Sequence record: PQ362703.1
Source of the DNA: Escherichia phage vB_EcoP_PW8
Strand: one strand, 5' to 3'
Length of the DNA stretch: 64,000 nucleotides
Every line of letters starts with the position of its first letter. Within the stretch, counting starts at the first letter, position 1. This document shows positions 1 to 64,000 of this stretch, piece after piece. A program made the translations under genes and the position numbers. Below the pieces are notes generated by a model. That model saw only the letters and a list, made by a program, of their open reading frames with translations, ran no database searches and had not been told where the DNA came from.

Positions 1-257
1 TCCATGAATACAGCAGTCTTACCTGCACCACGGAAGCACAGGTTAACTACATACTGGTTCGGACTAATCATCTTATCCAGCATCTTCAAGTGAACTGGCG
101 GTGTTTTGTTGGATTCACCTTCCTTACCATTAACCAACTTAATGAAGTTGGCAAAGGTAAGAGCAAACTGACTAGGAACATAGTTAGATGAATTTAGGTG
201 GGAGTAATCCACCTGGTCTAGCCATTCATCCAGTTCCTGTTTAATTAACTCAGACAT
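1..257 (-). CDS. 5'-truncated-by-window P-loop protein, probable terminase large subunit (N-terminal ~85 aa only)
   Basis: Minus-strand ORF starting ATG at 257..255 and running off the window start; translation ends ...NLCFRGAGKTAVFM, a Walker A P-loop of the kind seen in terminase ATPase domains; position matches the right-end genes of N4-like genomes. Confidence 0.4.
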   Translation of the reverse strand, partial: MSELIKQELDEWLDQVDYSHLNSSNYVPSQFALTFANFIKLVNGKEGESNKTPPVHLKMLDKMISPNQYVVNLCFRGAGKTAVFM

Positions 258-939
258 CTGTAATGTCCTCATCTGCACGTACTAGTTTAGAACCAGCAAC
301 CTCTTTGGTAGGTACACCACTATTGATTGCATTAATCTGCTGTTCAGCTAATGCAGCAAGTGTTGCCTTGAGGTCGGTCAATCCAGAGTTCTCTCTCAAG
401 TCCAGATTGATATTTGTTACCTGGTCTTTTGGTTTAGCTAAGTGAGTAAGGATAGAGTTAGCTGCATCACATCTTACCTTCTCGCTTGCTGCTGTAGTCA
501 TCAGTTCAACCTGAACGTTGATTGCCTTCTGGTAGTTGTCCTGGTTCACAATCCACACTGGAACCAGACTTTGTTCCATGATGAGGTTAACTAACTTACC
601 TCTGTGATATGCAGATACATAAGCACTAATATCTTTCTCACTGGTTCCTCGTGCTACTAGTTCTGCTTGTCGGTTAGGGAATGTCTTGAAGTAGGCTTCC
701 TTATTTGAGTAGCCCATATGTTTATAAGTCACATACTGAACTGCATTCATGTAGTCCTGCGTCTTAAACTTACCTTCCTTCATTACACCAGAGTAGGAGA
801 TAAAGTTTTCACGGAAGGACTCAGCAACCAGTTGATCTTGGATTATGTTGTTAATTGTGTCTACCAACTCCTGGGTCACACTGTTCTTAAAGTTAGTAGG
901 TAGTGCATTAATAATCTGCTGCTTAGTTAGTTCACTCAT
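250..939 (-). CDS. hypothetical protein upstream of the terminase-like gene (N4 gp69-like position; possibly small terminase subunit)
   Basis: 229-aa ORF from track; stop TGA at 250-252 overlaps the next start by a few nt (operon-like); no diagnostic motif. Confidence 0.5.
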   Translation of the reverse strand: MSELTKQQIINALPTNFKNSVTQELVDTINNIIQDQLVAESFRENFISYSGVMKEGKFKTQDYMNAVQYVTYKHMGYSNKEAYFKTFPNRQAELVARGTSEKDISAYVSAYHRGKLVNLIMEQSLVPVWIVNQDNYQKAINVQVELMTTAASEKVRCDAANSILTHLAKPKDQVTNINLDLRENSGLTDLKATLAALAEQQINAINSGVPTKEVAGSKLVRADEDITDV

Positions 940-1109
940 ACTTATCTCGCTACAAAGTTATGTCTATTAAAGAAGATTCTTTTCTTGGGGTGAGTTACCC
1001 CTTGAATAGACGATACCATACAGTTACACTTTAGTCATGATATAGAAAAGTTCATGATACTGTATAGTATGTAATGTTCCGATGACCTTATTCCCCAAAG
1101 GAGTAACCT

Positions 1110-1400
1110 TTGAGAATCTATATGAGAGTCCACGACTCTAAAGATGAATACAAAGAGCTAGACCACACCAAGGCTGGTATTCTTTCAGGTGATATTATCA
1201 TTACCCATGATGAAGATACTTACCATGAATTAGCTGGGATGATGCTGTTAGATAATCGTCATGGCATTAAGATCCTAGAACCAAGAGAAACTTACTCTTT
1301 AGAAAAACGTCCTTCATCTCTTGTGTTCTTCACAAAATTACCTCATAGTGTCTCCGTCAGTCGAAGCAAAGACAGTGTTCGGATGATGGTGACGATGTGA
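1110..1400 (+). CDS. hypothetical early protein
   Basis: 96-aa ORF, TTG start preceded by GGAG at about -10; followed by intrinsic terminator. Confidence 0.45.
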   Translation: MRIYMRVHDSKDEYKELDHTKAGILSGDIIITHDEDTYHELAGMMLLDNRHGIKILEPRETYSLEKRPSSLVFFTKLPHSVSVSRSKDSVRMMVTM

Positions 1401-1548
1401 TTAGTCATGCCGCCTAGTAGACAGTGGCGGTACTCGTAAAGAGTTAATAACTTCTACAGTCAGGGTTGCCCGGCTCCTTTCCTACCTAGTAGGCTAACGA
1501 TACACATGTATCTAGGGTGATGAACTGACCCGTGATAGAAAACGGTAA

Positions 1549-1584
1549 GGGGTAGAGTCGAGAGGCTCTACCCCATTTCTTTTT
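1549..1584 (+). terminator. rho-independent terminator
   Basis: GGGGTAGAG / CTCTACCCC 9-bp stem followed by ATTTCTTTTT. Confidence 0.6.
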
Positions 1585-1600
1585 CAGGAGGTATGCAATT

Positions 1601-1996
1601 ATGAGCATCTACGCCTTTGACATTGATATTACCGGTGTACTCCGTAAGCAGGAACCCTACTACCTAGGGGAACCTGAGATGGTTAGTAAATTCCTATCTA
1701 AACATGTAGTCTTCCTACCAGACTGTGGGGAATCCCATGAGATAGTTGGTTCATTTTTCTTAAGTAATCTGCAAATTAACACTGAGATACTTACTGAACC
1801 AAAGGTGTATGATCTTACTGAGTACTCTGACTTCGAAACATTCTTCCCAGGAATCAGGTTCTATAAAGTACCTGGTTGGGAAATGATTGTTGAACATAAC
1901 CTATTTAATAAAACGCTTTCCGTTTACTTCAGACACATTCCTAAAGGAAGGAAAATCCATCATGAAATTCATACTAACCGCCCCCAGTTTTGTTAA
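1601..1996 (+). CDS. small early protein, paralog family member 1
   Basis: 131-aa ORF with AGGAGG RBS; carries motif VVFLPDCGESHEIVGSFFL shared with neighbouring ORFs. Confidence 0.55.
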   Translation: MSIYAFDIDITGVLRKQEPYYLGEPEMVSKFLSKHVVFLPDCGESHEIVGSFFLSNLQINTEILTEPKVYDLTEYSDFETFFPGIRFYKVPGWEMIVEHNLFNKTLSVYFRHIPKGRKIHHEIHTNRPQFC

Positions 1997-2276
1997 AGGG
2001 GAATTCTTATACACAACAGACTTTACTTTAGAAGAAGTCATAGATAGCAATCCTCAGCATGTAATCCTGGTTCCTACCTTAGAGGATTATCATGAAGTAA
2101 GGGGTCAGCTCTTCTTATCAGGTAACGACCGTAAAGTTGTATGCATCATTCCTCCATCAGTGTATACCGATAGTAGTGCGTATGACGCTTTGCCTTTCAT
2201 GATGGTATCCGATAACTACCAATGGGATTGTAGGCATGAGGATGAGAAATACCATTACTACTATGTAAGGAAGTAA
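1962..2276 (+). CDS. small early protein, paralog family member 2
   Basis: Track ORF 1887..2276 trimmed to internal ATG (Met26) preceded by AAGGAAGG; motif VILVPTLEDYHEVRGQLFL. Confidence 0.5.
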   Translation: MKFILTAPSFVKGEFLYTTDFTLEEVIDSNPQHVILVPTLEDYHEVRGQLFLSGNDRKVVCIIPPSVYTDSSAYDALPFMMVSDNYQWDCRHEDEKYHYYYVRK

Positions 2277-2279
2277 GAT

Positions 2280-2603
2280 ATGCACCTGTATTGCCTGCTT
2301 AGTTTTGCCACTACATGTTATTTATCCCCATACACGCTGGATAATATTCTGGCAGGTAAGGGCAGTGTTACCACCATCCTGTATGAACCAAGTGAAGAAG
2401 CAGAAGAGTTCATTGGTTCCTGTATCATGTTAGGAATACCTATTACCTTGACTAAGATAAATACTTCCATTGTAGTACCAGAAGGTAAGCTAGTGTATAT
2501 CTTCTCTTCCCAAGAACCCATGGTAGTTACTACCCTAACTGGTAGACTTATTACCCTCTATCCTTCTACCTCATATTTATCTAGCGACGAGTGTGCCCCA
2601 TGA
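2280..2603 (+). CDS. small early protein, divergent paralog 3
   Basis: 107-aa ORF with AAGGAAG RBS; degenerate copy of the motif (TILYEPSEEAEEFIGSCIML). Confidence 0.5.
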   Translation: MHLYCLLSFATTCYLSPYTLDNILAGKGSVTTILYEPSEEAEEFIGSCIMLGIPITLTKINTSIVVPEGKLVYIFSSQEPMVVTTLTGRLITLYPSTSYLSSDECAP

Positions 2604-2938
2604 ATAGAGTACTGTATCTCCATCAGTATAAGGATGAAGTCTCTGTTTACTCCGAGAATATCAATGAAGCTATTGAGTGGTTACTACTACAAGACTGTCA
2701 TATGCTTATGCTATCAGGAGATCTAGCAGATAGTACCCGTGGTTCAATTCTTCTACTTAATAGCCCGGCTAAGTTAACCATCCTTAATCCGGGGGAATTC
2801 ATAAAGATACCTGCTGGTGAATCTGCATTCTTGTTCTTTGAACCAAGGATAGAAGAAGGGTTTGTCGGGCTTACTATAGATAGTAGACCTAATAAAGATT
2901 TTAAAAGAGTAAGGATTATATCCCATGAAACTTACTAA
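2600..2938 (+). CDS. small early protein, divergent paralog 4
   Basis: Track ORF 2591..2938 trimmed to ATG at 2600 (ATGA overlap with previous stop); weak copy of motif. Confidence 0.45.
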   Translation: MNRVLYLHQYKDEVSVYSENINEAIEWLLLQDCHMLMLSGDLADSTRGSILLLNSPAKLTILNPGEFIKIPAGESAFLFFEPRIEEGFVGLTIDSRPNKDFKRVRIISHETY

Positions 2939-3251
2939 GATAGGTTATGCTGGTGGACCTATTTCCACTACCCATACAACCTTACAAGACCTTGTGCCAG
3001 GTAGGCTCACTCCTATTATCCTAGTACCGGACGAACAAACACTGCACGAAGTTAAAGGATTAGCTTTATTACTAAACAAGGAGGTTATCGTAGAAGTCCT
3101 TGAACCAGGAAAAGAACTACCATGGTCCTCCTACATGTACTCCCCCTGGCATGTGAATGCGGATAAGTACACTCTTACCTTTGGTATCACAAATGAACTG
3201 CAAACCCCTCACTTGGTATATGCTTCCTCCTATTTATCTGCTTATAAGTAA
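2925..3251 (+). CDS. small early protein, paralog family member 5
   Basis: 108-aa ORF; motif IILVPDEQTLHEVKGLALL. Confidence 0.5.
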   Translation: MKLTKIGYAGGPISTTHTTLQDLVPGRLTPIILVPDEQTLHEVKGLALLLNKEVIVEVLEPGKELPWSSYMYSPWHVNADKYTLTFGITNELQTPHLVYASSYLSAYK

Positions 3252-3395
3252 GATAGCTATCATATTTTTGCATATGAAAAGTAGCATAGTTATGTATGGC
3301 TATAGTGCTACACCTGGGGCTACACCCTTACACTCAACCATCCCCCCCGGTATGTTGACGGTGTAGCCACTACCCTACCCCACCTTACACGTTAC

Positions 3396-3410
3396 ACATG
3401 CTCCGCATGT
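3396..3410 (+). promoter_or_regulatory. conserved hairpin ACATGC-TCC-GCATGT, candidate virion-RNAP early promoter
   Basis: 6-bp stem, 3-nt loop about 45 nt upstream of the 3453 gene; same GC-TCC-GC core as hairpins at 3885 and 7048. Confidence 0.35.
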
Positions 3411-3452
3411 TATGGACATGTCGTCCTATCATCAACTATTGGAGCTATCATC

Positions 3453-3776
3453 ATGACTACTCAAGCTACTGTACGTATGACTGCAGGAACTTTACTTGGT
3501 ACTGTTAACTCAGCTGCTACTACTGTTGCAGATACATTCAGCACTGCAACTAAAGCAGTAGGTATGCTTAATTCGTATGTTAGTACGATGGCAGAGAAAC
3601 AAGCCATTCGTACTAAATTAGAAATGCATACCTTTGTTAATAAACTGGCTGAAGAAACAGCTATGACCGAGACTCTGCGTAAGAAAAGTATTGAGGAATT
3701 CTGCAAGGATTCAGAGAACGCTCGTATCTATAACGCAGAATATTCAAAAGTAATCGACATCCTGACTAAAGACTAA
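3453..3776 (+). CDS. hypothetical early protein
   Basis: 107-aa ORF, GGAG RBS; flanked by promoter-like hairpin and strong terminator. Confidence 0.6.
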   Translation: MTTQATVRMTAGTLLGTVNSAATTVADTFSTATKAVGMLNSYVSTMAEKQAIRTKLEMHTFVNKLAEETAMTETLRKKSIEEFCKDSENARIYNAEYSKVIDILTKD

Positions 3777-3784
3777 GTCACCTA

Positions 3785-3810
3785 GGAGGCTCTTCGGAGT
3801 CTCCTTTTAT
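3785..3810 (+). terminator. rho-independent terminator (TTCG tetraloop)
   Basis: GGAGGCTC-TTCG-GAGTCTCC followed by TTTTAT. Confidence 0.65.
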
Positions 3811-3884
3811 AAACATTAGATAGATAGTCAAAAGTAGATAACTATCTACTTTAAGTTAACTAACTCGCACTATCTTTAAAAGAA

Positions 3885-3899
3885 AGACGCTCCGCGTCT
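3885..3899 (+). promoter_or_regulatory. conserved hairpin AGACGC-TCC-GCGTCT, candidate virion-RNAP early promoter
   Basis: 6-bp stem, 3-nt TCC loop directly upstream of the 3911/4010 gene. Confidence 0.35.
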
Positions 3900-4009
3900 A
3901 AAGGATAAGAATGAATCCACTTCTTATCGAAATCTTAAGTCTTTTCTTGGGTTTAGTCACCGACGGACAAACCCATAAATCAAAAAATCATTTATCTGGA
4001 GAGTACAAA

Positions 4010-4390
4010 ATGTCTATTCAAAAATTCACTTTCGGTCAATCTAACGCTGCTGCTTCTACTGCTAAAACTGATAAACCAAAAGCTCAGTTATGGCTGAACA
4101 TTGGTTATGTAGCTAATGAAGGCTCTGATGATGAGAAATTCATCTCTCTGCCTACTGGTATTCCACTGGATACTCAGGAACCGCTGCCTACTAATAGCAG
4201 CAATGCTGACTTCCGTGCTATGCGTTGTGCACAGAACGACTTGCTGGAACAGTTAATCGCATATGCTCAGAACCTGGAACCAGGTGAAGAGGGTATCATT
4301 AACCTGCAAGTTCAACTTCGTCGTGTGAAAGCAGAGGCTGCTGACATCCCAGCAGACGAGAATAAATATGCCCGTAAACTGACTTTCTAA
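4010..4390 (+). CDS. hypothetical early protein
   Basis: Track ORF 3911..4390; internal ATG at 4010 (Met34) has GGAGAG RBS, whereas the 3911 start sits on the hairpin; alternative start 3911. Confidence 0.55.
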
Positions 4391-4399
4391 TCAACTACT

Positions 4400-4427
4400 A
4401 GACTCCCTTCGGGGAGTCTTTTATTTT
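4400..4427 (+). terminator. rho-independent terminator (TTCG tetraloop)
   Basis: AGACTCCC-TTCG-GGGAGTCT perfect 8-bp stem followed by TTTTATTTTT. Confidence 0.7.
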
Positions 4428-4530
4428 TAACTATGCGAAAGGCTATTTCTACTTTTTGAGTATCTTTAGACGAAGGGTACTGAAACAGTAACCAGATAGA
4501 TATAGATTTATATTAGAAGAGGAATTAACC

Positions 4531-4719
4531 ATGTTAGATTTCATCACTTTCTGTGTAATCTTCTACTTTCTGGGTTGGAAGTTACGTCATAAATGGTTGC
4601 TTATTGCTAAGCTGCCATTCGTTACTATCGAGTGTCTCATTGCTAGTGTTAAACATAAGAAAGCAATGACTCAGTACTACAAGCAACAAGCAGAAGAGTT
4701 TGCAAAGAGGAACCAGTGA
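4531..4719 (+). CDS. small membrane protein
   Basis: 62-aa ORF, AGAGGA RBS, hydrophobic N-terminal segment. Confidence 0.5.
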   Translation: MLDFITFCVIFYFLGWKLRHKWLLIAKLPFVTIECLIASVKHKKAMTQYYKQQAEEFAKRNQ

Positions 4720-4898
4720 TATTCACTAACATAGAAGATGCCATTGAAGAATGTATCTTTCGTAGGTATCACACTGGTGTACAGAAACGACACTATGGTG
4801 TTGTGCAACTCAATGGTTATCAAATGGTTGTAAGAATTGTACGTAACAATAAACCTTTTAACTTTATGTGGAGTACTAAATCATGCGTAAATCATTAA
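4716..4898 (+). CDS. hypothetical protein
   Basis: 60-aa ORF, GTG start overlapping previous stop, AAGAGG RBS. Confidence 0.4.
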   Translation: MIFTNIEDAIEECIFRRYHTGVQKRHYGVVQLNGYQMVVRIVRNNKPFNFMWSTKSCVNH

Positions 4899-5011
4899 TC
4901 ATGGGAACCAAAGAAGATGTACAGAAGATGAAAGGGCGTCTGGCTGCTAAGAAACAGGCATCTGAACCAGTACGTAAGATTGTTACCTTCAACCATCCAT
5001 GTATCAAATAA
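4883..5011 (+). CDS. possible small basic protein (42 aa)
   Basis: ATG ORF below track cutoff, ends immediately before a strong terminator; not supported beyond ORF geometry. Confidence 0.25.
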   Translation: MRKSLIMGTKEDVQKMKGRLAAKKQASEPVRKIVTFNHPCIK

Positions 5012-5014
5012 CAA

Positions 5015-5047
5015 GGAGTCCTCCATTAGGAGGGCTTCTATTTTTTA
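5015..5047 (+). terminator. rho-independent terminator
   Basis: GGAGTCCTCC-ATTA-GGAGGGCTTC stem (two G.U pairs) followed by TATTTTTTATT. Confidence 0.6.
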
Positions 5048-5089
5048 TTCTTGAATAGTTAGATATGTATTTAAATAGGAGAAATAACC

Positions 5090-5407
5090 TTGAACGAAAT
5101 TGTTTGTATACTTCCACATTCAGCTAAGATAGCTGACCGGAATATACGTATCCACTTACCATTCCCACTAAGCAATCCATTCTCTCGTAATGAAAGAACC
5201 ACAGTAGAAGATATAGAGGTAGCTTATGAAGCTTACCTTCGTAATCGTCTTATTAGTGGTGACAAGTTAATTACAGCAGAGATGGAAAGGATTGCATCCT
5301 TTGTAACAGATAGTACAGGTAAGCCTGTAGGCCTAATAGGTACTGAATCTGATGTAAATGTTATTCGTAAAATACTACTGGAGGCACTAAGTGAACAACC
5401 TCAGTGA
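5090..5407 (+). CDS. hypothetical protein
   Basis: 105-aa ORF, TTG start with TAGGAG RBS. Confidence 0.5.
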   Translation: MNEIVCILPHSAKIADRNIRIHLPFPLSNPFSRNERTTVEDIEVAYEAYLRNRLISGDKLITAEMERIASFVTDSTGKPVGLIGTESDVNVIRKILLEALSEQPQ

Positions 5408-5624
5408 TGTAATTGTAGGTAATGAGATATTCGTTGACCGAAAAGGCTATGCAAGAATTAAACTAAAGGGTACTAACAGAACTATTGTTCGTAAGGTGTA
5501 CTCTAAACCTTTTAGCAATTTCTCTATTGATGAAGTACGCATTAATAACAAGATGTACTTCATAGATAGTAAAGTATCTGTATGCCATACAGATGGTAAA
5601 ACCTCTCTTGAATATACTTACTAA
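5391..5624 (+). CDS. hypothetical protein
   Basis: 77-aa ORF, GTG start with GGAGG RBS. Confidence 0.45.
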   Translation: MNNLSDVIVGNEIFVDRKGYARIKLKGTNRTIVRKVYSKPFSNFSIDEVRINNKMYFIDSKVSVCHTDGKTSLEYTY

Positions 5625-5636
5625 GGAGTAAGCAAA

Positions 5637-5858
5637 ATGCTGTTCAGCACTAATTATGGAATCTGCCCAATCTGTAAGAAAGGAAGAGGAGTTGCTAATC
5701 ATAAGAAGTGTAGTCGTATCCTACAGAAACAACGGAACCAGAAGGAATGGGATAAGATACTGGAAAATCAGCACAAAGATGAGTTCAAGGAGACAGCTAT
5801 TAAAGCATCTACTCAGCTTATTCGTCGTACTAACTTCATAGAAGGCTACCAGAAATGA
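5637..5858 (+). CDS. small protein with CxxC pair (possible Zn-ribbon)
   Basis: 73-aa ORF, TAAGGAG RBS; N-terminal CPICKK...C. Confidence 0.5.
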   Translation: MLFSTNYGICPICKKGRGVANHKKCSRILQKQRNQKEWDKILENQHKDEFKETAIKASTQLIRRTNFIEGYQK

Positions 5859-6109
5859 TTATTACGTATCCTACGGGCAAGAACGTGGAATATATGAAAC
5901 ATACTATTCAAGTGCCTCACTGGGTTAAGTATATAGCGTTATATACTCGACAGTATAAGAGTGCTAATACCTCATTAATAGGATTCTCTAAGAAGCCTAA
6001 ACTAACAGAAAACAATATCTGGGTATCCTCTGGGAGACAAGAAGAGATTGGTTTTTGCGATTTGAGTATTGTCGATAATAACATCTATGGGACATTGAGA
6101 AAGGTATGA
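5855..6109 (+). CDS. hypothetical protein
   Basis: 84-aa ORF, start overlaps previous stop. Confidence 0.5.
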   Translation: MIITYPTGKNVEYMKHTIQVPHWVKYIALYTRQYKSANTSLIGFSKKPKLTENNIWVSSGRQEEIGFCDLSIVDNNIYGTLRKV

Positions 6110-6426
6110 AAACTATTCTAGTAGTTCATGATTCTACATTTACTGATGTAGATAAGATGATGCGTAATATTGATTATGTATCTCAGACAAGCCAGGCATT
6201 CAACGAAGAGTTTACTCTCTACTGTAATGCTAAATCACCGCTGGTTCCTATTCTTAAGGAATCAGGTCTACCCTTCTCTACAGAGAACTTCCCGGAAGAA
6301 CCAGACTATGTAATCTCATTTATCTATGACTTACATGATGGTTCTGAAATAAGTGAATTAGCTATGAACCAGTGGCGTAGTAAACGTCCTGTGTTCGCAT
6401 TTCAGGTACTTAAACCAAAGGATTAA
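6106..6426 (+). CDS. hypothetical protein
   Basis: 106-aa ORF, translationally coupled. Confidence 0.5.
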   Translation: MKTILVVHDSTFTDVDKMMRNIDYVSQTSQAFNEEFTLYCNAKSPLVPILKESGLPFSTENFPEEPDYVISFIYDLHDGSEISELAMNQWRSKRPVFAFQVLKPKD

Positions 6427-6428
6427 AT

Positions 6429-6779
6429 ATGAAAGAAATCTTAGTATTCACTACCAATGTACTTGGGCAGCATACTAATGCTGCTGCCAAATTAGCTTAT
6501 AAGAAACACGGTGCTCGCTGGGGTATGGCCTATGGTCATTATGGTAATAGCTTTGCCATTCCAGTAAGAGATGGCAATGGTAACCGAATTAAAGAGGGAG
6601 CTATTTATGGCTTCATCGAAGGCTTCATTGCCTATTCATCTTCTAATCCACAGTGGGATTTTAAAGTCATGAGTAATGACTATCTGGACCCATACCAGTT
6701 CATCAATGTAACAGGCAATGTACTGTTACCAGAAGCATGGCGTAAACACTTAGGTGATGCTTACAACTACTGGAGTTAA
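6429..6779 (+). CDS. hypothetical protein
   Basis: 116-aa ORF. Confidence 0.5.
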   Translation: MKEILVFTTNVLGQHTNAAAKLAYKKHGARWGMAYGHYGNSFAIPVRDGNGNRIKEGAIYGFIEGFIAYSSSNPQWDFKVMSNDYLDPYQFINVTGNVLLPEAWRKHLGDAYNYWS

Positions 6780-6781
6780 TA

Positions 6782-7042
6782 ATGACATATGAAGAACTGT
6801 GGTCTGCTCAAGTCAGAGCCAGAGCACTCACACGACACGATATCTATTATGCATTACAAAATGAATTAAAGAGTCGTACTAAGCTGGGTCACATATCTGG
6901 TTTTATTAAGATACCTATGACTAGCCTAGTCTGGCCTTATCAAAAGAAAAGTAATGAGTTTAACAGTAATGGTCTGCATGTACGTATCGACTACCTTGGT
7001 CAAGAGAACAGTATTCGTATTACCTTTTGGACTAAGCGTTAG
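6782..7042 (+). CDS. hypothetical protein
   Basis: 86-aa ORF. Confidence 0.5.
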   Translation: MTYEELWSAQVRARALTRHDIYYALQNELKSRTKLGHISGFIKIPMTSLVWPYQKKSNEFNSNGLHVRIDYLGQENSIRITFWTKR

Positions 7043-7047
7043 GTAAC

Positions 7048-7062
7048 AGCTGCTCCGCAGCT
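7048..7062 (+). promoter_or_regulatory. conserved hairpin AGCTGC-TCC-GCAGCT, candidate virion-RNAP early promoter (or terminator)
   Basis: 6-bp stem, TCC loop, 34 nt upstream of the RNA polymerase II subunit gene; followed by TTTTGG. Confidence 0.35.
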
Positions 7063-7095
7063 TTTGGTTATTAATCACATTTAGGAGAATAAGCG

Positions 7096-7911
7096 ATGTA
7101 CTCATCTATTGAACATCAGAAGCAGCTCGAAAAACTATTCAATAAAAATCAGCTCTTGCCTCGCATGAGGAAGGAATTCGAGGACTCCGAAGAAATTGAC
7201 TTTAAGGCTTTTGCTGCCTATTTAGAAATTGATTATAAGCTGCTCATTGATGCAATGGTGCAGATTGCCCTACATAAACGTGCTGACATCCAAACTATGA
7301 TTGGCTCTCTCATGAGTCATTCAGATGATGCTCAGTATATCGCTGACTGTCTGTATAAGATGGCAGAGAATGACTGCTTCAACTATGACCCTACCATCGA
7401 CAAGTTCGGTGTTATTTATGAGATTAGTGAAGATGTACAGATGGAACTGGAAGCATTCCAGTACCCATTGCCTATCGTAAGTGCTCCTAAGCCTGTTAAG
7501 TGTAACCGTGATACTGGTTACTACGAAAGCAGAGGTAGCATCATCCTCAAGAAGAACCATCATGAGATGGATGTCTGTCTTGACCATATCAACCGTATGA
7601 ACAATCAACGTCTCTGCATTAACTGGGACGTTGCTAACTATGTAAAAGACTCCCGTCCTAACATGGATAAACCCAAAGAGGGTGAAACCCGTCAGGACTA
7701 CGAGAAGCGTGTTAAAGCCTTTGAGAAGTACAGCCGTACAGCTAAGGAAGTAATGGAGCTAGTGACCAAAGAAGGTAATAACTTCTCCTTGGCTCATCGT
7801 TACGATAAGAGAGGACGCACTTACTGTTCCGGATATCATATATCCTATCAAGGCACTTCCTATAACAAAGCTGTTATTGAATTTGCAGACAAAGAACTAG
7901 TAGAGGACTAA
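7096..7911 (+). CDS. phage RNA polymerase II small subunit (N4 gp15-like; N-terminal part of a T7-like single-subunit RNAP)
   Basis: 271 aa, matching the size of N4 RNAPII small subunit (established knowledge); sits upstream of the ORF carrying the T7-RNAP catalytic motifs. Confidence 0.55.
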   Translation: MYSSIEHQKQLEKLFNKNQLLPRMRKEFEDSEEIDFKAFAAYLEIDYKLLIDAMVQIALHKRADIQTMIGSLMSHSDDAQYIADCLYKMAENDCFNYDPTIDKFGVIYEISEDVQMELEAFQYPLPIVSAPKPVKCNRDTGYYESRGSIILKKNHHEMDVCLDHINRMNNQRLCINWDVANYVKDSRPNMDKPKEGETRQDYEKRVKAFEKYSRTAKEVMELVTKEGNNFSLAHRYDKRGRTYCSGYHISYQGTSYNKAVIEFADKELVED

Positions 7912-8417
7912 TGAAACCAACTCAAGCAGAGTTGATGGAACTAATCGACTATGGCCCAGTGAATGGAACATTTCATTGGACTCATAGTCCATTGGTGTAC
8001 ATCAACGTAAGAGGTAAGGAGACTGGCTTATCAGGCTCCAGAGGACATCGAAAGATTGTCATTAATAAACAGGAATACAAGGCTCATCACGTAGCCTGGT
8101 GTATCATGACTGGTTCATGGCCTGAACAGGTGGATCATAATGATACAAACCGGGCCAACAACCGTTGGAATAACCTACGTGAGGCAACTCATGCACAGAA
8201 CATGTGCAATAGAACCATGAACAAGAATAACACTTCTGGATTTAAAGGTGTGCGTATTCGTAATGGTAAATACTTAGCCCAAATTCAAGTCAAAGGCACC
8301 AAAATAGCATTAGGTTCATTCACTGATCCAGTGGATGCTGCTAAGGCTTATGATGCTGCCGCAATTAAATACTTTGGTGAGTTCGCCAAAACAAACAAAG
8401 AACTCAATAACTATTAA
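7911..8417 (+). CDS. free-standing HNH homing endonuclease with AP2-like DNA-binding domain
   Basis: HHVAW...VDHNDTNRANNRWNNLREATHAQN HNH motif plus C-terminal AP2-like block ...AAKAYDAAAIKYFGEFAKTN; paralog of the 29675 ORF; inserted between the two RNAP subunit genes. Confidence 0.75.
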   Translation: MKPTQAELMELIDYGPVNGTFHWTHSPLVYINVRGKETGLSGSRGHRKIVINKQEYKAHHVAWCIMTGSWPEQVDHNDTNRANNRWNNLREATHAQNMCNRTMNKNNTSGFKGVRIRNGKYLAQIQVKGTKIALGSFTDPVDAAKAYDAAAIKYFGEFAKTNKELNNY

Positions 8418-8461
8418 TCCATTATGCGAGCCAAGTGGCTCAAGACGCTAAGGAACATAAA

Positions 8462-9679
8462 ATGCAACTGTTAACCGCTCGTGAATACCTGAAAGTAGAT
8501 ATCGCCAATTCTTATGGCTTGGATAAAAAGACATGGGATGAACGTATTGCTTGGTTTGATGAGAACGAAGCTAACCTGCTTAATCTGGTAGATGAAGCTG
8601 AAGATTCTGCTCTGTTCTTTGCTGGTGTAAACGCATGGAAAGATATGAAAGCAGGTAAACCTATTGGTTATGCCGTAGCTCTTGATGCTACATCATCTGG
8701 CTTGCAGTTACTGGCCTGCCTGACTGGTGACCGTTCTGCTGCTGAACTGTGTAACGTAGTTAACTACATGGGCGAGAATGGTAAGCCATTACGTCGTGAT
8801 GCTTATACAGTCATCTATCACAAGATGCTGGACATCCTTGGTGAAGCATCCCGTATTAAACGTAGTGACACTAAGCAGGCAGTTATGACTGCATTCTATG
8901 GTTCAGAAGCCAAGCCTAAAGAAGTATTCGGTGAAGGTATTCGTCTCAAGACTTTTGAGAATGTAATGGAAACTGTTGCTAGTGGTCCTTGGGCACTTAA
9001 CAAGTTCTTACTGCAATGTGGTAATCCAGATGCCAACCGTTATGTATGGGTACTTCCTGACAACTTCCACGCTGTCATTAAGGTCATGATTCCAGAAGTA
9101 CAGACTGTTAACTTCTTAGGTAAGCCATTTGACATCACTCGTATGGTTCAAGGTACTGAAGAGAAGACCCGTATGCTCTCTGCTAACATCACCCACTCTA
9201 TTGATGGAATGGTGGTACGTGAGATGCTGCGTCGTTGTAACTTCGACATGAACCAGATGAGCTATGTTAAGGCTCTTTGTGAGGGAACTGGTGAATACAC
9301 GGTAGGTTCTGATGATAATTATGAAATGGTTAATACACTATGGACTAGTTATGAGAAGTCTGGATTCCTGTCTACCCGTATCTTTGATTATCTGGACTCA
9401 GAAACCATTGCATTGGTAGATACAGATGTAATCTTAGCTATGCTCAATACTATGCCTAAGAAGCCATTCCCTGTAATGACTGTACATGACTGCTTCCGTT
9501 GCCATCCTAACTACGGTAATGACCTACGTCGTCAGTACAATCAGATTCTGTCCGACATTGCTAAGAGTGACCTACTGGGTTTCATCCTGTCTCAGGTACT
9601 AGGACAAGAGTTCTCTGCTGGTAAGCTGGATGACAGCCTCTGGCAGGACATTCTTGAAACAGACTATGCGTTGAGTTAA
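8462..9679 (+). CDS. phage RNA polymerase II large subunit (N4 gp16-like, T7-like RNAP catalytic part)
   Basis: T7-RNAP-like motif A LDATSSGLQ, motif B RSDTKQAVMTAFYGS, motif C VHDCF; track ORF 8435 (GTG) trimmed to ATG at Met10 with AAGGA RBS. Confidence 0.75.
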   Translation: MQLLTAREYLKVDIANSYGLDKKTWDERIAWFDENEANLLNLVDEAEDSALFFAGVNAWKDMKAGKPIGYAVALDATSSGLQLLACLTGDRSAAELCNVVNYMGENGKPLRRDAYTVIYHKMLDILGEASRIKRSDTKQAVMTAFYGSEAKPKEVFGEGIRLKTFENVMETVASGPWALNKFLLQCGNPDANRYVWVLPDNFHAVIKVMIPEVQTVNFLGKPFDITRMVQGTEEKTRMLSANITHSIDGMVVREMLRRCNFDMNQMSYVKALCEGTGEYTVGSDDNYEMVNTLWTSYEKSGFLSTRIFDYLDSETIALVDTDVILAMLNTMPKKPFPVMTVHDCFRCHPNYGNDLRRQYNQILSDIAKSDLLGFILSQVLGQEFSAGKLDDSLWQDILETDYALS

Positions 9680-9686
9680 TAAACTA

Positions 9687-9719
9687 GCCTCATTCCTTCG
9701 GGAGTGAGGCCTATTTTTT
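9687..9719 (+). terminator. rho-independent terminator (TTCG tetraloop)
   Basis: GCCTCATTCC-TTCG-GGAGTGAGGC followed by CTATTTTTTG. Confidence 0.7.
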
Positions 9720-9736
9720 GCTTGGAGGTAGCAACT

Positions 9737-9919
9737 ATGCTAATCAATTTTGAAGTAATCTTTCAGCTAATACTGATAGTTTTATCTGTACTGGTTCTGG
9801 CTACGATAATCCGTGCCCACAAATCTAAGTTTGCTTACTGCTACTATGGAGCATACTCACTTGGCTGTTTTGTAATAGCAGGATGGATAGCTTTTGCTAT
9901 CTACTGCGTAAACAACTAA
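9737..9919 (+). CDS. small two-TM membrane protein
   Basis: Track ORF 9704 starts inside the terminator; ATG at 9737 has GGAGGT RBS; hydrophobic. Confidence 0.45.
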   Translation: MLINFEVIFQLILIVLSVLVLATIIRAHKSKFAYCYYGAYSLGCFVIAGWIAFAIYCVNN

Positions 9920-9920
9920 C

Positions 9921-9946
9921 CCTCCTAACGGAGGATTTATTTTTTT
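9921..9946 (+). terminator. rho-independent terminator
   Basis: CCTCC-TAAC-GGAGG followed by ATTTATTTTTTT. Confidence 0.55.
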
Positions 9947-9993
9947 ACATGTCATGTATACTAATCCTGCTATTTACTTATGAGGAAATTGAT

Positions 9994-10827
9994 ATGCCAA
10001 CTTTGAAAGTAGGTTTTAACAAAACCACTAATGTTGTAACCGTACTGGATGCCGGTGGTTCTATCCCGGGTGGTTCCGTAGAAGTAGGAACCTTTGTACA
10101 CCCGGACGCCACTTACCCAGATAGCTTAGTTATCTTCCATGGTGTTCGTGATCTGCTGTATAAACGCTCTGCTAAAGATCCTAGTAAAGCAGGCTTCTGG
10201 CCTAACAATATCGTGGATATGCAGTCTATCTCTATTGATATGAAAGCTACCCCACGACTGACTATTGCTACTAAACTAGCTCGTGTAGTCTCCGCTATCG
10301 AAGGTGAAGACATCAACTGGCATGTTGATGTAGCGGGTGGCAAAGCACCATTTACTTATAAATGGCAGTTCAAAGCTGATACTGCTGGTGCAGCATTCGC
10401 TGATATTAGCTCCAGTACTAACCAATCAGCTGCTACTGCAACGCTGACCCTTAAAGGCGTAACAGCTGCTTCTGCTGGTACTTACAAAGTGATTGTTACT
10501 GATGCTAATGGAACCACGGTAGAAGATGAGTCACTGCTGGCTGTAGGCTACTACGAAGCAAGCTCTCTGGTAGCTACTCCTGCTTCACTGGATCTGTCTG
10601 TTGCTGCTGATATTACCGATGGCAAGACTGTAACCATTGTTGCTATGCCTGTTGGTTCTTCTTCTGGTGCTTTATCTATCAAGACTGCTCCAGAATCTGG
10701 TCGTGCTACAGCTACCATTGCTGGTAACGTACTGACAGTTAAGCCTGTGGCTGCTGGCGATGCTACTTCTGTAGTAGTTACCAACGGTACTGTCGATGTA
10801 ACTATCCCTATTACTGTTGCAGAATAA
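9994..10827 (+). CDS. Ig-like (Big_2-type) domain protein, candidate capsid decoration protein (N4 gp17-like position)
   Basis: Track ORF 9883 trimmed to ATG Met38 with GAGGAAA RBS; Ala/Thr/Val/Gly-rich beta-strand repeats such as ATATLTLKGVTAASAGTYKVIVTDANGTT; follows the RNAPII genes as N4 gp17 does. Confidence 0.55.
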   Translation: MPTLKVGFNKTTNVVTVLDAGGSIPGGSVEVGTFVHPDATYPDSLVIFHGVRDLLYKRSAKDPSKAGFWPNNIVDMQSISIDMKATPRLTIATKLARVVSAIEGEDINWHVDVAGGKAPFTYKWQFKADTAGAAFADISSSTNQSAATATLTLKGVTAASAGTYKVIVTDANGTTVEDESLLAVGYYEASSLVATPASLDLSVAADITDGKTVTIVAMPVGSSSGALSIKTAPESGRATATIAGNVLTVKPVAAGDATSVVVTNGTVDVTIPITVAE

Positions 10828-10877
10828 GGGTATTCTTTGTTTGGGGTTATAAACCCTGAAATAAAACTCCCAAGTTT

Positions 10878-10907
10878 GACCTCCCTATTGAAGGGAGGTC
10901 TTTTTTT
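10878..10907 (+). terminator. rho-independent terminator
   Basis: GACCTCCC-TATTGAA-GGGAGGTC followed by TTTTTTT. Confidence 0.75.
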
Positions 10908-10932
10908 GACTTAAAAATCCTGGAGCCAGGAA

Positions 10933-11121
10933 ATGTATAAAGAAATTGCATTCTTCTCGTTCTTACTTGGTGGTTTGATAGGTGCAGGATTTGTAGCTAT
11001 TTCTAATACCTACTTTGGTTCTACCCCAAACTCTGTAACACAAACCCTCAAGCATGAATGTGAATTGAATATCCCTCGTAATCAAAACTGTGTAATGCAG
11101 TTCATACCGGAGAAGAGATGA
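10933..11121 (+). CDS. small membrane protein
   Basis: 62-aa ORF, hydrophobic N-terminal segment. Confidence 0.45.
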   Translation: MYKEIAFFSFLLGGLIGAGFVAISNTYFGSTPNSVTQTLKHECELNIPRNQNCVMQFIPEKR

Positions 11122-11303
11122 AATTAACCCAGTCCCAGATTATTTTCCTTCGCATGGTTCAAGGTGGTTCTGCCACCAGCAACCGTAATAACAAAACTGC
11201 ACAGTCTCTTAAGAAACTGGGCTTAGTACAGTTCAATACTGGTCTTGGGTGGTCATTAACCCCTATCGGTGTACTTCAACTCAGTGAAATGAAAGGTAAC
11301 TAA
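11118..11303 (+). CDS. hypothetical protein
   Basis: 61-aa ORF, overlapping start/stop. Confidence 0.45.
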   Translation: MKLTQSQIIFLRMVQGGSATSNRNNKTAQSLKKLGLVQFNTGLGWSLTPIGVLQLSEMKGN

Positions 11304-11633
11304 ATGAAAACTTTACTTAAAGGTGTTGCTGTAGCTGCACTGATAGCTTTGGTTCCAAATGCACAGGCAATTAAACCAGAACCAATTCTGGAAGGTGCTC
11401 AGGCTTACCTGGATGACACTCGTGATGCGTTCGGACAAGGATTCTTCATGGGCAGTATGATCTCTTACATCGAGAACACTAATAACTGTGTTCCTGAAGG
11501 TATTAAGTATTCAGTCATTCTGCCTAAGATTGCCAAAGTAGTTATTTACGACTCTGCAATCCTCAAGATGAAGAATACATCTCAAATTGTTGTGTACTCA
11601 GTACACAAGGCATACCCCTGCACCAAATCTTAA
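11304..11633 (+). CDS. secreted/periplasmic protein with signal peptide
   Basis: N-terminal MKTLLKGVAVAALIALVPNAQA signal-peptide-like segment. Confidence 0.55.
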   Translation: MKTLLKGVAVAALIALVPNAQAIKPEPILEGAQAYLDDTRDAFGQGFFMGSMISYIENTNNCVPEGIKYSVILPKIAKVVIYDSAILKMKNTSQIVVYSVHKAYPCTKS

Positions 11634-11667
11634 TCAGTAATTCCATTAGCTTTAGGAGAGTAAGTAA

Positions 11668-11874
11668 ATGGCAAGCATCGACTCCTTGACTGTATGTAAT
11701 TCACGTCAAGCTCGTAACTTTATTATCCGTGCCCTGAAAGCAGGTAACGTACCGTTCCTGACTTCATCACCAGGCATGGGTAAATCTGCAATTATTCGTT
11801 CTATTGCAGAAGAATTTGGTATGAAGCTGATAGACCATCGTCTGTCTACTTCTGCCCCGGAAGACCTTAACTAA
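11668..11874 (+). CDS. MoxR-like AAA+ ATPase, exon 1 (Walker A); ORF stop at 11872 lies inside a putative intron
   Basis: Walker A SSPGMGKS; ORF ends after 68 aa but the ATPase continues in ORF 12743..13588. Confidence 0.6.
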   Translation: MASIDSLTVCNSRQARNFIIRALKAGNVPFLTSSPGMGKSAIIRSIAEEFGMKLIDHRLSTSAPEDLN

Positions 11875-12745
11875 TAGGGCTTTGTGAGGGTGACCTCACA
11901 TCGAAAGCTATCTAAATGGGGAAACTCCTACTATTACAGGGAAACCATGATACACTCTGGTTTCCCAATAGAGGACAATCCCATGCTAAATATTAATGAA
12001 AGTTGGAAAGACATTGTTGGTTATGAAGGTTACTACGAAGTCTCTACGCATGGTCGTGTTAGAAATACCCATACAGGTATGATAAAGAACCAATGTGTAC
12101 AGACTAGCGGCAAGTATCTACAAGTTAGTTTGTGGAAAGGCAACAAAGAAAAAAGATGTTTAGTACATCGCTTAGTTGCTATAGCCTTCATTCCTAACCC
12201 CGAAGACAAGCCTCAAGTAAACCATTTAGACAAAAATGATAAGAACAACCATGTTCAAAATTTGGAATGGGTAACCATATCCGAGAATCATTTACATGCA
12301 TTTGCTAATGGTAGAAAAGGCTCCAAATCCCGACTAGGTGAAAAAACTAGTAAAGCCTCTCAGTATCGATATGTGTACTGGGATACCAAAAGAGCTGTTT
12401 GGAAAGCATCTATAAAGATAGACGGCAAAACAGTAAACATTGGTAGATTCAATACTGACCTAGAAGCAGCTTTAGCCGCTGATGAGGCAATTGATTCCTG
12501 GGGCTGGGATAGAATTAAAAACTTTCAATAATTAAATGCCTAACGACTATCGAAAACACGTAGTGATACGGAAGTGAGTAGAGTAGGGTGCAAGCCAATG
12601 GCACTCGAAAAGATAGCCACCCGGACAGGTAAAGCTGAGGGTGTTGATATAGTCTGGTCTGCGTAGTAATACGTAGCTGTATATGTCCAACTCGCATATA
12701 CGGGTAGAGCCTTGCAAACTCTACTGAACATAACGTAGTGGTTTG
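11869..12745 (+). mobile_element. putative group I intron carrying an HNH homing endonuclease ORF (boundaries approximate)
   Basis: Splits the ATPase between Walker A and Walker B; begins CTT|AACTAATAGGGC like the second intron; 3' part has stem-loops and blocks AACGACTATC, GAGTAGGG, GATATAGTCTGG shared with the intron at 33690. Confidence 0.55.
11983..12531 (+). CDS. intron-encoded HNH homing endonuclease
   Basis: WKDIVGYEGYYEVSTHGRV N-terminal module, HNH block QVNHLDKNDKNNHVQNLEWVT, C-terminal AP2-like block; track ORF 11884 trimmed to Met34 with AGAGGA RBS. Confidence 0.65.
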   Translation: MLNINESWKDIVGYEGYYEVSTHGRVRNTHTGMIKNQCVQTSGKYLQVSLWKGNKEKRCLVHRLVAIAFIPNPEDKPQVNHLDKNDKNNHVQNLEWVTISENHLHAFANGRKGSKSRLGEKTSKASQYRYVYWDTKRAVWKASIKIDGKTVNIGRFNTDLEAALAADEAIDSWGWDRIKNFQ

Positions 12746-13588
12746 CCATTCCGTAATGGTGACCGTGCAGAGTTTATTCCATTCGCTGACTTATTTCCCA
12801 TTGAGGGAGACGAAGTACCCGAAGGTTATAATGGCTGGCTCCTGTTCCTTGATGAGTTCAACTCAGCTAGGAAAGAAGTGGTAGCTGCTGCATACAAACT
12901 GATTCTCGACCGTATGACTGGTCAGAAAAAACTTCATCCCAATGTGATGATTGTTTGTGCTGGTAACAAAGCTACCGACCGTGCAATTGTTAACCCACTA
13001 GGTACTGCAATGCAGTCTCGTGTGGTTCACTTTGAAATGGAACTTAACTTCGACATCTTCGTTGAAGACGTAATGATTCCACAACAATGGGATGAACGTC
13101 TGGTTGCATTTCTACATGCTAACCCTGGCTATCTGCACGACTTCGACCCTGCTCATAAGAACAAAACATTCTGTTGTCCTCGTACCTGGGACTTTGTTAA
13201 CAAAGATCTCAAGAACCAACCAGAAGGTGCATTGCCTGACGAGGATTCCCTGTACTACAGTGGATTTGTTACACCAGGTAAGGCTGTAGAGTTTGTTCAG
13301 TTCACCCAGGTGTACAATCGTATCATTACGATCGAAAAGGTAGTCAAAGACCCATTGGGCTGTGCACTACCAGAAGATAACAACCTGTGCTGGGCTACCG
13401 TTAACCACTTGGCTAACAAAACTACTGAAGAGAACTTCGCTGATGTTCTTCAGTACATTGAACGCTTTAAAACGTTCACTCATAAGATTCTGTACTTCCG
13501 TACAGTAGGCAGAGCATTGCCAGAACTTCAGGCTACCCCTGAATGGCGTAAGGCTGCTGCTAATATCTCTCGTTACATTCACGGATAA
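12743..13588 (+). CDS. MoxR-like AAA+ ATPase, exon 2 (Walker B onward); true exon start about 12746
   Basis: Walker B LLFLDEFNSA; the track's TTG start is probably an artefact of the intron. Confidence 0.6.
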   Translation: MPFRNGDRAEFIPFADLFPIEGDEVPEGYNGWLLFLDEFNSARKEVVAAAYKLILDRMTGQKKLHPNVMIVCAGNKATDRAIVNPLGTAMQSRVVHFEMELNFDIFVEDVMIPQQWDERLVAFLHANPGYLHDFDPAHKNKTFCCPRTWDFVNKDLKNQPEGALPDEDSLYYSGFVTPGKAVEFVQFTQVYNRIITIEKVVKDPLGCALPEDNNLCWATVNHLANKTTEENFADVLQYIERFKTFTHKILYFRTVGRALPELQATPEWRKAAANISRYIHG

Positions 13589-13592
13589 AACA

Positions 13593-14768
13593 ATGAACCA
13601 ATTTCCTCAGCACACTCTTAGTGATGAACAACTCATGCGTGAGTATGACCGTATTCAAGCTCAGGCTTTCCTAGGACGCAGCGCAGCCTTCTTTGGTTCA
13701 TTACTATGTAGTCTTAAATTCTCATGGAAACGTGGGGATTGCCCCACTGCATGTACGGATGGGATAGAACTCCATTTCAATCCTGATTTCTTTATCTGGA
13801 TGTGTCCAGATGCAAGAGAAACAGTATTAATGCACGAACTATGGCATGTGGCATATCTACATGACATCCGTCGTGGAAGCCGTGACCCAGAAGTCTGGAA
13901 CCAGGCATGTGACCACTTCATTAACCTTCAGTTAGAAGAGGATGGTTATAAGTTCACTGGTATTGATGAAGGCATTTGCAAAGACCCCCAATATAAAGGA
14001 TGGGTCGAAGAAGACATCTATGATGACCTGATGAAGAACCCTCAGAAAAGGCAAAAGCCGTCAGGGGGTGCTGGAGCAGGTCTTGCTGGCGACATGAAAT
14101 CCCCCACTTCGGGGCAGTCCCAGGGTGCTGTCGTCAACAACGTAGTACGTGCAATGCAGAGCCAGAAGATGGCAGGTGGAACAATGCCTGGTAAGGGTGC
14201 TGGTCGTATGGAAGAGGTCATTACCCAATTCCTTAAACCAGTGGTTCCCTGGCAGGAAGTTCTGATGAATTTCTTTACCGACATTGATGACACTCATTAT
14301 ACGTGGGCCAGACCTAACCGTCGTTACACTGACATCTATCTACCTTCCCTGGAAGATGATGAAGGGCGATTACGACACTTAGCCTACTTTGAGGATGTAT
14401 CCGGTTCTATTAGTAGTGCTGACTCTCTGCGTTTTAACTCAGAGGTTGCCTACGTTAAGAGCCAGTTCAATCCTAAGAAGATGACCCTAATCACCTTCGA
14501 TGATGTTATCCAAGAAGAGATAGACATCACTGAAGAAGATACTTTTGAGGAGATTAAGATTACTGGTCGTGGTGGTACAAACCTGGAACCAGTACGTGAT
14601 TGGATTATTAAGAATAAGCCAACCGCTGCAATCATATTCTCTGATATGTATGTTCGTCCAATGGAAGAACTACCATTTGATATCCCAATCATCTGGTGTG
14701 TTCTGAATAATCCTAATGCTACCGTACCTTTTGGGGAGGTAGTTCATATCCCTAAAGGAATGAAATAA
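13593..14768 (+). CDS. VWA-domain protein with N-terminal HExxH metallopeptidase-like motif
   Basis: HELWH zincin-like motif; MIDAS-like DVSGSIS; immediately downstream of the MoxR-like ATPase, a known pairing. Confidence 0.65.
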   Translation: MNQFPQHTLSDEQLMREYDRIQAQAFLGRSAAFFGSLLCSLKFSWKRGDCPTACTDGIELHFNPDFFIWMCPDARETVLMHELWHVAYLHDIRRGSRDPEVWNQACDHFINLQLEEDGYKFTGIDEGICKDPQYKGWVEEDIYDDLMKNPQKRQKPSGGAGAGLAGDMKSPTSGQSQGAVVNNVVRAMQSQKMAGGTMPGKGAGRMEEVITQFLKPVVPWQEVLMNFFTDIDDTHYTWARPNRRYTDIYLPSLEDDEGRLRHLAYFEDVSGSISSADSLRFNSEVAYVKSQFNPKKMTLITFDDVIQEEIDITEEDTFEEIKITGRGGTNLEPVRDWIIKNKPTAAIIFSDMYVRPMEELPFDIPIIWCVLNNPNATVPFGEVVHIPKGMK

Positions 14769-15274
14769 TGGTTGTTAATGGTAATTCTCTATATCGTTCA
14801 TCCCAGTTGCTAGATGTTCCTGACCATAAGGTATCCGAGCACGGTGTAAGCTATGGTTTAGGTGAAGCTGGTTATGATATTCGTATCAAACAAGACATTA
14901 CCTTCTATCGCTTATTTGGGTTGATTCCAATGGTGAAAGTCGTTGATGGAAAACAAGTATCACGTCATTTCGGCAAGTTCACGTTGGCTTCAGCAATCGA
15001 GAAATTCAACATGTCCCCATCCTGTGTAGCAATCGTTCACGATAAATCTACCTGGGCAAGACATGCATTATCAGTGTTCAATACCGTAATCGAACCAGGG
15101 TGGAAAGGTTGGCTTACTTTAGAGCTTGTCTATCATGGTCGTAAGAAATTGCATATCCCGGCTGGTTCTGGGATAGCTCAAGTATTATTTCATCTGGTTC
15201 AAGAACCTGCTAATTACAATGGCAAGTACATGAATCAGGAAAACAAACCAGTAGCTGCAAGAAGCAGTAAATAA
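14768..15274 (+). CDS. dCTP deaminase / dUTPase-family protein
   Basis: 168-aa ORF; GYDIR and C-terminal IEPGWKGWLTLEL...GSGIAQVLF resemble dCTP deaminase/dUTPase trimer-family motifs. Confidence 0.6.
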   Translation: MVVNGNSLYRSSQLLDVPDHKVSEHGVSYGLGEAGYDIRIKQDITFYRLFGLIPMVKVVDGKQVSRHFGKFTLASAIEKFNMSPSCVAIVHDKSTWARHALSVFNTVIEPGWKGWLTLELVYHGRKKLHIPAGSGIAQVLFHLVQEPANYNGKYMNQENKPVAARSSK

Positions 15275-15283
15275 GGAAACAAC

Positions 15284-15493
15284 ATGTCAGTATTTCAAGT
15301 AACTCATGCAACCTCAGATGTACGCTTAACCATTAATGCTGCAAATGTAATTGCAGTAGAACAGATTCCACAGTCTGACCATGCACGCGTCATATTTGTA
15401 GATAATAACTATATAGAAACCAAAGAAACCTATCGTTCAGTACGCAATTACCTGAAGAAAGCTCTTACACCTGCAAGCAAAGACTCTGAGTAA
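15284..15493 (+). CDS. hypothetical protein
   Basis: 69-aa ORF with AAGGA RBS. Confidence 0.45.
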   Translation: MSVFQVTHATSDVRLTINAANVIAVEQIPQSDHARVIFVDNNYIETKETYRSVRNYLKKALTPASKDSE

Positions 15494-15504
15494 GTAGCTG
15501 CCTA

Positions 15505-15530
15505 AATAGCCCAACTATGTTGGGCTATTT
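15505..15530 (+). terminator. hairpin / weak terminator
   Basis: AATAGCCCAA-CTATG-TTGGGCTATT 10-bp stem, short T tail. Confidence 0.4.
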
Positions 15531-15566
15531 GTGAAGAAACTAACTCAACCCCACATAGGAACCATC

Positions 15567-15809
15567 ATGGAATCTTTAGCAGCAATCCTTGTTATGTTAT
15601 TTGTATTAGCTGTATACCTTATCCCTACTATCATTGCTTTTTCACGAGGCCATGTCTCTAAGTGGGGCATTGGTGTGCTTAATATCGTATTAGGCTGGTC
15701 TTTAGTCTTCTGGGTAGTAGCACTGATTTGGTCACTGTCCAACAAAGGTCAGAACCAGGTTACGAATGTAACTGTTGTTCAAACCAATGGTGGCAGTAAA
15801 GCAGAGTAA
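15567..15809 (+). CDS. superinfection-immunity-like small membrane protein
   Basis: Two TM segments with GHVSKWGIGVLNIVLGWSLVFWVVALIWSL, resembling the Imm superinfection immunity family; ATG at Met13 with AGGAA RBS. Confidence 0.5.
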   Translation: MESLAAILVMLFVLAVYLIPTIIAFSRGHVSKWGIGVLNIVLGWSLVFWVVALIWSLSNKGQNQVTNVTVVQTNGGSKAE

Positions 15810-15884
15810 CTAATCTAAGCATCATTACATAGTGGTGCTTGTGGAAGTTGCTTCCAGCTCATTGCTTATCCATCTCCTAACCCA

Positions 15885-15910
15885 AGCCCACCTAACCCGT
15901 GGGCTTTTTT
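15885..15910 (+). terminator. rho-independent terminator
   Basis: AGCCCAC-CTAACCC-GTGGGCT followed by TTTTTT. Confidence 0.7.
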
Positions 15911-15926
15911 AATTACAGGTACTCTT

Positions 15927-16310
15927 ATGCCAAACAGACAAAATGGTAAGTCTATCTTATATGGACTGGACTTAAGTAAACTGGAACAAACTGCAATGCT
16001 TACTTTAGGTAAAACTATGCATGACCAAGTGGAGAATGAAACTGAATCAGATGTTTATGCATTAATGCAGGATCTTATTCAGAAAGGATGGCCCAGCAGA
16101 ATATTTAATGTCCCTTCATACATCCCCCCAGAACCTCATCTGAAATCTAAGGTAGATCATATCATAGATAAGTTCTGGGCATATCCAGGAGAAGGTCACA
16201 TGTACCTATACCTGGAGCAGTTACGAAAGAATCCCATTACTCGTGACTTGTTCAAGGGTAAAAGCACTACTCACCACTGCCCCTGGTATAGAAGAGGTAG
16301 TAAATACTAA
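15927..16310 (+). CDS. hypothetical protein
   Basis: 127-aa ORF. Confidence 0.5.
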   Translation: MPNRQNGKSILYGLDLSKLEQTAMLTLGKTMHDQVENETESDVYALMQDLIQKGWPSRIFNVPSYIPPEPHLKSKVDHIIDKFWAYPGEGHMYLYLEQLRKNPITRDLFKGKSTTHHCPWYRRGSKY

Positions 16311-16753
16311 TGCGTATCCCATTCCTAAGAAAAAGAGAACAAATACATGTTCTTTATAAGAAAGGTATAGAAAATGAGTATGAACTCAACCGTAAGTCTC
16401 GTTCCTACATAACAAAATTATTTATGGGGACTAACAACCCTGATAGATTACTGGACTTTGTTTTTGAACAAGTCTTTATCATATACAGCTTAGCTATGTC
16501 TGCTGGTTCACAGGAAGTAAGTGATAAGGCAAGACATGCTCTCTGTATGCTCCGTAAAGAGTATGAAGCCCTCATGTATGAAGACTTGTACTCCTTTAAA
16601 AAAGAAACCGCTGTAGCGTGTTCTGAGGCTCTTACTGAAGGTGTAGCAGTATTACAAGAACTACCTCGTAGTGAGTTTAAGCTGGTATATGTTCAGGTTA
16701 AGAGAATCACAGAGACGAGAAGTGGTATCACCAACTATCTAAGGTCATTCTAA
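16310..16753 (+). CDS. hypothetical protein
   Basis: 147-aa ORF, ATGA-coupled. Confidence 0.5.
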   Translation: MRIPFLRKREQIHVLYKKGIENEYELNRKSRSYITKLFMGTNNPDRLLDFVFEQVFIIYSLAMSAGSQEVSDKARHALCMLRKEYEALMYEDLYSFKKETAVACSEALTEGVAVLQELPRSEFKLVYVQVKRITETRSGITNYLRSF

Positions 16754-17697
16754 TGATTAAGGCATCAGTAATTGCAGATTCCGTTCATCCAGAAACAGGA
16801 ACTCGTATCACAACATTTGAATTGGTTTATCCCCGATTCATTCACAGTGAGTTTATGACTCACCGTGTATTCAACCGTAATGCCTCAAGCAGTCGTGCAA
16901 TCCCTACTTCTAAGTTGATTGAACAGGTTCGTAATGAACCAGTGATGCCAAGTCACTGGGGTAAGAACCAGAAAGGTATGCAAGCATTTGAAGAACTTAC
17001 TCCTATGGAGATTGAAGATGCTAAGTTTATCTGGGATAACGCTGCTTCTGCTGCTGCTGTGTATGCCGAACAGTTACGTCGTGGGCAAGTACACAAGCAA
17101 ATTGTTAACCGTATTCTGGAACCATTTACACATATCCGTGTAGTGGTAACCTCAACTAGCTGGGCTAACTTCTATGGACTGCGTGACCACAAAGATGCAC
17201 AACCAGAGATTCGTGAACTGGCTCAGGCAATGCGTAAGGCACATGAAGAAAGCACACCAAGAGCACTATCATATGGTCAATGGCATATGCCGTACATTGC
17301 TCATATTGATCGTGTTGGTGCTCACAATTTCTGCAAACGCAATCGAATTACACGCGATGAGCCAAGTGTTGCAGAAGTGTATGGACTGCTTCTTAAAGTA
17401 AGTGCTGCACGTTGTGCTCGTGCTTCTTACAACAATTTCGAAGGCCGTCCTTCTACTATCGAAGAAGACCTTGGCTTATTTGCTAAGTTAGTGGAAGACC
17501 AACCTATTCATGCTTCTCCAACAGAACATCAGGCTACTCCTATGAATCTTGGTGAGAAGTACGTGAATAACATGAACCCAGTTACATGGGAACAAGGTGT
17601 TACATCCATGGATAAAGAAGGGAATCTGTACTCGGGTAACCTGCTCCACTTTATCCAATTCCGTAAGTTAATTCCTGGTGAGGCCATTACTGAATGA
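16753..17697 (+). CDS. flavin-dependent thymidylate synthase (ThyX)-like protein
   Basis: 314-aa ORF; EFMTHRVFNRNASSSRAIP resembles the ThyX RHR...S signature. Confidence 0.45.
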   Translation: MIKASVIADSVHPETGTRITTFELVYPRFIHSEFMTHRVFNRNASSSRAIPTSKLIEQVRNEPVMPSHWGKNQKGMQAFEELTPMEIEDAKFIWDNAASAAAVYAEQLRRGQVHKQIVNRILEPFTHIRVVVTSTSWANFYGLRDHKDAQPEIRELAQAMRKAHEESTPRALSYGQWHMPYIAHIDRVGAHNFCKRNRITRDEPSVAEVYGLLLKVSAARCARASYNNFEGRPSTIEEDLGLFAKLVEDQPIHASPTEHQATPMNLGEKYVNNMNPVTWEQGVTSMDKEGNLYSGNLLHFIQFRKLIPGEAITE

Positions 17698-17906
17698 AAA
17701 AACTAGCTCTGTACGCAATGCTAATTAGTGCCTTACTCACACTGACCTACGCATACAAAGTCGCCTTTGTGGTAGGAACAGATATACAGTTAATTCTAGC
17801 TAGTGTTCTGTTTTTTGTAAGTGAGATTGGTTTGTGGTGTATCTATTATTTTGCTCGTGACTATGAAGCAATTCGTGAACATGATGAAGCAAAAGAACGT
17901 ATGTGA
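17694..17906 (+). CDS. small membrane protein
   Basis: 70-aa ORF with two hydrophobic segments. Confidence 0.45.
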   Translation: MKKLALYAMLISALLTLTYAYKVAFVVGTDIQLILASVLFFVSEIGLWCIYYFARDYEAIREHDEAKERM

Positions 17907-17938
17907 CACTTCATTGAAGAAAATAGTAAGTAAACCTA

Positions 17939-17964
17939 AGACCTCCTCCGGGAGGTCTTTTTTT
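17939..17964 (+). terminator. rho-independent terminator
   Basis: AGACCTCC-TCCG-GGAGGTCT followed by TTTTTTT. Confidence 0.75.
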
Positions 17965-17993
17965 GGTTTCAATTAACTCTTTTAGGATGGTTT

Positions 17994-18206
17994 ATGCCTG
18001 CTAAATACCGTATCAAAGACACACCCGTAATGTGTGAGGGAGAGAAAGGTGACATTGTACATGCCTGTATCCAGGACGATTTCAATGCTGCTCAAATGTT
18101 AACTCAAATGACAAATACACTGCATGTATCAGTAACACTGGACCCTACTGGTGACTATCCATGCTTCCCCATTCCTGCCCATAACCTGGAGCAAATTTAT
18201 GATTAA
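17994..18206 (+). CDS. hypothetical protein
   Basis: 70-aa ORF, AGGATGG RBS. Confidence 0.45.
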   Translation: MPAKYRIKDTPVMCEGEKGDIVHACIQDDFNAAQMLTQMTNTLHVSVTLDPTGDYPCFPIPAHNLEQIYD

Positions 18207-18513
18207 CCCTGAAGTAATTCATAGTAAAACCGGTAAAGCTGTCCCACTTAGTGAGATTGCAGTAACTGGGGATATTGCTGCTTGCCCAGCAAACATTGCC
18301 TCTCTATGTATGTGCATTGCTGCACTGGCAGAGGAACGTAAGTTATGGCTGGAGCCAAGCAAGGAAATGGTTCTAGCTGGTATGGCTGAACTGAATGCAC
18401 TTCTGAAAGAAATGTATGACGAGAATGGTCAATTAGTTGAACCAACTGATGACCAAATTTCAGACGCTGTAGTATTTGTCCTTCAAGCAATGGCAGGTAA
18501 ACGTAATGGTTAA
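18199..18513 (+). CDS. hypothetical protein
   Basis: Track ORF 18151 trimmed to ATG Met17 with GGAG RBS. Confidence 0.45.
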   Translation: MINPEVIHSKTGKAVPLSEIAVTGDIAACPANIASLCMCIAALAEERKLWLEPSKEMVLAGMAELNALLKEMYDENGQLVEPTDDQISDAVVFVLQAMAGKRNG

Positions 18514-18718
18514 ATTTAAACCTGGTGATGTGTTCTATGATTCAAAAAATAAATGTCATTTTGTTTTGGAACTGGAGCTTAGAGTACTGGAATCTTTCTG
18601 TGTAAGAATGCTTACCAAAAACAATAATTTATATGGAAAACCTCTGACACTGGTAGGTTATAACCACCTAGAACTTTCACGATTCACATTAGTGGGACGC
18701 AAAGCAGTAATCAAATAA
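18506..18718 (+). CDS. hypothetical protein
   Basis: Track ORF 18476 (TTG) trimmed to ATG Met11. Confidence 0.4.
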   Translation: MVKFKPGDVFYDSKNKCHFVLELELRVLESFCVRMLTKNNNLYGKPLTLVGYNHLELSRFTLVGRKAVIK

Positions 18719-18745
18719 GCAACATTTAATCCGGAGAGTAAATAA

Positions 18746-21313
18746 ATGTTAGTTGCAGATACCAATGAAGTAGCTACCTCAGCGACACTGGGTGGCAAAG
18801 AAACAATTGCCTTTGGCATCTCCGATGACCCGGCATTCTTTCACGTATTAAGTACTTCCCTGTATAACAATCCTACCCTGGCAGTAGTCCGTGAGACTAT
18901 CTGTAACAGTTGGGATGCTCATATTGAAGCAGGTAAGACTGATACCCCTATCCGTATCACTATTGATACAGACAACTTTATTACCTTCCGTGACTACGGT
19001 AATGGTATTCCAGATGAACTCATTGGTTCCATTTATGGTGTCTATGGTGCATCTACTAAGAAAGCCAACAGTAGTGCTACTGGTGGTTTTGGTCTGGGAT
19101 GTAAATCCCCATTCGCTTATACAGATAGCTTCCAGGTTACTTCATGGAACCAGGGAAAGATGTCGGTATATAACGTAGCTAAGGCTGCGATTGAGAATGA
19201 TGGTAAGCCTGGCATTGTTCCTATCGTTACTAATATTCCTACTGAGGAATCCGGTATGGAAGTTAAATTCCAGTTAGGCAAGCATGATGTAAATACCTTT
19301 GTACATTACATCACATCAATTGTGTTCAATGGTGAGATTAAAGCTGAGCTTAGTATCCCTAAACTCGTTAAAACAGAAGCAGGTAATAGTATTCAACAAG
19401 GTGATTACACTTTACTGAATACGTTAGGTATGTCATTTGAACCTGGTTCATATGATATGTCTGATAGCTGGTATAAAGGCTATATGGGTAACAGTAACAT
19501 ATTCGTTCGTTACGGTAACGTAATGTACCCAATAGTATCTAGCCCAGCTAGTGAAGAAGCTGTAGGTCTTATCCTCAACTTTATGAACATCATTGGTGCT
19601 TCTAATTTAGTAGTTCAGGCTGCACCAGACACCCTGGCTATTGCTCCTAGTCGAGAAACTCTGTCTAACCAGAAGTTAACCGACGATGGTATTACTACTC
19701 TGTGTGTTGATTTAGTAGACCGTATGGAGAAAGAGATTAAGGCTAAAATTCCTGAAGCTATTAAGCAGGTTGAGAAATATGCCTCTGAAGCCACTACTTG
19801 CTATTGGAAATATCCACCTTTCCTGTCTGCTGTTAAAGACTCCATTGTTCAACGATATATGTCCTCTAGTTTGTGGGCTAAGCAACGTAAGCATCATATC
19901 AAGCACTGGCGTAACTTATCCAATAAGGCATTATTAGCTCGTCCTGAATATGCAGGTCTTAAGAAACTGTATGGTAAGGCTATGCGTGCTCTTAAGGATA
20001 CTCGTGAAGAAAGTACATACTCCCCATTCCATGAATTAGTATATCGTCATCTGCACTTACCCCAGCTTGCTGCTTTAAAAGCTATAGGTATTAAGTGGTC
20101 TGGCTACATAGTGAACCAGGGTAACAGTGTTGATTTGGAGAAAGGTAAACTCGCTGACTACTTTAGAATATTCCATAACTCCCACCAGAGTATTGGCATA
20201 TTCACTACCAAGAACGTTGTAGTTACCCGACGTTTATCTGACTGTGCAGACTCTTTCTCGTACTTCCCTGAGTACAACCGAGGTGACTTGGAGCGTACAG
20301 CTTTTGTTCACGTCGTTGGACCTAAGAAGGGTGCGGCAGAGGAAGCTGTAGCTAAGTTCACTGCTATGGGTTATCGGGTAATTGACCTTACTCAATACAA
20401 TGAGTGGGACAAACCAACTAACTTCCGTAGGGAACAGGCTAAGATAGCTGCTGAGAGACGAGCTAAGACAATAGCTACCAATAAAACCAAAGCAGGAGGT
20501 AAAACTAATGCTCTGATTTCATTGAATGCAGTTAATGGTACTACTATTGTACGGGATAAAAATGGTGATTGGTTATCTAAGCCTTATATTCAGAAGGAGT
20601 TTGCTGACCCAAGCCGCCATGATAAATCTGGTTTCGTTGAAGTAGAGAAGCCAAAGTACTATGTACTGGCTAATCAGGTTGGTTCAGGTAGCCCAGTAAC
20701 TGCCAGTATTGGAACCATGTGGAAATGGCATGAGTTGTCCGATGAGATGAAAGCAGAGACAGTTGTCTGCCGCAATCAAATCGAAGCTAACAAGGCCAAA
20801 CGACGGGGTGCTATCCACATTGATGATGTTCGCTTTAGGGAACTGATGTCAGTCATTACCAGTAAGGGATTCAAGAAGTATATCACTGAACACCGTATTG
20901 GTATTCTGGAATACGTAGGACTAGATGACAGAGAGTATTGGGAAATCCTAGATATTCTTGGTCTAACATTCAAACCATTACAGAATCTGATTTTTAAACC
21001 AGAGTATGAATGGGCATATGACTTTTTACGAAATCGACCACACGACAACAAAGAAAAACTTGTTGAAATGGGTTGTATTAAGTCAGTTGATGACCTAGAG
21101 CCATATATAGTGATGACTAATCCCCGTAACCATAAGTATTTCCAAATACTTAATGATTACAAAGGACTATTCAGCTATAGCTGGGCTAAAAATGACATCC
21201 TACAGACACTGGACTTAGGTAGTTTGGTCAAGCACCTTAAGAAGAATCCAGAGGATATTCCTGGGTTTAAGTGCCTCTACCGTAATCGTCTAAATAAACT
21301 GAAAGGTAACTAA
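18746..21313 (+). CDS. rIIA: rIIA-like protein with N-terminal GHKL (histidine-kinase-like) ATPase domain
   Basis: GHKL-like N box CNSWDAH, G1 box RDYGNGIP, G2 box GGFGLGCKS; T4 rIIA carries such a domain and N4-like phages encode rIIA/rIIB homologs (established knowledge). Confidence 0.5.
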   Translation: MLVADTNEVATSATLGGKETIAFGISDDPAFFHVLSTSLYNNPTLAVVRETICNSWDAHIEAGKTDTPIRITIDTDNFITFRDYGNGIPDELIGSIYGVYGASTKKANSSATGGFGLGCKSPFAYTDSFQVTSWNQGKMSVYNVAKAAIENDGKPGIVPIVTNIPTEESGMEVKFQLGKHDVNTFVHYITSIVFNGEIKAELSIPKLVKTEAGNSIQQGDYTLLNTLGMSFEPGSYDMSDSWYKGYMGNSNIFVRYGNVMYPIVSSPASEEAVGLILNFMNIIGASNLVVQAAPDTLAIAPSRETLSNQKLTDDGITTLCVDLVDRMEKEIKAKIPEAIKQVEKYASEATTCYWKYPPFLSAVKDSIVQRYMSSSLWAKQRKHHIKHWRNLSNKALLARPEYAGLKKLYGKAMRALKDTREESTYSPFHELVYRHLHLPQLAALKAIGIKWSGYIVNQGNSVDLEKGKLADYFRIFHNSHQSIGIFTTKNVVVTRRLSDCADSFSYFPEYNRGDLERTAFVHVVGPKKGAAEEAVAKFTAMGYRVIDLTQYNEWDKPTNFRREQAKIAAERRAKTIATNKTKAGGKTNALISLNAVNGTTIVRDKNGDWLSKPYIQKEFADPSRHDKSGFVEVEKPKYYVLANQVGSGSPVTASIGTMWKWHELSDEMKAETVVCRNQIEANKAKRRGAIHIDDVRFRELMSVITSKGFKKYITEHRIGILEYVGLDDREYWEILDILGLTFKPLQNLIFKPEYEWAYDFLRNRPHDNKEKLVEMGCIKSVDDLEPYIVMTNPRNHKYFQILNDYKGLFSYSWAKNDILQTLDLGSLVKHLKKNPEDIPGFKCLYRNRLNKLKGN

Positions 21314-21317
21314 TCTG

Positions 21318-23363
21318 ATGAAAATCGAATTGATTTCTATCATCGCACTGGCAGTTGACAGTCGTAACCTTACACTGTGGAAGCCTGATGGCTCCACGAT
21401 TGTATATCCCCAGAGCGACCTACGGGTTGCTCGCATTGTATCTGAAGCACAAACCAAAGGTCTGGGAACTACCAAAGACCAAGTAGAAGTAAACATTGCA
21501 CCGGAAGTAGAACTGCGTACTGAATATCTGGAAGCAGAGAAGAACACTAACGGATTCGTCCGTTTCTTCAAGGTAGCAAAAGCTAAACTCAAAGAGTTCT
21601 TCCAGGATGGTACAGGTACTCAACCTGACCGTATTATTTCTGATATTAAGCTAGGTAATCCTACTAAGACACTGGTGTCTAAAGCTATGGATACCTTCCT
21701 GGCTGTACAGGCTAATGAACCAGAAGTAACCGTATCTGACGGTTTTTATGACAGTCGTGACAATCTGATGTGGGTTACTGGCTGGAATAAGGACCATAAC
21801 CATCCTGCACTGGTTCGTTTTATCAATGACGTACTGCGTTGTGGTTATGACCATACCAACCGTACTCTTGCACAAGATTGGCCTATTGCAATTCGTGCAG
21901 TATCTGATGATGAAATGGGTGAGTTTGCTAAACAAGCTCAGCACATCAAAGGAGTACACATTGTATTTACCAGTCGTGATGAAACGCCACTACCCTATGT
22001 GGAAGTGGTTAAAACTACGAACCAGGATAAGCTGGCTGCTGCTTCTGAGAAACTAGCTGCATTAGGTGCTATCAGTACTGATGATGCTAACTTCCACACT
22101 GACGTGAAGGAAGATGAAGTGGTTGTTGCTGTTACCAACAATGGGGTTATCCCTGGAGTTGAGAATCTGCATCGTCACTTACGTCAGTCTGCAAAACTGA
22201 AAGATTACAAGGGCTTTACTAAGTTCCTTGAGCGTCTGGCTCCGGTTATTAAAGACCGTCTGCACTCAGTGGAAGACCTGATGAAGTTCATGGAAACTGC
22301 TGAACTGCCTATTGCTGATGACGGTTCAATCCTGTTCCTGAAGCGTCTGAAGTTTAAAGAAGTAAATGGTGGTAAGCGTGTATTTGTTGACTGTCACTCA
22401 GGTAATATCCGTCAATGGGTAGGCTGTAAAGTGCAGGTACGAGAAGACCTGGTAGACCCTGACCGTCGTCAGGACTGCTCTAACGGTTTGCATGTAGCAT
22501 CCATGAGCTATATCCGTAGCTTCGGTGGTAACGTAACTATCCTTGGTAAAGTAGCACCGGAAGATGTATTTGCTGTTCCTCAGTACAGCACCAATAAGAT
22601 GCGTGTATCTGCATATCATATTATTGCTGAACTGCCGGAAGAAGAACGTAATAACGTTAACAACGGTATCTACCTGTCTAAAACAGAAGTAGGTAAGAAG
22701 TTGCTTAATGATGCCATCGTTGGGAACCATAGTTCACCTACCACACTTATTATGGTTGGTGGTCATCGTGGTACTAACCTCAAATACACTAATCTCACAT
22801 CTGGTTCTGTAGAACAATTCCGTACAGTTGCTAGTAAAGAAGCACTGAACATGGAAGAGTCACTAAATGAAGCTGTAGCTGCTGAACCAGTGAAAGCTAC
22901 TGACCTTAAACCTGTTATTAAGAAGGCTCCTACTGTGAAAGAACAAATCCAGGAACTGGTCAAAGAGTTCCTCAATGCAACAACACCAGAAGATAAGTTA
23001 GCTGCTGCTGATTTACTTGTGGAAATGCGAGGCAAGGCTCGTAAGCCATGGGCTGCTTTAGGAGTTAGTTCCGATGTGGTGGATGCAATTGCTACTATTC
23101 GTAGTACTCGTATTCCTGCACCAAAAGCTAAGTCAGTGAAGAAAACTAAACCTATGCGTTCTGCTACTGCCACTAAAGTAGCTCCGTCTGGTAAACATGC
23201 TGATAATCTGCGTAGCATCCTGAACGATACGACGTACTCTGACTATCAGAAAGGCCATGCTCTGCAAGACTATAAGCGTCATGCCAAGAAGTCATTCACT
23301 GCAATGGGTCTGACTGAAGAAGAAGCTAAGTTAGCTACCAAGCTAGTTAAGGCTGCTAAGTAA
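21318..23363 (+). CDS. rIIB: rIIB-like protein (by position after rIIA-like gene)
   Basis: 681-aa ORF immediately downstream; assignment by synteny only. Confidence 0.4.
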   Translation: MKIELISIIALAVDSRNLTLWKPDGSTIVYPQSDLRVARIVSEAQTKGLGTTKDQVEVNIAPEVELRTEYLEAEKNTNGFVRFFKVAKAKLKEFFQDGTGTQPDRIISDIKLGNPTKTLVSKAMDTFLAVQANEPEVTVSDGFYDSRDNLMWVTGWNKDHNHPALVRFINDVLRCGYDHTNRTLAQDWPIAIRAVSDDEMGEFAKQAQHIKGVHIVFTSRDETPLPYVEVVKTTNQDKLAAASEKLAALGAISTDDANFHTDVKEDEVVVAVTNNGVIPGVENLHRHLRQSAKLKDYKGFTKFLERLAPVIKDRLHSVEDLMKFMETAELPIADDGSILFLKRLKFKEVNGGKRVFVDCHSGNIRQWVGCKVQVREDLVDPDRRQDCSNGLHVASMSYIRSFGGNVTILGKVAPEDVFAVPQYSTNKMRVSAYHIIAELPEEERNNVNNGIYLSKTEVGKKLLNDAIVGNHSSPTTLIMVGGHRGTNLKYTNLTSGSVEQFRTVASKEALNMEESLNEAVAAEPVKATDLKPVIKKAPTVKEQIQELVKEFLNATTPEDKLAAADLLVEMRGKARKPWAALGVSSDVVDAIATIRSTRIPAPKAKSVKKTKPMRSATATKVAPSGKHADNLRSILNDTTYSDYQKGHALQDYKRHAKKSFTAMGLTEEEAKLATKLVKAAK

Positions 23364-23378
23364 TAGCCTGTTCAAACG

Positions 23379-23409
23379 CCCTCACTTGTAATAAAGTGAG
23401 GGTAATTTT
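23379..23409 (+). terminator. rho-independent terminator
   Basis: CCCTCACTT-GTAATA-AAGTGAGGG followed by TAATTTTG. Confidence 0.55.
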
Positions 23410-23425
23410 GAGGAGGAAATGTACT

Positions 23426-23821
23426 ATGAGTAAAGTATTCAGAAGTAATCGCAAAGCAACCGATGAAGACATCATTCGTATGAATGCTGTTGGGTTATCC
23501 CTCGCAACTATCGCTAAGACGTTGGGGGTTCACCCCACTACGGTTACTTTGCGATTGCGTTCTCTAAACATTGAACCAGCCGACACACGTCGGACGTTCA
23601 TGGAAAACGTATTACGTCCTTTACCAACCCATGTGGCTGATTGGCTGTCAGAACAAGTTGGTCCTGCTTATGAGATTCGCTCATATGTAAGAGACTTGAT
23701 TCTGGAAGCATATAATAATCGCCACCTTAACCAAGAGAGTGAGCATGACAAGTTCATCCGTTTGTACGCTGGCAAATACGGAAGCCTGGTTCCGGAAAGC
23801 AGTACCAAATCCGACGAGTAA
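23426..23821 (+). CDS. HTH DNA-binding protein
   Basis: Helix-turn-helix-like LSLATIAKTLGVHPTTV; ATG Met11 with AGGAGG RBS. Confidence 0.5.
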   Translation: MSKVFRSNRKATDEDIIRMNAVGLSLATIAKTLGVHPTTVTLRLRSLNIEPADTRRTFMENVLRPLPTHVADWLSEQVGPAYEIRSYVRDLILEAYNNRHLNQESEHDKFIRLYAGKYGSLVPESSTKSDE

Positions 23822-24206
23822 AAACATTAGTACCCAGATTGGTTGCCATCTGGAAGAAGTAGTAGAAATGTTAGATGAATTGACCCCATCCTGCGAGGAT
23901 AGTATGCAAGTGTTAGCCGATGCACAGGCTGCTTTGGGTAAATTATCACTGCTGATGAAAACAAACCACATGGCTATTTTCCCAGCGAATAGCAATCGCT
24001 TAGCCTTGCTGGATTCACTGGCAGACCAGATTGTTACAGCAACTGGCGTCGGTACTTTCCTTGGGATGAATGTCCCTGGAGCATTGGCTGAGGTCAATCG
24101 CTCAAACTATTCTAAGTTTGAAGATGGAGAACCTGTCTTCAATGAGAATATGAAAGTTATGAAAGGGAAAGACTATACTCCCCCGGATTTAACGCCGTAT
24201 ATCTGA
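23739..24206 (+). CDS. hypothetical protein, possibly MazG-like NTP pyrophosphohydrolase fold (start uncertain)
   Basis: Glu-rich helix IGCHLEEVVEMLDELT; overlaps the previous gene by 83 nt in another frame; alternative start 23868. Confidence 0.35.
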   Translation: MSMTSSSVCTLANTEAWFRKAVPNPTSKNISTQIGCHLEEVVEMLDELTPSCEDSMQVLADAQAALGKLSLLMKTNHMAIFPANSNRLALLDSLADQIVTATGVGTFLGMNVPGALAEVNRSNYSKFEDGEPVFNENMKVMKGKDYTPPDLTPYI

Positions 24207-24213
24207 GGTATGT

Positions 24214-24345
24214 ATGACTGAAGATTTTCTGACATGGTTTGAAAAGACTTTTCCCGTGCATCTTTGGCCCTCTGAAGAAGAACGGGAGGAACTAAAAACC
24301 TACACCTGGCTAGCTTGGCGTGATGCCAAAAGAGTAACTACTTAA
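24214..24345 (+). CDS. possible small protein (43 aa)
   Basis: ATG ORF with GAGGT RBS lying between two longer genes, followed by a strong terminator; below track cutoff. Confidence 0.3.
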   Translation: MTEDFLTWFEKTFPVHLWPSEEEREELKTYTWLAWRDAKRVTT

Positions 24346-24349
24346 AAAC

Positions 24350-24372
24350 AACCCTCTACGGAGGGTTTTTTA
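24350..24372 (+). terminator. rho-independent terminator
   Basis: AACCCTC-TACG-GAGGGTT followed by TTTTT. Confidence 0.75.
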
Positions 24373-24384
24373 CTGGAGATTTTA

Positions 24385-25695
24385 ATGTTTTCCAAACCTA
24401 CCAAAGCCCCACTGAACAAGGGGCAAGAAGCGGTTGCGAAGGAGTTCTTCGACTTCCTGCTCGACCCTAATGCTACCGAATTCAATATTAGTGGCCCAGG
24501 GGGAACTGGCAAGACATTCCTGATGTCGCACCTCATTGATGACACTATGCCTGCATATATGGAAACTTGCTCCCTTATGGGAACCAAGCCTATGTATAAC
24601 GAGGTTGTTATGACTGCGACCACGAACAAGGCTGCTGAAGTTCTGGCTCAGGCTACTGGACGTCCAACATCTACCTATCATTCCTTCCAGGGATTGATTG
24701 TTAAGAATGACTTTAAGACTGGTGAGGCTAATGTCGTACCGTCCAAATCATTCAATATTAAGAAGAACAAAATCATCTTCGTAGACGAAGCATCCATGAT
24801 TGACCGTCAGCTGCTTAAGTATGCTCGTGAAGGTACTCACCAGTGCAAACTGGTATTCGTAGGCGATGCTTCTCAGCTTCTACCTGTTAAAGAGAATAAA
24901 TCTCCAGTATATGCAGGTAATATCCCAACACACTACCTGACTGAACAGATGCGTACCGATGCACCGGAACTCAAAGCATTGCACCAACAATTGCGTGATA
25001 CAGTGGAAGGTAAGACAGGCTTCCTGCCTATTAAGTGTATTCCAGGCATCATTGACTGGGTACAAGGAGAAGAGATGGAGAAACTGGTTCTCAGCCACTT
25101 CACTCAACCCACCAATAGTCGTATTGTTGCTTACACGAATGACCAGGTTATTAATTACAATAACTACATTCGTGAAGCCAATGGTTACGTAGGTGAGTAC
25201 TCCATCGGTGAACAGTTAGTTTCTAACTCTGCTGTTCGCTTAGGTGTGGAAGACCGTCTGTCTATCGAGCAAGACGTAAAACTCATTGACCAGGATAGCA
25301 GTACTCGCATGATTCAGGTTACAGGTGACCTGGAACTAGAAGTTCGTGATAGTACTCTGGACCTTGGTTATGGTGGTATTGTAAGTGAAGTTCCAGTACC
25401 TACTGACCCAGAATACTTCAACCGTTTGGTTAAGTGGCTAGGTAAAGAGAAGAACTGGGAACCATACTTCCGTCTTAAAGAAACCATTCCAGACCTGCGT
25501 GCTACTCATGCATGTACTGTCCATAAATCACAAGGCTCTACTTACGACACAATCTTCATTGATGCAGATGACCTCTCAAGCTGTCGCCAACCTGATATGG
25601 TTGCCCGTCTGCTTTACGTAGCTGTGTCTCGTGCCCGTAAACGAGTAGTGTTCTATGGCAATCTTGCCAGTAAGTACGGTGGCCTAACTTTCTAA
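24385..25695 (+). CDS. SF1 DNA helicase (Dda/RecD-like)
   Basis: Walker A GPGGTGKT, Walker B FVDEASM, further SF1 motifs VFVGDASQLLPV and VHKSQGSTYD. Confidence 0.8.
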   Translation: MFSKPTKAPLNKGQEAVAKEFFDFLLDPNATEFNISGPGGTGKTFLMSHLIDDTMPAYMETCSLMGTKPMYNEVVMTATTNKAAEVLAQATGRPTSTYHSFQGLIVKNDFKTGEANVVPSKSFNIKKNKIIFVDEASMIDRQLLKYAREGTHQCKLVFVGDASQLLPVKENKSPVYAGNIPTHYLTEQMRTDAPELKALHQQLRDTVEGKTGFLPIKCIPGIIDWVQGEEMEKLVLSHFTQPTNSRIVAYTNDQVINYNNYIREANGYVGEYSIGEQLVSNSAVRLGVEDRLSIEQDVKLIDQDSSTRMIQVTGDLELEVRDSTLDLGYGGIVSEVPVPTDPEYFNRLVKWLGKEKNWEPYFRLKETIPDLRATHACTVHKSQGSTYDTIFIDADDLSSCRQPDMVARLLYVAVSRARKRVVFYGNLASKYGGLTF

Positions 25696-25705
25696 GGGAG
25701 GATAT

Positions 25706-26236
25706 ATGCCTCAGATTGGTTCAGCGACTATTGGTCAAGTTGCCAATAGCAGCGAGATAGTCAAACACCTGTTCTTAGCAGAACTGGTTCGTCTTGATAG
25801 TGTGTTAAATGGTATCATTGATAAGAACGACCGTATTAATGGTATTGATGTATCGGCTGGATTCCTTTATCAAGGGGAATTCTATCAGCGTTCTAATGCT
25901 GCCAGACCTCCTACCTATGGTGAACGGTTAACACTTAATCCAGAACTTTGGCCTGCAATGGACAAGTATCTGAAAGCCTCCAGTCGTCTGATTATGGAAG
26001 TACACCTTGTGAACCAGACTGTATATCGCCTGGTTCGTGGTTGTATGTCCTATCAGGATGTACGTGATGCTTTACCTGAATGCCTGGTAGCCCAAGACCA
26101 GACTGGTAAGTACAAGGAACTGCCACGTACTCGTGAAGCAGCCTGGACACTTGCTGGTGATCCTATGGCAATAAAACAGTATGAGAAGATTCTTCCATCT
26201 ATTGAGTACTATGCAGCTTCTCATCTGATTTTCTAA
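25706..26236 (+). CDS. hypothetical protein
   Basis: 176-aa ORF with GGGAGG RBS. Confidence 0.5.
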   Translation: MPQIGSATIGQVANSSEIVKHLFLAELVRLDSVLNGIIDKNDRINGIDVSAGFLYQGEFYQRSNAARPPTYGERLTLNPELWPAMDKYLKASSRLIMEVHLVNQTVYRLVRGCMSYQDVRDALPECLVAQDQTGKYKELPRTREAAWTLAGDPMAIKQYEKILPSIEYYAASHLIF

Positions 26237-26245
26237 GGTAAAGCT

Positions 26246-28825
26246 ATGCGTTATATCACCTCTCAAGACACGGGTAAGTATCCTATTGCTATCCTCGGTC
26301 ATCAAATCCGAAGGGAGGAGATGATTAAAACCTACCTGCTGCCTAATGACTTAAGCATGGAAGATTTCATCTTCATTGAACTTCATTCTGCCCCTGGCAA
26401 GAAGAAGACTCCTGCAAGGGAAATTAAAGAGTTCATACAGCAGGAACTGCAACAAGTACTGGATGATGCAGAGACTCAATACATTATCTGTACTGATTCT
26501 GATTACTTCAAAATACTGACCAAAGAAGCTAAAGCAGAGGCTAATCTCGGCTACGTTTGTGATTCAGTATGGGGTAAACAGAAGGTTATCTATGCACCTA
26601 GCTACAGGCAGGTCTTTTATGACCCACCTGTAGTGAAAGCCAAGATTGCTCAGGGCATGGATGCATTACTTAACCACATTCGTGGACAGTATGCCGAACC
26701 AGGTCAGGGAATCATTGAGTTTGAGGCTTACCCGGATACTCCAGAGAAGATTAAAGCCTGGTTAGACCAATTGCTTGAGATGAATAAGCCTCTGGCTATA
26801 GACATTGAAGCATTTGGTTTAAAGCACTATAACGCCGGTATAGGAACAATTACGTTCTGTTGGAGTAAGACACAGGGCATAGCCTTTAATGTGGACTACG
26901 AGCCAATTCCTGGAGCTACAGAAGCACCTTATGGGCGTATCAACAGAAATGATGTTGTTCGAAATCTTCTGCGTGAGTTCTTCATTAAGTACACCCAACG
27001 GCAGATGTATCACAACATTAGCTATGACGTGTATGTGCTTATCTATCAGTTATTCATGGATAACCTGATTGATACAGAAGGCTTACTGTATGGCATGGAA
27101 ATCATGCTACGTAACTGGGACTGTACTAAGTTAATCACCTACCTGGCTACTAACAGTTGCGCTGGTAATCACCTTAGTCTGAAAGACCAGGCTCAGGAGT
27201 ATGCTGGTAACTATGCTCAGGATGATATTAAAGACATCCGTCTTATTCCTAATGAGCAATTGTTACGCTACAACCTCATTGACGGCTTGTGTACCTGGTA
27301 CACCTATGAGAAGCACTGGGATACTCTCATTGCTGACGACCAGCTAGATGTTTACAACAACATCTTTAAGCCAGCATGTGAAGACATCATCCAGATGCAG
27401 TTAACCGGTATGCCCATGAATATGGATACCGTTAACCAAGTAGCTAAAGAGATGGAAACTGACAGGAACCAGGCCCTGAAAACTATTCGTGAGTCCAAGC
27501 TCATGAAGAACTTCACCCTGATGCTTCGTCAGGAATGGGTAGACGATAAGAATGCTAAGCTCAAGAAGAAGCAAGTAACACTTGCTGACTGTGACATAGA
27601 GTTTAATCCTAACTCAGGTCCACAATTACAAAAGCTGTTATTTGATTATATTGGCTTACCGGTTCTTGGTCTTACTAAGAACAAGCAACCTGCTACTGAT
27701 GGTGACACCATTAAAGCACTGCGAACACATACGCAGAGTGAAGATGTTAAGGAACTGCTCAATGCACTTATCGACTATAAGCTCGTGGATAAGATTATCA
27801 CTAGCTTCATCCCGGCTTTCAGGAATGCACAACCAGGACCGGATGGCTGGCACTATCTATTCGGCAACCTCAATCTGGGGGGAACGGTTTCTGGTAGATT
27901 ATCTGCCTCCGAGCCAAACCTGCAAACCATACCGTCTGGCTCCAAATATGCCAAGAAGATTAAAAAATGCTTCGAAGCCCCACCAGGTTGGATCTTTTGT
28001 GGACTGGACTTTGCGAGCCTTGAAGACCGTATCTCAGCTTTAACTACTAAAGACCCACAGAAGCTTAAGGTATATACCGATGGCTATGATGGACACAGTC
28101 TACGTGCATATGCTTACTTTGGTGAGCAGATGCCAGACATAGAGGACACAGTAGAATCCATTAACTCCATTCAGCACAAATACAAATCATTACGTAGTGA
28201 CTCGAAGGCTCCAACCTTCCTGCTTACCTATGGTGGTACGTATATGGGCTTAATGAAAAACTGTGGCTTCTCAGAAGAGAAAGCTAAAACAACAGAGAAA
28301 CGTTATCACGATCTCTATGTAGTTAGTGATATGTGGGTTCAGGCTAAGCTAGATGAAGCTGCCAAAACTGGTTATGTTACTGCCGCATTCGGTTTGAGAG
28401 TGCGTACTCCTTTACTGGCTCAGGTTTTACGTGGGACATGTAAGACTCCGTATGAAGCAGAAGCAGAAGGCAGAACTGCTGGTAATGCTTTAGGGCAAAG
28501 CTGGTGTCTACTGAATAACCGTGCTGGTTCAGAATTTATGCGTAAAGTCAGAGCCAGTGAGTTCAGGTTAGATATACGTCCTAGTATTCATATCCATGAT
28601 GCTCAGTACTTCATGATTCGTGACAACATGGATACCTTGCAGTTCACAAACAAGCACTTGGTTGAAGCCGTTAACTGGCAAGACCATCCTGATATTGCTC
28701 ATTCAGAGGTTGGCTTGGGTGGGGAACTATCCTTGTTTTACCCAACGTGGGCTAACGAGATTGAAATTCCAAATCACGCTACCCCAGAAGAAGTTCATCA
28801 AATAATTCAAAAGGCATTCTCATGA
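26246..28825 (+). CDS. family A DNA polymerase with 3'-5' exonuclease domain
   Basis: Exo I LAIDIEAFGL; Pol A motif A LDFASLEDRI; motif B ...KAPTFLLTYGGTYMGL; motif C IHIHDAQ. Confidence 0.8.
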   Translation: MRYITSQDTGKYPIAILGHQIRREEMIKTYLLPNDLSMEDFIFIELHSAPGKKKTPAREIKEFIQQELQQVLDDAETQYIICTDSDYFKILTKEAKAEANLGYVCDSVWGKQKVIYAPSYRQVFYDPPVVKAKIAQGMDALLNHIRGQYAEPGQGIIEFEAYPDTPEKIKAWLDQLLEMNKPLAIDIEAFGLKHYNAGIGTITFCWSKTQGIAFNVDYEPIPGATEAPYGRINRNDVVRNLLREFFIKYTQRQMYHNISYDVYVLIYQLFMDNLIDTEGLLYGMEIMLRNWDCTKLITYLATNSCAGNHLSLKDQAQEYAGNYAQDDIKDIRLIPNEQLLRYNLIDGLCTWYTYEKHWDTLIADDQLDVYNNIFKPACEDIIQMQLTGMPMNMDTVNQVAKEMETDRNQALKTIRESKLMKNFTLMLRQEWVDDKNAKLKKKQVTLADCDIEFNPNSGPQLQKLLFDYIGLPVLGLTKNKQPATDGDTIKALRTHTQSEDVKELLNALIDYKLVDKIITSFIPAFRNAQPGPDGWHYLFGNLNLGGTVSGRLSASEPNLQTIPSGSKYAKKIKKCFEAPPGWIFCGLDFASLEDRISALTTKDPQKLKVYTDGYDGHSLRAYAYFGEQMPDIEDTVESINSIQHKYKSLRSDSKAPTFLLTYGGTYMGLMKNCGFSEEKAKTTEKRYHDLYVVSDMWVQAKLDEAAKTGYVTAAFGLRVRTPLLAQVLRGTCKTPYEAEAEGRTAGNALGQSWCLLNNRAGSEFMRKVRASEFRLDIRPSIHIHDAQYFMIRDNMDTLQFTNKHLVEAVNWQDHPDIAHSEVGLGGELSLFYPTWANEIEIPNHATPEEVHQIIQKAFS

Positions 28826-29127
28826 CCAAAAGTACTAAAGAAACTGTAGTCAGAAAATATCATTGGATGGTAGCAGCACAAGTAGTATTCCAGCTTCCTA
28901 AAGTGGACGATGGTTCCCTGCTTACCATGAACACAATGCTGCTCACTGACGAACCTTATGTGACTTATAAAGATTTGGCCCGTGCTAATCATTCCCTGAA
29001 GATTAGTCTGGACCAGCGTTTTGATACCTCGGTTGACCTGAAAGACATTGTTTATCTGTCCCTTAGCAACCTGGGTCTGATGTCCGAACCAGAGTTCCAG
29101 GCAAACATGATTCCTAAGGATAAATAA
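28822..29127 (+). CDS. hypothetical protein
   Basis: 101-aa ORF, ATGA-coupled to polymerase. Confidence 0.5.
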   Translation: MTKSTKETVVRKYHWMVAAQVVFQLPKVDDGSLLTMNTMLLTDEPYVTYKDLARANHSLKISLDQRFDTSVDLKDIVYLSLSNLGLMSEPEFQANMIPKDK

Positions 29128-29603
29128 TGGCTAAGCTCTCCGGTGGATTAAATAACTGGTATGTAGTGCCAGTTAAGCACCCTCAACGGAAAGAGCAAGA
29201 GCCATACCAAGCAGAGTGTGAGGATATTATCCAAGCACTGGGCATGACCTTCGATGAAGGTTGTGCCTTTAAAGCTCTATGGCGAAATGCTGCTGCCCGT
29301 ATGGGTAATGGTAAACCTGGTAATACTGCTGTTTACGATGCAGAGAAGCTGGTTCATTATGCTAATCGTATTCTTGCTAAGGAGAAGTTAGCTAGTGAGT
29401 TATTTCCGGATCCTGCTACGAATGTAAATACCGTTGGTAGTTATTGGCATCATACAAACAATGGTAAACCTCACTTCACTAAAGAATTTTCATTCATTGA
29501 GATTGTTTATAAAGATGAACGAGATGAAATTTACTCGTATAACTTCAATCAGCTAAGTGAAATTAAGTGGAACCGGGTTCACAGATACAGGATTACTTAC
29601 TAA
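29127..29603 (+). CDS. hypothetical protein
   Basis: 158-aa ORF. Confidence 0.5.
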   Translation: MAKLSGGLNNWYVVPVKHPQRKEQEPYQAECEDIIQALGMTFDEGCAFKALWRNAAARMGNGKPGNTAVYDAEKLVHYANRILAKEKLASELFPDPATNVNTVGSYWHHTNNGKPHFTKEFSFIEIVYKDERDEIYSYNFNQLSEIKWNRVHRYRITY

Positions 29604-29668
29604 TGAAGATAACCAACAATCATGATGTCTCACTGGCCCTGGCTGTATGGCTATTACATGATGAGTAA
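29603..29668 (+). pseudogene. 21-codon remnant duplicating the 5' end of the downstream nuclease gene
   Basis: Encodes MKITNNHDVSLALAVWLLHDE*, matching the N-terminus MKLTNKHDVSLALAVWLVTDD of ORF 30169 with many synonymous differences. Confidence 0.4.
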
Positions 29669-29674
29669 CTAATT

Positions 29675-30172
29675 ATGAAACAGAGGATTGCCCATGACAG
29701 GCTTTTACAGCTTGTTAGTTATGACCCTATTTCCGGAATTTTTACTCGTAGGAATACTGGGAAGGTATCCGGTTACCTAATGAAGAGTGGCTACACTCAG
29801 CTCCGTGTGGATAGCGTGTTGTACTATGGGCATATCCTTGCATGGTTCTATGTGCATGGCGTATGGCCTACGGATAGGATTGACCATAAGGACAATATAC
29901 GCCATCACAACTGGATAGATAACCTCAGAGAAGCGACCCACAAGCAGAATAACCAGAGTGCTGTTTTATCTAAAACAAACACATCTGGATTTAAGGGGGT
30001 ATCCTTTTCAAAGAATTTAGGTAAATACAGAGCAACTATTTGGGTTAACAGCAAACCAATTACATTAGGTTTCACAGATGACCCAAGAGAAGCTGCTGTT
30101 CTCTATGATGAAGCTGCTATAACTCATTATGGTGAGTTTGCTAAAACTAATAAGCAATTGGGACTGTTATGA
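29675..30172 (+). CDS. free-standing HNH homing endonuclease with AP2-like domain
   Basis: HILAW...IDHKDNIRHHNWIDNLREATHKQN and C-terminal AP2-like block; paralog of ORF 7911. Confidence 0.75.
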   Translation: MKQRIAHDRLLQLVSYDPISGIFTRRNTGKVSGYLMKSGYTQLRVDSVLYYGHILAWFYVHGVWPTDRIDHKDNIRHHNWIDNLREATHKQNNQSAVLSKTNTSGFKGVSFSKNLGKYRATIWVNSKPITLGFTDDPREAAVLYDEAAITHYGEFAKTNKQLGLL

Positions 30173-31149
30173 AACTTACCAACAAACACGACGTTAGTCT
30201 TGCACTAGCGGTATGGCTTGTAACGGATGATTATGATTACGTAGATAACCCCAAATATCTATCCGTTACTACACTGCTTAAACCCATTAAGCAAATCGTC
30301 ATGAAGCATCGTGTAGATTTAAGTGACCAGTCAATTGATGTTATGGATTTCGTCTCCACATCAATGGGTACTGGTTTACATGATTCTATCGAGAAAGCCT
30401 GGAAGCTGGGTCATAAGACTGCATTGAAGAAGCTAGGTTATCCTCAGCGTGTAATTGATGCAGTAGTCATTAACCCAACCAAGGAAGACTTTGATGCTAA
30501 CCCTGACCTTATCCCAATCTACATTGAACAACGTGGAACCAAGGTAGTTAAGGGTTGGACTATCGGTGGTAAGTTCGACATCGTAACAGAAGGTCTGCTG
30601 CAAGATTTTAAGTCTACCTCAACCTATTCCTGGGTTGCTGGTTCCCGTGATGATGAACACAAGATGCAAGGTAGCTTGTACCGTTGGATTCACAACGACA
30701 TCATTACCGAGGATGTAATTCGCATTAACTACATCTTCACTGACTTCATGAAGCACATGGCTAATAGCAATCCGAACTATCCTGCTAATCGTATTATGCA
30801 CAAGGATATTCCGTTGCTATCTGTCGAGAAGACTGAACGTTGGGTAGAAGAGAAGATTCACCTCATTGAGAAGTACTGGAATACACCTGAAGAGGAAATT
30901 CCTGAGTGTACTGACGAGGAGTTGTGGCGAACAGAACCACAGTTCAAGTACTTCTCTGATGCTTCTAAGGTAGATGTACCTGGAGCCAGAAGTACCAAAA
31001 ACTTTGACGATATGGCATCTGCTCGTATCTTCATGGCTGAAAAAGGTGGCAAGGGTGCTATCAAGGTCGTGGAGGGGCAGGTTAAGCGTTGTCTGTACTG
31101 CCCTGTCGCATCCATTTGCAAACAAAGAGAGAGATATTTTCCATCATGA
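30169..31149 (+). CDS. PD-(D/E)xK-family exonuclease, Cas4/RecB-like with C-terminal Cys cluster
   Basis: C-terminal CLYCPVASIC cysteine cluster typical of Cas4-like Fe-S nucleases; phage exonuclease context. Confidence 0.5.
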   Translation: MKLTNKHDVSLALAVWLVTDDYDYVDNPKYLSVTTLLKPIKQIVMKHRVDLSDQSIDVMDFVSTSMGTGLHDSIEKAWKLGHKTALKKLGYPQRVIDAVVINPTKEDFDANPDLIPIYIEQRGTKVVKGWTIGGKFDIVTEGLLQDFKSTSTYSWVAGSRDDEHKMQGSLYRWIHNDIITEDVIRINYIFTDFMKHMANSNPNYPANRIMHKDIPLLSVEKTERWVEEKIHLIEKYWNTPEEEIPECTDEELWRTEPQFKYFSDASKVDVPGARSTKNFDDMASARIFMAEKGGKGAIKVVEGQVKRCLYCPVASICKQRERYFPS

Positions 31150-33299
31150 GTATTGACCTGACCGGAGTCACTCACCACGCTGCAATTGAAGAAATTGTAG
31201 ACGTGCTGTGTAACAAGACACAAAACAACGACAGAGGATTCTTCCGTGTCGAAGTAGCCTACTTCCTGGCTAAAATGGCATCCTGCATGGGTGCAACCAT
31301 TGTCACTAAAGACCGTGGTGACTTACCAGTCAACATTTACGCTATGGCATTAGCAACGTCTGGCTTCGGTAAAGGTCACTCGGTAAATATTATTGAAGAC
31401 GGGTTCATGACTGGCTTCCGTAAACGCTTTATGGAAGACACCATGCCCGTCATTGCAAATGACCGTTTATGGAAGATTGCTAACGAACGTGCTGCTCGTC
31501 AGGGTACAGACCAGAATGATGAGTTTGATAAAGTTGAAGCAGAGTATAAACGTGCTGGGGCATACCCGTTTACGTTTGACTCAGGTACTCCACCAGCAGT
31601 TAAACAACTACGTCATAAACTGTTAATGGCTGGGTGTGGTTCAATCAACCTTCAGATTGATGAAATTGGTTCAAACCTGCTGGCTAACACAGACGTACTA
31701 ACCTTATTCCTGGAGCTATATGACCAGGGTAAGGTTAAGCAGAAGCTAACCAAGAACACTGCTGAAAGCGTTCGTGGTGAAGAACTGGATGGTAAGACTC
31801 CAGCTAACCTATTGCTGTTCGGTACACCAAGTAAGCTACTGGATGGGGGTCAGACTGAAGACCAGTTCTATGACTTCCTTGATACGGGGTATGCACGTCG
31901 TTGTCTATTTGCCATTGGGCATTTAGACAAACGAGCACATGCAACAATGTCTCCTGAAGAAATCTACCGTAACCTCATTAAGCAGGATAACGTTCAGTCT
32001 CTAGGTAAGTGGGCTAACCACTTTCATAGTTTGGCTGACCCAAACCTGTTCGGTTTTAAGATGGTTGTGGAAGATGCAGTGGGAATTGCTTTGATTACTT
32101 ACAAAATTGATTGTGAGAAGAAAGCAGAAGCTATGGCTGACCACGAAGAGATTCGTAAAGCTGAAATGTCTCACCGTTACTTCAAAGCTCTTAAACTGGC
32201 AGGTGCATTGGCGTTTGTTGACCAGAGTTCCTTCATTGAGATGTCTCATCTTAAACAAGCAATTCTGCTTGTAGAGGAATCTGGGGCAGCATTCCAGGGT
32301 ATTCTCAATCGTGAGAAAGCCTATGTGAAGCTGGCTAAGTACATTGCTTCTGTAGGTAAAGAAGTGACTCATGCTGATTTACTTGAGTCATTACCGTTCT
32401 ATAAGAGTGGCAATGCAGCTCGTAATGAGATGATGACCCTTGCTACAGCATGGGGCTACAAACAGCACATCATCATTAAGAAAACCTTCAACGAAGGCAT
32501 TGAATTTTTCCGTGGGGAAACTCTGAAAGAAACTGACATCAATGAGATCATAGTGGCATATAGTGATAGCTTTGCCTATGACTACATTGGTGAACGTGTA
32601 CCGTTCGACCAGTTGCATGTATTAACCCAAGCTCCTGGTATGCACTGGGTAAACCATCACATGAAGAATGGGCATCGTTCTGAAGAGAACGTTATTCCAG
32701 GATTTAACATGATTGTTATTGACTGTGATGGTGGAGTACCACTGCATACGTGCCATGAACTGATGAAGGAATATAAGTTCATGACCTATACCACTAAACG
32801 TCATTCCGATGAAGAGAACCGATTCCGACTGATTATTCCAATGAACTATGAGTTACACCTAGACACCGAGGAATACAAAGAGTTCATGAATAACGTTATG
32901 TCTTGGCTACCGTTCGAAACGGATGAATCTGCTAACCAACGAGCCAAGAAATGGATGTCCTGTGAGACTGGTTCTTATCATTACAATCTTGAAGCAAATC
33001 TGTTAGACGTGCGTGACTTTATTCCTCGTACTAGTAAGAACGAGCAGTTCCAGAACCAGATGAAGGAAGTACAGTCGTTGGATAGTCTGGAGCGTTGGTT
33101 CGCTAGTCGTATTGCTACCGGTAATCGTAATAATCAAATGATTAAGTACGCACTGGCATTGGTTGACAGTGGTTGGGATTTTGCCCAAGTACAGCAAGCC
33201 GTACACTCATTCAATAAGAAACTGGCTAATCCATTGCCAGATGATGAATTGAATGCAACCGTAATGGTCACCGTGGCTAAACGCTTCGCTGGCAAGTAA
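31146..33299 (+). CDS. putative DNA primase (primase-polymerase-like C-terminal region)
   Basis: Track ORF 31089 trimmed to ATG Met20 (ATGA overlap); N-terminal P-loop-like TSGFGKGHS; acidic block NMIVIDCDGG; sits between nuclease and recombination genes. Confidence 0.45.
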   Translation: MSIDLTGVTHHAAIEEIVDVLCNKTQNNDRGFFRVEVAYFLAKMASCMGATIVTKDRGDLPVNIYAMALATSGFGKGHSVNIIEDGFMTGFRKRFMEDTMPVIANDRLWKIANERAARQGTDQNDEFDKVEAEYKRAGAYPFTFDSGTPPAVKQLRHKLLMAGCGSINLQIDEIGSNLLANTDVLTLFLELYDQGKVKQKLTKNTAESVRGEELDGKTPANLLLFGTPSKLLDGGQTEDQFYDFLDTGYARRCLFAIGHLDKRAHATMSPEEIYRNLIKQDNVQSLGKWANHFHSLADPNLFGFKMVVEDAVGIALITYKIDCEKKAEAMADHEEIRKAEMSHRYFKALKLAGALAFVDQSSFIEMSHLKQAILLVEESGAAFQGILNREKAYVKLAKYIASVGKEVTHADLLESLPFYKSGNAARNEMMTLATAWGYKQHIIIKKTFNEGIEFFRGETLKETDINEIIVAYSDSFAYDYIGERVPFDQLHVLTQAPGMHWVNHHMKNGHRSEENVIPGFNMIVIDCDGGVPLHTCHELMKEYKFMTYTTKRHSDEENRFRLIIPMNYELHLDTEEYKEFMNNVMSWLPFETDESANQRAKKWMSCETGSYHYNLEANLLDVRDFIPRTSKNEQFQNQMKEVQSLDSLERWFASRIATGNRNNQMIKYALALVDSGWDFAQVQQAVHSFNKKLANPLPDDELNATVMVTVAKRFAGK

Positions 33300-33355
33300 G
33301 CAAACAGGAGTCTTTCTTTGGTTTGAAGGACTCCTAAATTAAATGAGGAAAAATA

Positions 33356-33691
33356 ATGACCGAAGTAATTCCCAATGATATGAACACTCAGCTAATCCTG
33401 ATTGCAGGATTCTCAGCGAGTGGTAAATCAGCATCACTGCGTAACATCCGGAACCAGGAACGCTGGCTCTATCTGAATACTGAAGCAGGTAAACGTCTGC
33501 CTTTCCGTAACAAATTCAATACCTACAACATTGAAGACCCATACCAGATTTGGGAAGCATTTGATGTTGCATCTCCTGGTGGAGAAATGGCAGATGATGT
33601 TGATGGTATCATTATTGACTCAGCAACCTTTATGATGGACATGCTGGAATCTCAGTATGTATTACCCTCTGCAAACACGCAAAAGGCTTAA
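33356..33691 (+). CDS. Sak4-like (AAA_24-type) ATPase, exon 1; ORF stop lies inside a putative intron
   Basis: Walker A GFSASGKS and Walker B GIIIDSATF; reading frame resumes after the HEG in ORF 34461. Confidence 0.5.
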   Translation: MTEVIPNDMNTQLILIAGFSASGKSASLRNIRNQERWLYLNTEAGKRLPFRNKFNTYNIEDPYQIWEAFDVASPGGEMADDVDGIIIDSATFMMDMLESQYVLPSANTQKA

Positions 33692-34488
33692 CTACTAAGG
33701 CCCGTTAGTCAGTAATGATTAACGATAACTGATTGAATTCAGGGAAACCCCTAACGTAAAGACGAGGGCAATCCTGAGCCAAGACTTAATCTTTCTCCGG
33801 TTTTTATTAACGGAGTTACAAACATGAGTAAGAAAAGATTCGGTAATGAATTACATCCTCTGTATTACACATGGTTAACCATTAAACAGAGATGCGATAA
33901 CCCTAAGCACGCTAGTTACAAAAACTATGGGGCTAGGGGGATAACTAGAGCAGAAGAGTTCTCTGACTTCAAAGTGTTTGCTGCCTATCTAGAATCATTA
34001 GATGGTTACGCAGACAGGGAGAGACTGGGTCTTACTTTAGATAGAATAGATGGTTCACTTGGCTATGTGCCAGGAAATCTGAGATGGGCAACTAGAACAA
34101 CTCAGGCCATTAATTCCAGAAAAAGAAGAACCAGTAAAGCTACCTACTTAGGTATAGGTTTAAACACCACTAAGAAAAAATGGTCAGCAAGAATCTGCAA
34201 TGGTAATGAAAGAATCTTTGTAGGTAATTTTGATTCCGAGATTGAAGCTCTGGAAGCTAGAAATGCCTACATTATTGAGCATGGATTACCTCATGCCATT
34301 CAAAAGATTAAGTAAGGTGCAACGACTATCCAGTAATGGAGTAGGGCAGAAGCTAATGCTGCTCGAAGCGGTCAGCATCCTATCGTAATTAACGAGGATG
34401 AAGATATAGTCTGGACTGCATGGAAACATGCAGATGCAGGTAATGCTGCTGGGAGTGTAGTTGCGTACGCTCTTGAACGTATCGTGGG
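33690..34488 (+). mobile_element. putative group I intron carrying a homing-endonuclease-like ORF (boundaries approximate)
   Basis: Begins CTT|AACTACTAAGGCC; shares blocks AACGACTATC, GGAGTAGGG, GATATAGTCTGG and 3' end ...ATCGTG with the intron at 11869. Confidence 0.5.
33824..34315 (+). CDS. intron-encoded homing-endonuclease-like protein (degenerate HNH_3 plus AP2-like domain)
   Basis: RIDGSLGYVPGNLRWATRTTQ resembles HNH_3 core; C-terminal AP2-like block YLGIGLNTTKKKWSARI...FDSEIEALEARNAYI. Confidence 0.55.
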   Translation: MSKKRFGNELHPLYYTWLTIKQRCDNPKHASYKNYGARGITRAEEFSDFKVFAAYLESLDGYADRERLGLTLDRIDGSLGYVPGNLRWATRTTQAINSRKRRTSKATYLGIGLNTTKKKWSARICNGNERIFVGNFDSEIEALEARNAYIIEHGLPHAIQKIK

Positions 34489-34904
34489 GGGATTTTGCAC
34501 AGTTCTTTAAGATACTGCTGCAACAGAAAGTCGTTAAGTTTGGTAAGCCAGTAATCATTACTGCTCATGCTAAAGACGAACTGGATGAAGCTGCTGGTGT
34601 GATGAAAACATTCATCCCAGTGAAAGGTTCCCTTAAGAATAACGGACTTGAAGCCTACTTCTCTACAGTGGTTTACGCAGAACGTGTAGACATCAAAGAA
34701 CTGGAGAAGTACGGAAACAAGATGTTAGAAATTACGGAAGAAGAACGTGACTTAGGATATAAGCACGTATTCCAGACCCGTCCAACCAAGAAGTCTGTTG
34801 GTAAACGACTTCGTTCCCCTATGGGTATGTTCGATAAGTCCGAGACTTACATTGATAACGATGCCCAGAAACTATTAGACCATCTGGCTGAATACTACGC
34901 TTAA
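34461..34904 (+). CDS. Sak4-like ATPase, exon 2 (true exon start about 34485-34491)
   Basis: C-terminal half of a ~245-aa AAA_24-like protein; the track's TTG start is probably an artefact of the intron. Confidence 0.5.
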   Translation: MRTLLNVSWGDFAQFFKILLQQKVVKFGKPVIITAHAKDELDEAAGVMKTFIPVKGSLKNNGLEAYFSTVVYAERVDIKELEKYGNKMLEITEEERDLGYKHVFQTRPTKKSVGKRLRSPMGMFDKSETYIDNDAQKLLDHLAEYYA

Positions 34905-34943
34905 GCGTTTGCCTGGTTGTTAATCACTTATTAGGAAAATCAT

Positions 34944-35747
34944 ATGTCATTGTTCAGTAATCTGAAAGAAAAAACCAAAAACGTTGAAGCTGTAAAAGAC
35001 TCCCTGGGTGGTGGTGGCTTCGGTGTAAAAGAGTCCGATATCTACACTGGTACTGTAAAAGTAGCTTACGTAGGTAAAGCTGATTCTGGTGCAGACTGGA
35101 TGCAGTTAATCATTGAAGACCTGAAAAACTCTGATGGAGTACCTGCCGGTGAGTTCCGTGCTCAGGTGTACTTCACTTCTGGTAATGCTAAAGGCAATAA
35201 GCCGACTTATGAGAAGAACGGTAAAGAATACTTCTTGCCTGGTTACACTGTCATTAACGACATGATGCTGATGGCTACTGGTACTGAGCTGCCTGAAGCT
35301 GACTTCGAAGAGAAGATTGTCAAAGTCTATGACTTCGATGCTAAAGCAGAAGTTAATAAGTCTGTCATGGTTCCGGTTGACCTGGTAGGCCAGACTGTTA
35401 CCTTCGCTCTGGAAAAGGTTCTGGAATCCAAGCAGGTTAAAGGTGACAACGGTTACGTTGATTCCGGGGAAACTCGTGAAGTAAACGAGATTCAGAAAGT
35501 GTTTCACTCGGAACTGCTGGTCACAGTCGTCGAGGCTCAGGAAGCAGAGAAGGCTGAGAAAGAACTGACCCCAGAACTGGCTGTATTCTATGCAGCATGG
35601 CTGGAAAAGAACAAAGGCAAGACTCGTGACAAGACCAAGGGTTCTGCTGGTGGTAATGGTAAAGGTGGCTTGCCTCCTAAGCCTGGTGCAGGTACAGGTA
35701 CAGGTACTACTCCTGCTGGTGGTAAATCACTGTTCGGTAAACGCTAA
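34944..35747 (+). CDS. single-stranded DNA-binding protein (N4 gp45-like), Gly-rich C-terminal tail
   Basis: 267 aa (N4 SSB is about 265 aa); position at end of replication module; assignment by size and synteny. Confidence 0.45.
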   Translation: MSLFSNLKEKTKNVEAVKDSLGGGGFGVKESDIYTGTVKVAYVGKADSGADWMQLIIEDLKNSDGVPAGEFRAQVYFTSGNAKGNKPTYEKNGKEYFLPGYTVINDMMLMATGTELPEADFEEKIVKVYDFDAKAEVNKSVMVPVDLVGQTVTFALEKVLESKQVKGDNGYVDSGETREVNEIQKVFHSELLVTVVEAQEAEKAEKELTPELAVFYAAWLEKNKGKTRDKTKGSAGGNGKGGLPPKPGAGTGTGTTPAGGKSLFGKR

Positions 35748-36301
35748 TGAAAATCCCAATTGTCGGTGCAGACATTAGTCTCCGCAATTGGGGTTTAGCT
35801 CGTGGGATGCTGGACATTGAGTCCGGCGTCTTCGAGCAGGTCGAACTTAAACTGGTTCAAACTGAAGTTGACCACAACAAACAAGTTCGAACCAACTCCA
35901 AAGATATACAAGCCGCTCACGATTTGTTTCTTGGTTGTGAGGAATGGTTACGGTCTGCTAAAGCAGTATTCGTAGAAGTACCAGTAGGCTCTCAGTCTGC
36001 TAACGGTATGAAATCCTATGGAGTATGCGTAGGATTAATTGGTGCATTTCGTGCATTGGGTTGTCCAATCTTTGAAGTATCCCCAATTGAAAACAAACTT
36101 GCACTGGTCGGTGATAAAACTGCATCAAAAGACACGATGATTCGTGCTGCTCATGCCATCTATCCTGAAGCCAACTGGCTCACTGATAAGAAGGGCAAAC
36201 TTCTAAATAAGAATGAGCACTTAGCAGATGCAATCGGTGCAATCCACGCTGGTGTAAATCTCCCAGCTTTCCAAAACCTCATTAAGTTATTAAAGGCGTA
36301 A
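35747..36301 (+). CDS. RuvC-like Holliday junction resolvase
   Basis: N-terminal IVGADISLRNWGLA resembles RuvC IxGIDPG; C-terminal ADAIGAIHAG resembles the RuvC acidic/His region. Confidence 0.55.
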   Translation: MKIPIVGADISLRNWGLARGMLDIESGVFEQVELKLVQTEVDHNKQVRTNSKDIQAAHDLFLGCEEWLRSAKAVFVEVPVGSQSANGMKSYGVCVGLIGAFRALGCPIFEVSPIENKLALVGDKTASKDTMIRAAHAIYPEANWLTDKKGKLLNKNEHLADAIGAIHAGVNLPAFQNLIKLLKA

Positions 36302-36302
36302 T

Positions 36303-36755
36303 ATGCAAATCATTTTGAACCAGTCCGAAGTAGAAGCTGCTGTACAGGCTTATGTTGATGATCAAATCAATCTTGCTGGTGACATTAATATTGTCATCAA
36401 TGCAGATGGTACTGCCTCCGTTGGTATCAACGAAGAGGTGAGTCATGAAGATGACACTCCACCCTTGGTAGAGAAGAAAACTCGTCGTTCCCGTAAAAAC
36501 CCTCAAGAAGCTAAGCATCGTCCGGTAGAACCGGAGCCAGAAGAAGTAGTTGAAGAGGCAAAGGTAGAAGAAACCCAGACCTCTACTGGTGGTCCGAACG
36601 GGAATTCTACGCCGGAACCTGAAGAAGCAGTAGCTGAACCAGAAGCACAAGAAGAAGTTGTGCAGGAAGAGGATATGAAAGAAGACCGTGAGCTTCCTCC
36701 GGAAGAACGACCGGTAACGAAGCCTTCACTGTTCGCTGGCCTTAAACGTAGTTAA
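36303..36755 (+). CDS. acidic Glu/Pro-rich protein
   Basis: 150-aa ORF, C-terminal half dominated by E, P, V. Confidence 0.5.
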   Translation: MQIILNQSEVEAAVQAYVDDQINLAGDINIVINADGTASVGINEEVSHEDDTPPLVEKKTRRSRKNPQEAKHRPVEPEPEEVVEEAKVEETQTSTGGPNGNSTPEPEEAVAEPEAQEEVVQEEDMKEDRELPPEERPVTKPSLFAGLKRS

Positions 36756-36763
36756 TCTGGTAG

Positions 36764-36925
36764 GTGGCTCAGAAGCTGCTGCTATTTGTGGTAGTGTTCG
36801 TAATTCTGATGCTATTGCTTATCAGGATTCTGGACGTGTCGGCTCCATACATAGCATTTATCATCACTGTGCTTATACTTTGGAAACTCAGTGATAAAAA
36901 CGGTGGTGACAAGCCGCCAGAGTAA
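36764..36925 (+). CDS. possible small hydrophobic membrane peptide (53 aa)
   Basis: GTG ORF encoding LLLFVVVFVILMLLLIRIL...; below track cutoff; weak RBS. Confidence 0.25.
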   Translation: MAQKLLLFVVVFVILMLLLIRILDVSAPYIAFIITVLILWKLSDKNGGDKPPE

Positions 36926-37464
36926 CAACAACAACAACCGAACCAGTGGACTTTAATACTCTCCGAAGTCCATTGGTTCAATCTAAACTAAGCGGAAAAG
37001 TTAGCTTTTTCTTGGGTGTAGAACCTGTTGTAGAAAATAAATTATTCCGTAGTGAGTAGTTAATATCGTAAATGATTCTGTTAGAATCCTTTGAGATAGG
37101 AACTCCTATCATAACCTTTCTTAACTTAATCTTTGCCGTATGGCACTGACGCTAGGGGTGGCCCCCCATCCGTCAGGTAGACTATTTTAAGAATGGGTTA
37201 TCTCAGAAAATGTAAAGCAACATTCGGGTTAATCAATGGCCTCTCCCTATAGGGGCCATTTCTGAATCTTAGGCTATATCCCAAAGGTTAGTATCTTTGG
37301 GATAAGGCTTCAGATCCCTTATCAACTAACGCTCATGTTGAGCAAAACATTAACCAATAATGTCGGATAGTTCATTAAGCTATTCATCCAGCATCGAGAT
37401 GTTAGGTCTTACATGCAATATAGGGTATAAAGGGAGGACTCGTCCCCTCCCTCTTATTATAATG

Positions 37465-37534
37465 GTCGGGGTATCACGTAGGCATGTGTAGAAGGTCGCT
37501 ACTTCTCCCGCTGGTTCTAATCCAGCCCCCGACC
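37465..37534 (+). tRNA. tRNA-like element (atypical: short variable loop, weak D stem)
   Basis: 7-bp acceptor GTCGGGG/CCCCGAC, anticodon stem AGAAG/CTTCT with loop GTCGCTA, T arm GCTGG-TTCTAAT-CCAGC. Confidence 0.3.
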
Positions 37535-38322
37535 TACTGACATCCTATCAATGAGTACATTAAGCTAACGTGCGGAGGTTTACACTGTAGCCGGTGTAGG
37601 TGGAGAAGACGGCAGGATAGCTACCTGTGCTTAGTGTACTCTTTGATAGGTTGTGCTATCAAAGTCCAGACGATACCTGAGTGACTTTAAAAACAGATGG
37701 AGCCAGGTGGAATCCCTGGCAATTAATTCAAAGTAGCATTGTACTAATCCATCCCGGAGTTCAAAGGCCAATCATGGAGCAGTGCTACTCTGAATTAGAA
37801 GAATTAAGACGGGTCTGGTGAAGTAGATGGGGTTCGATTCCCTCCGGTAGAGTAATCTACTAGCGTGCTTGGTGCACGAATAAGACTTAATACTGGTGGT
37901 TTGATTCCATCCCCCGTCATCCGAAGTCGCCAGGTACTTATGGCAAACGGGTAGTAACGAACTGGTCATTCGTCAAACGCCCACCTAATTACGAGTCAGC
38001 AAGAACGCCTTCACTTAAACTTAAACAAAAAAGCTTAACGCAATAATTATGTAGGGGTATGTAAGGATTGCGAAGAAGGAGCCAGTTAAAGCCTGGCATG
38101 ACTCACCTAATTGAGGCTGTACTTATGTTCTACAGTAGGTGCACAACACTGGGCTGCTACACCCAGAGGTACAGCCTCACCCTATTACGGGCAATTTAGC
38201 TTAACCTAGTTAAGTAGGTATCATGATTCATTGCTGTAAAATGAGGCTCTTATCAAGCCTCTTCAGACACAGAATCAAGTAAGCTAATGTTGTGGGTATC
38301 TCACAACATGCCCTCCCAATAA

Positions 38323-38398
38323 TACCCGGTAGGCTTAGTGGTAAAGCCCCACTAGTAAACCAGCTAGGACGCAGGTTCGAATCCTGTCCGGGTAACCA
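38323..38398 (+). tRNA. tRNA-like gene with encoded CCA; anticodon arm atypical
   Basis: Acceptor TACCCGG/CCGGGTA, D arm GGCT-TAGTGGTAA-AGCC, T arm GCAGG-TTCGAAT-CCTGT, 3' ACCA; anticodon region folds only as a 4-bp stem with an 8-nt loop. Confidence 0.45.
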
Positions 38399-38403
38399 TT
38401 TAT

Positions 38404-38477
38404 GCCCACTTAGCTTAGACGGGGAAAGCAACCGACTAATAATCGGAAGGTCACTGGTTCAAATCCAGTAGTGGGTA
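38404..38477 (+). tRNA. tRNA gene, apparent anticodon AAU (unusual; assignment uncertain)
   Basis: Acceptor GCCCACT/AGTGGGT, D arm GCTT-AGACGGGGA-AAGC, anticodon stem (A)CCGA/TCGG(A) with loop CTAATAA, T arm ACTGG-TTCAAAT-CCAGT. Confidence 0.5.
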
Positions 38478-38714
38478 CTCATTTAGCAGTAACATAGTCC
38501 TGATTGCATTGCACTCTAAAGACAACACTGGTAAGACAGTCCAGTGGCTGCTATTGTATTGATATTCCCCTCGACGGGAATTTCGCTAGTGAAGGTAACA
38601 CTTAAAAATCCAAACCCACGTCTTACTACTATCGGGCTATCAACCCATGGTCGCTTAACACACTAGTGATAGTAGTTTGACGGACTAGCCTCGTTAGCTG
38701 CGTTAAAGCTACTA

Positions 38715-38744
38715 AGTCCCTCTTCGGAGGGACTTTTTTATTTG
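38715..38744 (+). terminator. rho-independent terminator (TTCG tetraloop)
   Basis: AGTCCCTC-TTCG-GAGGGACT followed by TTTTTTATTT. Confidence 0.7.
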
Positions 38745-38803
38745 AGTATTAATAAACGCAATCATGTTTAAGTACAAACTCAAACCACTCTATGAGGCTA
38801 ATA

Positions 38804-39184
38804 ATGGCAACAGTAAGTAAAGAAGCAATCGAAGCTAAGATTAAGAGCGTTTACTATTTCAATGGTGCTGACGCAGTGAAATCTGCATTCGTTGACCCCT
38901 CTGCACTTCCAGCAGATGATTTGGCTAACCTGGGTCTGACAACCCATTGCATTATCATTCTGGAAAACGACTTCAAAGTGGAAGGTGTATCTGCCTGTGT
39001 TGACCCGGCTATCTATGATGAACAGAAAGGCCGTCAATATGCATATGAAAATGCATTCAATAAGATTTGGGAATTAGAAGGTTACCTGCTACGTCAGGCA
39101 CTGCATGAGAAAGAAGAGACTGCTAAAGCTCTGGCTTCCTTTGCAGAAAACAATACCTGTGACGGTGGTGGTTGTACAATCTGA
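38804..39184 (+). CDS. hypothetical protein
   Basis: Track ORF 38792 trimmed to ATG Met5 with GAGG RBS. Confidence 0.5.
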   Translation: MATVSKEAIEAKIKSVYYFNGADAVKSAFVDPSALPADDLANLGLTTHCIIILENDFKVEGVSACVDPAIYDEQKGRQYAYENAFNKIWELEGYLLRQALHEKEETAKALASFAENNTCDGGGCTI

Positions 39185-39264
39185 TCCAAAGGTGTAAGGT
39201 AGTTTTTACCGAAAGGTACTGAACTACCCGACAAGTAGCAAGGCTCTATAAGCCAAAACAAAAC

Positions 39265-39293
39265 AAGCCCTCACTAGGAGGGCTTTCTCGTTT
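39265..39293 (+). terminator. rho-independent terminator
   Basis: AAGCCCTC-ACTAG-GAGGGCTT followed by TCTCGTTT. Confidence 0.55.
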
Positions 39294-39308
39294 ATATAGG
39301 AAAATAAC

Positions 39309-39542
39309 ATGACACAAGTATCTATTACCTCTGTTGTTCGTGAGGCCATTCTCAACAATACTGTTCGTACATATTCATTCGATGAAATCTCAGAAAAACT
39401 GGGAGTAACTCGTTACATAGCTAAGAAGCTTTACTTCTCATTCCTGTGGTTCCCATCAGAGGAAACATTACGGAAGATTAAAGAGACTGGCAAATTTCCA
39501 AGTGAAGGGCGTAAGCCTAAGATGTGGAGAACACATGACTAA
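39309..39542 (+). CDS. small HTH-like DNA-binding protein
   Basis: 77-aa ORF; SFDEISEKLGVTRYIAKKL helix-turn-helix-like segment. Confidence 0.45.
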   Translation: MTQVSITSVVREAILNNTVRTYSFDEISEKLGVTRYIAKKLYFSFLWFPSEETLRKIKETGKFPSEGRKPKMWRTHD

Positions 39543-39741
39543 ATCATTTGCAGCACACCAACTTCGTGTATTAGATGAACTGGGCGCACTGAATCAAAAA
39601 ATACATGACCTATCCGTATTTATTAATACAAATGAAACATTTACCAAACTGGACCAGTTTGACCAGGCATTACTACGCACACAATTAGATACTATGTCTG
39701 CGTATGCTCGCGTACTTGAATTGAGAATTTCACGCTTCTAA
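39535..39741 (+). CDS. hypothetical protein
   Basis: Track ORF 39502 trimmed to ATG Met12 with GGAG RBS. Confidence 0.45.
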   Translation: MTKSFAAHQLRVLDELGALNQKIHDLSVFINTNETFTKLDQFDQALLRTQLDTMSAYARVLELRISRF

Positions 39742-39746
39742 AGTAA

Positions 39747-39770
39747 AGCCCCTCATTAGAGGGGCTTTTT
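39747..39770. terminator. bidirectional terminator between convergent genes
   Basis: AAGCCCCTC-ATTA-GAGGGGCTT with T-run after it on plus and A-run before it, between the 39535 gene end and the virion RNAP gene end. Confidence 0.7.
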
Positions 39771-39773
39771 CAT

Positions 39774-42700
39774 TTAGTTAGTAAGGTTGAGCCACGGGTT
39801 CAAGGTATGGGCACGTAAGCCTTGTCCGAAACCGAAGGAGTAACCAAGGTTACCCTGTGCAGCAATGCTGAAGATGTTGTCCTGAATAGGCAGACCAACA
39901 TTACCAAACATAGTAGGAGTTGGAGCCAGCATAGCCATAGCAGCATGTACTGGGTTATTACGAATCATGGACACTGCAACTTTTGCAGAACGAATCTTAA
40001 AGTTGTAGAACCACATCAGACCAACACTTTCCATATACCCACGGAATCGACCCGGCAGACGGTCGTAGTTAATAAACTCTTCCGTTACACGTCCCAGTGC
40101 TTCTTCACGAGTCTTACCTTTACGCTGAGTCAGTTCATCATAGATGATTGCTTTAGCAATAAAATCAGAGTACTCAACCGTCTTCTGGATACCCTGGAAG
40201 AGAGCAGTATCCTTAGTGATAAGTGCATAACGACCTGCATTACGTACAGACTTAGGTAACTTATCAGCCAGCTTTTCCATGTATTCGTGAAGTTTACCTT
40301 CAGTAATCAGGATGTCATCGCGACCAATACCAGCATCTGCAATTGAAGAGAACTCACCAGCTTCTAACAGAGGCCAGATACTCAAACGCTTATGGCTATC
40401 CGTAATGGACTGAATCTCTGCTTTCAGCTTACGAATCTGGTTCGGGTTAGTAGCTGCACGTAATTCTGCTTCTGCATCTACCTGACGCAGACGAGATTTC
40501 AGATACTGGTTAATCTCAGCAGTTTTCTGTGGAATGCTCTTAGCAATGTTCTTAACAGGTACACCACGAGCAACCATCTGGTAAAGGTTAGCCAGGAAGT
40601 TAACAGCAGGTACAACTACCGACTTAACTACAATCAGGGTCTTAGCTTCTTTAACTAAGTTCTGAACCAGATTCTCACCACCCATTACGTACTTATAAGC
40701 ACGGTTACCGAATACACCCAGCATAGCTTTCTTAAAGGTATCCAGTGTTTCTGGGGACCAACGAGAATTGCCAGACCAAGCATCACCAACAGAAGCTGCA
40801 CGGTAACCCAGTGCATCATTCAGCATGTCACGACGTACCCATAACTCACCCGGACCAAACAGACTTTCTGCTTTCTGACGAGTTTCACTGTTCATCAGCT
40901 TAAGAGCATCAGCAGTCACTGGGTCCAGTTTAGAACCAAGAAGGTTAACGTACTGGGACTTATTAGAGGCAGACATCTTAAGGTCGTTCTCATACATGCT
41001 ATGCAGGTTCTCAATCAGCATATCATTGAAACGTTGTGCCTTAGCTTCTTCCACCTGACGTCCACGCCATACACCAATTGCACGAGCAAGATGGTTCTCA
41101 CCCTCAATATGCTTCAGCATGTTAGGGTCAATGGATTGCTCATAAGCAACTACATTACCATTGGCATCATATACAGGCAGCAGTGGTTCATTACCACGTT
41201 CACCTCGAGCCAGTGCTTTAGTGATACGGTCTACGGAAGGCTTGTCAGTAATACGACCAGCTACCATGGTCCCCATCGTAAAGCCTGTGCCGAGGTCTAC
41301 ACCACCAGCAGTATTACGGACGTTCTGTAGGATACCTTGTGAGAATGGGGCCTGTGCCTGTACCGGTGCAAAGTAGTAACTACGTGCTGGGCCACGGTTA
41401 GCAGAACTACCCTGATAAGTACCCAGGCGTACATAGGATTTCTCAATCAAATCAGCAAACTGACTATCTTCAGCAACAATCAGGTTAACACCTTGTTTAG
41501 TCTCACTAGGGATATACCCTTTGTACTGGTTCAAGGTTGCACGGCTATCAGACTTGGCTTTAGCCATTTCATCCTTACGCTGACCAACCAGGTAAGAGGT
41601 AGCAAAGTCCATGCCTTCAATTTCAGTCTGAGCCAGTGAAGATAGCATCTCACGGTCAGTCTTACCCATTGCTTCCAGTGCATACAGGGTAATCAGTTTA
41701 TCCAGTTGAGCTACATCTACAACAGAACGTGTAGTCTTACGTTCACCCAGCAATCGAGAAATTGCTGTAGCATTACGCAGCAGGTTATTACCGACTGTAC
41801 CGTTAATCATGTACTGAGCCAGTTGCTTAGATTTACGACTAATCAGGGGCCAGTTACGTCCTGCTTGCTTCTGCAAATCTGCTTCCAGCTTATTCACTTC
41901 ACGATCAACAATCTTCTGGTCAGTCAGTAGGTCACGAATTTCACCTAAAGACATAGTGTCACGTAGAACGGCTAGGTCAGTTTTACCCATACCGGTATGC
42001 ATTGCTTTCCACTCTTCATTAGTCAGTCTACGACTGAACTTAGATGCGATAGCGGTAGGCAAATGCTCACGGAACTGCTGACGGTCAGCTTGTACCTGTG
42101 CGCGTACTGCCTTAATCAAATCGTATACAGAAGCATTGCTCTTAGTACGACCAACTATGTCATTAACCAGGTCGTGGAAAGGTTGCCATACCTTACCCTG
42201 GTTCATTGCAGCCATAACACCCTCGGCTACGATTGAACCATTCTTCTCTGTAGCAATAGCAGCTACCAGTTGTGCAGCATGAGCAGCACCTTTAACCAAT
42301 GGGTTCTTGGTATTAGCTGCAACTTCACGAGCACCTTCTAAAGCACGGGTAGACAATACATCAATAGAATCCACCAGATACTGATTAGCACGGTCAATAG
42401 CATTACCGGTAGGGGTAGCAACAGAATCATAGAAGGACTCTGCATTAAGACTGGTCTGCATAATTGTCTGAGCTAATGCATCCATACCTTCCTGTACGTT
42501 GGTAGCTTTAGTGTCACCTGCTACACGAGCATTCAGACTAGCCATTGCAGCAGTACCGATGTTAGTCAGCATTGCGTCAACAGTATTGCCTGATTTCTTA
42601 TCTGCTTTCATAACAGGAATTTCAGCCAGTACCTTACGTACCTCTTCACTTACCATTGCCAGACCAACAAAGGTAGGCAGTAAGGAAGAACGACCTTGTG

Positions 42701-45700
42701 CATCAAACTCAATGTTGTTAGCACCCATGATGGTATCGAACTTCTGCTGTGCATAGTAACGGTCAGCAGGGTTAGTACTATCCGGGTTAGCCATGAATGA
42801 TTCAACAGTCAGGTTCTTAGTAACATGCGTGTAGTATTCCTGTGCACGAGCCATAGCAGCAGGGTTAACAGCAGCCTCGGTAGCCAGTGCAGCAACAATA
42901 TTGGTAAAGAGACGCTGTTCCTGCATATTCATGGTGAAGCCATGAGCCTGAACATCACGGGTTACTTTAGTTGCATTTACTACTGCATCAGAGAACTTAC
43001 CTTTACGAATTACTTGCTGTACTGGTTCTGAACCAATGTAGTCAGTAATCAGCTTATCAAATGTTTTCCCTAACTCTTCCAGACGGGTATTGTCACCATA
43101 TGCCTTGTTATGGAACAGGGTAGTGTCTTTGGCTACAGCAGCAGTAGGAGCCTGTCCACGCATTACTACAGCAGAGTTAAACAGTAAGCCTGAGAACATA
43201 TCATCTGCATTAGCAGGAGCTTTCTTACGTCCAAATACCAGACGTTTGATTGCTTCATATACAGCCTGAACCATAGTTTTAAGTGCAGTGGTTTTCTTCT
43301 GCTTATTAATAAGTTCACGGTTAGTTAAACCCCAAGCCATGTACTCATTCAGAGCAGCAGCTTTAGCCATCGCCGGTTCAATGAAGCCATTAGACAGGTG
43401 TCCATTAATGGTATTCAGTGCATCTGCATATGCTTCACGTACTGCCGGAGATTCATCCTTAACATCCAGAGCACGGAACTGGTTCATCAAATCTTCAATG
43501 TTCTGAACTGCTTCATTAGGAGTACCTTCATAGTGAGCCAGTACAGATTCAAAAGTAGAAGCGTGTACCAATTCATGAACCAGAGTTTCTAAGGAAGGAG
43601 TAACTAAGTAGATGGTCTTATCTTCAAAGTTAGTCCAGCCGTATGCATTACCTGCTTCAGCAGCTTCAATATCTTCTGGTGCTGGACGAGCAATGTTCTT
43701 CTCAATAGCGTAGGCATCCAGTTGAGAAGGCGTACCGTAAACAACCTTATAGTCTTTAGCAGCAAGGGATTTCTGTATCTCTTTCAATACTGCTTGCTGT
43801 TCAGGAGACATCTCTTTAGCTAGTTTAGCAATGGCAGTATTAGACAGCAGACGTACACCAGACTTCAGTACATGACCAACCAATTCTATTGCTGGTACTT
43901 CTTTCACTGGTTCTGCTTTAGCAGCACGTACTGCATCACGACGCTTGTTTAATTCAGCATCAAACAGTTCGTTCAGCTTAGCTACTTGCTGGTCTACGGT
44001 AAGCCCTTCCAGAGAGATTTTACCGTTGTTCACGTAAGGAGCACCTACGGCAGCCATCTGGTCAACAGTGACCTGTACCTGGTCCATTACCTTGTGACGA
44101 ATATCTACACCCAGAGCAATGTTACGCAGATTACGTTCAATCTGTTCAGCACCAACACGTAACAGGTCATCAGTAGCACCCTCACGCTGGTCATATTCCA
44201 GAGCAGACTTAGCAATAGCCTGTTTAGTTTCATCAGACAGTTTACTGAAGTCTACGTTCTTCATGAACTTAGCGAAGGAGTCATAAACATTCTTGATAGG
44301 GTTTCCTTGCCAAGAAGTATATACAGCCTCATTAGCTTTACGACTTGCATCAGTGATGTCATTGATACCAATGTTCATACCGTCAAAGATTTTCAGGGTA
44401 TTCTTCGGAGCACCCTTCATAGTAGAAAGAGTCTGCATCATCATGCCATCACCAGTACCGATGGTCATAAATGGAATACCTGCAACACCTGCCTGTGAAG
44501 GAGCATAGATGCTCATTGGCACACGCATACGATCATCTAAGTTGGTAGCCAATACTTGGTTAGCAACATCAGTATTCTCACTACCAGCAATGTAGAAAGT
44601 CTGTGAACCAGTCTCAATCATTGGAGCCAGTGGAGCTAAGCTATTCTGGATTTCATTCAGTTCTTTCTGTGTTAAGAAATCACCTTTCTTCCATGTTGGG
44701 TCTTTTTCTTTTTCTGCCAGCTTAGCCTGTACTGCTTGTTGAAACATATCCTGCAATACCAGTGATTGAATCTGAGTAGCCTTCTGCAAATTCTCAGTAG
44801 AGTACATCAGACCTTCGCCAACAGTATTTCGGATACCAGTACGCATTGGCTCAACGAATAAGTGAAGCATGTTCTCTTGTAAGTTCTTAAGAGCATTACC
44901 AGATACGGTAAACTTCTGGGGATCTAGCTTACCAGTCAAAGCACCATCTACTTGTTGAATAGATAACTCACCTTTACGCATAACTGGAACATTACCAGTC
45001 AGTGCTTCCATAGAAGTAAGGAAAGTATCCAGCATAGCCTGAGCAGCAGCCTCAGATGCAGCCTCCTTACCAAACATTGCCATAGCTGGGGAAATGCTAG
45101 GGTCAGCAGCACGGGCTTGCAGAACGTCACTGAAGCGTTCGTAGATGGTATCAGTAATTGCACTTACCATTTTGCCTGCAATACCACGAGCACCGGAACC
45201 ATAGATGGTAATGGTCAGTGGGTTTTTAGCTATACCACGTTTCAGGTCCAGAGTACCATCTTCATTCAGATTAAAGTCTTTAATGAACAGGTCCATTAAC
45301 TTCTGGAGATGCTTCATCTGGTTCGTAACAGGAACGTTGTTACGGTAAGTATTACGTAGCTCATTCAGTGCCTGTTGCAGACCATTAGTGGATGCTTCAT
45401 ACAAGTCAACACTATCCTCATGCGAATGATGCTCATTCATAGTCTTGCCAGCTTTACCGAAGAACAAGCCACCCTTAGCAGTATTCTTAATCCAGTCTGG
45501 GGTGAACTTACCACCAGTCATTAATACCATTGCGTTGATTGGACCGTTGGTTACACCATCAGCTTCAACGTACAGCGGAGTATTAAAATTGGTACGGTCA
45601 TCACTGTTAAGATAACGGGCATATTCCATAAGAGCCATGAGAGCTACGAATGATTTATCACTACCCAGAGAAGTCTTCAGAATATCCACTGCATTGGTTG

Positions 45701-48700
45701 GTAAGTGTCCAGACTTATCAAACTCAACCATCATATCAACAGCAGGTTTCAGTTTGCCTTCCAGGGCTTTAGTCAGCTCATCTGACATAACTTCACGAGA
45801 CATTTTATGAACTTTGATGCCTAATGCTTGAGCCAGACCTAACTGGAAGTCAGAGAAGGTTTGGCTGTTTTCATTACTCAAGTCGATAGTAGAGAAGGTT
45901 GGTAGGATTGCTTCACGTACCAGCTTGCTGGACTGTGGATTGTTCTTACCAAGCATCTGCATACGACCTACACGGGTCATGTTGTAACCATAGTGAATAG
46001 GTGTATCCAGTCCATTCTCTTGTTCCTTAATCTGATTGATTACACCAAACAAGGAATCATATGCCATAGAAACGGATAGGTTTTTACCTTCCAGAGATTT
46101 AGCAGTATTCACATTCAGCAATTCTGGGTTAAGAGCACCAGCACCCATCAGTTCAAGAATGTTGTCACGACCCAATGCCTCATAGAAATTAACCATCGGC
46201 ATATGTACACGGAACTCAGTAGCCTGTTCAGCTTTAAGAGCAGCTTTCTGTTCCGGGGTATTGCGGACAGCCGGGTTACGTAACTGAGTTTGAGCCACAG
46301 AAGGAATATCATCACCCAGATACAGTTTCTCTTCTGGTTCTAAAAGGACAGCTTCCTCAATAGCAGTGGGGAATTTATTAATGGCATCATTATCATCCAG
46401 CTTCTCAATGGTATACAGACCAATAGTCTTATTAGATTCTGGGTCAATCTCAGATACATCCAGCATGGACTCTTTAACTTCACCCATCTCAATAAGGGAA
46501 GACAGAATCTCTGTAGCCATTGCCATTGGGATACCCTTGGTATAGCCCAGTGGTGCATTAGGATTACGATTCAAACCCCAATAGGATTCAATCTTTTGAG
46601 CCAGTGAGTTAGTAGCCTCAACCAGAGTCTGAGCATTCTCGAAGTCAGCCAGAATACCTTCTGGTAACAGAGATGCTTCTACTCCAGTAATAGCAGCTAC
46701 GTCTTTCATATCTTTAACAGCAGCATTCTGTGTAGCAGTTAGTCGCCATTGCAAACCAGCAAGTACAGCAGTCTCTAGCAACTGGTCATTGAACTTAAAG
46801 GTGTCACCATCTTTCTCTACGATGTTAAGTAATTTACCACCTACCCAACGGTTAGCCTCAGTTCCTTCTGCAAAACGTTTACCAACATTCTTGTTAGCAA
46901 GGAACTTAGCCAGACGGTCAGACAGTGTAGTCTTCAGAGTTTCACCAAAAGCAAACAAATCCTGGTAACGCTTAATCACATCACCTGTAAGAGCGTTATT
47001 TTCTTTTTGAGTAAATGCTTCAAAACGAGCAGCAGAAGATAATGCTTTCTTAACATCAGTCAAAGGAGATTCAGAACCAATGGTACGGGACTTAGGTTCC
47101 TCTGGCAGAGAAAATGCTTTAAGGAACTGGTTCGGTGTTTTGTCATTGTTATAGACATGGAACACTGCTTCCATTTCTGTTTTAGTTTCAGCTATTTCCT
47201 GAGTGTTATCCTCATTAGTGAGGGTAACATCCTGTTTTTCAGACTGGTTCTCAGGTTCTTTTACAGCCTGTGGTTTAGACTCTTTAATAGTAGGTTCTGT
47301 TTTAACAGCTTCACTAACAGAGGGTTTAGTCTGTACAGTAGGGGTAACTGGTTCCTGTTTTGTAACAGGAGTATCATCAACCTGATTCACTGGTTCATTA
47401 GTCTGTTGGGATTGAGCAGCGTCAAGATTGCCCTGACGGAACTCTTTAACTACCTGAGCAGCAGGTTTGTTCAGACGTGAATCCAATGGGATAACTTTCA
47501 CATGAGAAACATTAAGCTCCGGGTAAGCCGTAGCAAGTGCGTTAGCAATATCAGCTACGGTCTTGGCTTCCAGTCCTACTTGCTGGGCAAACTTAACCGA
47601 CTTGGTATCATACGGATTGACACCGAGGCCAGTACGACTACGTACCCATTCACGCGAGGAAGTAAGAGCCTGATAATGGACAGACTTATTCTTATCCGCA
47701 TTCCCCGAAATCAGATGCTCATTCAACGCTCCGACCTTATTCTGCATGTGCTGGGCGAACTTCATAAAGTCGTCGAGATAAGCGGAAGCCAAATCGAAGT
47801 TACCAGAGTTGTACGCAGAACGAATGCGTTTAGCATGTTGCAACGCAGAGTACTGGCCTTCATTAGAACGAGATTCGTCGGTTTTAATTTGTTTACTAAC
47901 AATGTCTTGAGGACGTAAGCCTAGTTCTTCTGCTTTAGCGTCAAACTCTCGTGCTCCTTGCAATAAAGCAGCAGCAGATTGCAGGGCAGCACGCTGACGA
48001 TTCCCAAGTGTAATCTTACCTTCACTTGCATGTTTCAGAACCATGTTCACTGAATCTGCATCCAGTACTTCTGGAGACATGTCAGCAGCCATGGCAATGC
48101 TGTTTGCCTGAGCTTGATTAGCTTCTTCAGTAGCTTTCAGTTTACCTGCTTCAGCCTGTTCCTGAATCATGGAATGAATAGCACGGAATGCACGGAGTAC
48201 CTTCGGTGTATTCTGAACGTTAGCCATCAGACCGGAGAACTGGTCAACAATATTAGCAGCAGGAGAACCTTGTTCCAGATTAGCTAATGCACCAGGGTCA
48301 CGGTTAATGAAGCTATCCATAGACATGATGTTGTCATACATCTGGATTGCAGCTTCCATTTGAACGTTAGGGTCTTCAGCAGTATTAACCAGGTCAGCCA
48401 TCTTCTGAATAGCTTCAACACGGTTAGTGGAACCAGAAACAGCTTCACGGATTGCTGGACTAGCTTGCTCCAGTTCTACTGGGTCAAACTTCATTACCTG
48501 AGTTAAATCAGCAGCGTACTGGGTAGCAGCAGCTTTCTCTTCTGGAGTAATATCCATTGCATCTACTGCTTCCTGTACAGTTGCTTGTGCTTGTTCTGCT
48601 TGAGCAGTAGCTTCCTGTGCAGCAGCATTAACTGTAGCGTCTGATACAGGAGATGCTTGTTCATTACGCTTAGCAACTTCTTCACCACGCTGAACCAGAA

Positions 48701-50132
48701 TGTTAGTAATAGGGGAGGCAGCTTTTGCTAATACATTACCCGCCAGAGAAGCACCAGCCAGGGTAGTACGTACAGCAGGACCAACGGCAGCACCAGCAGC
48801 CTTAACAGTTGCACCAGGAGCTTGAGCAACTCCAGCAGAACCAAAGCCATACAATGCACCAAGACCAGTTTGTTCACCCACACCTTTAAGCAAATCACGC
48901 TTAGCATCTACATTACCCTGAATTGCCTTGTTCTGTGCAAACTGACTTGTACCAGACTGGATACCTTCTTCCACAGTTTCACGGAGCAAGTTAGAACCAG
49001 CACCAGCCAGAGAACCTACCTTAAGTGGGTTAAGTTCAAACTTAGATACCAGTGGGCCAGTAAGAGCAGCAACCGGAGCAGTTAGGCCAGCAGCAGTGAT
49101 ACCCGTTTCAGATGCAGTCTGACGACGAGCTTCTTCAGGAGTTAAGCCGTCTTTAATGTGTTGTTGGTATACAGGAGATTTAGCAGCCAGTTCACTGAAT
49201 GGCATTTCCATAATTTCATTAGCAGTCTGTTGGTATGCACCACCAGCTTCCATACCACCAATTGCTATAGCAGGTGCAGCAATACGCCCGGTAGCTAATG
49301 CAGTACGTGCAGGACGCGAACCTAACTCAGCAGCTAAGGTAATACCCTTAACAGCTTTATCACCACCTACCATTACTTTACCGAGTGCAGATACACCACG
49401 GATTAATGGACCACCAGTAAACAGAGAACCAACACCTTCAGCAATACCATCTGTAGCAGCCATGTCATTGGATAAGGTGTTAGCAACAGAATCATAAGCA
49501 TCACGACCAATACGAGACAGAGAAGCAACGAGTTCACTTTCCCCTTTAGCAATATCCTGCTTATAGAGTTTCTCATTTTCCTGTGCAGAGATTACATTCT
49601 GGTTCTGTACTACATTACGACGAGCATTCAATGCATCAGACTGTAGGTTGTGTACACCTTTATTCAACCAGTCAAGACTGGAAGCAATGGATGCCCCGGC
49701 ATTATCATTGACCAAGCCTGTGCCAAGAGCAGCAATGCCCCCAAGGGTATTAGCAACACCAAGACCAACACCAGAAAGGGTATCGCCAAATGCTTCTGCG
49801 TTAGTACGTTGTTTAGATAAGTCCTGGCGTACAGCATCAGCAGCATTAGCTCGACTATTAAGAATCTGTAGACCTTGCTCATTACCATACTTATTAATGA
49901 TTTCTAATGGGGAGGCCTGAGTGAAATCTGCCTGAAGTGAACCTGGTTCAAATGCACCAGCACCTAAGTTACCTGCACGACCTGCCTGTAATTGGTAAGC
50001 GTTCTGTGGGGTTAATTGGAAAGGGTTTTGCCCTTGTTCAGCTTGCTTCCGGGAGGTTGCAGTAGAGACATCGACTTGCTTAGCATTAGTGATGCTGTCT
50101 GCGAAACCTGCCAGACGGTCAAATGTTGACAT
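39774..50132 (-). CDS. giant virion-encapsidated RNA polymerase (N4 gp50-like vRNAP)
   Basis: Uninterrupted 3452-aa ORF (track 3458 aa from TTG; ATG at 50132 has AGGAAA RBS); a ~3500-aa virion RNAP is the hallmark of N4-like phages; located at the end of the structural gene block. Confidence 0.85.
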   Translation of the reverse strand: MSTFDRLAGFADSITNAKQVDVSTATSRKQAEQGQNPFQLTPQNAYQLQAGRAGNLGAGAFEPGSLQADFTQASPLEIINKYGNEQGLQILNSRANAADAVRQDLSKQRTNAEAFGDTLSGVGLGVANTLGGIAALGTGLVNDNAGASIASSLDWLNKGVHNLQSDALNARRNVVQNQNVISAQENEKLYKQDIAKGESELVASLSRIGRDAYDSVANTLSNDMAATDGIAEGVGSLFTGGPLIRGVSALGKVMVGGDKAVKGITLAAELGSRPARTALATGRIAAPAIAIGGMEAGGAYQQTANEIMEMPFSELAAKSPVYQQHIKDGLTPEEARRQTASETGITAAGLTAPVAALTGPLVSKFELNPLKVGSLAGAGSNLLRETVEEGIQSGTSQFAQNKAIQGNVDAKRDLLKGVGEQTGLGALYGFGSAGVAQAPGATVKAAGAAVGPAVRTTLAGASLAGNVLAKAASPITNILVQRGEEVAKRNEQASPVSDATVNAAAQEATAQAEQAQATVQEAVDAMDITPEEKAAATQYAADLTQVMKFDPVELEQASPAIREAVSGSTNRVEAIQKMADLVNTAEDPNVQMEAAIQMYDNIMSMDSFINRDPGALANLEQGSPAANIVDQFSGLMANVQNTPKVLRAFRAIHSMIQEQAEAGKLKATEEANQAQANSIAMAADMSPEVLDADSVNMVLKHASEGKITLGNRQRAALQSAAALLQGAREFDAKAEELGLRPQDIVSKQIKTDESRSNEGQYSALQHAKRIRSAYNSGNFDLASAYLDDFMKFAQHMQNKVGALNEHLISGNADKNKSVHYQALTSSREWVRSRTGLGVNPYDTKSVKFAQQVGLEAKTVADIANALATAYPELNVSHVKVIPLDSRLNKPAAQVVKEFRQGNLDAAQSQQTNEPVNQVDDTPVTKQEPVTPTVQTKPSVSEAVKTEPTIKESKPQAVKEPENQSEKQDVTLTNEDNTQEIAETKTEMEAVFHVYNNDKTPNQFLKAFSLPEEPKSRTIGSESPLTDVKKALSSAARFEAFTQKENNALTGDVIKRYQDLFAFGETLKTTLSDRLAKFLANKNVGKRFAEGTEANRWVGGKLLNIVEKDGDTFKFNDQLLETAVLAGLQWRLTATQNAAVKDMKDVAAITGVEASLLPEGILADFENAQTLVEATNSLAQKIESYWGLNRNPNAPLGYTKGIPMAMATEILSSLIEMGEVKESMLDVSEIDPESNKTIGLYTIEKLDDNDAINKFPTAIEEAVLLEPEEKLYLGDDIPSVAQTQLRNPAVRNTPEQKAALKAEQATEFRVHMPMVNFYEALGRDNILELMGAGALNPELLNVNTAKSLEGKNLSVSMAYDSLFGVINQIKEQENGLDTPIHYGYNMTRVGRMQMLGKNNPQSSKLVREAILPTFSTIDLSNENSQTFSDFQLGLAQALGIKVHKMSREVMSDELTKALEGKLKPAVDMMVEFDKSGHLPTNAVDILKTSLGSDKSFVALMALMEYARYLNSDDRTNFNTPLYVEADGVTNGPINAMVLMTGGKFTPDWIKNTAKGGLFFGKAGKTMNEHHSHEDSVDLYEASTNGLQQALNELRNTYRNNVPVTNQMKHLQKLMDLFIKDFNLNEDGTLDLKRGIAKNPLTITIYGSGARGIAGKMVSAITDTIYERFSDVLQARAADPSISPAMAMFGKEAASEAAAQAMLDTFLTSMEALTGNVPVMRKGELSIQQVDGALTGKLDPQKFTVSGNALKNLQENMLHLFVEPMRTGIRNTVGEGLMYSTENLQKATQIQSLVLQDMFQQAVQAKLAEKEKDPTWKKGDFLTQKELNEIQNSLAPLAPMIETGSQTFYIAGSENTDVANQVLATNLDDRMRVPMSIYAPSQAGVAGIPFMTIGTGDGMMMQTLSTMKGAPKNTLKIFDGMNIGINDITDASRKANEAVYTSWQGNPIKNVYDSFAKFMKNVDFSKLSDETKQAIAKSALEYDQREGATDDLLRVGAEQIERNLRNIALGVDIRHKVMDQVQVTVDQMAAVGAPYVNNGKISLEGLTVDQQVAKLNELFDAELNKRRDAVRAAKAEPVKEVPAIELVGHVLKSGVRLLSNTAIAKLAKEMSPEQQAVLKEIQKSLAAKDYKVVYGTPSQLDAYAIEKNIARPAPEDIEAAEAGNAYGWTNFEDKTIYLVTPSLETLVHELVHASTFESVLAHYEGTPNEAVQNIEDLMNQFRALDVKDESPAVREAYADALNTINGHLSNGFIEPAMAKAAALNEYMAWGLTNRELINKQKKTTALKTMVQAVYEAIKRLVFGRKKAPANADDMFSGLLFNSAVVMRGQAPTAAVAKDTTLFHNKAYGDNTRLEELGKTFDKLITDYIGSEPVQQVIRKGKFSDAVVNATKVTRDVQAHGFTMNMQEQRLFTNIVAALATEAAVNPAAMARAQEYYTHVTKNLTVESFMANPDSTNPADRYYAQQKFDTIMGANNIEFDAQGRSSLLPTFVGLAMVSEEVRKVLAEIPVMKADKKSGNTVDAMLTNIGTAAMASLNARVAGDTKATNVQEGMDALAQTIMQTSLNAESFYDSVATPTGNAIDRANQYLVDSIDVLSTRALEGAREVAANTKNPLVKGAAHAAQLVAAIATEKNGSIVAEGVMAAMNQGKVWQPFHDLVNDIVGRTKSNASVYDLIKAVRAQVQADRQQFREHLPTAIASKFSRRLTNEEWKAMHTGMGKTDLAVLRDTMSLGEIRDLLTDQKIVDREVNKLEADLQKQAGRNWPLISRKSKQLAQYMINGTVGNNLLRNATAISRLLGERKTTRSVVDVAQLDKLITLYALEAMGKTDREMLSSLAQTEIEGMDFATSYLVGQRKDEMAKAKSDSRATLNQYKGYIPSETKQGVNLIVAEDSQFADLIEKSYVRLGTYQGSSANRGPARSYYFAPVQAQAPFSQGILQNVRNTAGGVDLGTGFTMGTMVAGRITDKPSVDRITKALARGERGNEPLLPVYDANGNVVAYEQSIDPNMLKHIEGENHLARAIGVWRGRQVEEAKAQRFNDMLIENLHSMYENDLKMSASNKSQYVNLLGSKLDPVTADALKLMNSETRQKAESLFGPGELWVRRDMLNDALGYRAASVGDAWSGNSRWSPETLDTFKKAMLGVFGNRAYKYVMGGENLVQNLVKEAKTLIVVKSVVVPAVNFLANLYQMVARGVPVKNIAKSIPQKTAEINQYLKSRLRQVDAEAELRAATNPNQIRKLKAEIQSITDSHKRLSIWPLLEAGEFSSIADAGIGRDDILITEGKLHEYMEKLADKLPKSVRNAGRYALITKDTALFQGIQKTVEYSDFIAKAIIYDELTQRKGKTREEALGRVTEEFINYDRLPGRFRGYMESVGLMWFYNFKIRSAKVAVSMIRNNPVHAAMAMLAPTPTMFGNVGLPIQDNIFSIAAQGNLGYSFGFGQGLRAHTLNPWLNLTN

Positions 50133-50196
50133 AGCATGTTTCCTGTTCAAACTTATATCGTATATAGGAAGCTTACTCTACAGTAAGCCAGTGTAA

Positions 50197-50220
50197 GAAA
50201 AAAGCCCCGAAGGGCTTTTG
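50197..50220 (-). terminator. rho-independent terminator on minus strand
   Basis: On the minus strand AAAAGCCC-TTCG-GGGCTTTT followed by TTCTTAC. Confidence 0.55.
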
Positions 50221-50226
50221 TTAGTA

Positions 50227-52191
50227 TTACCGATTTTGTCTTGGTTGCATATACTCAGGCAAACCTTGTGCCTGACGTAGGTAACGTGCAGCACGTTCTT
50301 CATCTTCCTTGGCTCGTGCTCTGTCCACACTAGCCTGTGACCGGAAACCTCTTGGAGCCAAGTTAGATGGGTCTGCTTGAACTTGAGCTTGTGCAGCTTG
50401 TAGCATTGCAGCAGCTTTAGTAACAGCTTCCTGACGAGCGGGCAACAATGCAGTAAGACCTGTCTGTCCGGTGTTAATCTTGTTCTGGGTATTTGTCAGT
50501 GCAGCTACAGCAGCATCATAAGCAGTCTGTGCTGCCTGAATATTCTGCATAGCCTGTGCACGTCCAAGATTACGTACACTGCCTTCTAGTGGTTCACCTC
50601 GTTGTACGCCCTCAATTAACTGGTCTACCAGACGGTCATTAAGACGCATACCATTACCGGCTTCGTTAGTAATGAATGGGTTAACTGCATCAATAGCACG
50701 ACTAATATAACCCTCTGGAACACCTGTCTGTGCACGTTGCATAACAGCAGCAGCCATAGCTGGAGACATATTCCCACGTTGAGAAATATCAGTTAGTCGG
50801 TTAAGTACCCAGTTACGGTCAGCACCCTTAAAGTCACCATCCAGCAGACGATTAGCAATCTCACCTACTGGAGTATTATCGGTGACAGTACCCAGGAAAT
50901 CGGTATTAAGACTACCGGTATTATCCTGCATAGAGCGAGTACCAATCATACCTTGAGCCAAGGTAGATACTGCCTGATTTCCTTGATTATTCTGAATCAG
51001 AGCGAATGGGTCAGCTCCTACCTCAGCTTGAGCAATAACAGGCTTAATCTGTTCCCAAGTCATATCCTTATAAGCACCTGGAGTTGAGTTAGGTAAAGCA
51101 GCCCAGGTATCTTTAAGGTTACCGTTCTTACGAGCCTCAAAAATGGCCTTACCAATCTTCTCCTGGTTCTCAGGGGAAAGGGGCTGGTTCTGCCAATCTG
51201 AACCAAGAACTTTGGGAGCAAAGTCTTGTAAAGTAGCCTGGTTAATCTGGAATGCACCAACAGGGGAAGCACCCTGATTAGTCTTCATGACATCCTGGTG
51301 TTTAATTACATCACCAATACTCATTTGAGTAATAGGAGTAGATGTACCGGCAAACTGATAAGTAACATCATAAGGAGAACCCTGGCGAGTACCAGCAGTA
51401 CCAGGAGCAGATGTAGCACCGACATTATTGCCGTAAACACCCGGGTATGCACGGGCTAGTATTTCCTGTAAACGTGCCTGTGCAACAGGGGACAGATTTT
51501 TACTATATGCTTCTGCCAACAGACGAGCATCGTTGGGGTTCTCAGCGCCACGGGTAATTTGTGACATTACACCCATAGCTGCTTGACTATCCGCATCATT
51601 ACGTTGAGCCACACCCAAATCAAAACGGTTCTGTGCTTGGTTAATAGCAGCACCACCTTGTCCTTGGAGACTACTCAACAATTCCAGTTGTTGGTCAGCA
51701 GGAAGTGCAGATAATGCATCACGGGTTTGACCTAATGCAGTATTAATACGGTTCTGGTCACCAGACTGATAAGCCTCAGACAGTAATCGAATAGCTGGTG
51801 AAGCATTATCTAGTGCAGAGTTAACATCCTTTAAGCGACCGAAGGTATAAGCATTATAGTCGTTGGTCCCCTGTTGACCTTGTTGAGTCAGAAGAGTACC
51901 TGCTCGCTCATCCAGATTCTGAAGAGTACGCTGACTTACCAATGAAGGGTCAACTCCCTGAAACAATGCACCAGATGCCAGAGCATTACGATACTCAGTA
52001 GGGTCTTGATACTGCATAGCATTCATCATGACGGCATTGCCAGCCTCCTGCTTGGCAGCGTTCTGGAAATTACCCAGTGCATCACTTAAGCCGGAGGTGG
52101 CGTTACCAATCATGTTTCCAAATGTGCGAATGTTGTCACCAACTCCAGAGAAGTTAGGTGCATCAACATTACGCCATGTTATCTGACTCAT
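50227..52191 (-). CDS. virion structural protein (N4 gp51-like position), Gln/Ala-rich
   Basis: 654-aa ORF immediately upstream of the vRNAP gene. Confidence 0.5.
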   Translation of the reverse strand: MSQITWRNVDAPNFSGVGDNIRTFGNMIGNATSGLSDALGNFQNAAKQEAGNAVMMNAMQYQDPTEYRNALASGALFQGVDPSLVSQRTLQNLDERAGTLLTQQGQQGTNDYNAYTFGRLKDVNSALDNASPAIRLLSEAYQSGDQNRINTALGQTRDALSALPADQQLELLSSLQGQGGAAINQAQNRFDLGVAQRNDADSQAAMGVMSQITRGAENPNDARLLAEAYSKNLSPVAQARLQEILARAYPGVYGNNVGATSAPGTAGTRQGSPYDVTYQFAGTSTPITQMSIGDVIKHQDVMKTNQGASPVGAFQINQATLQDFAPKVLGSDWQNQPLSPENQEKIGKAIFEARKNGNLKDTWAALPNSTPGAYKDMTWEQIKPVIAQAEVGADPFALIQNNQGNQAVSTLAQGMIGTRSMQDNTGSLNTDFLGTVTDNTPVGEIANRLLDGDFKGADRNWVLNRLTDISQRGNMSPAMAAAVMQRAQTGVPEGYISRAIDAVNPFITNEAGNGMRLNDRLVDQLIEGVQRGEPLEGSVRNLGRAQAMQNIQAAQTAYDAAVAALTNTQNKINTGQTGLTALLPARQEAVTKAAAMLQAAQAQVQADPSNLAPRGFRSQASVDRARAKEDEERAARYLRQAQGLPEYMQPRQNR

Positions 52192-52203
52192 GATGGATTC
52201 CTA

Positions 52204-52647
52204 TTAACGAGTTAGCTTATTAGCTGCAATGTAAGCATCAGCAGTAGATTGGTCACGGTTTTCTGCTGTAGCACGACTACGAGCACGGTCTTCCAGTGCA
52301 GTGTTATAAGACTTAATCTGGTTATTCAGATTAGTGTTAGTAACACTCTTAGTAAAGTTCAACTGGTCTTTAGCTAACTTATTGGCTTGGAAACCACTAT
52401 AGATATTAGCCAATGAACCAAGTGCACCCAGTCCTAATTGGAAGGTAGGTACGTTCATACCTAACTGACTAGCCGAGCCAGACATGAAAGTATTGGGAGC
52501 AGATGTACCAAAATTCGTACTCATACCAATAGCTGCACCTGGGTTGTAGTTCATAGCTGGGGTATTAAAGTTCTGATTGTTATTAGACATCCAGGACATA
52601 GCAGCTGGCTGTGGGATTTGGTTGCCTGTTAAGAATGATAAATCCAT
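52204..52647 (-). CDS. virion structural protein (N4 gp52-like position)
   Basis: 147-aa ORF with AGGAGAA RBS. Confidence 0.5.
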   Translation of the reverse strand: MDLSFLTGNQIPQPAAMSWMSNNNQNFNTPAMNYNPGAAIGMSTNFGTSAPNTFMSGSASQLGMNVPTFQLGLGALGSLANIYSGFQANKLAKDQLNFTKSVTNTNLNNQIKSYNTALEDRARSRATAENRDQSTADAYIAANKLTR

Positions 52648-52660
52648 GGGGATTCTCCTG

Positions 52661-55315
52661 TTAAACTAGGTCGGTATTAAGGGTCATGTCAGAGTAGTTA
52701 CCTATCATGTCTAGAGACAAGTCAGCTATATCTGAACCAGTCATGAGAGTACGTGATAAGAATGAATCCAGTGACTCCATTGACACGAATTGCATAGGGT
52801 CAATTACACCCTGCCCAGCAGTACCAAACATTTCTTCATACTGCTTATTGATTGCCATCATATCAGTGTTGTACTGCTGCATTACTTTCTCTGCTTTCTG
52901 AATAGTAGCAGCCGTAGATGCATTAATATACTGACTAATACCATTACCTACTGAACTGGTAAGCTGCATGATGTTTTGTGCATTCATCATCTCACCTGCT
53001 AGGGTGGATAGGGATGTACCAGTAGACAAAGCAGTACCAACATTCATAGCTACCATTGAAGCAATAGCTGCAATAATAAAGCCTAATTTATCACCGAACA
53101 GTGCAGTGGATACTTTTGTAATAATGGATACCAGAATCATTCCAGCAATAGCGTTTGCTACAGCACCAACTATCACGGCAGCTAATCCAACAAAGCCAAG
53201 TGATGCACCAACTGCACCATATGCTCCAAGTATGCCTGCACCACCAGCACCCATAGTGAATACGGATACAACGACAGCAACTACAACAACCACAATCTTA
53301 AAAGCAGATGTTTGATACCACTTCTTCTTAACCTTCTTATATGAGTTCATCACTAAGTAGGAGCAAGCAGTGGATAGCTGAGTACTTCGAACCAGTGACA
53401 TTGAACGGTAGATGTTAGTATGTAGTGGAATAATGAATCCGCTCTCCTCTGCATCACCCATTGCTTCGGCGACATCAATGTGCACTGACTTATTCTTATA
53501 TACCCTGTTGTTGTGGTTTAGGCCCAGTATTCTAAGTTTACGGTAGGTATTATTACCATCCTGCCAAAGTAACTCATACTCCTGCATTGAATAGAATGTG
53601 TACGTTACCTCAAGTTTCTTAGAAGAGCCGGAGTTACGGGAGGTACGCATATTCTTACGAGTAAGGGTTATATCCCCTGCATACCTGGATCGAAGCTGCC
53701 CCTGTTTAGCACCAGACCATGCTTGCCCTGAGTGGGTAGTTTCAAATACATAGTTCCAGCCAATAGTCATGTCATACTTGTAATGCTTATTACTATGTAC
53801 CCTAAATTCTCGCTTAGGTATAACAGGATATTCAGGTAGTGGTGGCGGTGTTCCAATAGTATGCCCTCCAGTCATATTCCACCATTTTACATATGCATCA
53901 ACTGCATCATTAGCTGCCTGATAACCTGCAATTACTGCTTCCAAAGTTGGGTAGGTTGGGTCAGGTGGAAATGCTTCTGTAGCCATCTGAAAGAAACGGT
54001 AGATGTATTCCTTAGCAGTATCCTCTGGAGAATTAAGAGATACACCGAATGTGCCATAAATGTATTGGATATCACCTATGTCCTTATTCTTCTTAAGCTC
54101 AGTTATTACATTATTGAGTTTGCCACCAGTAGCTTTATAAAGAGCCTTTTTACAGTGAGGGTAGATTGGGTCATTCTCTACCCATTGCTTATCATTCCTG
54201 ATTGGAATGAATGGGTAGAATCGATTATCAGTAGCTTCAGTCTCAAACAGTGAATCCAGTGCAACGTTACCAGAGTTCTGCTTATAGATAAGCATCTTAG
54301 GTGTACCAACAGCAGTCATCTCTGTATCAGTACGAGTAGTCTGGGATGAATACTTACGAACCAGTGTCTCTGTGGTTGTAGTGATTGTATCGGTACGAGT
54401 AACTCCACCACCTAAATCAACTACATTAGTAGTTACAGAAGTACTAGACTGAACCTCACCAAACTTTTTATGAGTCATTACCCGGTCAGATACAACTACA
54501 GTCACATCATTAGGTTTCTCAGTAAACCCTCTGCGGTAAACCTTAACGTAAGAGTTCCAGTTATCTACACTTGGTTCAGTGACTGTACTATCCTCATCCG
54601 GTCTGTCATCAGAGTAAACAGAATGAGTATGTATAGTCTTAGTAAGGTTAGTTGTATTAGCTGTTGTATCACTTGATACAGTATTCCATAGCAAAGTAGA
54701 AGGTAAGTCACTCTCGCTATCATAAACAGTAGTCGGTCCTACTACCGGTGGATTGATAGTAGGAGATTTATAGAAAGAGTAGTCAACATAGAGATACAAA
54801 GCACCTGGTTCAAAGTTAGTTGGTGTGAATTTAATAGTAGAACCTCCATCCAAGGAGGTCATAGTAATTTCATTGGTATCTTCATCAATGTCTATGTCGA
54901 ATCGTTCCATGATTCGACTCGGAGCATTCTCATAAAGATACTGGTCACACCATTGCTCAAAATCAGCAAAGCCAATCTCTGCTGCCTGAACATAAACAGA
55001 TTCTCCAGCAGGGGGCGTAATTTGACCCTCTATAACAGTAGGGTCAATCTTAGCCAATACACCCAATGAAGAACCAGCCATACCTATTTTTGAATCATAG
55101 TGGTTCTTACTCCAGCTGGAGAACAATCGCATACGAATACCAGGTCCATTCAGATAACTATCAGAGATAGTGTCTGCCATAGTGAATCCTGTATTGGAAA
55201 CAATGTTACCAATGACTACAGTCTTCATATAGTTAGGACGTTTGTGTATGTCCCCTGCCATATTGTAGACAGAGGATGCTACGTATACTTTGGTCTTACT
55301 ACTGAATAAGCCCAT
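52661..55315 (-). CDS. large virion protein with central hydrophobic/TM region (possible internal or ejection protein)
   Basis: 884-aa ORF; long Gly/Ala/Val-rich hydrophobic stretch IVVVVVAVVVSVFTMGAGGAGILGAYGAVGASLGFVGLAAVIVGAV. Confidence 0.5.
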   Translation of the reverse strand: MGLFSSKTKVYVASSVYNMAGDIHKRPNYMKTVVIGNIVSNTGFTMADTISDSYLNGPGIRMRLFSSWSKNHYDSKIGMAGSSLGVLAKIDPTVIEGQITPPAGESVYVQAAEIGFADFEQWCDQYLYENAPSRIMERFDIDIDEDTNEITMTSLDGGSTIKFTPTNFEPGALYLYVDYSFYKSPTINPPVVGPTTVYDSESDLPSTLLWNTVSSDTTANTTNLTKTIHTHSVYSDDRPDEDSTVTEPSVDNWNSYVKVYRRGFTEKPNDVTVVVSDRVMTHKKFGEVQSSTSVTTNVVDLGGGVTRTDTITTTTETLVRKYSSQTTRTDTEMTAVGTPKMLIYKQNSGNVALDSLFETEATDNRFYPFIPIRNDKQWVENDPIYPHCKKALYKATGGKLNNVITELKKNKDIGDIQYIYGTFGVSLNSPEDTAKEYIYRFFQMATEAFPPDPTYPTLEAVIAGYQAANDAVDAYVKWWNMTGGHTIGTPPPLPEYPVIPKREFRVHSNKHYKYDMTIGWNYVFETTHSGQAWSGAKQGQLRSRYAGDITLTRKNMRTSRNSGSSKKLEVTYTFYSMQEYELLWQDGNNTYRKLRILGLNHNNRVYKNKSVHIDVAEAMGDAEESGFIIPLHTNIYRSMSLVRSTQLSTACSYLVMNSYKKVKKKWYQTSAFKIVVVVVAVVVSVFTMGAGGAGILGAYGAVGASLGFVGLAAVIVGAVANAIAGMILVSIITKVSTALFGDKLGFIIAAIASMVAMNVGTALSTGTSLSTLAGEMMNAQNIMQLTSSVGNGISQYINASTAATIQKAEKVMQQYNTDMMAINKQYEEMFGTAGQGVIDPMQFVSMESLDSFLSRTLMTGSDIADLSLDMIGNYSDMTLNTDLV

Positions 55316-55316
55316 A

Positions 55317-56159
55317 TTAGTTCAGCCCGTTGTTAGACTTCAGCTTGGTTAAAATGGTATCAATACTTGCGTTAGTGAAACCATTTGGTGGGTTCAAGCC
55401 TTCATCAATAGTCTTCTGTGTAATCCATGCATCAGTAAACAGCTTAGATGCTTTAACCTCTGCATCACGTTGGTAAGAAGTAATCTGTTGAGAGTACAGT
55501 TCTTTCTGTTTACCTACAGAACCAGTAACAGTAGCACCATCACTACGGGTATCTAGTGTCTGTGCACGTTGTGCTTCGGTCTGCTCAGTAATCAGCTTAA
55601 GCTGTTGAGGTAACATCTGATTAGCATTAAACAATGCAGCACAGTACGTCTCAGACTCAGTAGCAATCTTCATCTTAGTAAGAGCGTATTCACTCTTAGC
55701 AGACAGTGCCTGAATCTTAGCTAGTACAAACTGAGCTTTAGAAGTAGCCAATGTAACACGTGCAGTAACTGCCTGAATCTGTGCCAGTGCAGCAGCCCAG
55801 TATGCCTGGTCACGACCAAGTAAGAACTGAACAGCATTACTCATGCATGATTCCATCATAGCAATGTATGCTTTGGTATATTCACCACCTGTAATACGGT
55901 TAGCTTTAAACTCAGCTTTAAGGTGATTATGTGCAGATTCCATTAATGCATCAAACGTACCACTACCACCTACTTCACGAGTAGTAAGAGATTCATTGGT
56001 TATTTTAGTAATGGCACCAAAGATTGGAGAACCATCCCCACCAGGGATATCCCATTCGGGGCCAGACATATCAATATCAGGAAGGGCAAAGTCATCACCC
56101 TTAGTTAACTCTTCAAGGAGTCGGTTAGCTTCTACCTCAGCAGAACAAGACATAATCAT
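55317..56159 (-). CDS. virion structural protein (function unknown)
   Basis: 280-aa ORF in the structural block. Confidence 0.5.
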
Positions 56160-56229
56160 TCCTCTTGGTTCAAAAAGAAACGGCCCACGGAGTTACCCCA
56201 GTGAGCCGTGTTGAACTGTAGCTTATACG

Positions 56230-56871
56230 TTAATCGTTAAGGCTACCAGCAGCAATCTGTGCTTGAGCCAGTTGAGCTAATTCAGCTTCAGTCAACGGAG
56301 GCAGTACTTCGATGGAGAACTCTCGTGCTTCTGTTGCACGGATATCCGGTAAGCCATTCTTGCCTTTACGGGTAGTAATGTTAATGAACTTACGTTCTTT
56401 AAGGAACTCGTAGATACAGTACGGAATATGATAACCATTGTCGGTTACTTCACCGAATGGAACAAACTTACGTACAGTACCCATATATTCGTTAGCTACG
56501 GTGATAATCTCACCCGGCAGGTCTTTCTTCTTAGGATCAAGGTTCTGGATACGTACACGGATCAGTCGAGTCTGCTCTGCACGAATCTTTTGACCCAGGG
56601 TCATCTTCTTAACACCAGCTTCTTGCTTAGCACCCAGTGGATTAACAGCAGCTTCTTCTACTACTGGTTCATCTTTTACTTGTGCAGCTTCAATCTTTTC
56701 ACGAAGCTTCTCAACGGAAATGTTGTTAGAGAACTTGATATTCATCAACGTTGCACGTTGCTTAAGAACTTCAAGTTCACTAGGCATTGCAATATCGTTA
56801 ACGGTATCTTCGTTGCCCTGTACGTTCTGTTCCACGCCAGTGGTCGGTTTATCGTTAATGCTCATGTTCAT
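56230..56871 (-). CDS. structural-module protein (function unknown)
   Basis: 213-aa ORF downstream of the capsid gene. Confidence 0.5.
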   Translation of the reverse strand: MNMSINDKPTTGVEQNVQGNEDTVNDIAMPSELEVLKQRATLMNIKFSNNISVEKLREKIEAAQVKDEPVVEEAAVNPLGAKQEAGVKKMTLGQKIRAEQTRLIRVRIQNLDPKKKDLPGEIITVANEYMGTVRKFVPFGEVTDNGYHIPYCIYEFLKERKFINITTRKGKNGLPDIRATEAREFSIEVLPPLTEAELAQLAQAQIAAGSLND

Positions 56872-56901
56872 ATTTCCTATGGTTCATTTAGTTTTATTAA
56901 G

Positions 56902-56930
56902 AGGGGGACTAATGTCCCCCTTGTTTTATT
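56902..56930. terminator. strong hairpin just downstream of the capsid gene
   Basis: AGGGGGAC-TAAT-GTCCCCCT 8-bp perfect stem; T-run follows on the plus strand, A/U-rich flank on the minus strand. Confidence 0.45.
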
Positions 56931-56938
56931 TCGGACTA

Positions 56939-58141
56939 TTACAGAGGAGCAACAGTCTTAATCAGAGCCAGACGTTCTGGGCGTTTAACCAGAATACCAT
57001 AGTACCACTTGATAGAACTGAAGCCAGTTTCACCATACGGGTCATTACGGTCAGCAGTTTCTTTACCCGGCATCTTAGTCATGATGGTGAACTTAACAGA
57101 CTTACCATCAGTCTGGAAGCCAATGGTAGAGAAGGAATCATCACCAACTACCAGCATCGGGAATACGTCGTAGTGCTCCTGACCAGATACCATAGAAGTA
57201 CGATAACCTGGGTTAGTAGTAACCTGTGCACCAGCACCTGCCCAGTGCAGCATCTCAGGAACCTGGATAATACGGAACTTATCAATACAACCGATTTCAC
57301 CATTCATCAGAGTACCAGCATCTGCATAGTGCTGAACTTCAATGAATGCTTTGTTACCGAACAGGTCTTTCATCGCTTTCAGTTCTGGAACCAGTTCAGA
57401 ACCAACGTACATTACACGAGTACCACCAAGTACTTTGGTATCAGTAAGTTTAGAACCAGTAATGATAGTAGTCTGAGTCGGGGTACGGTTCTCAGTAAGA
57501 ATCTGGTCAAGACGCATCAGGTTCTTATAAGAAACTACAGACGGGGTAGCACCTTCACCGGTGATGGTAGCATCAGAGACAGCAGCACCTGCATACAGTA
57601 CAGTACCAGCAGCAGCCAGCAGGTCTTTCTGAAGAACAGCTTCAGTCAACTGTACAGCACCGTTCATCAGTTCACGAGACAGGTGTTCTTTCAGTTGATC
57701 ATCAGAATCGAAGTCCAGAGACTCTTGGGTAAATTCATAGAAGAAACCGAACTTATGAATAGAACCTTCACGAGCCAGACGAGTAAAGCCTACACGGTTA
57801 ACACGACCACCGTTCTCTGACAGCAGAGGCAGTTTAGAGGTGATGTTACCAACGTCTTTAGAAGAACCATACAGGTTACCGTTAACGATGGTAGCACCAT
57901 TAGCATCAATACCCTGGTCGTTAATGTTCTTGTCATCGAGCAGAGGAACGTACTCATACACCTTAACAGTCTTACCATAGTTCTTCGGCATGTTAACGGT
58001 GTTAGCCAGTGGCATAAAGTACTGGTCTTTACGGGACTGAATAATAGCTTTCTTCAGCCAGTAATAGGTATTCATCTGGTCGGAACCAGCACCGTCAATG
58101 CTAGATTTCTGACCGTCAATTGGAGCGTTATAGTTTAACAT
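56939..58141 (-). CDS. major capsid protein (N4 gp56-like)
   Basis: 400-aa ORF between a scaffold-like acidic protein and a strong hairpin; size and position match N4 major capsid protein. Confidence 0.6.
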
Positions 58142-58157
58142 ATCATCTCATTCCTGT

Positions 58158-59378
58158 TTAAAGACTACCCGGTACTGGGAGTTTAGCGAAATCTTCATCA
58201 CTCATAGCGAGTGGGTTTACAATAGGTGTTGCTTTACGTGTAGCAGCCCGATTAAGGGAAGCTGCTTTAGCTTGCTCACTGTTAGCCAGAGTCTGCTTAG
58301 GTCGTGCTACACGCACTACCGGCTGAACTGCTGGTTTAACTGCTTGTACCGGTTCAGGCTTAGCCACTTGGTTAAATGCACCCTGCTGTGCAAGGAGATT
58401 ACCAACGTGGTTATAAGCCTGAATAAATGGAGTACCTACCGGAATCTGGCCTAACATCTGAAGACGATTCACTTCATTAGTAATGATGTCATAAATACCA
58501 TTCTCACGTTGTTCATGAATGGTATGAAGTAAGCCACGATTCTGATAAAGAGCATCTTTACTGGCAGCATCCCATGTCGAGCTAATAACACCTAATGTAG
58601 CTTGTCCTTCTTGAGTAGACTTTAAGTCGTCAATTTCGGTTGCAAAATCTGCTTCGGTGTCTGTAACACGGTGTTTGCCACCCTGGTAGTTAATTTCCTC
58701 TTCTGGATTAAAATCCAGAGGATCTGTACCAGAGTCTTTCAACAACTTTTTAATGGCTTCAGGATTCTTCTTATCCAGGTCAATTAGGAAAGAAAGTTTT
58801 TCCTCATCCATTAAACCGTTGTTCTGTAACATCAGCATTACCTTACGATATGGCTGAAGTTCTTGCATCTTACGAGTATAGTTAGCACCCATCTGCATCA
58901 GGCTAATGGCCTCCTCCGGAGAACGGGGAGTAATCATCTTGCCGTTAGCTTTAAAAGGAGCCATCAACTTCTCGTAACCTTCCTTATAGTTGAAGTCAGC
59001 AGGCAGACCTTCAGACTGTTTGCCTTCTTCTTTCTGTTCCTGGCCTGGATCAGCAGTAGAAGGTTCAGCTTCAGTAATCGGCTTACCGTTACTATCAACT
59101 TCTGTGTCAACAACTTTATCATCAACTTTATTAGAAGTTAAAGAATTTGCTGAATCATCTTCATCTGGTTCAGTTTCAGGGGAGGTTTCTTCGGTTGGTA
59201 GGTCTTCAACAGCAGAGGGGTCAACTTCTTCATCAGGAGTCTGTACGCCGTTGGTTTCTGGGTTGTTCTGAGTGGAAGTATCTTCCTCAGCAATAATAGC
59301 TGGGGCTTCCATATTCAGAATCTCATCATCCGACATTGCGAGAATGTCGGAAGCTGTGGTTGCAGCTTCCGTAGTCAT
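58158..59378 (-). CDS. acidic protein upstream of capsid gene, possible scaffolding protein
   Basis: 406 aa, highly acidic N-terminal third; located between portal and capsid genes. Confidence 0.4.
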   Translation of the reverse strand: MTTEAATTASDILAMSDDEILNMEAPAIIAEEDTSTQNNPETNGVQTPDEEVDPSAVEDLPTEETSPETEPDEDDSANSLTSNKVDDKVVDTEVDSNGKPITEAEPSTADPGQEQKEEGKQSEGLPADFNYKEGYEKLMAPFKANGKMITPRSPEEAISLMQMGANYTRKMQELQPYRKVMLMLQNNGLMDEEKLSFLIDLDKKNPEAIKKLLKDSGTDPLDFNPEEEINYQGGKHRVTDTEADFATEIDDLKSTQEGQATLGVISSTWDAASKDALYQNRGLLHTIHEQRENGIYDIITNEVNRLQMLGQIPVGTPFIQAYNHVGNLLAQQGAFNQVAKPEPVQAVKPAVQPVVRVARPKQTLANSEQAKAASLNRAATRKATPIVNPLAMSDEDFAKLPVPGSL

Positions 59379-59397
59379 AAGAAATATCTCCGGTTAA

Positions 59398-59742
59398 TTA
59401 TTCGTCTTCAGGTTCAGCACGAACTGCATCGAGTTCTTCTTCTACCTGAAGAATAACATCAGCTTCGTTCTCACCCATACGAATGGCAAGGTCGAGCCAA
59501 CGACGTAAGTGACCAGCAGCTTGGGCCATATTCAGTGCATCTGCACGGTTATTAGGTTCAAGCAGTGGATCACCAGACTCCTGCACGTAACGTGCACAAT
59601 CTTCCACGCAGAATTGGCGAAGGATTACTTTACGGAACAGTGGATTCTCTAGAAGTTTACGTACATCTTCTGCATGTGCAACTGCACCTTTAGCAGCTTC
59701 CAGTCGATGTTCCAGTCCTGCGATTGTTGATTCTTTACTCAT
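59398..59742 (-). CDS. hypothetical structural-module protein
   Basis: 114-aa ORF. Confidence 0.5.
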   Translation of the reverse strand: MSKESTIAGLEHRLEAAKGAVAHAEDVRKLLENPLFRKVILRQFCVEDCARYVQESGDPLLEPNNRADALNMAQAAGHLRRWLDLAIRMGENEADVILQVEEELDAVRAEPEDE

Positions 59743-59755
59743 GTGAAGGTCTGCC

Positions 59756-62026
59756 TTATAAGTTCATACCAAGAGCCGATGCTGGGTCTTGGCTAGGGTC
59801 ATAATGCTGGGAACTAAGCGAATAGGTCGGGTCTTGCTGTGCAGCTAAGTCACGTTCCTGTAAAGAGTTCCCGTTAGTCAAAGCGTTATATCCGACAGCA
59901 GCAGATATGTTGGGGGTAGTTTCACCTTCTTTAGTAGGTGTTGTCAACGCCTTAGTTATTTGAAGGTTCTGGTTTCCTTGAGATTGTGCTTTTTGTTTTT
60001 CCATATCACGAGCATGTTTAGTACCAGATTCCTGTTCCAGATAATCCAGGTCTTTAAGGTCACCACTAGAAATAGCTTCTTTAGCCTTAGCATTATTGAG
60101 TGCAATCTTACTTTTCAGCTCTTCATTCTCAAGCTGTGCTTTCTGAATTGCTAATTGCTTGAGCTGTTCTTCCATAGGGTCTGGTTGTGGTTTCCAGGTA
60201 CGTAATTCATGTGCAAGGTCGGGCATACGTTTAAGCTCTGCAATCTTAGCCACAAGAGATAACGTAATAGTCTGGTCAACTGTATTACCTAATGTTTGAA
60301 CCATGAAGCTCAAATCCTGGGACTTCTGGTTATCAATCTCAGCAGTATTAATATCAACCTCAATGTCGAAATTACCTTTAAGGTCTTCTCGGTTAATTTC
60401 TACATACTGCTCATTGGTAATACGCACCACTTCTTTCTCAGATAAAAACACAGCATTCATTGCACAAATCTTAGTACCAATGTCTGCCATACCCTTAGCT
60501 AATCGGCGAAGGATTGCCATCTCACGTTTGGATGCTGCATCAAGTGCACCTCGAATACCAGCAGCTACATCTCCATAAGCTGCACCAGTTACACCACCAG
60601 AAAATGCTTTAACACCAGTTAGTGCTTCTGCTTCCTGGTTCTGCATCTGAGTCATTACTATTGCTGATTGAGGTAACTCAGGGAACTTGTGTTCCATAAT
60701 GGCCTGACTAGGATTACCCTGCATTGGGTTATACTCATAGTCTTGTCCATCATCATATCGACGTCGGTTCAGGGTATCTAACATCCCTTTAGGATAACCA
60801 CGTTGACCATTAGCACTTCGACCTAACAGGTCAATCATCCCACGCATGGTTGCACCAAGAATTGCTTGGTTATCTCCTAACAGTTCAGCATCAGCCTCAC
60901 CAAAGAGTTCACGTTTACGTGGCATGTAAGGAACAACTACCAATGGTAGCTTACCATCCGGGAATGGGTTCTTTTCCATACGAATAAGAGTAGAACCAAT
61001 CCAGGTAGCAACAATTGGTTCCAGTGAACCATCATCATTAATGTCGTAGAATCCCCAATATTCATAAGCAACTACTTTCTTACGTAGTGCATCTTTAAAC
61101 TGGAAATCACTAGGGGTTTTACTTTCATGGTCCGGGTCAGTCATAGGGCTAGAACTTTCCCAGTCAATCTTATCCAGGTTGTGATAACGGTCTTTATTCT
61201 TCATAAGGTCTGCTTTGCATGTCTCAAATGAGATAACTGCATACAGAGCTTTGTCCAAATCGCCATTACAGCTTGGGTCAATAACTACGTTATTGGGATT
61301 AAGCATCTCAACAGTAGGTCTGTTAACTAATGCTTTCTCTACCTCTACCTCAGTAACACCAGTCTGAATTGCATAAGTAGCTTCACCAGTTTCATTGAAG
61401 TAGTTAACAGCCTCCTTAATATCTTCCGGCATTGTTTCATCATATTCGCGAGGATTCTCTGCCTGAAGCTGTAGAGCCTGCTGAAGAATATCTGCTTGTT
61501 CCTGGTTCTCAATTGGATACAACTGGAAGACTGGGGTTTCTGTTTTAATCTTAACAGTCTTACGTTCCCAACCAATACGAGCAATGCCAGTACCATCGTC
61601 TACTACACTATGTACGTAATCATCCACCAGTTTTACTTTATTAAGCTGGGTACGGAATTGGTAGTTAAGAACTAATTCATTCTGGCGAGCAGCCAACTCA
61701 TCCTCAAAAGTAACCGGAGTTACTTTAAAAAGTTTATTGGATGAGAGGAATGGTTCAGACAATGGTGCATAACGCCATTCTGCCTGACGGCGAACCAGTC
61801 TAGGTTGGACTTGTGAACGACCTTTAACCTTTGGGGGTTTAGCCTTACCTTTGACTTCCATCAAGTCATTCCACTCACGAATCTGAGCCATGATTGCATC
61901 GTGAGCAGGTTTAGCTGCTTCCAAATCACCCTTGAGTAATTGGATACTTGGTTCCTTTTTCCAGTCCGTTAACTTCTCTGATTGAGCCGGGTCTGGTAAA
62001 GGCTTAAAAGTGTCTTGGTGTTCCAT
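59756..62026 (-). CDS. portal protein (N4 gp59-like)
   Basis: 756-aa ORF, matching size and position of the N4-like portal between lysis cassette and capsid gene. Confidence 0.65.
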
Positions 62027-62028
62027 AG

Positions 62029-62535
62029 TTATTCCTGTGCAAAAAGTTTACGGTCAGCCTGAATCTGTTTACCCAACTCAATTAGTTGGCTGTCACGGAG
62101 TCTAACAGTTGCCCTGAGTTCTTCAACCAAACGTCTGCCTTCTTCAAGACTGTTGTCGAGTCTGGATGCATGGCTTGCAAGACTTCTACACTCAAAGGTT
62201 CCGGCTTCGGCTTGACGTTTATATACCGATGCTCGTCTTTCAGACTGTTGCATCCGGCTGTCGTAATCACTGCTAACGCGAGCAAGCTCGCTTGCGTAAT
62301 TACTCTCAGCCGTCTGCAACCGGGAAGTGAGTAACCCGACTTCATAACTATGGTTTCTTTGGAGAGCATTGTATTTGTCCTGTAATTTTTGTAGTGCCTT
62401 TTGATCTTCAACCTTTTGGGCATCCCACTCCTTTTGAACAGTAGACTGCCCATTGGAGTTACCCCAAAAGTAAATGGTGGCCCCTAGGACCACCACCAGA
62501 AGATAAGGCCAACCTTTAGAGATTAGCATCTTCAT
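62029..62535 (-). CDS. i-spanin (Rz-like)
   Basis: N-terminal TM segment [16 protein letters not shown] then charged coiled-coil-like region; adjacent to endolysin; contains embedded lipoprotein ORF. Confidence 0.6.
62082..62345 (-). CDS. o-spanin (Rz1-like), embedded in the +1 frame of the i-spanin gene
   Basis: Lipoprotein signal with lipobox ...[12 protein letters not shown] and short Pro-rich mature part; start taken at Met37 of track ORF 62082..62453 (alternative Met29 at 62369). Confidence 0.55.
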   Translation of the reverse strand: MKSGYSLPGCRRLRVITQASLLALAVITTAGCNSLKDEHRYINVKPKPEPLSVEVLQAMHPDSTTVLKKADVWLKNSGQLLDSVTAN

Positions 62536-63160
62536 TACATGCCTCCAGTGGCACGTTGCCTATTCGGTTAGCTACCCAACCATACGTAAAGTCTGGCATG
62601 TTTAGTGAGGTGTAGTGGTTAAGTTGTTTGGCATCGAGTAACTTAATCATTACCTGACATGCTGCAACTTTGCCTCGCTTTTTCTGTAATGCTTTATATG
62701 CATTAACAGTACTTGTACCGACTTTACCATCAACCTGTATTTTAGGGTAGTCTTTGCCATCACGGGACATTTCATTAAGAGATAACTGCAACCACTTAGC
62801 TGGACGAGTAACACCAGTGTTTACACCAGCATCAACCAGCTTATGTGTTACAGCAGGAGATATATCAGCGAAGGCTACGAAGTTAGGCTTAAGTACGTAG
62901 TCATCAATGTATATCTCAGCAGCCATCTCTTTAGATAAACCCTTCATAGAACCATCCCAACCATACTCAGTAGCCAGAACTTCTTTGTGAGACTTAGCTA
63001 CTGAATGGGTAATTCCATGATTAGTTTCCCCACCTGGGTCACGAGGATTGTTTACATATCCTCCTTCCATATAAAACACTGCCCCCAGGATAGCAGCGAC
63101 AACCCCTCCCACTGCACCACCTTTCGCAGCAAGTTTCTGTTTAGCTTTCATGTGAATCAT
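62516..63160 (-). CDS. SAR endolysin, GH108 N-acetylmuramidase type (N4 gp61-like)
   Basis: N-terminal weakly hydrophobic Gly/Ala-rich segment AAKGGAVGGVVAAILGAVFY (SAR-like), then GH108 signature EGGYVNNPRDPGGETNHGIT. Confidence 0.75.
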   Translation of the reverse strand: MIHMKAKQKLAAKGGAVGGVVAAILGAVFYMEGGYVNNPRDPGGETNHGITHSVAKSHKEVLATEYGWDGSMKGLSKEMAAEIYIDDYVLKPNFVAFADISPAVTHKLVDAGVNTGVTRPAKWLQLSLNEMSRDGKDYPKIQVDGKVGTSTVNAYKALQKKRGKVAACQVMIKLLDAKQLNHYTSLNMPDFTYGWVANRIGNVPLEACNEDANL

Positions 63161-63401
63161 CCTTTGGACGGAATCGTATCAATCTGCCTATGATGTTTAA
63201 GGCAAACAGTGCGATTGCAATATTGGAACCCTGAGGAATATCTTCCAGGATATGTCGAGGTAGTCCTGTCAGCATTGGTTGGATAATATCTATGGCAGAA
63301 AACAAAATTAAACCTAATGTACTAATCTGAACGGATGCCCACTTCCAGCATCTTTTCCAGTTAGGTACTAGCTCTACCTTTCTTTTTAACCTGCGAACCA
63401 T
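63141..63401 (-). CDS. holin (two TM segments; possibly pinholin given SAR endolysin)
   Basis: Track ORF 63141..63467 trimmed to Met23 with GGGAG RBS; two hydrophobic helices; immediately upstream of endolysin. Confidence 0.5.
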   Translation of the reverse strand: MVRRLKRKVELVPNWKRCWKWASVQISTLGLILFSAIDIIQPMLTGLPRHILEDIPQGSNIAIALFALNIIGRLIRFRPKDDSHES

Positions 63402-63715
63402 GTGAATATCTCCCGTCTTGCAGCAGCCAATACACCAATAATTGCACCTGCCCCAGCCCATACCCACTTACCGAAAATCCCAGCACCAACAACTTTATGC
63501 TTAATGGTAATGAACTCTTCAATAGTAGGTTCATTCTTAGCTAAGCTATCCTCCACATTTTTAAGTCTATTACCTATGTCATTGATTGAATTCCGTAGCT
63601 CTGACAGAGTCTCCTCCAGTTTCTCACGGTCCTGTCTGTCTCTTGTCTGGTTCTCAAACAGAGTCTTCAATCGTTCCTCTAGCCTGACTAGGAGCAGTTC
63701 ACCTGATTCATTCAT
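63386..63715 (-). CDS. membrane protein with C-terminal TM segment (lysis-associated?)
   Basis: 109-aa ORF; coiled-coil-like N-terminus and C-terminal VVGAGIFGKWVWAGAGAIIGVLAAA. Confidence 0.45.
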   Translation of the reverse strand: MNESGELLLVRLEERLKTLFENQTRDRQDREKLEETLSELRNSINDIGNRLKNVEDSLAKNEPTIEEFITIKHKVVGAGIFGKWVWAGAGAIIGVLAAARREIFTWFAG

Positions 63716-63878
63716 AATATTACCGTAGTTGTATAGTTAGAATCCCCAATAGAGTCATATCATAAGATGACTCTTAGATAATACTTAGTATGATGAAGTA
63801 CATCCAGACATAGTGTCTAGTATCAACACATGGTAGATAGTATTCAGTTTGATATGTTTAATATCAGGACAAGTAATC

Positions 63879-63904
63879 ACCCTAACATCAATATCTGTTA
63901 GGGT
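63879..63904. promoter_or_regulatory. perfect 9-bp inverted repeat in the region upstream of the lysis/structural operon
   Basis: ACCCTAACA-TCAATATC-TGTTAGGGT; not followed by a U-run on either strand. Confidence 0.3.
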
Positions 63905-63932
63905 AATGCAAATGGTAAACTTTATATAAGAA

Positions 63933-63952
63933 AGCCCCCGATTAAGGGGGCT
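63933..63952 (-). terminator. rho-independent terminator on minus strand
   Basis: On the minus strand AGCCCCC-TTAATC-GGGGGCT followed by TTCTTATATAAAG. Confidence 0.5.
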
Positions 63953-64000
63953 AGTCACTTCTTACGCTATACCGTCCATGTTCCGTATGAGCTTATTATT

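Follow-up and report, generated by a model that had tools for sequence, protein, structure and literature searches.

Two open reading frames of Escherichia phage vB_EcoP_PW8 (PQ362703.1), at 33356-33691 and 34461-34904, read as the two ends of a single ATPase gene, which raises the question of what separates them and how an intact product could still be made. The window, that is the whole 64,000-nt stretch of DNA that was analyzed, derives from a Gamaleyavirus (G7C/N4-like) coliphage. A preliminary description had proposed that a group I intron carrying a homing-endonuclease-like ORF splits a Sak4-like gene at this position.

As read unspliced, the upstream ORF contains both of the motifs that had been assigned to it, Walker A GFSASGKS and Walker B GIIIDSATF, and the downstream ORF is the C-terminal portion of the same Sak4-like protein. 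Excision of the insert in silico restores the reading frame and yields an AAA_24/Sak4-like protein of 250 aa that matches Pfam AAA_24 (PF13479; E 5.1e-11) over residues 14-218. This match crosses the exon junction, confirming that the two ORFs belong to one gene; the proposal of a single joined protein thus stands, with a length of 250 aa once spliced instead of the ~245 aa given before. Orthologues of the host ATPase are named 'Sak4-like ssDNA annealing protein' in RefSeq.

The extent of the insert was established by the previously recommended comparison with intronless Sak4-like homologues, which confirms the insertion and fixes its length. In the alignment, the gap relative to the uninterrupted pSb-1 gene is exactly 796 nt, and the same 796-nt indel is obtained with all four intronless homologues (pSb-1, ShWW44, 24-32N and K57alpha1.2). 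Only one placement, 33689-34484, puts a U before the 5' splice site and a G as the final intron base. The insert had been located at 33690-34488, which is correct as to its existence but misses the 5' boundary by 1 nt and the 3' boundary by 4 nt: that cut (799 nt) would remove a Gly codon and produce KAWDF instead of the conserved KAWGDF. The gene is accordingly divided as follows.

33356..33688, + strand: exon 1 of the Sak4-like (AAA_24, N4 gp44-like) ATPase gene, with Walker A and Walker B, ending in ...AAG GCU
33689..34484, + strand: group I intron, subgroup IA-like, 796 nt, starting UAACUACUAAGGCC and ending UUGAACGUAUCG with 34484 as terminal G; an indel relative to intronless genes
34485..34904, + strand: exon 2 of the Sak4-like gene, starting UGG GGG GAU (W G D)

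The insertion lies in phase 0, between an Ala and a Trp codon (QKA|WGDF). The predicted spliced mRNA reads ...CAAAAGGCU|UGGGGGGAU at the junction, i.e. GCU|UGG, where the intronless allele of pSb-1 and ShWW44 has ACGCAAAAGGCGTGGGGTGATTTTGCA; its predicted product is a protein of ~28 kDa with the junction peptide QKAWGDFAQFFK. U33688, the last exon base, forms a U·G pair with G33699 inside P1 (GGCUU/AGGCC), and the 3' end UUGAACGUAUCG agrees with the family consensus UGAACAUAACG of seven other phage introns. P10 is weak. An intein and a free-standing HEG between two genes were both rejected, because the first codon of the insert is an in-frame stop and the intronless homologues have one continuous gene.

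Within these boundaries, the following RNA elements were assigned.

33685..33702, + strand: P1, exon GGCU plus intron U (33685-33689) pairing with the internal guide AGGCC (33698-33702), U33688 being in the U·G pair
33703..33724, + strand: P2 hairpin of 9 bp with a GUAA loop
33729..33735, + strand: P3 5' strand CUGAUUG, partner 34369-34375 (CGGUCAG), compensatory changes in 6 of 7 pairs
33739..33777, + strand: P4-P5 domain, P4 UCAGGG/UCCUGA and P5 CCCCU/GAGGG; Rfam local match 33739-33844, 30.1 bits
33778..33794, + strand: P6 5' strand GCC (33778-33780), AAG internal loop and P6a 5' strand ACUUAAUCUUU (33784-33794)
34303..34318, + strand: P6a 3' strand AAAGAUUAAGU (34303-34313) and P6 3' strand GGU (34316-34318)
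34324..34328, + strand: P7 5' strand GACUA, partner 34407-34411 (UAGUC), in a pseudoknot with P3; invariant in all six aligned introns
34329..34364, + strand: P7.1 (UCCA-GUAA-UGGA, 34329-34340) and P7.2 (GGGCAG...CUGCUC, 34344-34364)
34369..34411, + strand: P3 3' strand, P8 hairpin (34376-34400), J8/7 and P7 3' strand; Rfam local match 34206-34433, 43.9 bits
34416..34472, + strand: P9 (GAAA loop), P9.1 and P9.2

A search with the group I covariance model, which had been suggested as a check, detects both halves of this structure: Rfam RF00028 gives two local matches on complementary halves of the intron, of 43.9 bits (E 1.2e-9) and 30.1 bits (E 1.8e-5), which surface only under an E-value threshold. 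No match in the window reaches the gathering score of 50 bits in one piece, since the model is interrupted in P6a by the ORF-bearing insertion of 502 nt; the homologous SSE121 intron scores 63.8 bits, above that threshold. In the first of these half-matches, model positions 1-138 are wrongly aligned to the final part of the ORF. The local closure of P6 that Rfam proposes, at 33841-33844 inside the ORF, was rejected in favor of GGU 34316-34318, since the latter is adjoined by a perfect 11-bp P6a (33784-33794/34303-34313) and the same P6-AAG/AA-P6a design recurs in the introns of CB7, Vi06, PhAER-4 and the N4-like contig L018. The P6a 3' strand coincides with the last codons of the ORF and the start of its stop codon.

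The fold is also supported by energy and covariation. The HEG-deleted RNA has a folding energy z of -5.5 relative to shuffles; this value and the Rfam E-values lie well outside what chance would produce. Its single-sequence minimum free energy fold recovers P1, P2, P6/P6a, P8 and P9, not P3-P5 and the pseudoknot. RNAalifold, applied de novo to the HEG-deleted introns of six phages, finds P3, P4, P5, P7.1, P7.2, P8, P9 and P9.2. Once P6 and the P7 pseudoknot are included, 93.4% of cells in the six-intron alignment can pair, as opposed to 38-44% with slid partners, and double (compensatory) changes occur in 30 of 54 pairs, compared with 5-9 in the slid controls; the observed values are reached in none of 500 shuffles. 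Among the individual helices, three of four pairs in P7.1 and five of six in P7.2 show such changes. P7 is invariant and therefore uninformative for covariation. This alignment excludes PhAER-4, because of its long P5 extension, and the first SSE121 intron, because the P4' strand was not found in its 5' half.

Three blocks, AACGACTATC, GAGTAGGG and GATATAGTCTGG, had been reported as common to this insert and a second one elsewhere in the window, and all are found in both. They correspond to J6/7 with the P7 5' strand (AACGACUA), to the lead into the P7.2 5' strand (GUAGGG) and to J8/7 with the P7 3' strand (GAUAUAGUC). The preliminary description had made its reading depend on P3/P7-type pairings of these blocks, and P3 and P7 pair here as in every group I model. 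The extra helices P7.1 and P7.2, which mark subgroup IA under the Michel-Westhof classification, are present between P7 and P3'. The predicted structure is thus a full subgroup-IA group I fold, comprising P1-P9.2, the P3/P7 pseudoknot, P7.1 and P7.2.

Exact insertion, conformity to the splice-site rules and a fold backed by covariation all bear out the proposal of a group I intron. We consider 33689-34484, at a probability of about 0.9, to be a mobile, self-splicing phage group I intron of subgroup IA (IA2-like), inserted in phase 0 in a Gamaleyavirus Sak4-like gene and encoding what is most likely a homing endonuclease. By analogy, the intron would be expected to splice in PW8. The primary transcript would fold into P1-P9.2 and then take the route established for group I introns, in which a free guanosine held by P7 would attack after U33688, in the U·G pair of P1. 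The released exon 1 would then attack after the terminal G34484, giving a ligated mRNA for the intact 250-aa ATPase. The ORF, placed in the P6a loop, leaves the core undisturbed. In mixed infections, the ORF product, most likely a homing endonuclease, would introduce a cut or nick close to the insertion site of intronless alleles, whose recombinational repair would copy the intron in.

The same intron is already present in public sequences. PhAPEC7 (NC_024790), SP5M (NC_070869) and RudolfBernhard_Bas96 (PQ850623) carry it in the same gene, at the same site and with the same 796-nt length, and their ORFs are 95.5-98.6% identical to that of PW8, although the PhAPEC7 ORF has a premature stop. Intron RNA identity to these three phages is 99.0-99.3%, compared with 91.1-92.3% for the exons, which are closer (95.6-96.1%) to those of the intronless phages pSb-1 and ShWW44; conversely, the exons of intronless K57alpha1.2 are 98.1% identical to those of intron-bearing SP5M. 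Nearly identical intron RNA flanked by exons that are nearer to intronless phages indicates recent horizontal spread, and the distribution of the intron requires horizontal movement. All three RNA substitutions relative to Bas96 and SP5M keep pairing or bring it closer to consensus: the only one in the 5' half, 33723 C>T, changes a G-C pair in P2 to G·U, and 34469 G>A in the relatives turns U·G into U-A. Orthologous introns occupy the same KA|WG site in two distant N4-like contigs, L017 and L018, in which every helix is kept through compensatory changes, including a P1 guide that tracks the exon (AGCUU/AGGCU in L017).

Annotation of these relatives is uneven. The host gene is a two-piece joined CDS in PhAPEC7 and Bas96, and the SP5M record lists the exons as separate hypothetical proteins. 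Public records term the intron only 'putative', the PhAPEC7 ORF being described as 'encoded in putative intron', and our literature searches on group I introns of Gamaleyavirus and on a Bas96 intron gave no result. The PW8 element is an ordinary mobile phage intron, real and well formed, and already known at this site from sister-phage records. It leaves the current understanding of group I introns unchanged and is a further example of how introns of the homing type move between closely related N4-like coliphages.

The loop closed by P6a holds the remaining features of the intron.

33795..33815, + strand: hairpin CUCCG...CGGAG, read from the sequence, with a GGAG Shine-Dalgarno in its 3' strand, 8 nt upstream of the ORF AUG
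33824..34315, + strand: intron ORF of 163 aa in the P6a loop, with an N-terminal HNH_3-derived module lacking the catalytic His (motif TLDRID...GNLRW) and a C-terminal AP2 DNA-binding domain

The hairpin, which holds the ribosome-binding site, may regulate the ORF. The 163-aa reading frame itself fits the homing-endonuclease-like ORF that had been noted within the insert. PHROG families labelled 'HNH endonuclease' match it with E 2.6e-39, and hhalign aligns it to an HNH_3 protein with 95% probability. Its C-terminal domain shows the three-stranded sheet packed on a helix and the likeness to plant AP2/ERF proteins that characterize AP2 domains, and a PDB sequence search returns a marginal AP2 match alone. 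Compared with the HNH-AP2 homing endonucleases (Pfam HNH_3 + AP2, exemplified by the ORF of the 11868-12735 intron), the protein lacks NUMOD4 and a Pfam HNH_3 match, has its catalytic His replaced and possesses a conserved, distinct N-terminal helical region (Y..W....RC.NP...Y.NYGARGI).

These features leave room for another reading of the ORF, in which the intron splices but the product is not a nuclease: a His-less HNH relic that binds DNA or RNA as a regulator or in a maturase-like role, the intron being spread by ordinary recombination or by 'collaborative homing' with the help of another endonuclease. Neither Pfam, even at E 10, nor NCBIfam, at E 1, gives any match to the ORF, HNH and HNH_3 included; the fold match to a nuclease is weak; and AP2 domains alone bind DNA. 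Moreover, no His is invariant or nearly so when 36 diverse homologues are compared; Thr71 of the ORF aligns with the catalytic His of HNH_3, and the family has Thr or Ser at that position. On the other hand, D73, R74, N85, Q94 and N97 are invariant or nearly so among the homologues and fall in a putative beta-beta-alpha element, the pattern expected of a metal site. Linkage to the target gene is also typical of homing endonucleases: a relative of the ORF lies free-standing next to the Sak4-like gene of Vibrio phage 1.097.O, and in three further Schitoviridae lineages the ORF is intron-borne, at the very same KA|WG position. Purifying selection on the ORF in three phages, together with the nonsense mutation in PhAPEC7, follows the course expected of a homing cycle, and the distribution of the intron is incongruent with the exon tree. 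We regard a non-nuclease product as unlikely, if a serious alternative, and nuclease activity as the probable function. More tentatively, the ORF could represent a widespread, uncharacterized HNH_3-AP2 branch, with at least 344 relatives, that lacks the catalytic His and is still a nuclease or nickase in homing, by way of a non-canonical active site. If so, the free-standing gene of Vibrio phage 1.097.O and the KA|WG intron ORFs would form a natural series showing how mobile introns arise when group I introns join with free-standing endonuclease genes. The association of this His-less family with the Sak4-like gene across Schitoviridae may merit a biochemical look.

Far less probable is a dead, non-splicing insertion, with the ATPase made as two associating polypeptides, as is reportedly the case for NrdA of phage Aeh1. 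Exon 1 does run into an in-frame UAA where the intron starts, and a GGGAG 5 nt upstream of UUG 34461 might in principle allow initiation of a C-terminal fragment. Such a fragment would, however, bear 8 foreign residues, and the GGGAG/UUG sits within the P9.2 stem, where it represents the family-wide GGG of that helix. Precedents exist, as non-splicing insertions are documented in G7C-like phages (10.1101/542787) and in CB7 (PMC7344957): g39 of the G7C-like phages contains an intron-like insertion that does not splice, which in phage 10GB makes gene 39 a two-polypeptide case, and a different intron of these phages, in g16, does splice (10.1101/542787). Against this, the entire catalytic core of the PW8 intron is intact and kept by compensatory changes, the 5' splice site has its U·G and the intron its terminal G, and the RNA parts have diverged ten-fold less than the exons (1% versus 8-9%). 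The self-splicing intron thus remains our preferred reading, and the two ORFs are to be annotated as one gene, join 33356..33688,34485..34904.

The second insert in the window had been placed at 11869-12745; an intron is indeed present there, with boundaries that direct comparison sets at 11868-12735.

11868..12735, + strand: the other group I intron, 868 nt, in a MoxR-like 'ATPase' gene (St11Ph5 gp24 homologue), carrying a NUMOD4-HNH_3-AP2 ORF

The shared start that had been described is confirmed, both introns beginning UAACUA.UA.GG after an exon ending in ...CU, and both end in GAAC.UA.CG. The idea of two copies of one intron family holds at the level of structure and not as close kinship, the ribozymes being 56% identical. 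More precisely, the two are 56.5% identical in the ribozyme, either of them is 52-63% identical to the introns of Vequintavirinae, T7-like and Shewanella phages, and the 33689-34484 intron is 58.5-63% identical to those of Vi06, Shewanella 1/40, CB7 and rV5. That the two are recent copies of one element transposed within the genome is hardly credible, since, for all their common ends, their three common core blocks and an AP2-containing ORF in the P6 loop of each, they are less alike than the 33689-34484 intron is to introns of those other phages, the blocks are invariant in all six aligned introns and across the whole family, the N-terminal modules of the ORFs differ (NUMOD4 + HNH_3 + AP2 versus a His-less module + AP2), and each occurs alone in other Gamaleyaviruses, the 11868-12735 type only in pSb-1 and the 33689-34484 type only in SP5M, PhAPEC7 and Bas96, which lack the former. 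The two introns are best seen as independent acquisitions, with no duplication. The ATPase gene around 11868-12735 likewise needs a joined annotation, and pieces of such split genes are still listed as separate hypothetical proteins in public records (SP5M, pSb-1).

Related introns are found in other genes and phage families. The NrdA intron of CB7 (CB7_201/202/203), whose 3' core is ~70% identical, forms the same helices, P7.1 and P7.2 included, as do the related Vequintavirinae introns that interrupt the terminase gene of rV5 and the DNA polymerase gene of SSE121; the same P6-AAG/AA-P6a stem surrounds an ORF of 163 aa, and the 3' end, UUGAACGUAACG, is shared. Host genes and phage families differ from those of the PW8 intron, and the CB7 ORF encodes an unrelated HNH protein (BLASTP E = 1). 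Splicing of the CB7 NrdA intron was demonstrated by RT-PCR (PMC7344957), and for rV5 the terminase CDS is annotated as a join of three pieces. The T7-like DNA polymerase intron of Salmonella phage Vi06, also present in Bas93 and Bas94, has 63% ribozyme identity, with P4 and P6 identical in sequence (UCAGGG...CCUGA GCC AAG) and the same ORF-enclosing P6a design; it differs in its host gene, in lacking P2 and in its ORF, an endonuclease VII-type protein that reaches into the 3' core.

The td, nrdB and sunY introns of T4, the textbook cases in phages, are self-splicing IA2 introns with P7.1 and P7.2, an ORF looped out from a peripheral helix and endonuclease-mediated homing, their ORFs encoding GIY-YIG (I-TevI, I-TevII) or HNH (I-TevIII) enzymes. 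The PW8 intron would share this plan and differ in the type of ORF. Short matches of at least 99% identity also occur in Staphylococcus and Bacillus phages, which presumably are other phage introns matched over their conserved P7-P9 core.

The segment 33689-34484 of the window is a genuine, intact group I intron carrying an endonuclease-like ORF. Megablast searches of phage genomes with window segments 33300-34950 and 11600-13650 place the phage in the genus Gamaleyavirus, the G7C-like, N4-like coliphages of the family Schitoviridae; among the records listed, the best matches of both segments are only ~95% identical. In line with the preliminary description, ORF 33356-33691, with Walker A motif GFSASGKS and Walker B motif IIIDS, is continued as the same protein by ORF 34461-34904, and a 163-aa ORF (33824-34315) separates these two ATPase pieces. 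The interrupted gene, counterpart of N4 gp44, is flanked by genes for a DNA primase and an ssDNA-binding protein, and is named "Sak4-like ssDNA annealing protein" or "AAA family ATPase" in RefSeq. Two tRNA genes lie side by side on the + strand at 38323-38395 and 38404-38477 (Rfam tRNA, 40.7 and 64.8 bits).

Intron borders were determined using the continuous 753-nt gene of phage pSb-1 as intronless reference, to which the window gene aligns with a single gap, exactly 796 nt long. A single-base repeat at its ends permits two placements with identical product, but only with 33689-34484 does the 5' splice site follow a U and the intron end in G; this placement is also required by the 3'-terminal motif of related introns, UGAAC(A/G)UA(A/U)CG^ (caret, splice site). 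The predicted splice product of 250 aa (...NTQKA^WGDFAQFF...) is colinear with that of pSb-1, and its residues 14-218 match Pfam AAA_24. The inserts proposed earlier stand, with corrected borders: removal of 33690-34488 (799 nt) would delete a conserved Gly, and for the insert placed at 11869-12745 the same method gives 11868-12735 (868 nt). If a C-terminal fragment were made independently, no start could be envisaged for it other than the UUG that opens ORF 34461-34904. The GGGAG located 5 nt upstream of this UUG (window 34451-34463) lies within the P9.2 stem, whose conserved GGG probably accounts for it by coincidence.

The intron folds into the following elements.

Structural elements of the intron in the Sak4-like gene (window coordinates, + strand; caret, splice site)
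33685-33689 (GGCU^U) with 33698-33702 (AGGCC): P1, with U33688·G at the cleavage site
33703-33724: P2, 9 bp with GUAA loop
33729-33735 with 34369-34375: P3
within 33739-33777: P4 and P5
33778-33780 (GCC) with 34316-34318 (GGU): P6
AAG / AA: internal loop between P6 and P6a
33784-33794 (ACUUAAUCUUU) with 34303-34313 (AAAGAUUAAGU): P6a, 11 perfect pairs
34324-34328 with 34407-34411: P7
34329-34340: P7.1
34344-34364: P7.2
34376-34400: P8
34416-34433: P9, GAAA loop
34436-34449: P9.1
34453-34472: P9.2
34484: terminal G

The presence of P7.1 and P7.2 assigns the intron to subgroup IA of the Michel-Westhof classification. Its ORF is looped out of P6a, the 3' strand of which is the end of the ORF. The introns of CB7, Vi06, PhAER-4 and the metagenome contig L018 likewise loop out their ORFs from P6a and share the P6-AAG/AA-P6a design. 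The ribosome-binding site of the ORF, GGAG (33812-33815, 8 nt upstream of AUG), is sequestered in the 3' arm of a hairpin, CUCCG-N11-CGGAG (33795-33815), which may restrain translation of the ORF from the precursor.

At the gathering score, Rfam returned no match for the intron. With an E-value threshold, RF00028 matches 34206-34433 (J6/7 to P9; 43.9 bits, E 1.2e-9) and 33739-33844 (P4-P6; 30.1 bits, E 1.8e-5), in two halves because the model is split by 502 nt carrying the ORF. The 3' core shows 70-78% identity to ~200 phage records, in genes known or annotated as interrupted, among them nrdA of CB7, terminase genes of rV5 and Shewanella phage 1/40, T7-like DNA polymerase (Vi06, Bas93/94), nrdD of phi92 and DNA polymerase of SSE121, whose homologous intron clears the Rfam threshold in one match (63.8 bits). 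PhAER-4, rV5 and Shewanella 1/40 carry extra ORF-less group I introns beside those compared (50-90 bits in Rfam; loci L006 1674-1953, L008 35-313, and L011 135-333 and 2070-2271). Megablast of 33300-34950 also matched phages of Staphylococcus (73 records) and Bacillus (9 records), and in 43 records overall the best match was at least 99% identical; if the two sets coincide, these matches are short and presumably represent the conserved P7-P9 core of other phage group I introns.

Six introns (both window introns and those of CB7, rV5, Shewanella 1/40 and Vi06) were aligned after removal of the ORF-bearing loop. Unguided RNAalifold recovered P3, P4, P5, P7.1, P7.2, P8, P9 and P9.2, with compensatory changes in 28 of 47 pairs. 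After P6 and the P7 pseudoknot had been added by hand, standard pairs occupied 93.4% of cells, versus 38-44% with the 3' partners slid by 1-3 columns, and double changes were present in 30 of 54 pairs, the slid controls giving 5-9. In 500 column shuffles, the observed values were never reached. P7 (GACUA/UAGUC) is invariant across the six introns, and the conserved blocks singled out in the preliminary description do form P3/P7-type pairings.

Tracing the contigs of ORF-protein homologues revealed the same intron at the identical KA^WG site of far more diverged Sak4-like genes in two N4-like metagenome contigs, L017 (71.9 kb; intron 2345-3175) and L018 (79.8 kb; about 2345-3170). The ORFs are 68% and 50% identical, respectively. 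Both introns give Rfam half-matches (45.5 and 38.1 bits) and retain every helix checked through compensatory changes; in P1 of L017, exon G to A is paired with guide C to U. In the N4-like Vibrio phage 1.097.O (MG592470; locus L019), the Sak4-like gene is uninterrupted, and a homologous ORF (2501-2974, 45% identical) is free-standing and overlaps the stop codon of that gene. The endonuclease-like family thus accompanies the Sak4-like gene with or without an intron.

Among the ~58 Gamaleyavirus records in the collection, the whole 1.65-kb megablast query is present in five, representing three phages (SP5M, PhAPEC7 and Bas96), while 35 other genus records listed match in two pieces with 51-52% coverage and hence lack the insert. 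Compared with these three phages, the window is 99.0-99.3% identical in the ribozyme parts, 95.5-98.6% in the ORF and 91.1-92.3% in the exons. Its exons are nearer to those of intronless phages (pSb-1, 95.6%; ShWW44, 96.1%), and intronless K57alpha1.2 and intron-bearing SP5M share 98.1% exon identity. As the first exon differences also occur within 10 nt of either junction, intron presence cuts across exon phylogeny. This pattern would be as expected from homing with short co-conversion tracts, or from repeated precise loss; the intron is evidently mobile. The base at -1 occupies the wobble position of an Ala codon; intronless alleles have G, A or T there, and every intron-bearing allele compared has T. 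All three RNA substitutions preserve structure (P2 G-C to G·U; P9.2 U·G to U-A; one towards the family consensus).

The 163-aa ORF has no match in Pfam or NCBIfam; PHROGs labelled "HNH endonuclease" or "restriction endonuclease" match it strongly (E 2.6e-39). It has at least 344 relatives, most of them unnamed and some with a recorded AP2 domain. Alignment of 36 relatives contains no conserved histidine; R23, Y32, Y35, G36, G39, R74, Y81, N85, Q94 and N97 are invariant. The ORF of the other window intron consists of NUMOD4, HNH_3 and AP2 (Pfam), and hhalign aligns the two proteins with 95% probability across the HNH core plus AP2, with the HNH_3 catalytic His opposite Thr71. Together, these observations identify the protein as an HNH_3-AP2 derivative with an altered active site; it may still cut DNA. 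Purifying selection acts on the ORF: its product is the same in the window and SP5M despite 1.4% nucleotide divergence, and that of Bas96 differs by two residues. The PhAPEC7 ORF (L016 525-1016) carries W88stop and four other substitutions, including D76G, A95T and E144K, next to an intact ribozyme (99.3% identical). The pattern suggests an endonuclease gene undergoing decay while its intron still functions, as expected from the homing-endonuclease life cycle, or else a sequencing error.

An intron of this kind, and the same element in sister phages, is already on record: the PhAPEC7 record joins both exons and notes that a putative intron encodes the ORF, and the Bas96 record joins the exons too. 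The related NrdA intron of CB7 splices (PMC7344957); for other genes of G7C-like phages, an intron that splices (g16) and a non-splicing insertion (g39) have been described (bioRxiv 10.1101/542787). Our literature search found no paper on splicing of the intron described here. Only two features are mildly unusual: an HNH-AP2 ORF family that lacks the His, and the fact that this family alternates, beside one and the same gene, between a free-standing and an intron-borne form.

Both window introns are preceded by ...CU, begin with UAACUA, finish with GAAC.UA.CG, and have an ORF in the P6 loop and an identical helix set. The preliminary description saw in them two copies of one intron family. The family assignment holds, but the three shared blocks show little or no variation across the six aligned introns, the two ribozymes are 56.5% identical (58.5-63% for the Sak4-like gene intron versus those of CB7, rV5, Shewanella and Vi06), and each is found without its partner in sister phages. 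Judged from these comparisons, both belong to one widespread phage IA intron family and were acquired separately. The other intron sits between a Leu and a Ser codon of a 350-aa MoxR-like 'ATPase' gene, a homologue of St11Ph5 gp24. Among public Gamaleyaviruses it occurs in pSb-1 only, whose annotation still treats the exons as two distinct genes (gp62, gp65). Escherichia phage U1G (9824-11881) has a different insertion in this ATPase gene: the match is broken into three segments, and two 'ATPase' and two 'HNH endonuclease' CDS are annotated. This insertion may represent a further intron or homing endonuclease gene at or near the same site.

What the first reader, a model, noticed from the sequence alone, without database searches (positions are those of the whole stretch)
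36760..38790. Two-kb ORF-poor, hairpin-dense region with tRNA-like genes that have aberrant anticodon arms
Between the replication module and the vRNAP gene there is about 2 kb with no convincing long ORF but many perfect stem-loops (e.g. 37277-37304 TATCCCAAAG/CTTTGGGATA; 37641-37664 CTTTGATAG/CTATCAAAG; 38113-38179 GAGGCTGTAC...GTACAGCCTC; palindrome CCCTATAGGG near 37247). Two adjacent tRNA-shaped genes (38323-38398 with encoded CCA; 38404-38477) and one weaker candidate (37465-37534) have good acceptor, D and T arms but odd anticodon arms: an 8-nt loop, and an AAU anticodon. This could be a phage tRNA cluster with non-standard decoding, tRNA-like decoys, or a replication origin or structured ncRNA locus.
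Basis: seen in the sequence. Interest (0 to 1): 0.7.

Follow-up and report, generated by a model that had tools for sequence, protein, structure and literature searches.

The report
Phage island of small RNA genes
The gene-poor 1.7 kb stretch of this N4-like coliphage carries one unusual isoleucine tRNA, several tRNA look-alikes that cannot decode, and at least five other conserved folded RNAs that other phage families share and nobody has described.

Summary
The window is a Gamaleyavirus (G7C/N4-like) phage. About 37060-38745, on the + strand, has no conserved ORF and folds more than its flanks. It sits where phage N4 keeps its tRNA genes.

The three tRNA-shaped genes differ:
- 38404-38478 is a sound tRNA-Ile. 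Its stems are kept by compensatory changes, its loop CUAAUAA never varies, and its anticodon AAU (A34) is unusual.
- 38323-38398 keeps acceptor, T arm and an encoded CCA, again with compensatory changes. Its anticodon arm differs between phages and has an 8-9-base loop without U33, so it is a tRNA-like RNA, not a decoder.
- 37464-37535 is decaying.

The rest is a mosaic of cassettes, and most hairpins belong to covariation-supported RNAs:
- E (37663-37720), a 58-nt two-hairpin motif. It occurs in more than 120 viral contigs from unrelated phages and prophages and is not in Rfam.
- F (37808-37919), a five-helix tRNA-like RNA with two T-loops, also found in a T4-like phage.
- D, I2, K and B.

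My best reading is a stable-RNA operon running from a conserved sigma-70-like promoter (37060-37087) to a strong terminator (38714-38745). No origin signals were found. The functions of the non-tRNA RNAs are unknown. Decoys against tRNA-cutting defences, or binders of host factors, are inferences only.

The parts
36764..36925 (+). Small conserved ORF (53 aa, hydrophobic). A flanking gene, not part of the RNA island.
   Evidence: phrog_19025, E = 9e-10. The block is conserved as far as N4.
36940..36979 (+). 15-bp hairpin just after the small ORF. An RNA 3' stabiliser or processing hairpin is inferred.
   Evidence: z = -6.6. The stem covaries among relatives: GUGGAC/GUCCAU, GUCCCC/GGGGAU, GUGUGCAGG/CCUGUGCAU.
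36946..37059 (+). Truncated remnant of the small gene gp47.2. It is intact in St11Ph5, G7C and others, and replaced by an HNH homing endonuclease in ZQ2.
37060..37087 (+). Sigma-70-type promoter-like site, TTAATA-16-(TG)T-TAGAAT (extended -10). Candidate start of the RNA operon.
   Evidence: The sequence is nearly invariant in 12 Gamaleyavirus genomes. Its function is inferred.
37095..37462 (+). RNA 'B', about 365 nt. It has a 5' hairpin (37095-37110), further hairpins at 37115-37196, 37235-37260 and 37266-37322, and ends in a terminator-like hairpin (37431-37452) with a U-rich tail.
   Evidence: Its 3' half (37295-37465) aligns at about 67% identity with an unannotated gap in phiEco32-like phages. 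There are stop codons in all frames and indels that break the reading frame, and the hairpins covary, for example GAUAAGG/CCUUAUC against GAUAGGA/UCCUAUC.
37464..37535 (+). Decaying tRNA-like gene ('tRNA-Ala(CGC)'). It has U37 and a T-loop of UUCUAAU.
   Evidence: It falls below Rfam's tRNA threshold, and its best match is tRNA-Sec at 29 bits. Four homologues carry uncompensated mismatches in the D, anticodon and acceptor stems.
37544..37650 (+). RNA 'D'. A stem of about 22 bp (CCUAUCAAUGAGUACAUUAAGC / GCUUAGUGUACUCUUUGAUAGG) closes two hairpins.
   Evidence: One search shows compensatory changes against phage Pollock (a different subfamily) in the long stem and in GCAGG/CCUGU -> GCAAG/CUUGU. 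(z = -2.2).
37641..37664 (+). Perfect 9-bp hairpin at the junction between D and E. It exists only in the genomes that lack the roughly 270-nt cassette relatives carry there.
37663..37720 (+). RNA motif 'E'. Hairpin P1/P2 (AGUC-CAGA-CGAUA-UCUG-AGU-GACU), a conserved A-rich linker (UUUAAAAACAGAUGGA), then hairpin P3 (GCCAGG-UGGAAUC-CCUGGC). This copy has an A-C mismatch in P2.
   Evidence: 98.5% of cells are paired, and 0 of 500 shuffles reach the observed covariation. One P1 pair is seen as C-G, U-A, G-C and A-U. The model scores the window copy at 80 bits. There is no Rfam family.
37724..37797 (+). Long hairpin 'I2' (stem of about 18 bp) whose interior varies between phages and contains a T-loop-like remnant.
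   Evidence: z = -4.8. U-G to U-A changes keep the stem in relatives. (repeat D1).
37808..37919 (+). tRNA-like RNA 'F'. A 6-bp acceptor-like stem (GACGGG/CCCGUC, then A) encloses four hairpins. The first and last carry T-loops (UUCGAUU, UUUGAUU). There is no anticodon-type loop.
   Evidence: 25 pairs are 99% paired, 13 of them with changes on both sides, and 0 of 500 shuffles reach this. A homologue lies between tRNA-Met and tRNA-Arg of the T4-like phage VR25. F is not T4 rnaC or rnaD.
37921..38109 (+). Conserved block 'G'. It includes a hairpin at 38040-38075 (CGCAAU...AUUGCG) whose loop carries UAUGUAGGGGUAUGUAAGG, and a hairpin at 38078-38100 (GGAGCCAG...CUGGCA) that resembles P3 of E.
   Evidence: the closing stem covaries, CGCAAU/AUUGCG against CGUAG/CUACG. 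The loop motif is shared with phage DS8. (repeat D5).
38112..38179 (+). Hairpin 'I4' (a 13-bp perfect stem plus an inner hairpin). A rare cassette.
   Evidence: z = -2.9. It is found in only one other phage record and one IMG/VR contig.
38192..38322 (+). Segment unique to this phage, with three short hairpins (among them GAGGCU/AGCCUC and AUGUUGUG/CACAACAU).
   Evidence: No match in 50,697 phage records..
38323..38398 (+). tRNA-like RNA 'TL1'. Acceptor UACCCGG/CCGGGUA, A73, encoded CCA, normal D and T arms. The anticodon arm is replaced by a hairpin with an 8-nt loop, UAAACCAG (6 nt if U-G closes it), and there is no U33.
   Evidence: Acceptor and T stems are 100% paired, with 5 pairs changed on both sides across 5 phage lineages. 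The loop differs between lineages: CAGGCAUG, AACUUAAGA, GACUUAAGA.
38404..38478 (+). tRNA-Ile with anticodon AAU (loop CUAAUAA). CCA is not encoded.
   Evidence: (64.8 bits). All 20 pairs are kept in 9 genomes, 3 of them with compensatory changes, and the loop is invariant.
38486..38602 (+). RNA 'K'. A 66-nt core (stem GCAGU/GGCUGC closing two hairpins) followed by two covarying hairpins (38564-38581, 38588-38602).
   Evidence: It is conserved in N4 and in KP8-like phages. 6 pairs have changes on both sides.
38619..38682 (+). Long imperfect hairpin 'I7'.
   Evidence: z = -4.0.
38714..38745 (+). Intrinsic terminator (9-bp stem, UUCG loop, U-run). The end of the RNA operon.

Best explanation
Window 37060-38745 (+ strand) is a stable-RNA gene island. 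It is the counterpart, in this G7C-like phage, of the tRNA cluster that N4-like phages carry at the end of their rightward gene block.

It is built from interchangeable cassettes: one decoding tRNA, tRNA-like RNAs and other small structured RNAs. Most likely it is transcribed as one or two precursors, from the conserved sigma-70-like promoter at 37060-37087 to the terminator-like hairpin at 37431-37452 and on to the strong terminator at 38714-38745.

The precursor is then cut into individual RNAs. The tRNA-shaped units would serve as RNase P and 3'-trimming signals, and the long hairpins as RNase III-type processing or stabilising elements.

Products:
1. tRNA-Ile(AAU). It probably gives Watson-Crick reading of AUU, the phage's commonest Ile codon.
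2. TL1 and F. These keep the acceptor/T-arm body of a tRNA but have no usable anticodon loop, so they act as tRNA mimics rather than adaptors.
3. B, D, E, I2 and K, whose roles are unknown.

Shown here: homology of position, lack of coding capacity, RNA-level conservation of structure on the + strand, cassette mosaicism, and sharing with unrelated phages.

Inferred: transcription from the named promoter, the processing route, charging of the tRNA, and every function.
For: - Position. N4 has Asn, Ser, Thr and Pro tRNAs in the same gp47-gp48 gap. Other relatives have Tyr/Asn/Asp/Gly or Asn/Pro/Gln. The KP8 paper reports six tRNA genes at the end of the first cluster, two of them unidentified (PMC6950046).
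- Not coding. No ORF is conserved. The match to phiEco32-like phages has stops in all frames and frame-breaking indels. Four of the five small ORFs inside the island that were scanned match no PHROG family. The fifth, 37360-37488, matches a 40-aa family of unknown function (phrog_37481, E = 6.6e-14), but that stretch is not conserved as a reading frame in the phiEco32-like match.
- RNA structure counted:
  - E: 98.5% paired, 5 pairs with changes on both sides.
  - F: 99% paired, 13 of 25 pairs.
  - K: 6 pairs.
  - tRNA-Ile: 100% paired, 3 pairs.
  - TL1: 100% paired, 5 pairs.
- RNA structure seen in alignments only: D, I2, B and the 36940 hairpin.
- Strand. Frequent G-U pairs on the + strand would be C-A mismatches on the other strand.
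- Extra folding compared with the flanks.
- A conserved promoter-like site and a strong terminator.
- In phage DS8 a similar island, sharing E and the UAUGUAGGGG loop motif in the same order, starts at a near-consensus sigma-70 promoter and ends at a terminator.
- Cassette mosaic.
- Codon usage: AUU 63%, AUC 29%, AUA 9% of Ile codons.
- By my reading of the sequence against the published E. coli tRNA-Ile identity set (recalled, Nureki et al. 1994), the tRNA has A35, U36, A37, A38, A73, C4-G69, U12-A23 and C29-G41.
Against: - No expression data were available, so transcripts, ends and processing are all inferred.
- The promoter match is weak in its -35 hexamer. The scan as a whole finds no more promoter-like sites than chance (5 found, 5.0 expected).
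- It is unknown whether host RNA polymerase or the phage's own middle polymerase reads this stretch.
- Some parts look like debris rather than genes: the decaying tRNA-Ala-like gene, the truncated gp47.2 and the unique 38192-38322 segment.
- The window's copy of E carries an A-C mismatch seen in none of the 35 other sequences.
- The sequences within Gamaleyavirus are 90-95% identical, so covariation there rests on few events. The shuffle control does not correct for relatedness.
- An unmodified A34 is rare in bacterial decoding. Whether this tRNA is charged or edited is unknown.
Confidence: 0.72

Rival explanations
1. A graveyard. The region is a tRNA cluster in decay, and the tRNA-like genes and hairpins are pseudogenes and recombination scars with no function of their own.
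For: - The tRNA-Ala-like gene collects uncompensated mismatches.
- Cassettes come and go between close relatives. One segment is unique to this phage.
- gp47.2 is truncated here.
- Canonical tRNAs sit at this locus in N4 but are mostly missing here.
- An HNH homing endonuclease sits in the region in ZQ2.
Against: - Compensatory changes keep the stems of E, F, K, D, TL1 and tRNA-Ile.
- The unpaired bases of E and K are nearly invariant across subfamilies that share only about 69% protein identity in the neighbouring gene.
- E, F, TL1, B and D are also found in unrelated phage families. Debris would not be shared like this.
Confidence: 0.12
2. DNA-level element. The hairpin-rich stretch is a replication origin, or a site where DNA hairpins are recognised, as N4 virion RNA polymerase promoters are.
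For: - It lies between the replication genes and the vRNAP gene.
- It has many inverted repeats.
- Cumulative GC skew peaks near 38000.
Against: - There is no AT-rich dip. GC content is 0.41-0.47, the same as the flanks.
- There are no iterons and no DnaA boxes.
- The skew change coincides with the switch in gene orientation.
- G-U pairs are abundant and work on one strand only.
- The same cassettes sit in tRNA clusters or early operons of phages with quite different replication systems.
- The conserved hairpins have loops of 5-9 nt, not the 3-nt loops of N4 early promoters (recalled, not tested further).
Confidence: 0.04
3. Non-standard decoding. TL1, with its 8-nt loop, is a quadruplet-reading or frameshift-suppressor tRNA used in phage gene expression.
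For: - Expanded anticodon loops are the hallmark of frameshift-suppressor tRNAs (established knowledge).
- The tRNA body and the CCA end are kept.
- The SABI and 05F01 homologues contain CUUAAGA, a Leu-type loop sequence, inside a 9-nt loop.
Against: - No homologue has U33 in the right place.
- The loop sequence and size differ completely between lineages (UAAACCAG, CAGGCAUG, AACUUAAGA), while the body stays about 75-80% identical.
- The G-to-A change at the last loop base in IME11 keeps a U-G/U-A pair. That would shrink the loop to 6 nt.
- ARAGORN calls it only at lowered thresholds, as tRNA-???.
Confidence: 0.04
4. Hidden small protein genes. Related records annotate several 'hypothetical proteins', and even an 'anti-CRISPR protein', over this stretch.
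For: - Annotated CDS lie under the matches in many records.
- ORF 37360-37488 hits phrog_37481 (E = 7e-14).
Against: - That ORF lies in the part shared with phiEco32-like phages, where no reading frame is conserved.
- The other ORFs of 30-60 aa have no family. They overlap tRNA genes or covarying stems.
- Annotators disagree from record to record.
Confidence: 0.05

Closest known systems
tRNA gene cluster of phage N4 and other Enquatrovirinae (between gp47 and gp48)
   Same: Same genomic slot, strand and flanking genes. Blocks E and K are shared with N4 at 78-88% identity.
   Different: N4 carries four canonical tRNAs (Asn, Ser, Thr, Pro). This phage has only one decoding tRNA, with an A34 anticodon, and otherwise carries tRNA-like and other RNAs. 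None of the non-tRNA elements is annotated in N4.
T4 tRNA region with the stable RNAs rnaC and rnaD (species 1 and 2) and the homing endonuclease segB
   Same: A phage tRNA operon that also encodes small stable RNAs of unknown function and is invaded by a homing endonuclease (an HNH gene in ZQ2). F has a homologue inside the tRNA region of a T4-like phage.
   Different: There is no sequence similarity between rnaC or rnaD and anything in the window. F is a third, separate RNA in VR25.
Phage tRNAs with altered anticodon loops that escape tRNA-cutting defences (van den Berg et al. 2023, PMC10264068, cited; T5 tRNA-Lys against PARIS, PMC11464382; retron and tRNA-Tyr, PMC11555353)
   Same: Phage-encoded tRNA-shaped RNAs whose differences from host tRNAs are concentrated in the anticodon arm.
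   Different: Those are working tRNAs with point changes. TL1 and F have no usable anticodon loop at all, so they could only be decoys, not replacements. No defence system was tested here.
HK022 put RNA (a cis-acting two-stem-loop antiterminator of about 70 nt downstream of PL and PR; PMC9378689)
   Same: E is a two-hairpin RNA of similar size with many conserved unpaired bases. In temperate phages it lies downstream of the cI-like repressor, early in the leftward operon.
   Different: A covariance model of E finds nothing at the put sites of HK022. E is not followed by intrinsic terminators more often than chance (9 of 104 loci). E also occurs in tRNA clusters and late operons.
tmRNA (SsrA)
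   Same: Relatives, though not this window, carry a tag-like reading frame next to the same cassettes: GCA AAC GAU GAU GUU GUU CUG AUG GCN GCN UAA (ANDDVVLMAA). It has the resume-codon context, and the two final Ala codons vary synonymously.
   Different: No tRNA-like domain with G3-U70 was found. Rfam tmRNA scores of 31-33 bits stay under the gathering score of 47. ARAGORN calls it only at 70% thresholds. The module is absent from the window.

Membership tests
Canonical tRNA (Rfam RF00005): 38404-38478 | Cloverleaf that scores above the Rfam gathering threshold and is called by ARAGORN at default settings | tested here: met
   64.8 bits against a gathering score of 29. ARAGORN calls tRNA-Ile(aat).
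Canonical tRNA (Rfam RF00005): 38404-38478 | 7-nt anticodon loop with U33 and a purine at position 37 | tested here: met
   The loop is C32 U33 A34 A35 U36 A37 A38 and is invariant in 9 genomes.
Canonical tRNA (Rfam RF00005): 38404-38478 | Stems maintained by selection | tested here: met
   20 pairs are 100% paired, 3 of them with compensatory changes.
Canonical tRNA (Rfam RF00005): 38404-38478 | Wobble base of a kind used by bacterial decoding (G, C, U or modified; A34 only in tRNA-Arg ACG, edited by TadA) | tested here: not met
   The anticodon is AAU. Whether A34 is edited to inosine cannot be told from sequence.
Canonical tRNA (Rfam RF00005): 38404-38478 | Aminoacylation and use on the ribosome | not testable with these tools
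   Only the match to the recalled E. coli Ile identity set could be read from the sequence.
Canonical tRNA: 38323-38398 (TL1) | Acceptor, D and T arms | tested here: met
   40.7 bits. Acceptor and T stems are 100% paired across 5 lineages. CCA is encoded.
Canonical tRNA: 38323-38398 (TL1) | 5-bp anticodon stem and 7-nt loop with U33 | tested here: not met
   Rfam leaves the 18-nt arm unaligned. The loop is 8 nt (UAAACCAG) in the window and 8-9 nt in homologues, with no U33.
Canonical tRNA: 37464-37535 | Scores above threshold, with stems kept in relatives | tested here: not met
   Below the Rfam tRNA threshold. Mismatches in relatives are uncompensated. It has U37 and an aberrant T-loop.
tmRNA | Tag reading frame with a resume codon | tested here: not met
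   In the window nhmmer finds only the 5' boundary sequence of the relatives' tag module. No AN...AA tag frame is present.
tmRNA | Alanine-accepting tRNA-like domain (G3-U70, T arm, CCA) | tested here: not met
   None of TL1, F or D has G3-U70. ARAGORN finds no tmRNA.
HK022 put antiterminator RNA (for element E) | Sequence or structure homology to putL or putR | tested here: not met
   The best hit of model R1 in the HK022 genome has E = 0.55 and lies at 33021, not at PL or PR.
HK022 put antiterminator RNA (for element E) | Acts on RNA polymerase to read through terminators | not testable with these tools
   Indirect test only: intrinsic terminators are not enriched downstream of E.
T4 rnaC / rnaD stable RNAs | Sequence similarity | tested here: not met
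   BLAST finds only chance words of 8-14 nt.
Replication origin | AT-rich unwinding element, iterons or initiator boxes | tested here: not met
Intrinsic terminator (38714-38745) | GC-rich hairpin followed by a U-run | tested here: met
   9-bp stem, UUCG loop, then TTTTTTATTT.

The most novel reading that the evidence does not exclude
The island is an arsenal of host-directed RNAs.

TL1 and F would be tRNA mimics that soak up tRNA-targeting immune nucleases, or other proteins that bind the tRNA body.

E is a 58-nt motif kept almost letter for letter in N4-like, phiEco32-like, 9NA-like and DS8-like phages and in lambdoid prophages of Enterobacterales. It would be a new class of regulatory RNA that binds a conserved host machine, such as RNA polymerase (against Rho on untranslated transcripts), the ribosome, Hfq or CsrA.

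In relatives the same island would also supply a phage-made tmRNA-like tagging RNA.
Probability: 0.2. Interest if true: 0.85.

Novelty: new variant of a known kind. Interest (0 to 1): 0.62.

Why it matters
Phage tRNA clusters are usually listed and then ignored. Here most of the 'cluster' is not tRNA.

It holds at least seven conserved folded RNAs with no family in Rfam 15. I found no mention of them in the papers searched. Several have been exchanged between phage families that otherwise share nothing.

- Element E alone is in more than 120 viral contigs and in prophages of seven Enterobacterales species, always unannotated.
- A natural, well-conserved bacterial-virus tRNA with A34 (Ile-AAU, and Cys-ACA in relatives) bears on how far unmodified A34 is tolerated in E. 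coli decoding.
- tRNA look-alikes that keep the acceptor/T body and CCA but have lost the anticodon loop are natural candidates for decoys. This is timely because many tRNA-cleaving defence systems are now being found.

All of this can be tested directly with small-RNA sequencing and cassette deletions in an easy E. coli phage.

Tried and rejected
- **Rfam.** Gathering and permissive scans of the window found only the tRNAs. Permissive scans of 9 related loci added only sub-threshold tmRNA_permuted matches. The minus-strand 'Plastid-ycf2' hits are tRNA antisense artefacts. STnc100 matches only the terminator.
- **E as HK022 put.** No hit with the covariance model.
- **E as an antiterminator placed before intrinsic terminators.** No enrichment downstream: 9 of 104 loci, against 12 on the antisense control. 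The 44 upstream are the repressor gene's terminators.
- **E as a small ORF (AUG GAG CCA...).** Rejected, because some copies lack the AUG and P3 covaries.
- **F as T4 rnaC or rnaD.** No similarity.
- **ARAGORN's relaxed fold of F (acceptor GAUGGGG/CCCCGUC) and of D as tRNAs.** Relatives do not support them and were replaced by covariation-supported folds.
- **Block G as a degenerate copy of the relatives' tag module.** It has GCAAACG and AGUCAGCAAG at similar spacing, but nhmmer gives no support.
- **A tRNA-like domain for the relatives' tag RNA.** None is convincing.
- **Origin signals.** None found.
- **Literature.** Searches for the E sequence, for N4/G7C small RNAs and for phage tmRNA-like RNAs gave nothing relevant. 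One search failed on a short search term.
- **First z-score script.** It timed out and was rerun.


Full report
**Identity and setting**

The window is a Gamaleyavirus (G7C-like member of the N4-like Schitoviridae). The stretch matches 92 phage records at 80-99% identity, nearly all Escherichia, Shigella or Klebsiella N4-like phages, but always in several pieces.

The finding lies between the homologue of N4 gp47 (36303-36755) and a gp48-like ORF (38792-39184). It is upstream of the 3458-aa virion RNA polymerase gene, which is on the other strand.

In N4 the same gp47-gp48 gap is 1.5 kb of unannotated DNA. ARAGORN finds tRNA-Asn, Ser, Thr and Pro there. Other relatives carry Tyr/Asn/Asp/Gly or Asn/Pro/Gln. 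The KP8 paper mentions six tRNA genes at this position, two of them unidentified (PMC6950046). So the locus is the family's tRNA slot.

**The observation**

So are the three tRNA-shaped genes.

The region folds more than its flanks. The mean z-score of 120-nt windows is -1.94 inside against -0.88 outside (p = 0.004). Several single hairpins have z between -4 and -6.6.

The left edge needs trimming. 36764-36925 is a conserved small membrane-type ORF. 36946-37059 is the remnant of the small gene gp47.2, which is intact in relatives and replaced by an HNH homing endonuclease in ZQ2. The non-coding part is about 37060-38745.

**The three tRNA-shaped genes are three different things**

1. 38404-38478 is a good tRNA, scoring 64.8 bits.
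   - In nine Gamaleyavirus genomes all 20 stem pairs are kept. Three pairs show compensatory changes: C2-G71 to U2-A71, and two pairs of the anticodon stem.
   - The loop CUAAUAA never varies, so the AAU anticodon is selected, not an error.
   - By my reading, the sequence has the recalled E. coli tRNA-Ile identity set: A35, U36, A37, A38, A73, C4-G69, U12-A23 and C29-G41.
   - AUU makes up 63% of Ile codons in the window's long ORFs. An A34 tRNA would read it by a Watson-Crick pair.
   - Relatives also have a tRNA-Cys(ACA), so A34 seems to be a habit of this group.
2. 38323-38398 (TL1) has a tRNA body and an encoded CCA.
   - Homologues occur in about 20 Gamaleyaviruses, in KP8-like phages, in the phiEco32-like Enterobacter phage SABI (directly after tRNA-Gln) and in Klebsiella phage 05F01.
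   - Acceptor and T stems are 100% paired, with five pairs changed on both sides.
   - The anticodon arm is a hairpin of unrelated sequence in each lineage. Its loops are UAAACCAG, CAGGCAUG, AACUUAAGA and GACUUAAGA, and none has U33 in place.
   - It is therefore a conserved tRNA-like RNA that cannot decode in the normal way.
3. 37464-37535 ('tRNA-Ala(CGC)') is below the Rfam threshold. Its four known versions carry uncompensated mismatches in three stems. It looks like a decaying gene.

**The rest of the region is a mosaic of cassettes**

The block borders are at about 37054, 37460, 37652, 37662, 37729, 37920, 38110, 38320, 38400, 38484 and 38620. Close relatives differ by the presence or absence of blocks. 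One piece, 38192-38322, has no match in 50,697 phage records.

Most blocks are structured RNAs on the + strand.

*Element E (37663-37720)*

E is the most striking block.
- It is 88-98% identical in all N4-like phages examined, including ones whose neighbouring gp46 protein is only 69% identical.
- It also occurs in phiEco32-like phages, Salmonella phage 9NA, Shigella phage DS8, Klebsiella phage SopranoGao, many temperate Klebsiella and E. coli phages, and 15 E. coli chromosomes.
- It is in more than 120 IMG/VR contigs and in seven Enterobacterales species genomes.
- An alignment of 36 distinct copies supports two hairpins. 98.5% of cells are paired, and one pair is seen as C-G, U-A, G-C and A-U. 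Four of the five pairs in the second hairpin change on both sides. No shuffle out of 500 reaches the observed covariation score or percentage paired.
- The loop CGAUA, the bulge AGU and the linker UUUAAAAACAGAUGG(G)A are almost invariant.
- Rfam has no such family. The sequence was not found in the paper library.
- In temperate phages E lies on the same strand as a cI-like repressor gene, about 300 nt downstream of it. It sits upstream of rdgC or of a 197-aa protein. In one E. coli prophage it is about 480 nt after an operator-flanked promoter. That is the place where lambda has nutL and HK022 has putL.
- However, a covariance model of E finds nothing at the HK022 put sites. Intrinsic terminators are not enriched downstream of E.
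- Its function is therefore open. The window's copy has one A-C mismatch in the first hairpin.

*Element F (37808-37919)*

F is a 111-nt tRNA-like RNA. A six-pair acceptor-like stem encloses four hairpins, and the first and last of these carry T-loop sequences.
- Twelve distinct sequences give 99% pairing. 13 of 25 pairs change on both sides.
- One of the twelve comes from the T4-like phage VR25, where F sits between tRNA-Met and tRNA-Arg.
- F is not T4 rnaC or rnaD, both of which VR25 also has.

*The other RNAs*

- D (37544-37650) is a 22-bp stem closing two hairpins. It shows compensatory changes against phage Pollock.
- I2 (37724-37797) is a long hairpin kept through U-G/U-A changes.
- K (38486-38602) is a 66-nt core plus two hairpins. 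It is conserved as far as N4, with six pairs changed on both sides.
- B (37095-37462) ends in a terminator-like hairpin. Its 3' half is shared with phiEco32-like phages, where stops in all frames and frame-breaking indels rule out coding while the hairpins covary.
- G (37921-38109) contains a hairpin whose closing stem covaries. Its loop motif UAUGUAGGGGUAUGUARGG is shared with DS8.

Frequent G-U pairs in all these stems work only on the + strand.

- 37641-37664 exists only in genomes where D is fused directly to E. In other relatives a cassette of about 270 nt lies between them.
- 37277-37304 overlaps a differently paired hairpin that covaries with the phiEco32-like homologue.

**Transcription signals**

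- A sigma-70-type site with an extended -10 (37060-37087) follows the gp47.2 stop codon directly. It is nearly invariant in 12 genomes.
- A terminator-like hairpin closes B (37431-37452).
- A strong intrinsic terminator closes the island (38714-38745).
- In DS8 a similar island, sharing E and the G loop motif in the same order, runs from a near-consensus sigma-70 promoter to a terminator.
- Origin-type signals are absent.

**How it most likely works**

The island is read as one or two untranslated precursors and cut into stable RNAs. This is inferred, by analogy with T4 and bacterial tRNA operons.

The tRNA-shaped units (37464, F, TL1, tRNA-Ile) bracket the other modules. They would recruit RNase P and 3' trimming. 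The long hairpins (D stem, I2, I4, I7, 37266-37315) have the size of RNase III substrates or 3' stabilisers.

The tRNA-Ile(AAU) probably supplements reading of AUU. TL1 and F keep what RNase P, the CCA enzyme, T-loop modifiers and many tRNA-binding proteins recognise, but have nothing to decode with. A role as mimics or decoys fits the growing list of tRNA-cutting defences, but it is untested. For B, D, E, I2 and K I can offer no more than 'conserved structured RNA'.

**Seen in relatives but not in this window**

Between D and E, most N4-like phages, Pollock and DS8 carry a module with the frame GCA AAC GAU GAU GUU GUU CUG AUG GCN GCN UAA (ANDDVVLMAA).
- It is preceded by a tmRNA-like resume context.
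- Its last two Ala codons vary only synonymously.
- Rfam's permuted-tmRNA model scores it 31-33 bits, below the gathering score of 47.
- I found no alanine-type tRNA-like domain.
- The window has lost this module.

**Verdict**

The kind of feature, a phage tRNA/stable-RNA operon, is known. Its content is not: an A34 tRNA-Ile, two families of non-decoding tRNA-like RNAs, and several unnamed RNA motifs shared across phage families, one of them very widespread. As far as Rfam 15 and the searched literature show, these are undescribed.

Noticed in passing
L001 2495-2527, L003 2577-2609, L010 7053, L012 7767, L015 7201, L016 7022, L021 7419, L210 (Pollock) 1662, L086 (DS8) 1687. Absent from the window.: A tmRNA-like tag frame, GCA AAC GAU GAU GUU GUU CUG AUG GCN GCN UAA (ANDDVVLMAA, or ANDNVVLMAA), with a resume-codon context. 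The two final Ala codons vary only synonymously. Rfam's permuted-tmRNA model scores it 31-33 bits (gathering score 47). No alanine-type tRNA-like domain was found. Possibly a phage-made tagging RNA or a mimic of one.
   Followed up: partly
L088 3002-3059 (E. coli prophage); L089-L207 (IMG/VR); L213-L219 (Kosakonia, Pantoea, Rahnella, Citrobacter, Leclercia, Phytobacter): In temperate phages, element E lies about 300 nt downstream of a cI-like repressor gene on the same strand, and upstream of rdgC or a 197-aa protein. This is the slot where lambda has nutL. It has no homology to HK022 put and no excess of downstream terminators.
   Followed up: partly
L086 1806-1894 and 2060-2135; L087, L088 3061-3129, L089, L003 about 2700-2790: A family of long imperfect hairpins with the conserved base ACAAC-A[GU]GAAAGCGC ... 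GCGCUUCCAGUUGU. They flank E in prophages and in some N4-like phages. In L118 one is followed directly by a tRNA-Arg(UCU). Their nature is unknown; RNase III-type processing sites are a guess.
   Followed up: no
L209 (T4-like phage VR25) 1487-1590: An unannotated homologue of tRNA-like RNA F lies between tRNA-Met and tRNA-Arg. This is in addition to the rnaD and rnaC homologues at 1682-1945.
   Followed up: yes
L010 7180-7258 and L001 2620-2699: Relatives carry a tRNA-Cys with anticodon ACA, a second A34 tRNA in this phage group. It lies immediately upstream of E.
   Followed up: no
L003 about 2868-2935 and 2938-3060; L001 2765-2832 and 2835-2958: Two further tRNA-like units with an encoded CCA (UUCCGGUG...CGCCGGAACCA and UUACCAGU...ACUGGUAACCA) follow E in relatives. 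The second holds the word UUGGACUAAG, which I recall also occurs near the 3' domain of E. coli tmRNA.
   Followed up: no
window 38046-38069 and L086 2285-2312: The motif UAUGUAGGGGUAUGUARGG sits in the loop of a hairpin whose closing stem differs between phages. It is tandemly repeated in DS8.
   Followed up: partly
window 38192-38322: A 130-nt segment with three short hairpins has no match in 50,697 phage records. It is a cassette unique to this phage.
   Followed up: partly
L002 (phage ZQ2) 1768-2265; window 36946-37059: An HNH homing endonuclease occupies the gp47.2 slot in ZQ2. In the window gp47.2 is truncated by a deletion. This echoes segB in the T4 tRNA region.
   Followed up: partly
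window 39265-39285: A bidirectional terminator-like hairpin (AAGCCCTCACTAGGAGGGCTT) lies between the gp48-like ORF and the next small ORFs, upstream of the convergent vRNAP gene.
   Followed up: no

Follow-up and report, generated by a model that had tools for sequence, protein, structure and literature searches.

A giant virion RNA polymerase gene of the N4 gp50 type and its candidate hairpin promoters in a Gamaleyavirus coliphage

The 10.4-kb open reading frame on the minus strand at 39774–50132 of the window, by which we mean the entire 64,000-nucleotide stretch of Escherichia phage vB_EcoP_PW8 DNA (PQ362703.1) analyzed here, almost certainly encodes the virion-encapsidated RNA polymerase (vRNAP) of an N4-like coliphage of the genus Gamaleyavirus, orthologous to N4 gp50, and nothing in the sequence contradicts this reading. 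The main value of the identification lies in annotation: the window is identified as an N4-like phage (Schitoviridae, genus Gamaleyavirus), and the presence of a vRNAP explains both the three early hairpins and the missing host-type promoters before the early genes. The enzyme, its promoters, the domain structure, and the HExxH module are already known from N4 and its relatives, and no new biology is claimed.

Gene boundaries

The stop-free minus-strand frame extends in its longest form from 39774 to 50150, with a TTG start and 3458 aa. The ATG at 50132, preceded by the Shine-Dalgarno-like sequence AGGAAA, yields exactly 3452 aa plus a stop codon (39774–39776), and since the resulting N-terminus, MSTFDRLAGFADS, agrees with the corresponding N-terminus of N4 gp50, MSVFDRLAGFADS, we take 50132 to be the real start. 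A preliminary description had reported a 10.4-kb ORF of 3452 aa without naming a strand; the ORF is confirmed, lies on the minus strand, and has precisely this length in its ATG form. An open frame of 3,450 codons in DNA of 43–46% GC cannot have arisen by chance, and a giant single ORF of this size, without stops, falls in the range of ~3,300–3,700 aa that characterizes N4-type vRNAPs. We considered an intein, an intron, a frameshift, or a gene fusion within the ORF and rejected them, the alignment with the N4 and Bp4 proteins being continuous except for small indels and the linker described below.

Homology to N4 gp50

In a phmmer comparison with PDB sequences, the protein aligns end to end (query residues 1–3451) with residues 1–3499 of the 3500-aa N4 vRNAP chain (11GP, 9PNQ, and 9PNR), and the stretch aa 1000–2071 is covered by the crystal structures of mini-vRNAP (2PO4, 3C2P, and 3Q0A). 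Four Pfam matches, all of them N4-vRNAP-specific, fall between aa 1294 and 2027 with E-values of 2e-100 to 2e-26: vRNAP_dom_2 (aa 1294–1409), vRNAP_plug (aa 1426–1507), N4_RNAP_helical (aa 1585–1801, E = 2e-100), and vRNAP_dom (aa 1883–2027); the models PF21867, PF21624, PF21894, and PF21769 all score far over cut-off in the central region. In a three-protein alignment of the vRNAPs from N4 (NC_008720), Bp4 (NC_024142), and the window, identity to N4 gp50 is 68% overall (N-terminal domain, 61%; polymerase domain, 72%; C-terminal domain, 70%), the polymerase domain being the best-conserved part, and identity to the Bp4 vRNAP is 96%. A look-up in a collection of 15 billion proteins did not return the exact protein sequence; the allele is new only in the sense of 4–6% sequence divergence, as both the gene and the phage genus are well known.

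The end-to-end alignment with N4 gp50, the four Pfam domains, the mini-vRNAP structures, and the catalytic residues detailed below thus bear out the original suggestion that the ORF encodes a giant virion RNAP. An RNAP-like domain, the absence of which from the central region had been named as evidence against this suggestion, is present there, as judged by the Pfam domains at aa 1294–2027 and the alignments to 2PO4, 3C2P, and 3Q0A. The proposed detection by T7-like profiles fell short: on the central 1071 aa, the generic model PF00940 reaches 16.4 bits (E = 0.0041) against a gathering threshold of 22 bits, and its alignment is confined to motif A. Because the generic T7-like profile stays sub-threshold, the RNAP assignment rests on the N4-specific Pfam models and the PDB chains. 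The N4 mini-vRNAP is a highly diverged T7-like enzyme, the fold of which has been established by crystallography (PMC4496689), and the sub-threshold PF00940 score agrees with this published description. The T7-like relationship of the window vRNAP is supported through its homology to the N4 mini-vRNAP.

Domain organization and conserved residues

As in N4-type vRNAPs, homologous N- and C-terminal domains surround a polymerase, and an HExxH module is present. The N-terminal domain (NTD; aa 1–901, minus-strand nt 47430–50132; N4 aa 1–906) contains hydrophobic Gly/Ala-rich stretches at aa 118–142 and 344–363; for the NTD of N4, a role in association with the membrane and in injecting the genome has been proposed (PMC13434306, PMC13492108). 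It is followed by a low-complexity linker rich in T, E, Q, V, P, and K, delimited by alignment and composition (aa 902–986, minus-strand nt 47175–47429; N4 aa 907–1006), and by the single-subunit RNA polymerase domain or "mini-vRNAP", delimited by Pfam, PDB, and a residue check (aa 987–2070, minus-strand nt 43923–47174). The remainder forms the C-terminal domain (CTD; aa 2071–3452, minus-strand nt 39777–43922), which in N4 packs against the polymerase and is autoinhibitory (PMC13434306, PMC13492108).

The length difference from the Bp4 vRNAP (3570 aa) lies entirely in the NTD–polymerase linker, where an insert of ~106 aa, not of low complexity, is found in Bp4, PD205, nithesis, and others. This insert is absent from the window vRNAP and from IME11-type phages. 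The linker of the window vRNAP is short, and its first half is nearer to that of N4 than to that of Bp4.

The polymerase motifs, with coordinates verified by translation, are found at aa 1386–1390 (TxxGR), D1525 (motif A), K1636 and Y1644 (motif B), and D1917 (motif C), and the key catalytic positions R1390, D1525, K1636, Y1644, and D1917 stand in local contexts identical to those of N4. When the catalytic and promoter-reading residues named for the N4 mini-vRNAP (PMC4496689) are followed in mini-vRNAP numbering, R424 (TxxGR), K437, R440, E557, D559, K670, Y678, and D951 are all kept, each with its local context unchanged, as are eight of the nine promoter contacts: K114, R119, W129, K268, K849, K850, D901, and R904. 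The exception is K267 in the β-intercalating hairpin, which is N in the window vRNAP and likewise in Bp4. The residues reading −8G to −11G do not differ from their N4 counterparts.

Early promoters

A scan for perfect hairpins with a 3-nt loop returned three that combine a TCC loop with the heptamer GCTCCGC, all on the plus strand and intergenic. The P1 ortholog (3396–3414) comprises the hairpin ACATGC-TCC-GCATGT (3396–3410) and a predicted +1/+2 GG at 3414–3415, upstream of the gp1 homolog (3453–3776); the P2 ortholog (3885–3903) comprises AGACGC-TCC-GCGTCT (3885–3899) and a predicted GG at 3903–3904, upstream of the gp2 homolog (3911–4390); and the P3 ortholog (7048–7066) comprises AGCTGC-TCC-GCAGCT (7048–7062) and a predicted GG at 7066–7067, upstream of the gene for the small subunit of the phage polymerase RNAPII (7096–7911). 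The vRNAP promoters of N4 carry a GC-rich template-strand heptamer, GCGGAGC, centered at −11 (PMC4496689), and this is the complement of GCTCCGC. In all three hairpins a GG lies 11–12 nt downstream of the loop center, a position that matches the two-GTP initiation in N4, and folding of the template-strand 27-mers gives the expected hairpin in every case (z ~ −2.5). The left-end early genes are thereby preceded by cognate hairpins of the N4 type (5–7-bp stem, 3-nt loop, heptamer at −11).

Since their flanks align with the N4 sites, we regard the three hairpins as orthologs of N4 P1, P2, and P3, which have been mapped experimentally (PMC4496689). The flanks of the P1 ortholog, ACACGTTAC...TATGGACATGT, match N4 nt 80–116; the flank of the P2 ortholog, CTTTAAAAGA, matches N4 nt 547–556; and the P3 ortholog with its flanks is nearly identical to N4 nt 4536–4576. 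The N4 hairpins themselves are GTTGC-TTC-GCAAC (nt 90–102), AAGAAGC-TCC-GCTTCTT (nt 557–573), and AAGCTGC-TCC-GCAGCTT (nt 4546–4562). In Klebsiella phage KP8 the hairpin of the P2 ortholog is present and labeled "early promoter", and so is the P1 site in the same record. The P1 stem is GTTGC/GCAAC in N4, KP8, and G7C versus CATGC/GCATG in the window and Moo19, and the P2 stem is AAGAAGC/GCTTCTT in N4 versus AGACGC/GCGTCT in the window, KP8, and Moo19. Across these five phages the outer stem pairs thus change in a compensatory manner on both sides, with the heptamer fixed. The agreement with mapped N4 promoters, flanks included, upholds the initial proposal that the TCC-loop hairpins are promoters of the vRNAP.

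From 3300 to 10000, the coding strand contains no sigma-70-like site; the four sites detected in all lie on the minus strand, versus 18.3 ± 4.1 expected. The further proposal that the early genes need no host-type promoters is consistent with this, and applies to the early genes only: the N4 middle genes use the phage RNAPII and the late genes the host polymerase (PMC4496689). Homologs of the RNAPII subunits gp15 and gp16 are present in the window.

Genomic context and lineage

The vRNAP gene is the last of a minus-strand block running from 63715 to 39774, and as the order and sizes of the genes in this block match N4 gp63 to gp50, the preliminary description was right to place it at the end of the structural block. 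As in N4, it lies just downstream of gp51 and gp52 in the leftward late block. The gp51 homolog (50227–52191, minus strand; 654 aa) matches phrog_6126, a virion structural protein (E = 0), and the gp52 homolog (52204–52647, minus strand; 147 aa) matches phrog_2646 (E = 2e-50); both agree with N4 in position and size. In N4, gp51 is an ejection protein of the outer-membrane complex and gp52 an ejection protein of the periplasmic tunnel, and the two are released with the vRNAP (PMC13434306). A G+C-rich hairpin with a T-run (AAAAGCCCTTCGGGGCTTTTTT; 50200–50221, minus strand) separates the stop codon of gp51 from the start of the vRNAP gene, and occurs with identical sequence at the same place in N4. 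At the other end, a terminator-like hairpin of 10 pairs (39745–39768, no strand assigned) lies between the vRNAP gene and a convergent plus-strand ORF (39502–39741).

The RNAPII genes (7096–9679, plus strand), the predicted downstream targets of vRNAP transcription, comprise the gp15 homolog (7096–7911) and the gp16 homolog (8435–9679); they match phrog_2166 "N4-like RNA polymerase" (E = 2e-116) and phrog_2051 (E = 2e-175), and the gp16 homolog also matches PF00940 (E = 1e-14). An extra 168-aa ORF lies between the two. With the genes for SSB (34944–35747), gp53 (52661–55315), capsid (56939–58141), and portal (59756–62026) likewise located, the gene order is colinear with N4 and Bp4 for gp51/gp52, RNAPII, SSB, capsid, and portal.

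The window represents 64 kb of a ~72-kb genome, and the lineage comparison covers the vRNAP gene and the first 25 kb. By megablast, the vRNAP gene matches 85 phage records, the best with 94% identity over 100% of the gene; the best relatives are Escherichia phages PD205, nithesis, HK2, Bp4, ECBP1, IME11, and St11Ph5, together with records under the name Gamaleyavirus, and many of these carry the annotation "virion RNA polymerase". Coverage of the gene is 100% at 91–94% identity for Bp4, IME11, St11Ph5, ECBP1, and AN24P2, and the first 25 kb show 82–90% coverage at 90–92% identity, with Shigella phage pSb-1 and IME11 at ~92%. Bp4 is classified as Schitoviridae; Enquatrovirinae; Gamaleyavirus. 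The preliminary description had taken the gene to fix an N4-like lineage, and the high nucleotide identity and colinearity with members of the genus narrow this to Schitoviridae, Enquatrovirinae, Gamaleyavirus.

The N4 left terminus (TGGTGGGGCTACACCCC...) aligns at position ~3312 of the window, where the records of many relatives also start, which indicates that the window is circularly permuted. As judged from these alignments, the physical left end of the genome likely lies near 3312. Positions 1–3311 are the right end of the genome, with a gp69-like ORF (250–939, minus strand) alongside small plus-strand ORFs.

A zincin-like sub-domain in the CTD

A zincin-like HExxH module has already been described for N4 (PMC5512222, PMC13434306), and the N4 structures solved to date include this domain. 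The corresponding CTD sub-domain of the window vRNAP, C1 (43149–43880, minus strand), carries HELVH at aa 2186–2190 (nt 43563–43577) and, 73 residues downstream, the glutamate E2263 within NEYMAW (nt 43332–43349). Across 12 vRNAP fragments taken from distant Schitoviridae genera, the H, E, H, and A residues and the downstream E never vary. A prior fragment search had given only two short matches, and tblastn against phage records supplied ten distant vRNAP fragments. A Pfam scan of the 12 C1 fragments gave no significant match, SprT-like (0.043) and Aspzincin_M35 (0.14) being hit by one member each. A profile built from the C1 alignment finds chain G of PDB 9SFN (E = 2.4e-11, over both motifs), which is a 1337-aa "internal virion protein", and tblastn identifies this chain as gp37 of LUZ19/phiKMV-like phages. 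A literature search for the PDB code 9SFN returned nothing relevant.

The invariant HExxH and Glu, common to LUZ19/phiKMV gp37, hint that C1 might be an active metallopeptidase during or after ejection, cutting a "beads-on-a-string" protein or a host target, although we consider this rather unlikely. If true, one ejected-peptidase module would be the ancestor of both the vRNAP and the large ejection proteins found in unrelated short-tailed phages. A peptidase prediction for the zincin-like domain of the vRNAP was published by Iyer et al. in 2017, and beyond it only the strict invariance and the similarity in sequence to an ejectosome protein of solved structure are new.

Proposed mechanism

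By analogy with N4 (PMC4496689, PMC13434306, PMC13492108), a few copies of the vRNAP (about four per virion in N4) would be packaged in the capsid and would leave through the tail alongside the ejection proteins gp51 and gp52, with the NTD possibly serving membrane association and DNA entry. Host gyrase would extrude the template-strand hairpins at P1, P2, and P3 near the left genome end, and host SSB would help to present them, again as in N4. The central T7-like single-subunit domain would bind the extruded hairpins, the CTD keeping the enzyme inactive until promoter binding if the autoinhibition of N4 applies here, and transcripts would begin with GTP at a point 11 nt downstream of the loop center. 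In this way the early genes, including gp1, gp2, and those for the RNAPII subunits (gp15 and gp16), would be transcribed without host polymerase, and early transcription by the vRNAP may, as in N4, help to draw in the genome.

Alternative explanations

The giant protein could have nothing but a structural or ejection role, comparable to T7 gp16 and other large internal virion proteins, its polymerase module being degenerate and inactive. The vRNAP does take the place of the largest ejection protein, with its gene downstream of gp51/gp52, and C1 has a homologous domain in gp37, the internal virion protein of LUZ19; but the catalytic residues are all intact (both metal-binding aspartates, the K and Y of motif B, and the R of TxxGR), the promoter-recognition residues are intact save for K267N, and the polymerase, at 72% identity to N4, is conserved better than any other part. 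The conserved cognate promoters also speak against an inactive polymerase, and we consider this explanation highly improbable. We assign the same very low probability to the view that the TCC-loop hairpins are terminators or other regulatory stem-loops, their link to the vRNAP gene being coincidental. A simple terminator scan flags 7048–7062 (plus strand) and 3899–3885 (minus strand) as terminator-like, and the bare heptamer GCTCCGC is not unusual, with three occurrences on both strands against 2.4 expected. The full motif (a stem of at least 6 pairs, the heptamer, and the GG), however, also occurs three times, in every case on the coding strand just before early genes, whereas simulated 64-kb sequences contain it 0.0005 times on average (2000 simulations). 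The hairpin flanks align with the mapped N4 P1–P3 (PMC4496689), the stems are merely 6 bp with 3-nt loops, and the vRNAP residues reading −8G to −11G are shared with N4.

Less probable still is an origin of the window from a defective prophage or from faulty contig assembly, in which case the gene would stand outside a working virion. Compared with the physical ends of related genomes, the window is circularly permuted, and the exact vRNAP protein is absent from the public collection searched; yet permutation is usual in assembled genomes with terminal repeats, and complete genomes of cultured Gamaleyavirus phages are colinear with the window at 91–94% identity. Those genes for replication, RNAPII, capsid, portal, and lysis that were checked are intact, and there is no bacterial flanking DNA.

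Comparison with known systems

The window vRNAP resembles N4 gp50 (3500 aa; 2PO4, 3C2P, 3Q0A, 9PNR, and 11GP) in its succession of NTD, low-complexity linker, T7-like polymerase, and CTD with HExxH, in its identical catalytic residues and, bar K267N, promoter contacts, in its place after gp51/gp52 in the late block, and in the three hairpin promoters before gp1, gp2, and gp15. It differs in being 48 aa shorter and in having N for K267; the P1 loop is TCC rather than the TTC of N4, the P1 and P2 stems differ in a compensatory manner, and the neighboring gp49 (DUF2829) of N4 is replaced in the window by two small ORFs. The other Gamaleyavirus vRNAPs (Bp4, G7C, IME11, ECBP1, St11Ph5, PD205, nithesis, and Shigella pSb-1) share 91–94% nucleotide identity over the whole gene and the same genome organization.

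With T7-like RNAPs (PF00940) the enzyme would share the right-hand fold and the motifs TxxGR/DxxGR, A, B, and C, as established for the N4 mini-vRNAP by crystal structures, whereas it differs from them in reading a single-stranded DNA hairpin instead of a duplex promoter and in being embedded in a 3452-aa virion protein. LUZ19/phiKMV-like gp37 (9SFN chain G) has the zincin-like HExxHAAT and the downstream E..AWGL found in C1, but is a 1337-aa protein with a lysozyme/transglycosylase annotation and without a polymerase module, and belongs to a different phage family, with Autographiviridae-type genomes of ~43 kb. LUZ19 gp37 and the vRNAP are, however, alike in that each is the largest ejected protein of a short-tailed phage.

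Virion RNA polymerase domain organization

We analyzed the region that joins the N-terminal domain to the polymerase domain of the virion RNA polymerase (vRNAP; window 47175-47429, residues 902-986), and this linker takes two forms among the Gamaleyavirus vRNAPs. The window vRNAP and those of IME11-type phages carry a short, low-complexity, N4-like linker; in Bp4, PD205 and nithesis the linker holds an additional segment of ~106 residues, which is not of low complexity and looks like a folded insert.

In the C-terminal domain, a zincin-like HExxH module spans residues 2085-2328 (window 43149-43880), within which His2186, Glu2187, His2190, Ala2191 and Glu2263 are invariant among 12 distant Schitoviridae. 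A profile built on this module hits chain G of PDB 9SFN (E 2.4e-11), which in LUZ19/phiKMV-like phages is the large ejectosome protein gp37. The match provides a link, at the level of sequence, between the vRNAP and a protein in the position of T7 gp16.

Transcription signals and surroundings of the vRNAP gene

Between the stop of gp51, an ejection-protein gene, and the vRNAP start lies a hairpin with a T-run, AAAAGCCCTTCGGGGCTTTTTT (50200-50221, minus strand), which is identical in N4 and is followed downstream by a conserved GATATAAGTTTG. This hairpin may serve as an attenuator that reduces read-through into vRNAP, a low-copy gene. Compared with shuffled sequence, matches to sigma-70-like promoters are strongly depleted in both 3300-10000 (4 vs 18.3 ± 4.1) and 39000-52400 (7 vs 23.5 ± 4.8), and terminator-like hairpins are enriched (13 vs 3.5, and 20 vs 9.3, respectively). 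At the predicted +1 position, orthologs of P2, the second TCC-loop hairpin early promoter, have G in the window, N4, KP8 and Moo19, whereas the G7C hairpin AACGC-TCC-GCGTT (G7C 500-520, after gp1) has C.

Genome ends and gene content relative to N4

The homolog of the left genome terminus of N4 starts at ~3312 in the window, which is also the record start for many relatives; together, these observations indicate that the window is circularly permuted, and that its first 3311 nucleotides (1-3311) are the right genome end. This segment contains a gp69-like ORF (250-939, minus strand) and small plus-strand ORFs (1110-3251).

A stretch of ~2 kb (36760-38790) has no ORF longer than 70 residues and resembles the gp47-gp48 gap of N4. 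ARAGORN calls tRNA-Ala(cgc) at 37464-37535, which finds no support from Rfam, and tRNA-Ile(aat) at 38404-38478, where Rfam agrees (38404-38477); Rfam places a second tRNA at 38323-38395.

In N4 and Bp4, gp49 (DUF2829) adjoins the vRNAP stop, whereas the window has two small ORFs there instead (39309-39542, phrog_9565; 39502-39741, Pfam crAss001_48, E 2e-16), preceded by a terminator-like hairpin (39265-39285). Both ORFs and the hairpin lie within 39224-39741.

Finally, the genes for the two subunits of the phage RNA polymerase RNAPII adjoin in N4, but are separated in the window by an ORF of 168 residues (7911-8417). The ORF in the same place in Shigella phage pSb-1 is annotated as endonuclease VII, which suggests that the 168-residue ORF is a putative mobile nuclease insertion.
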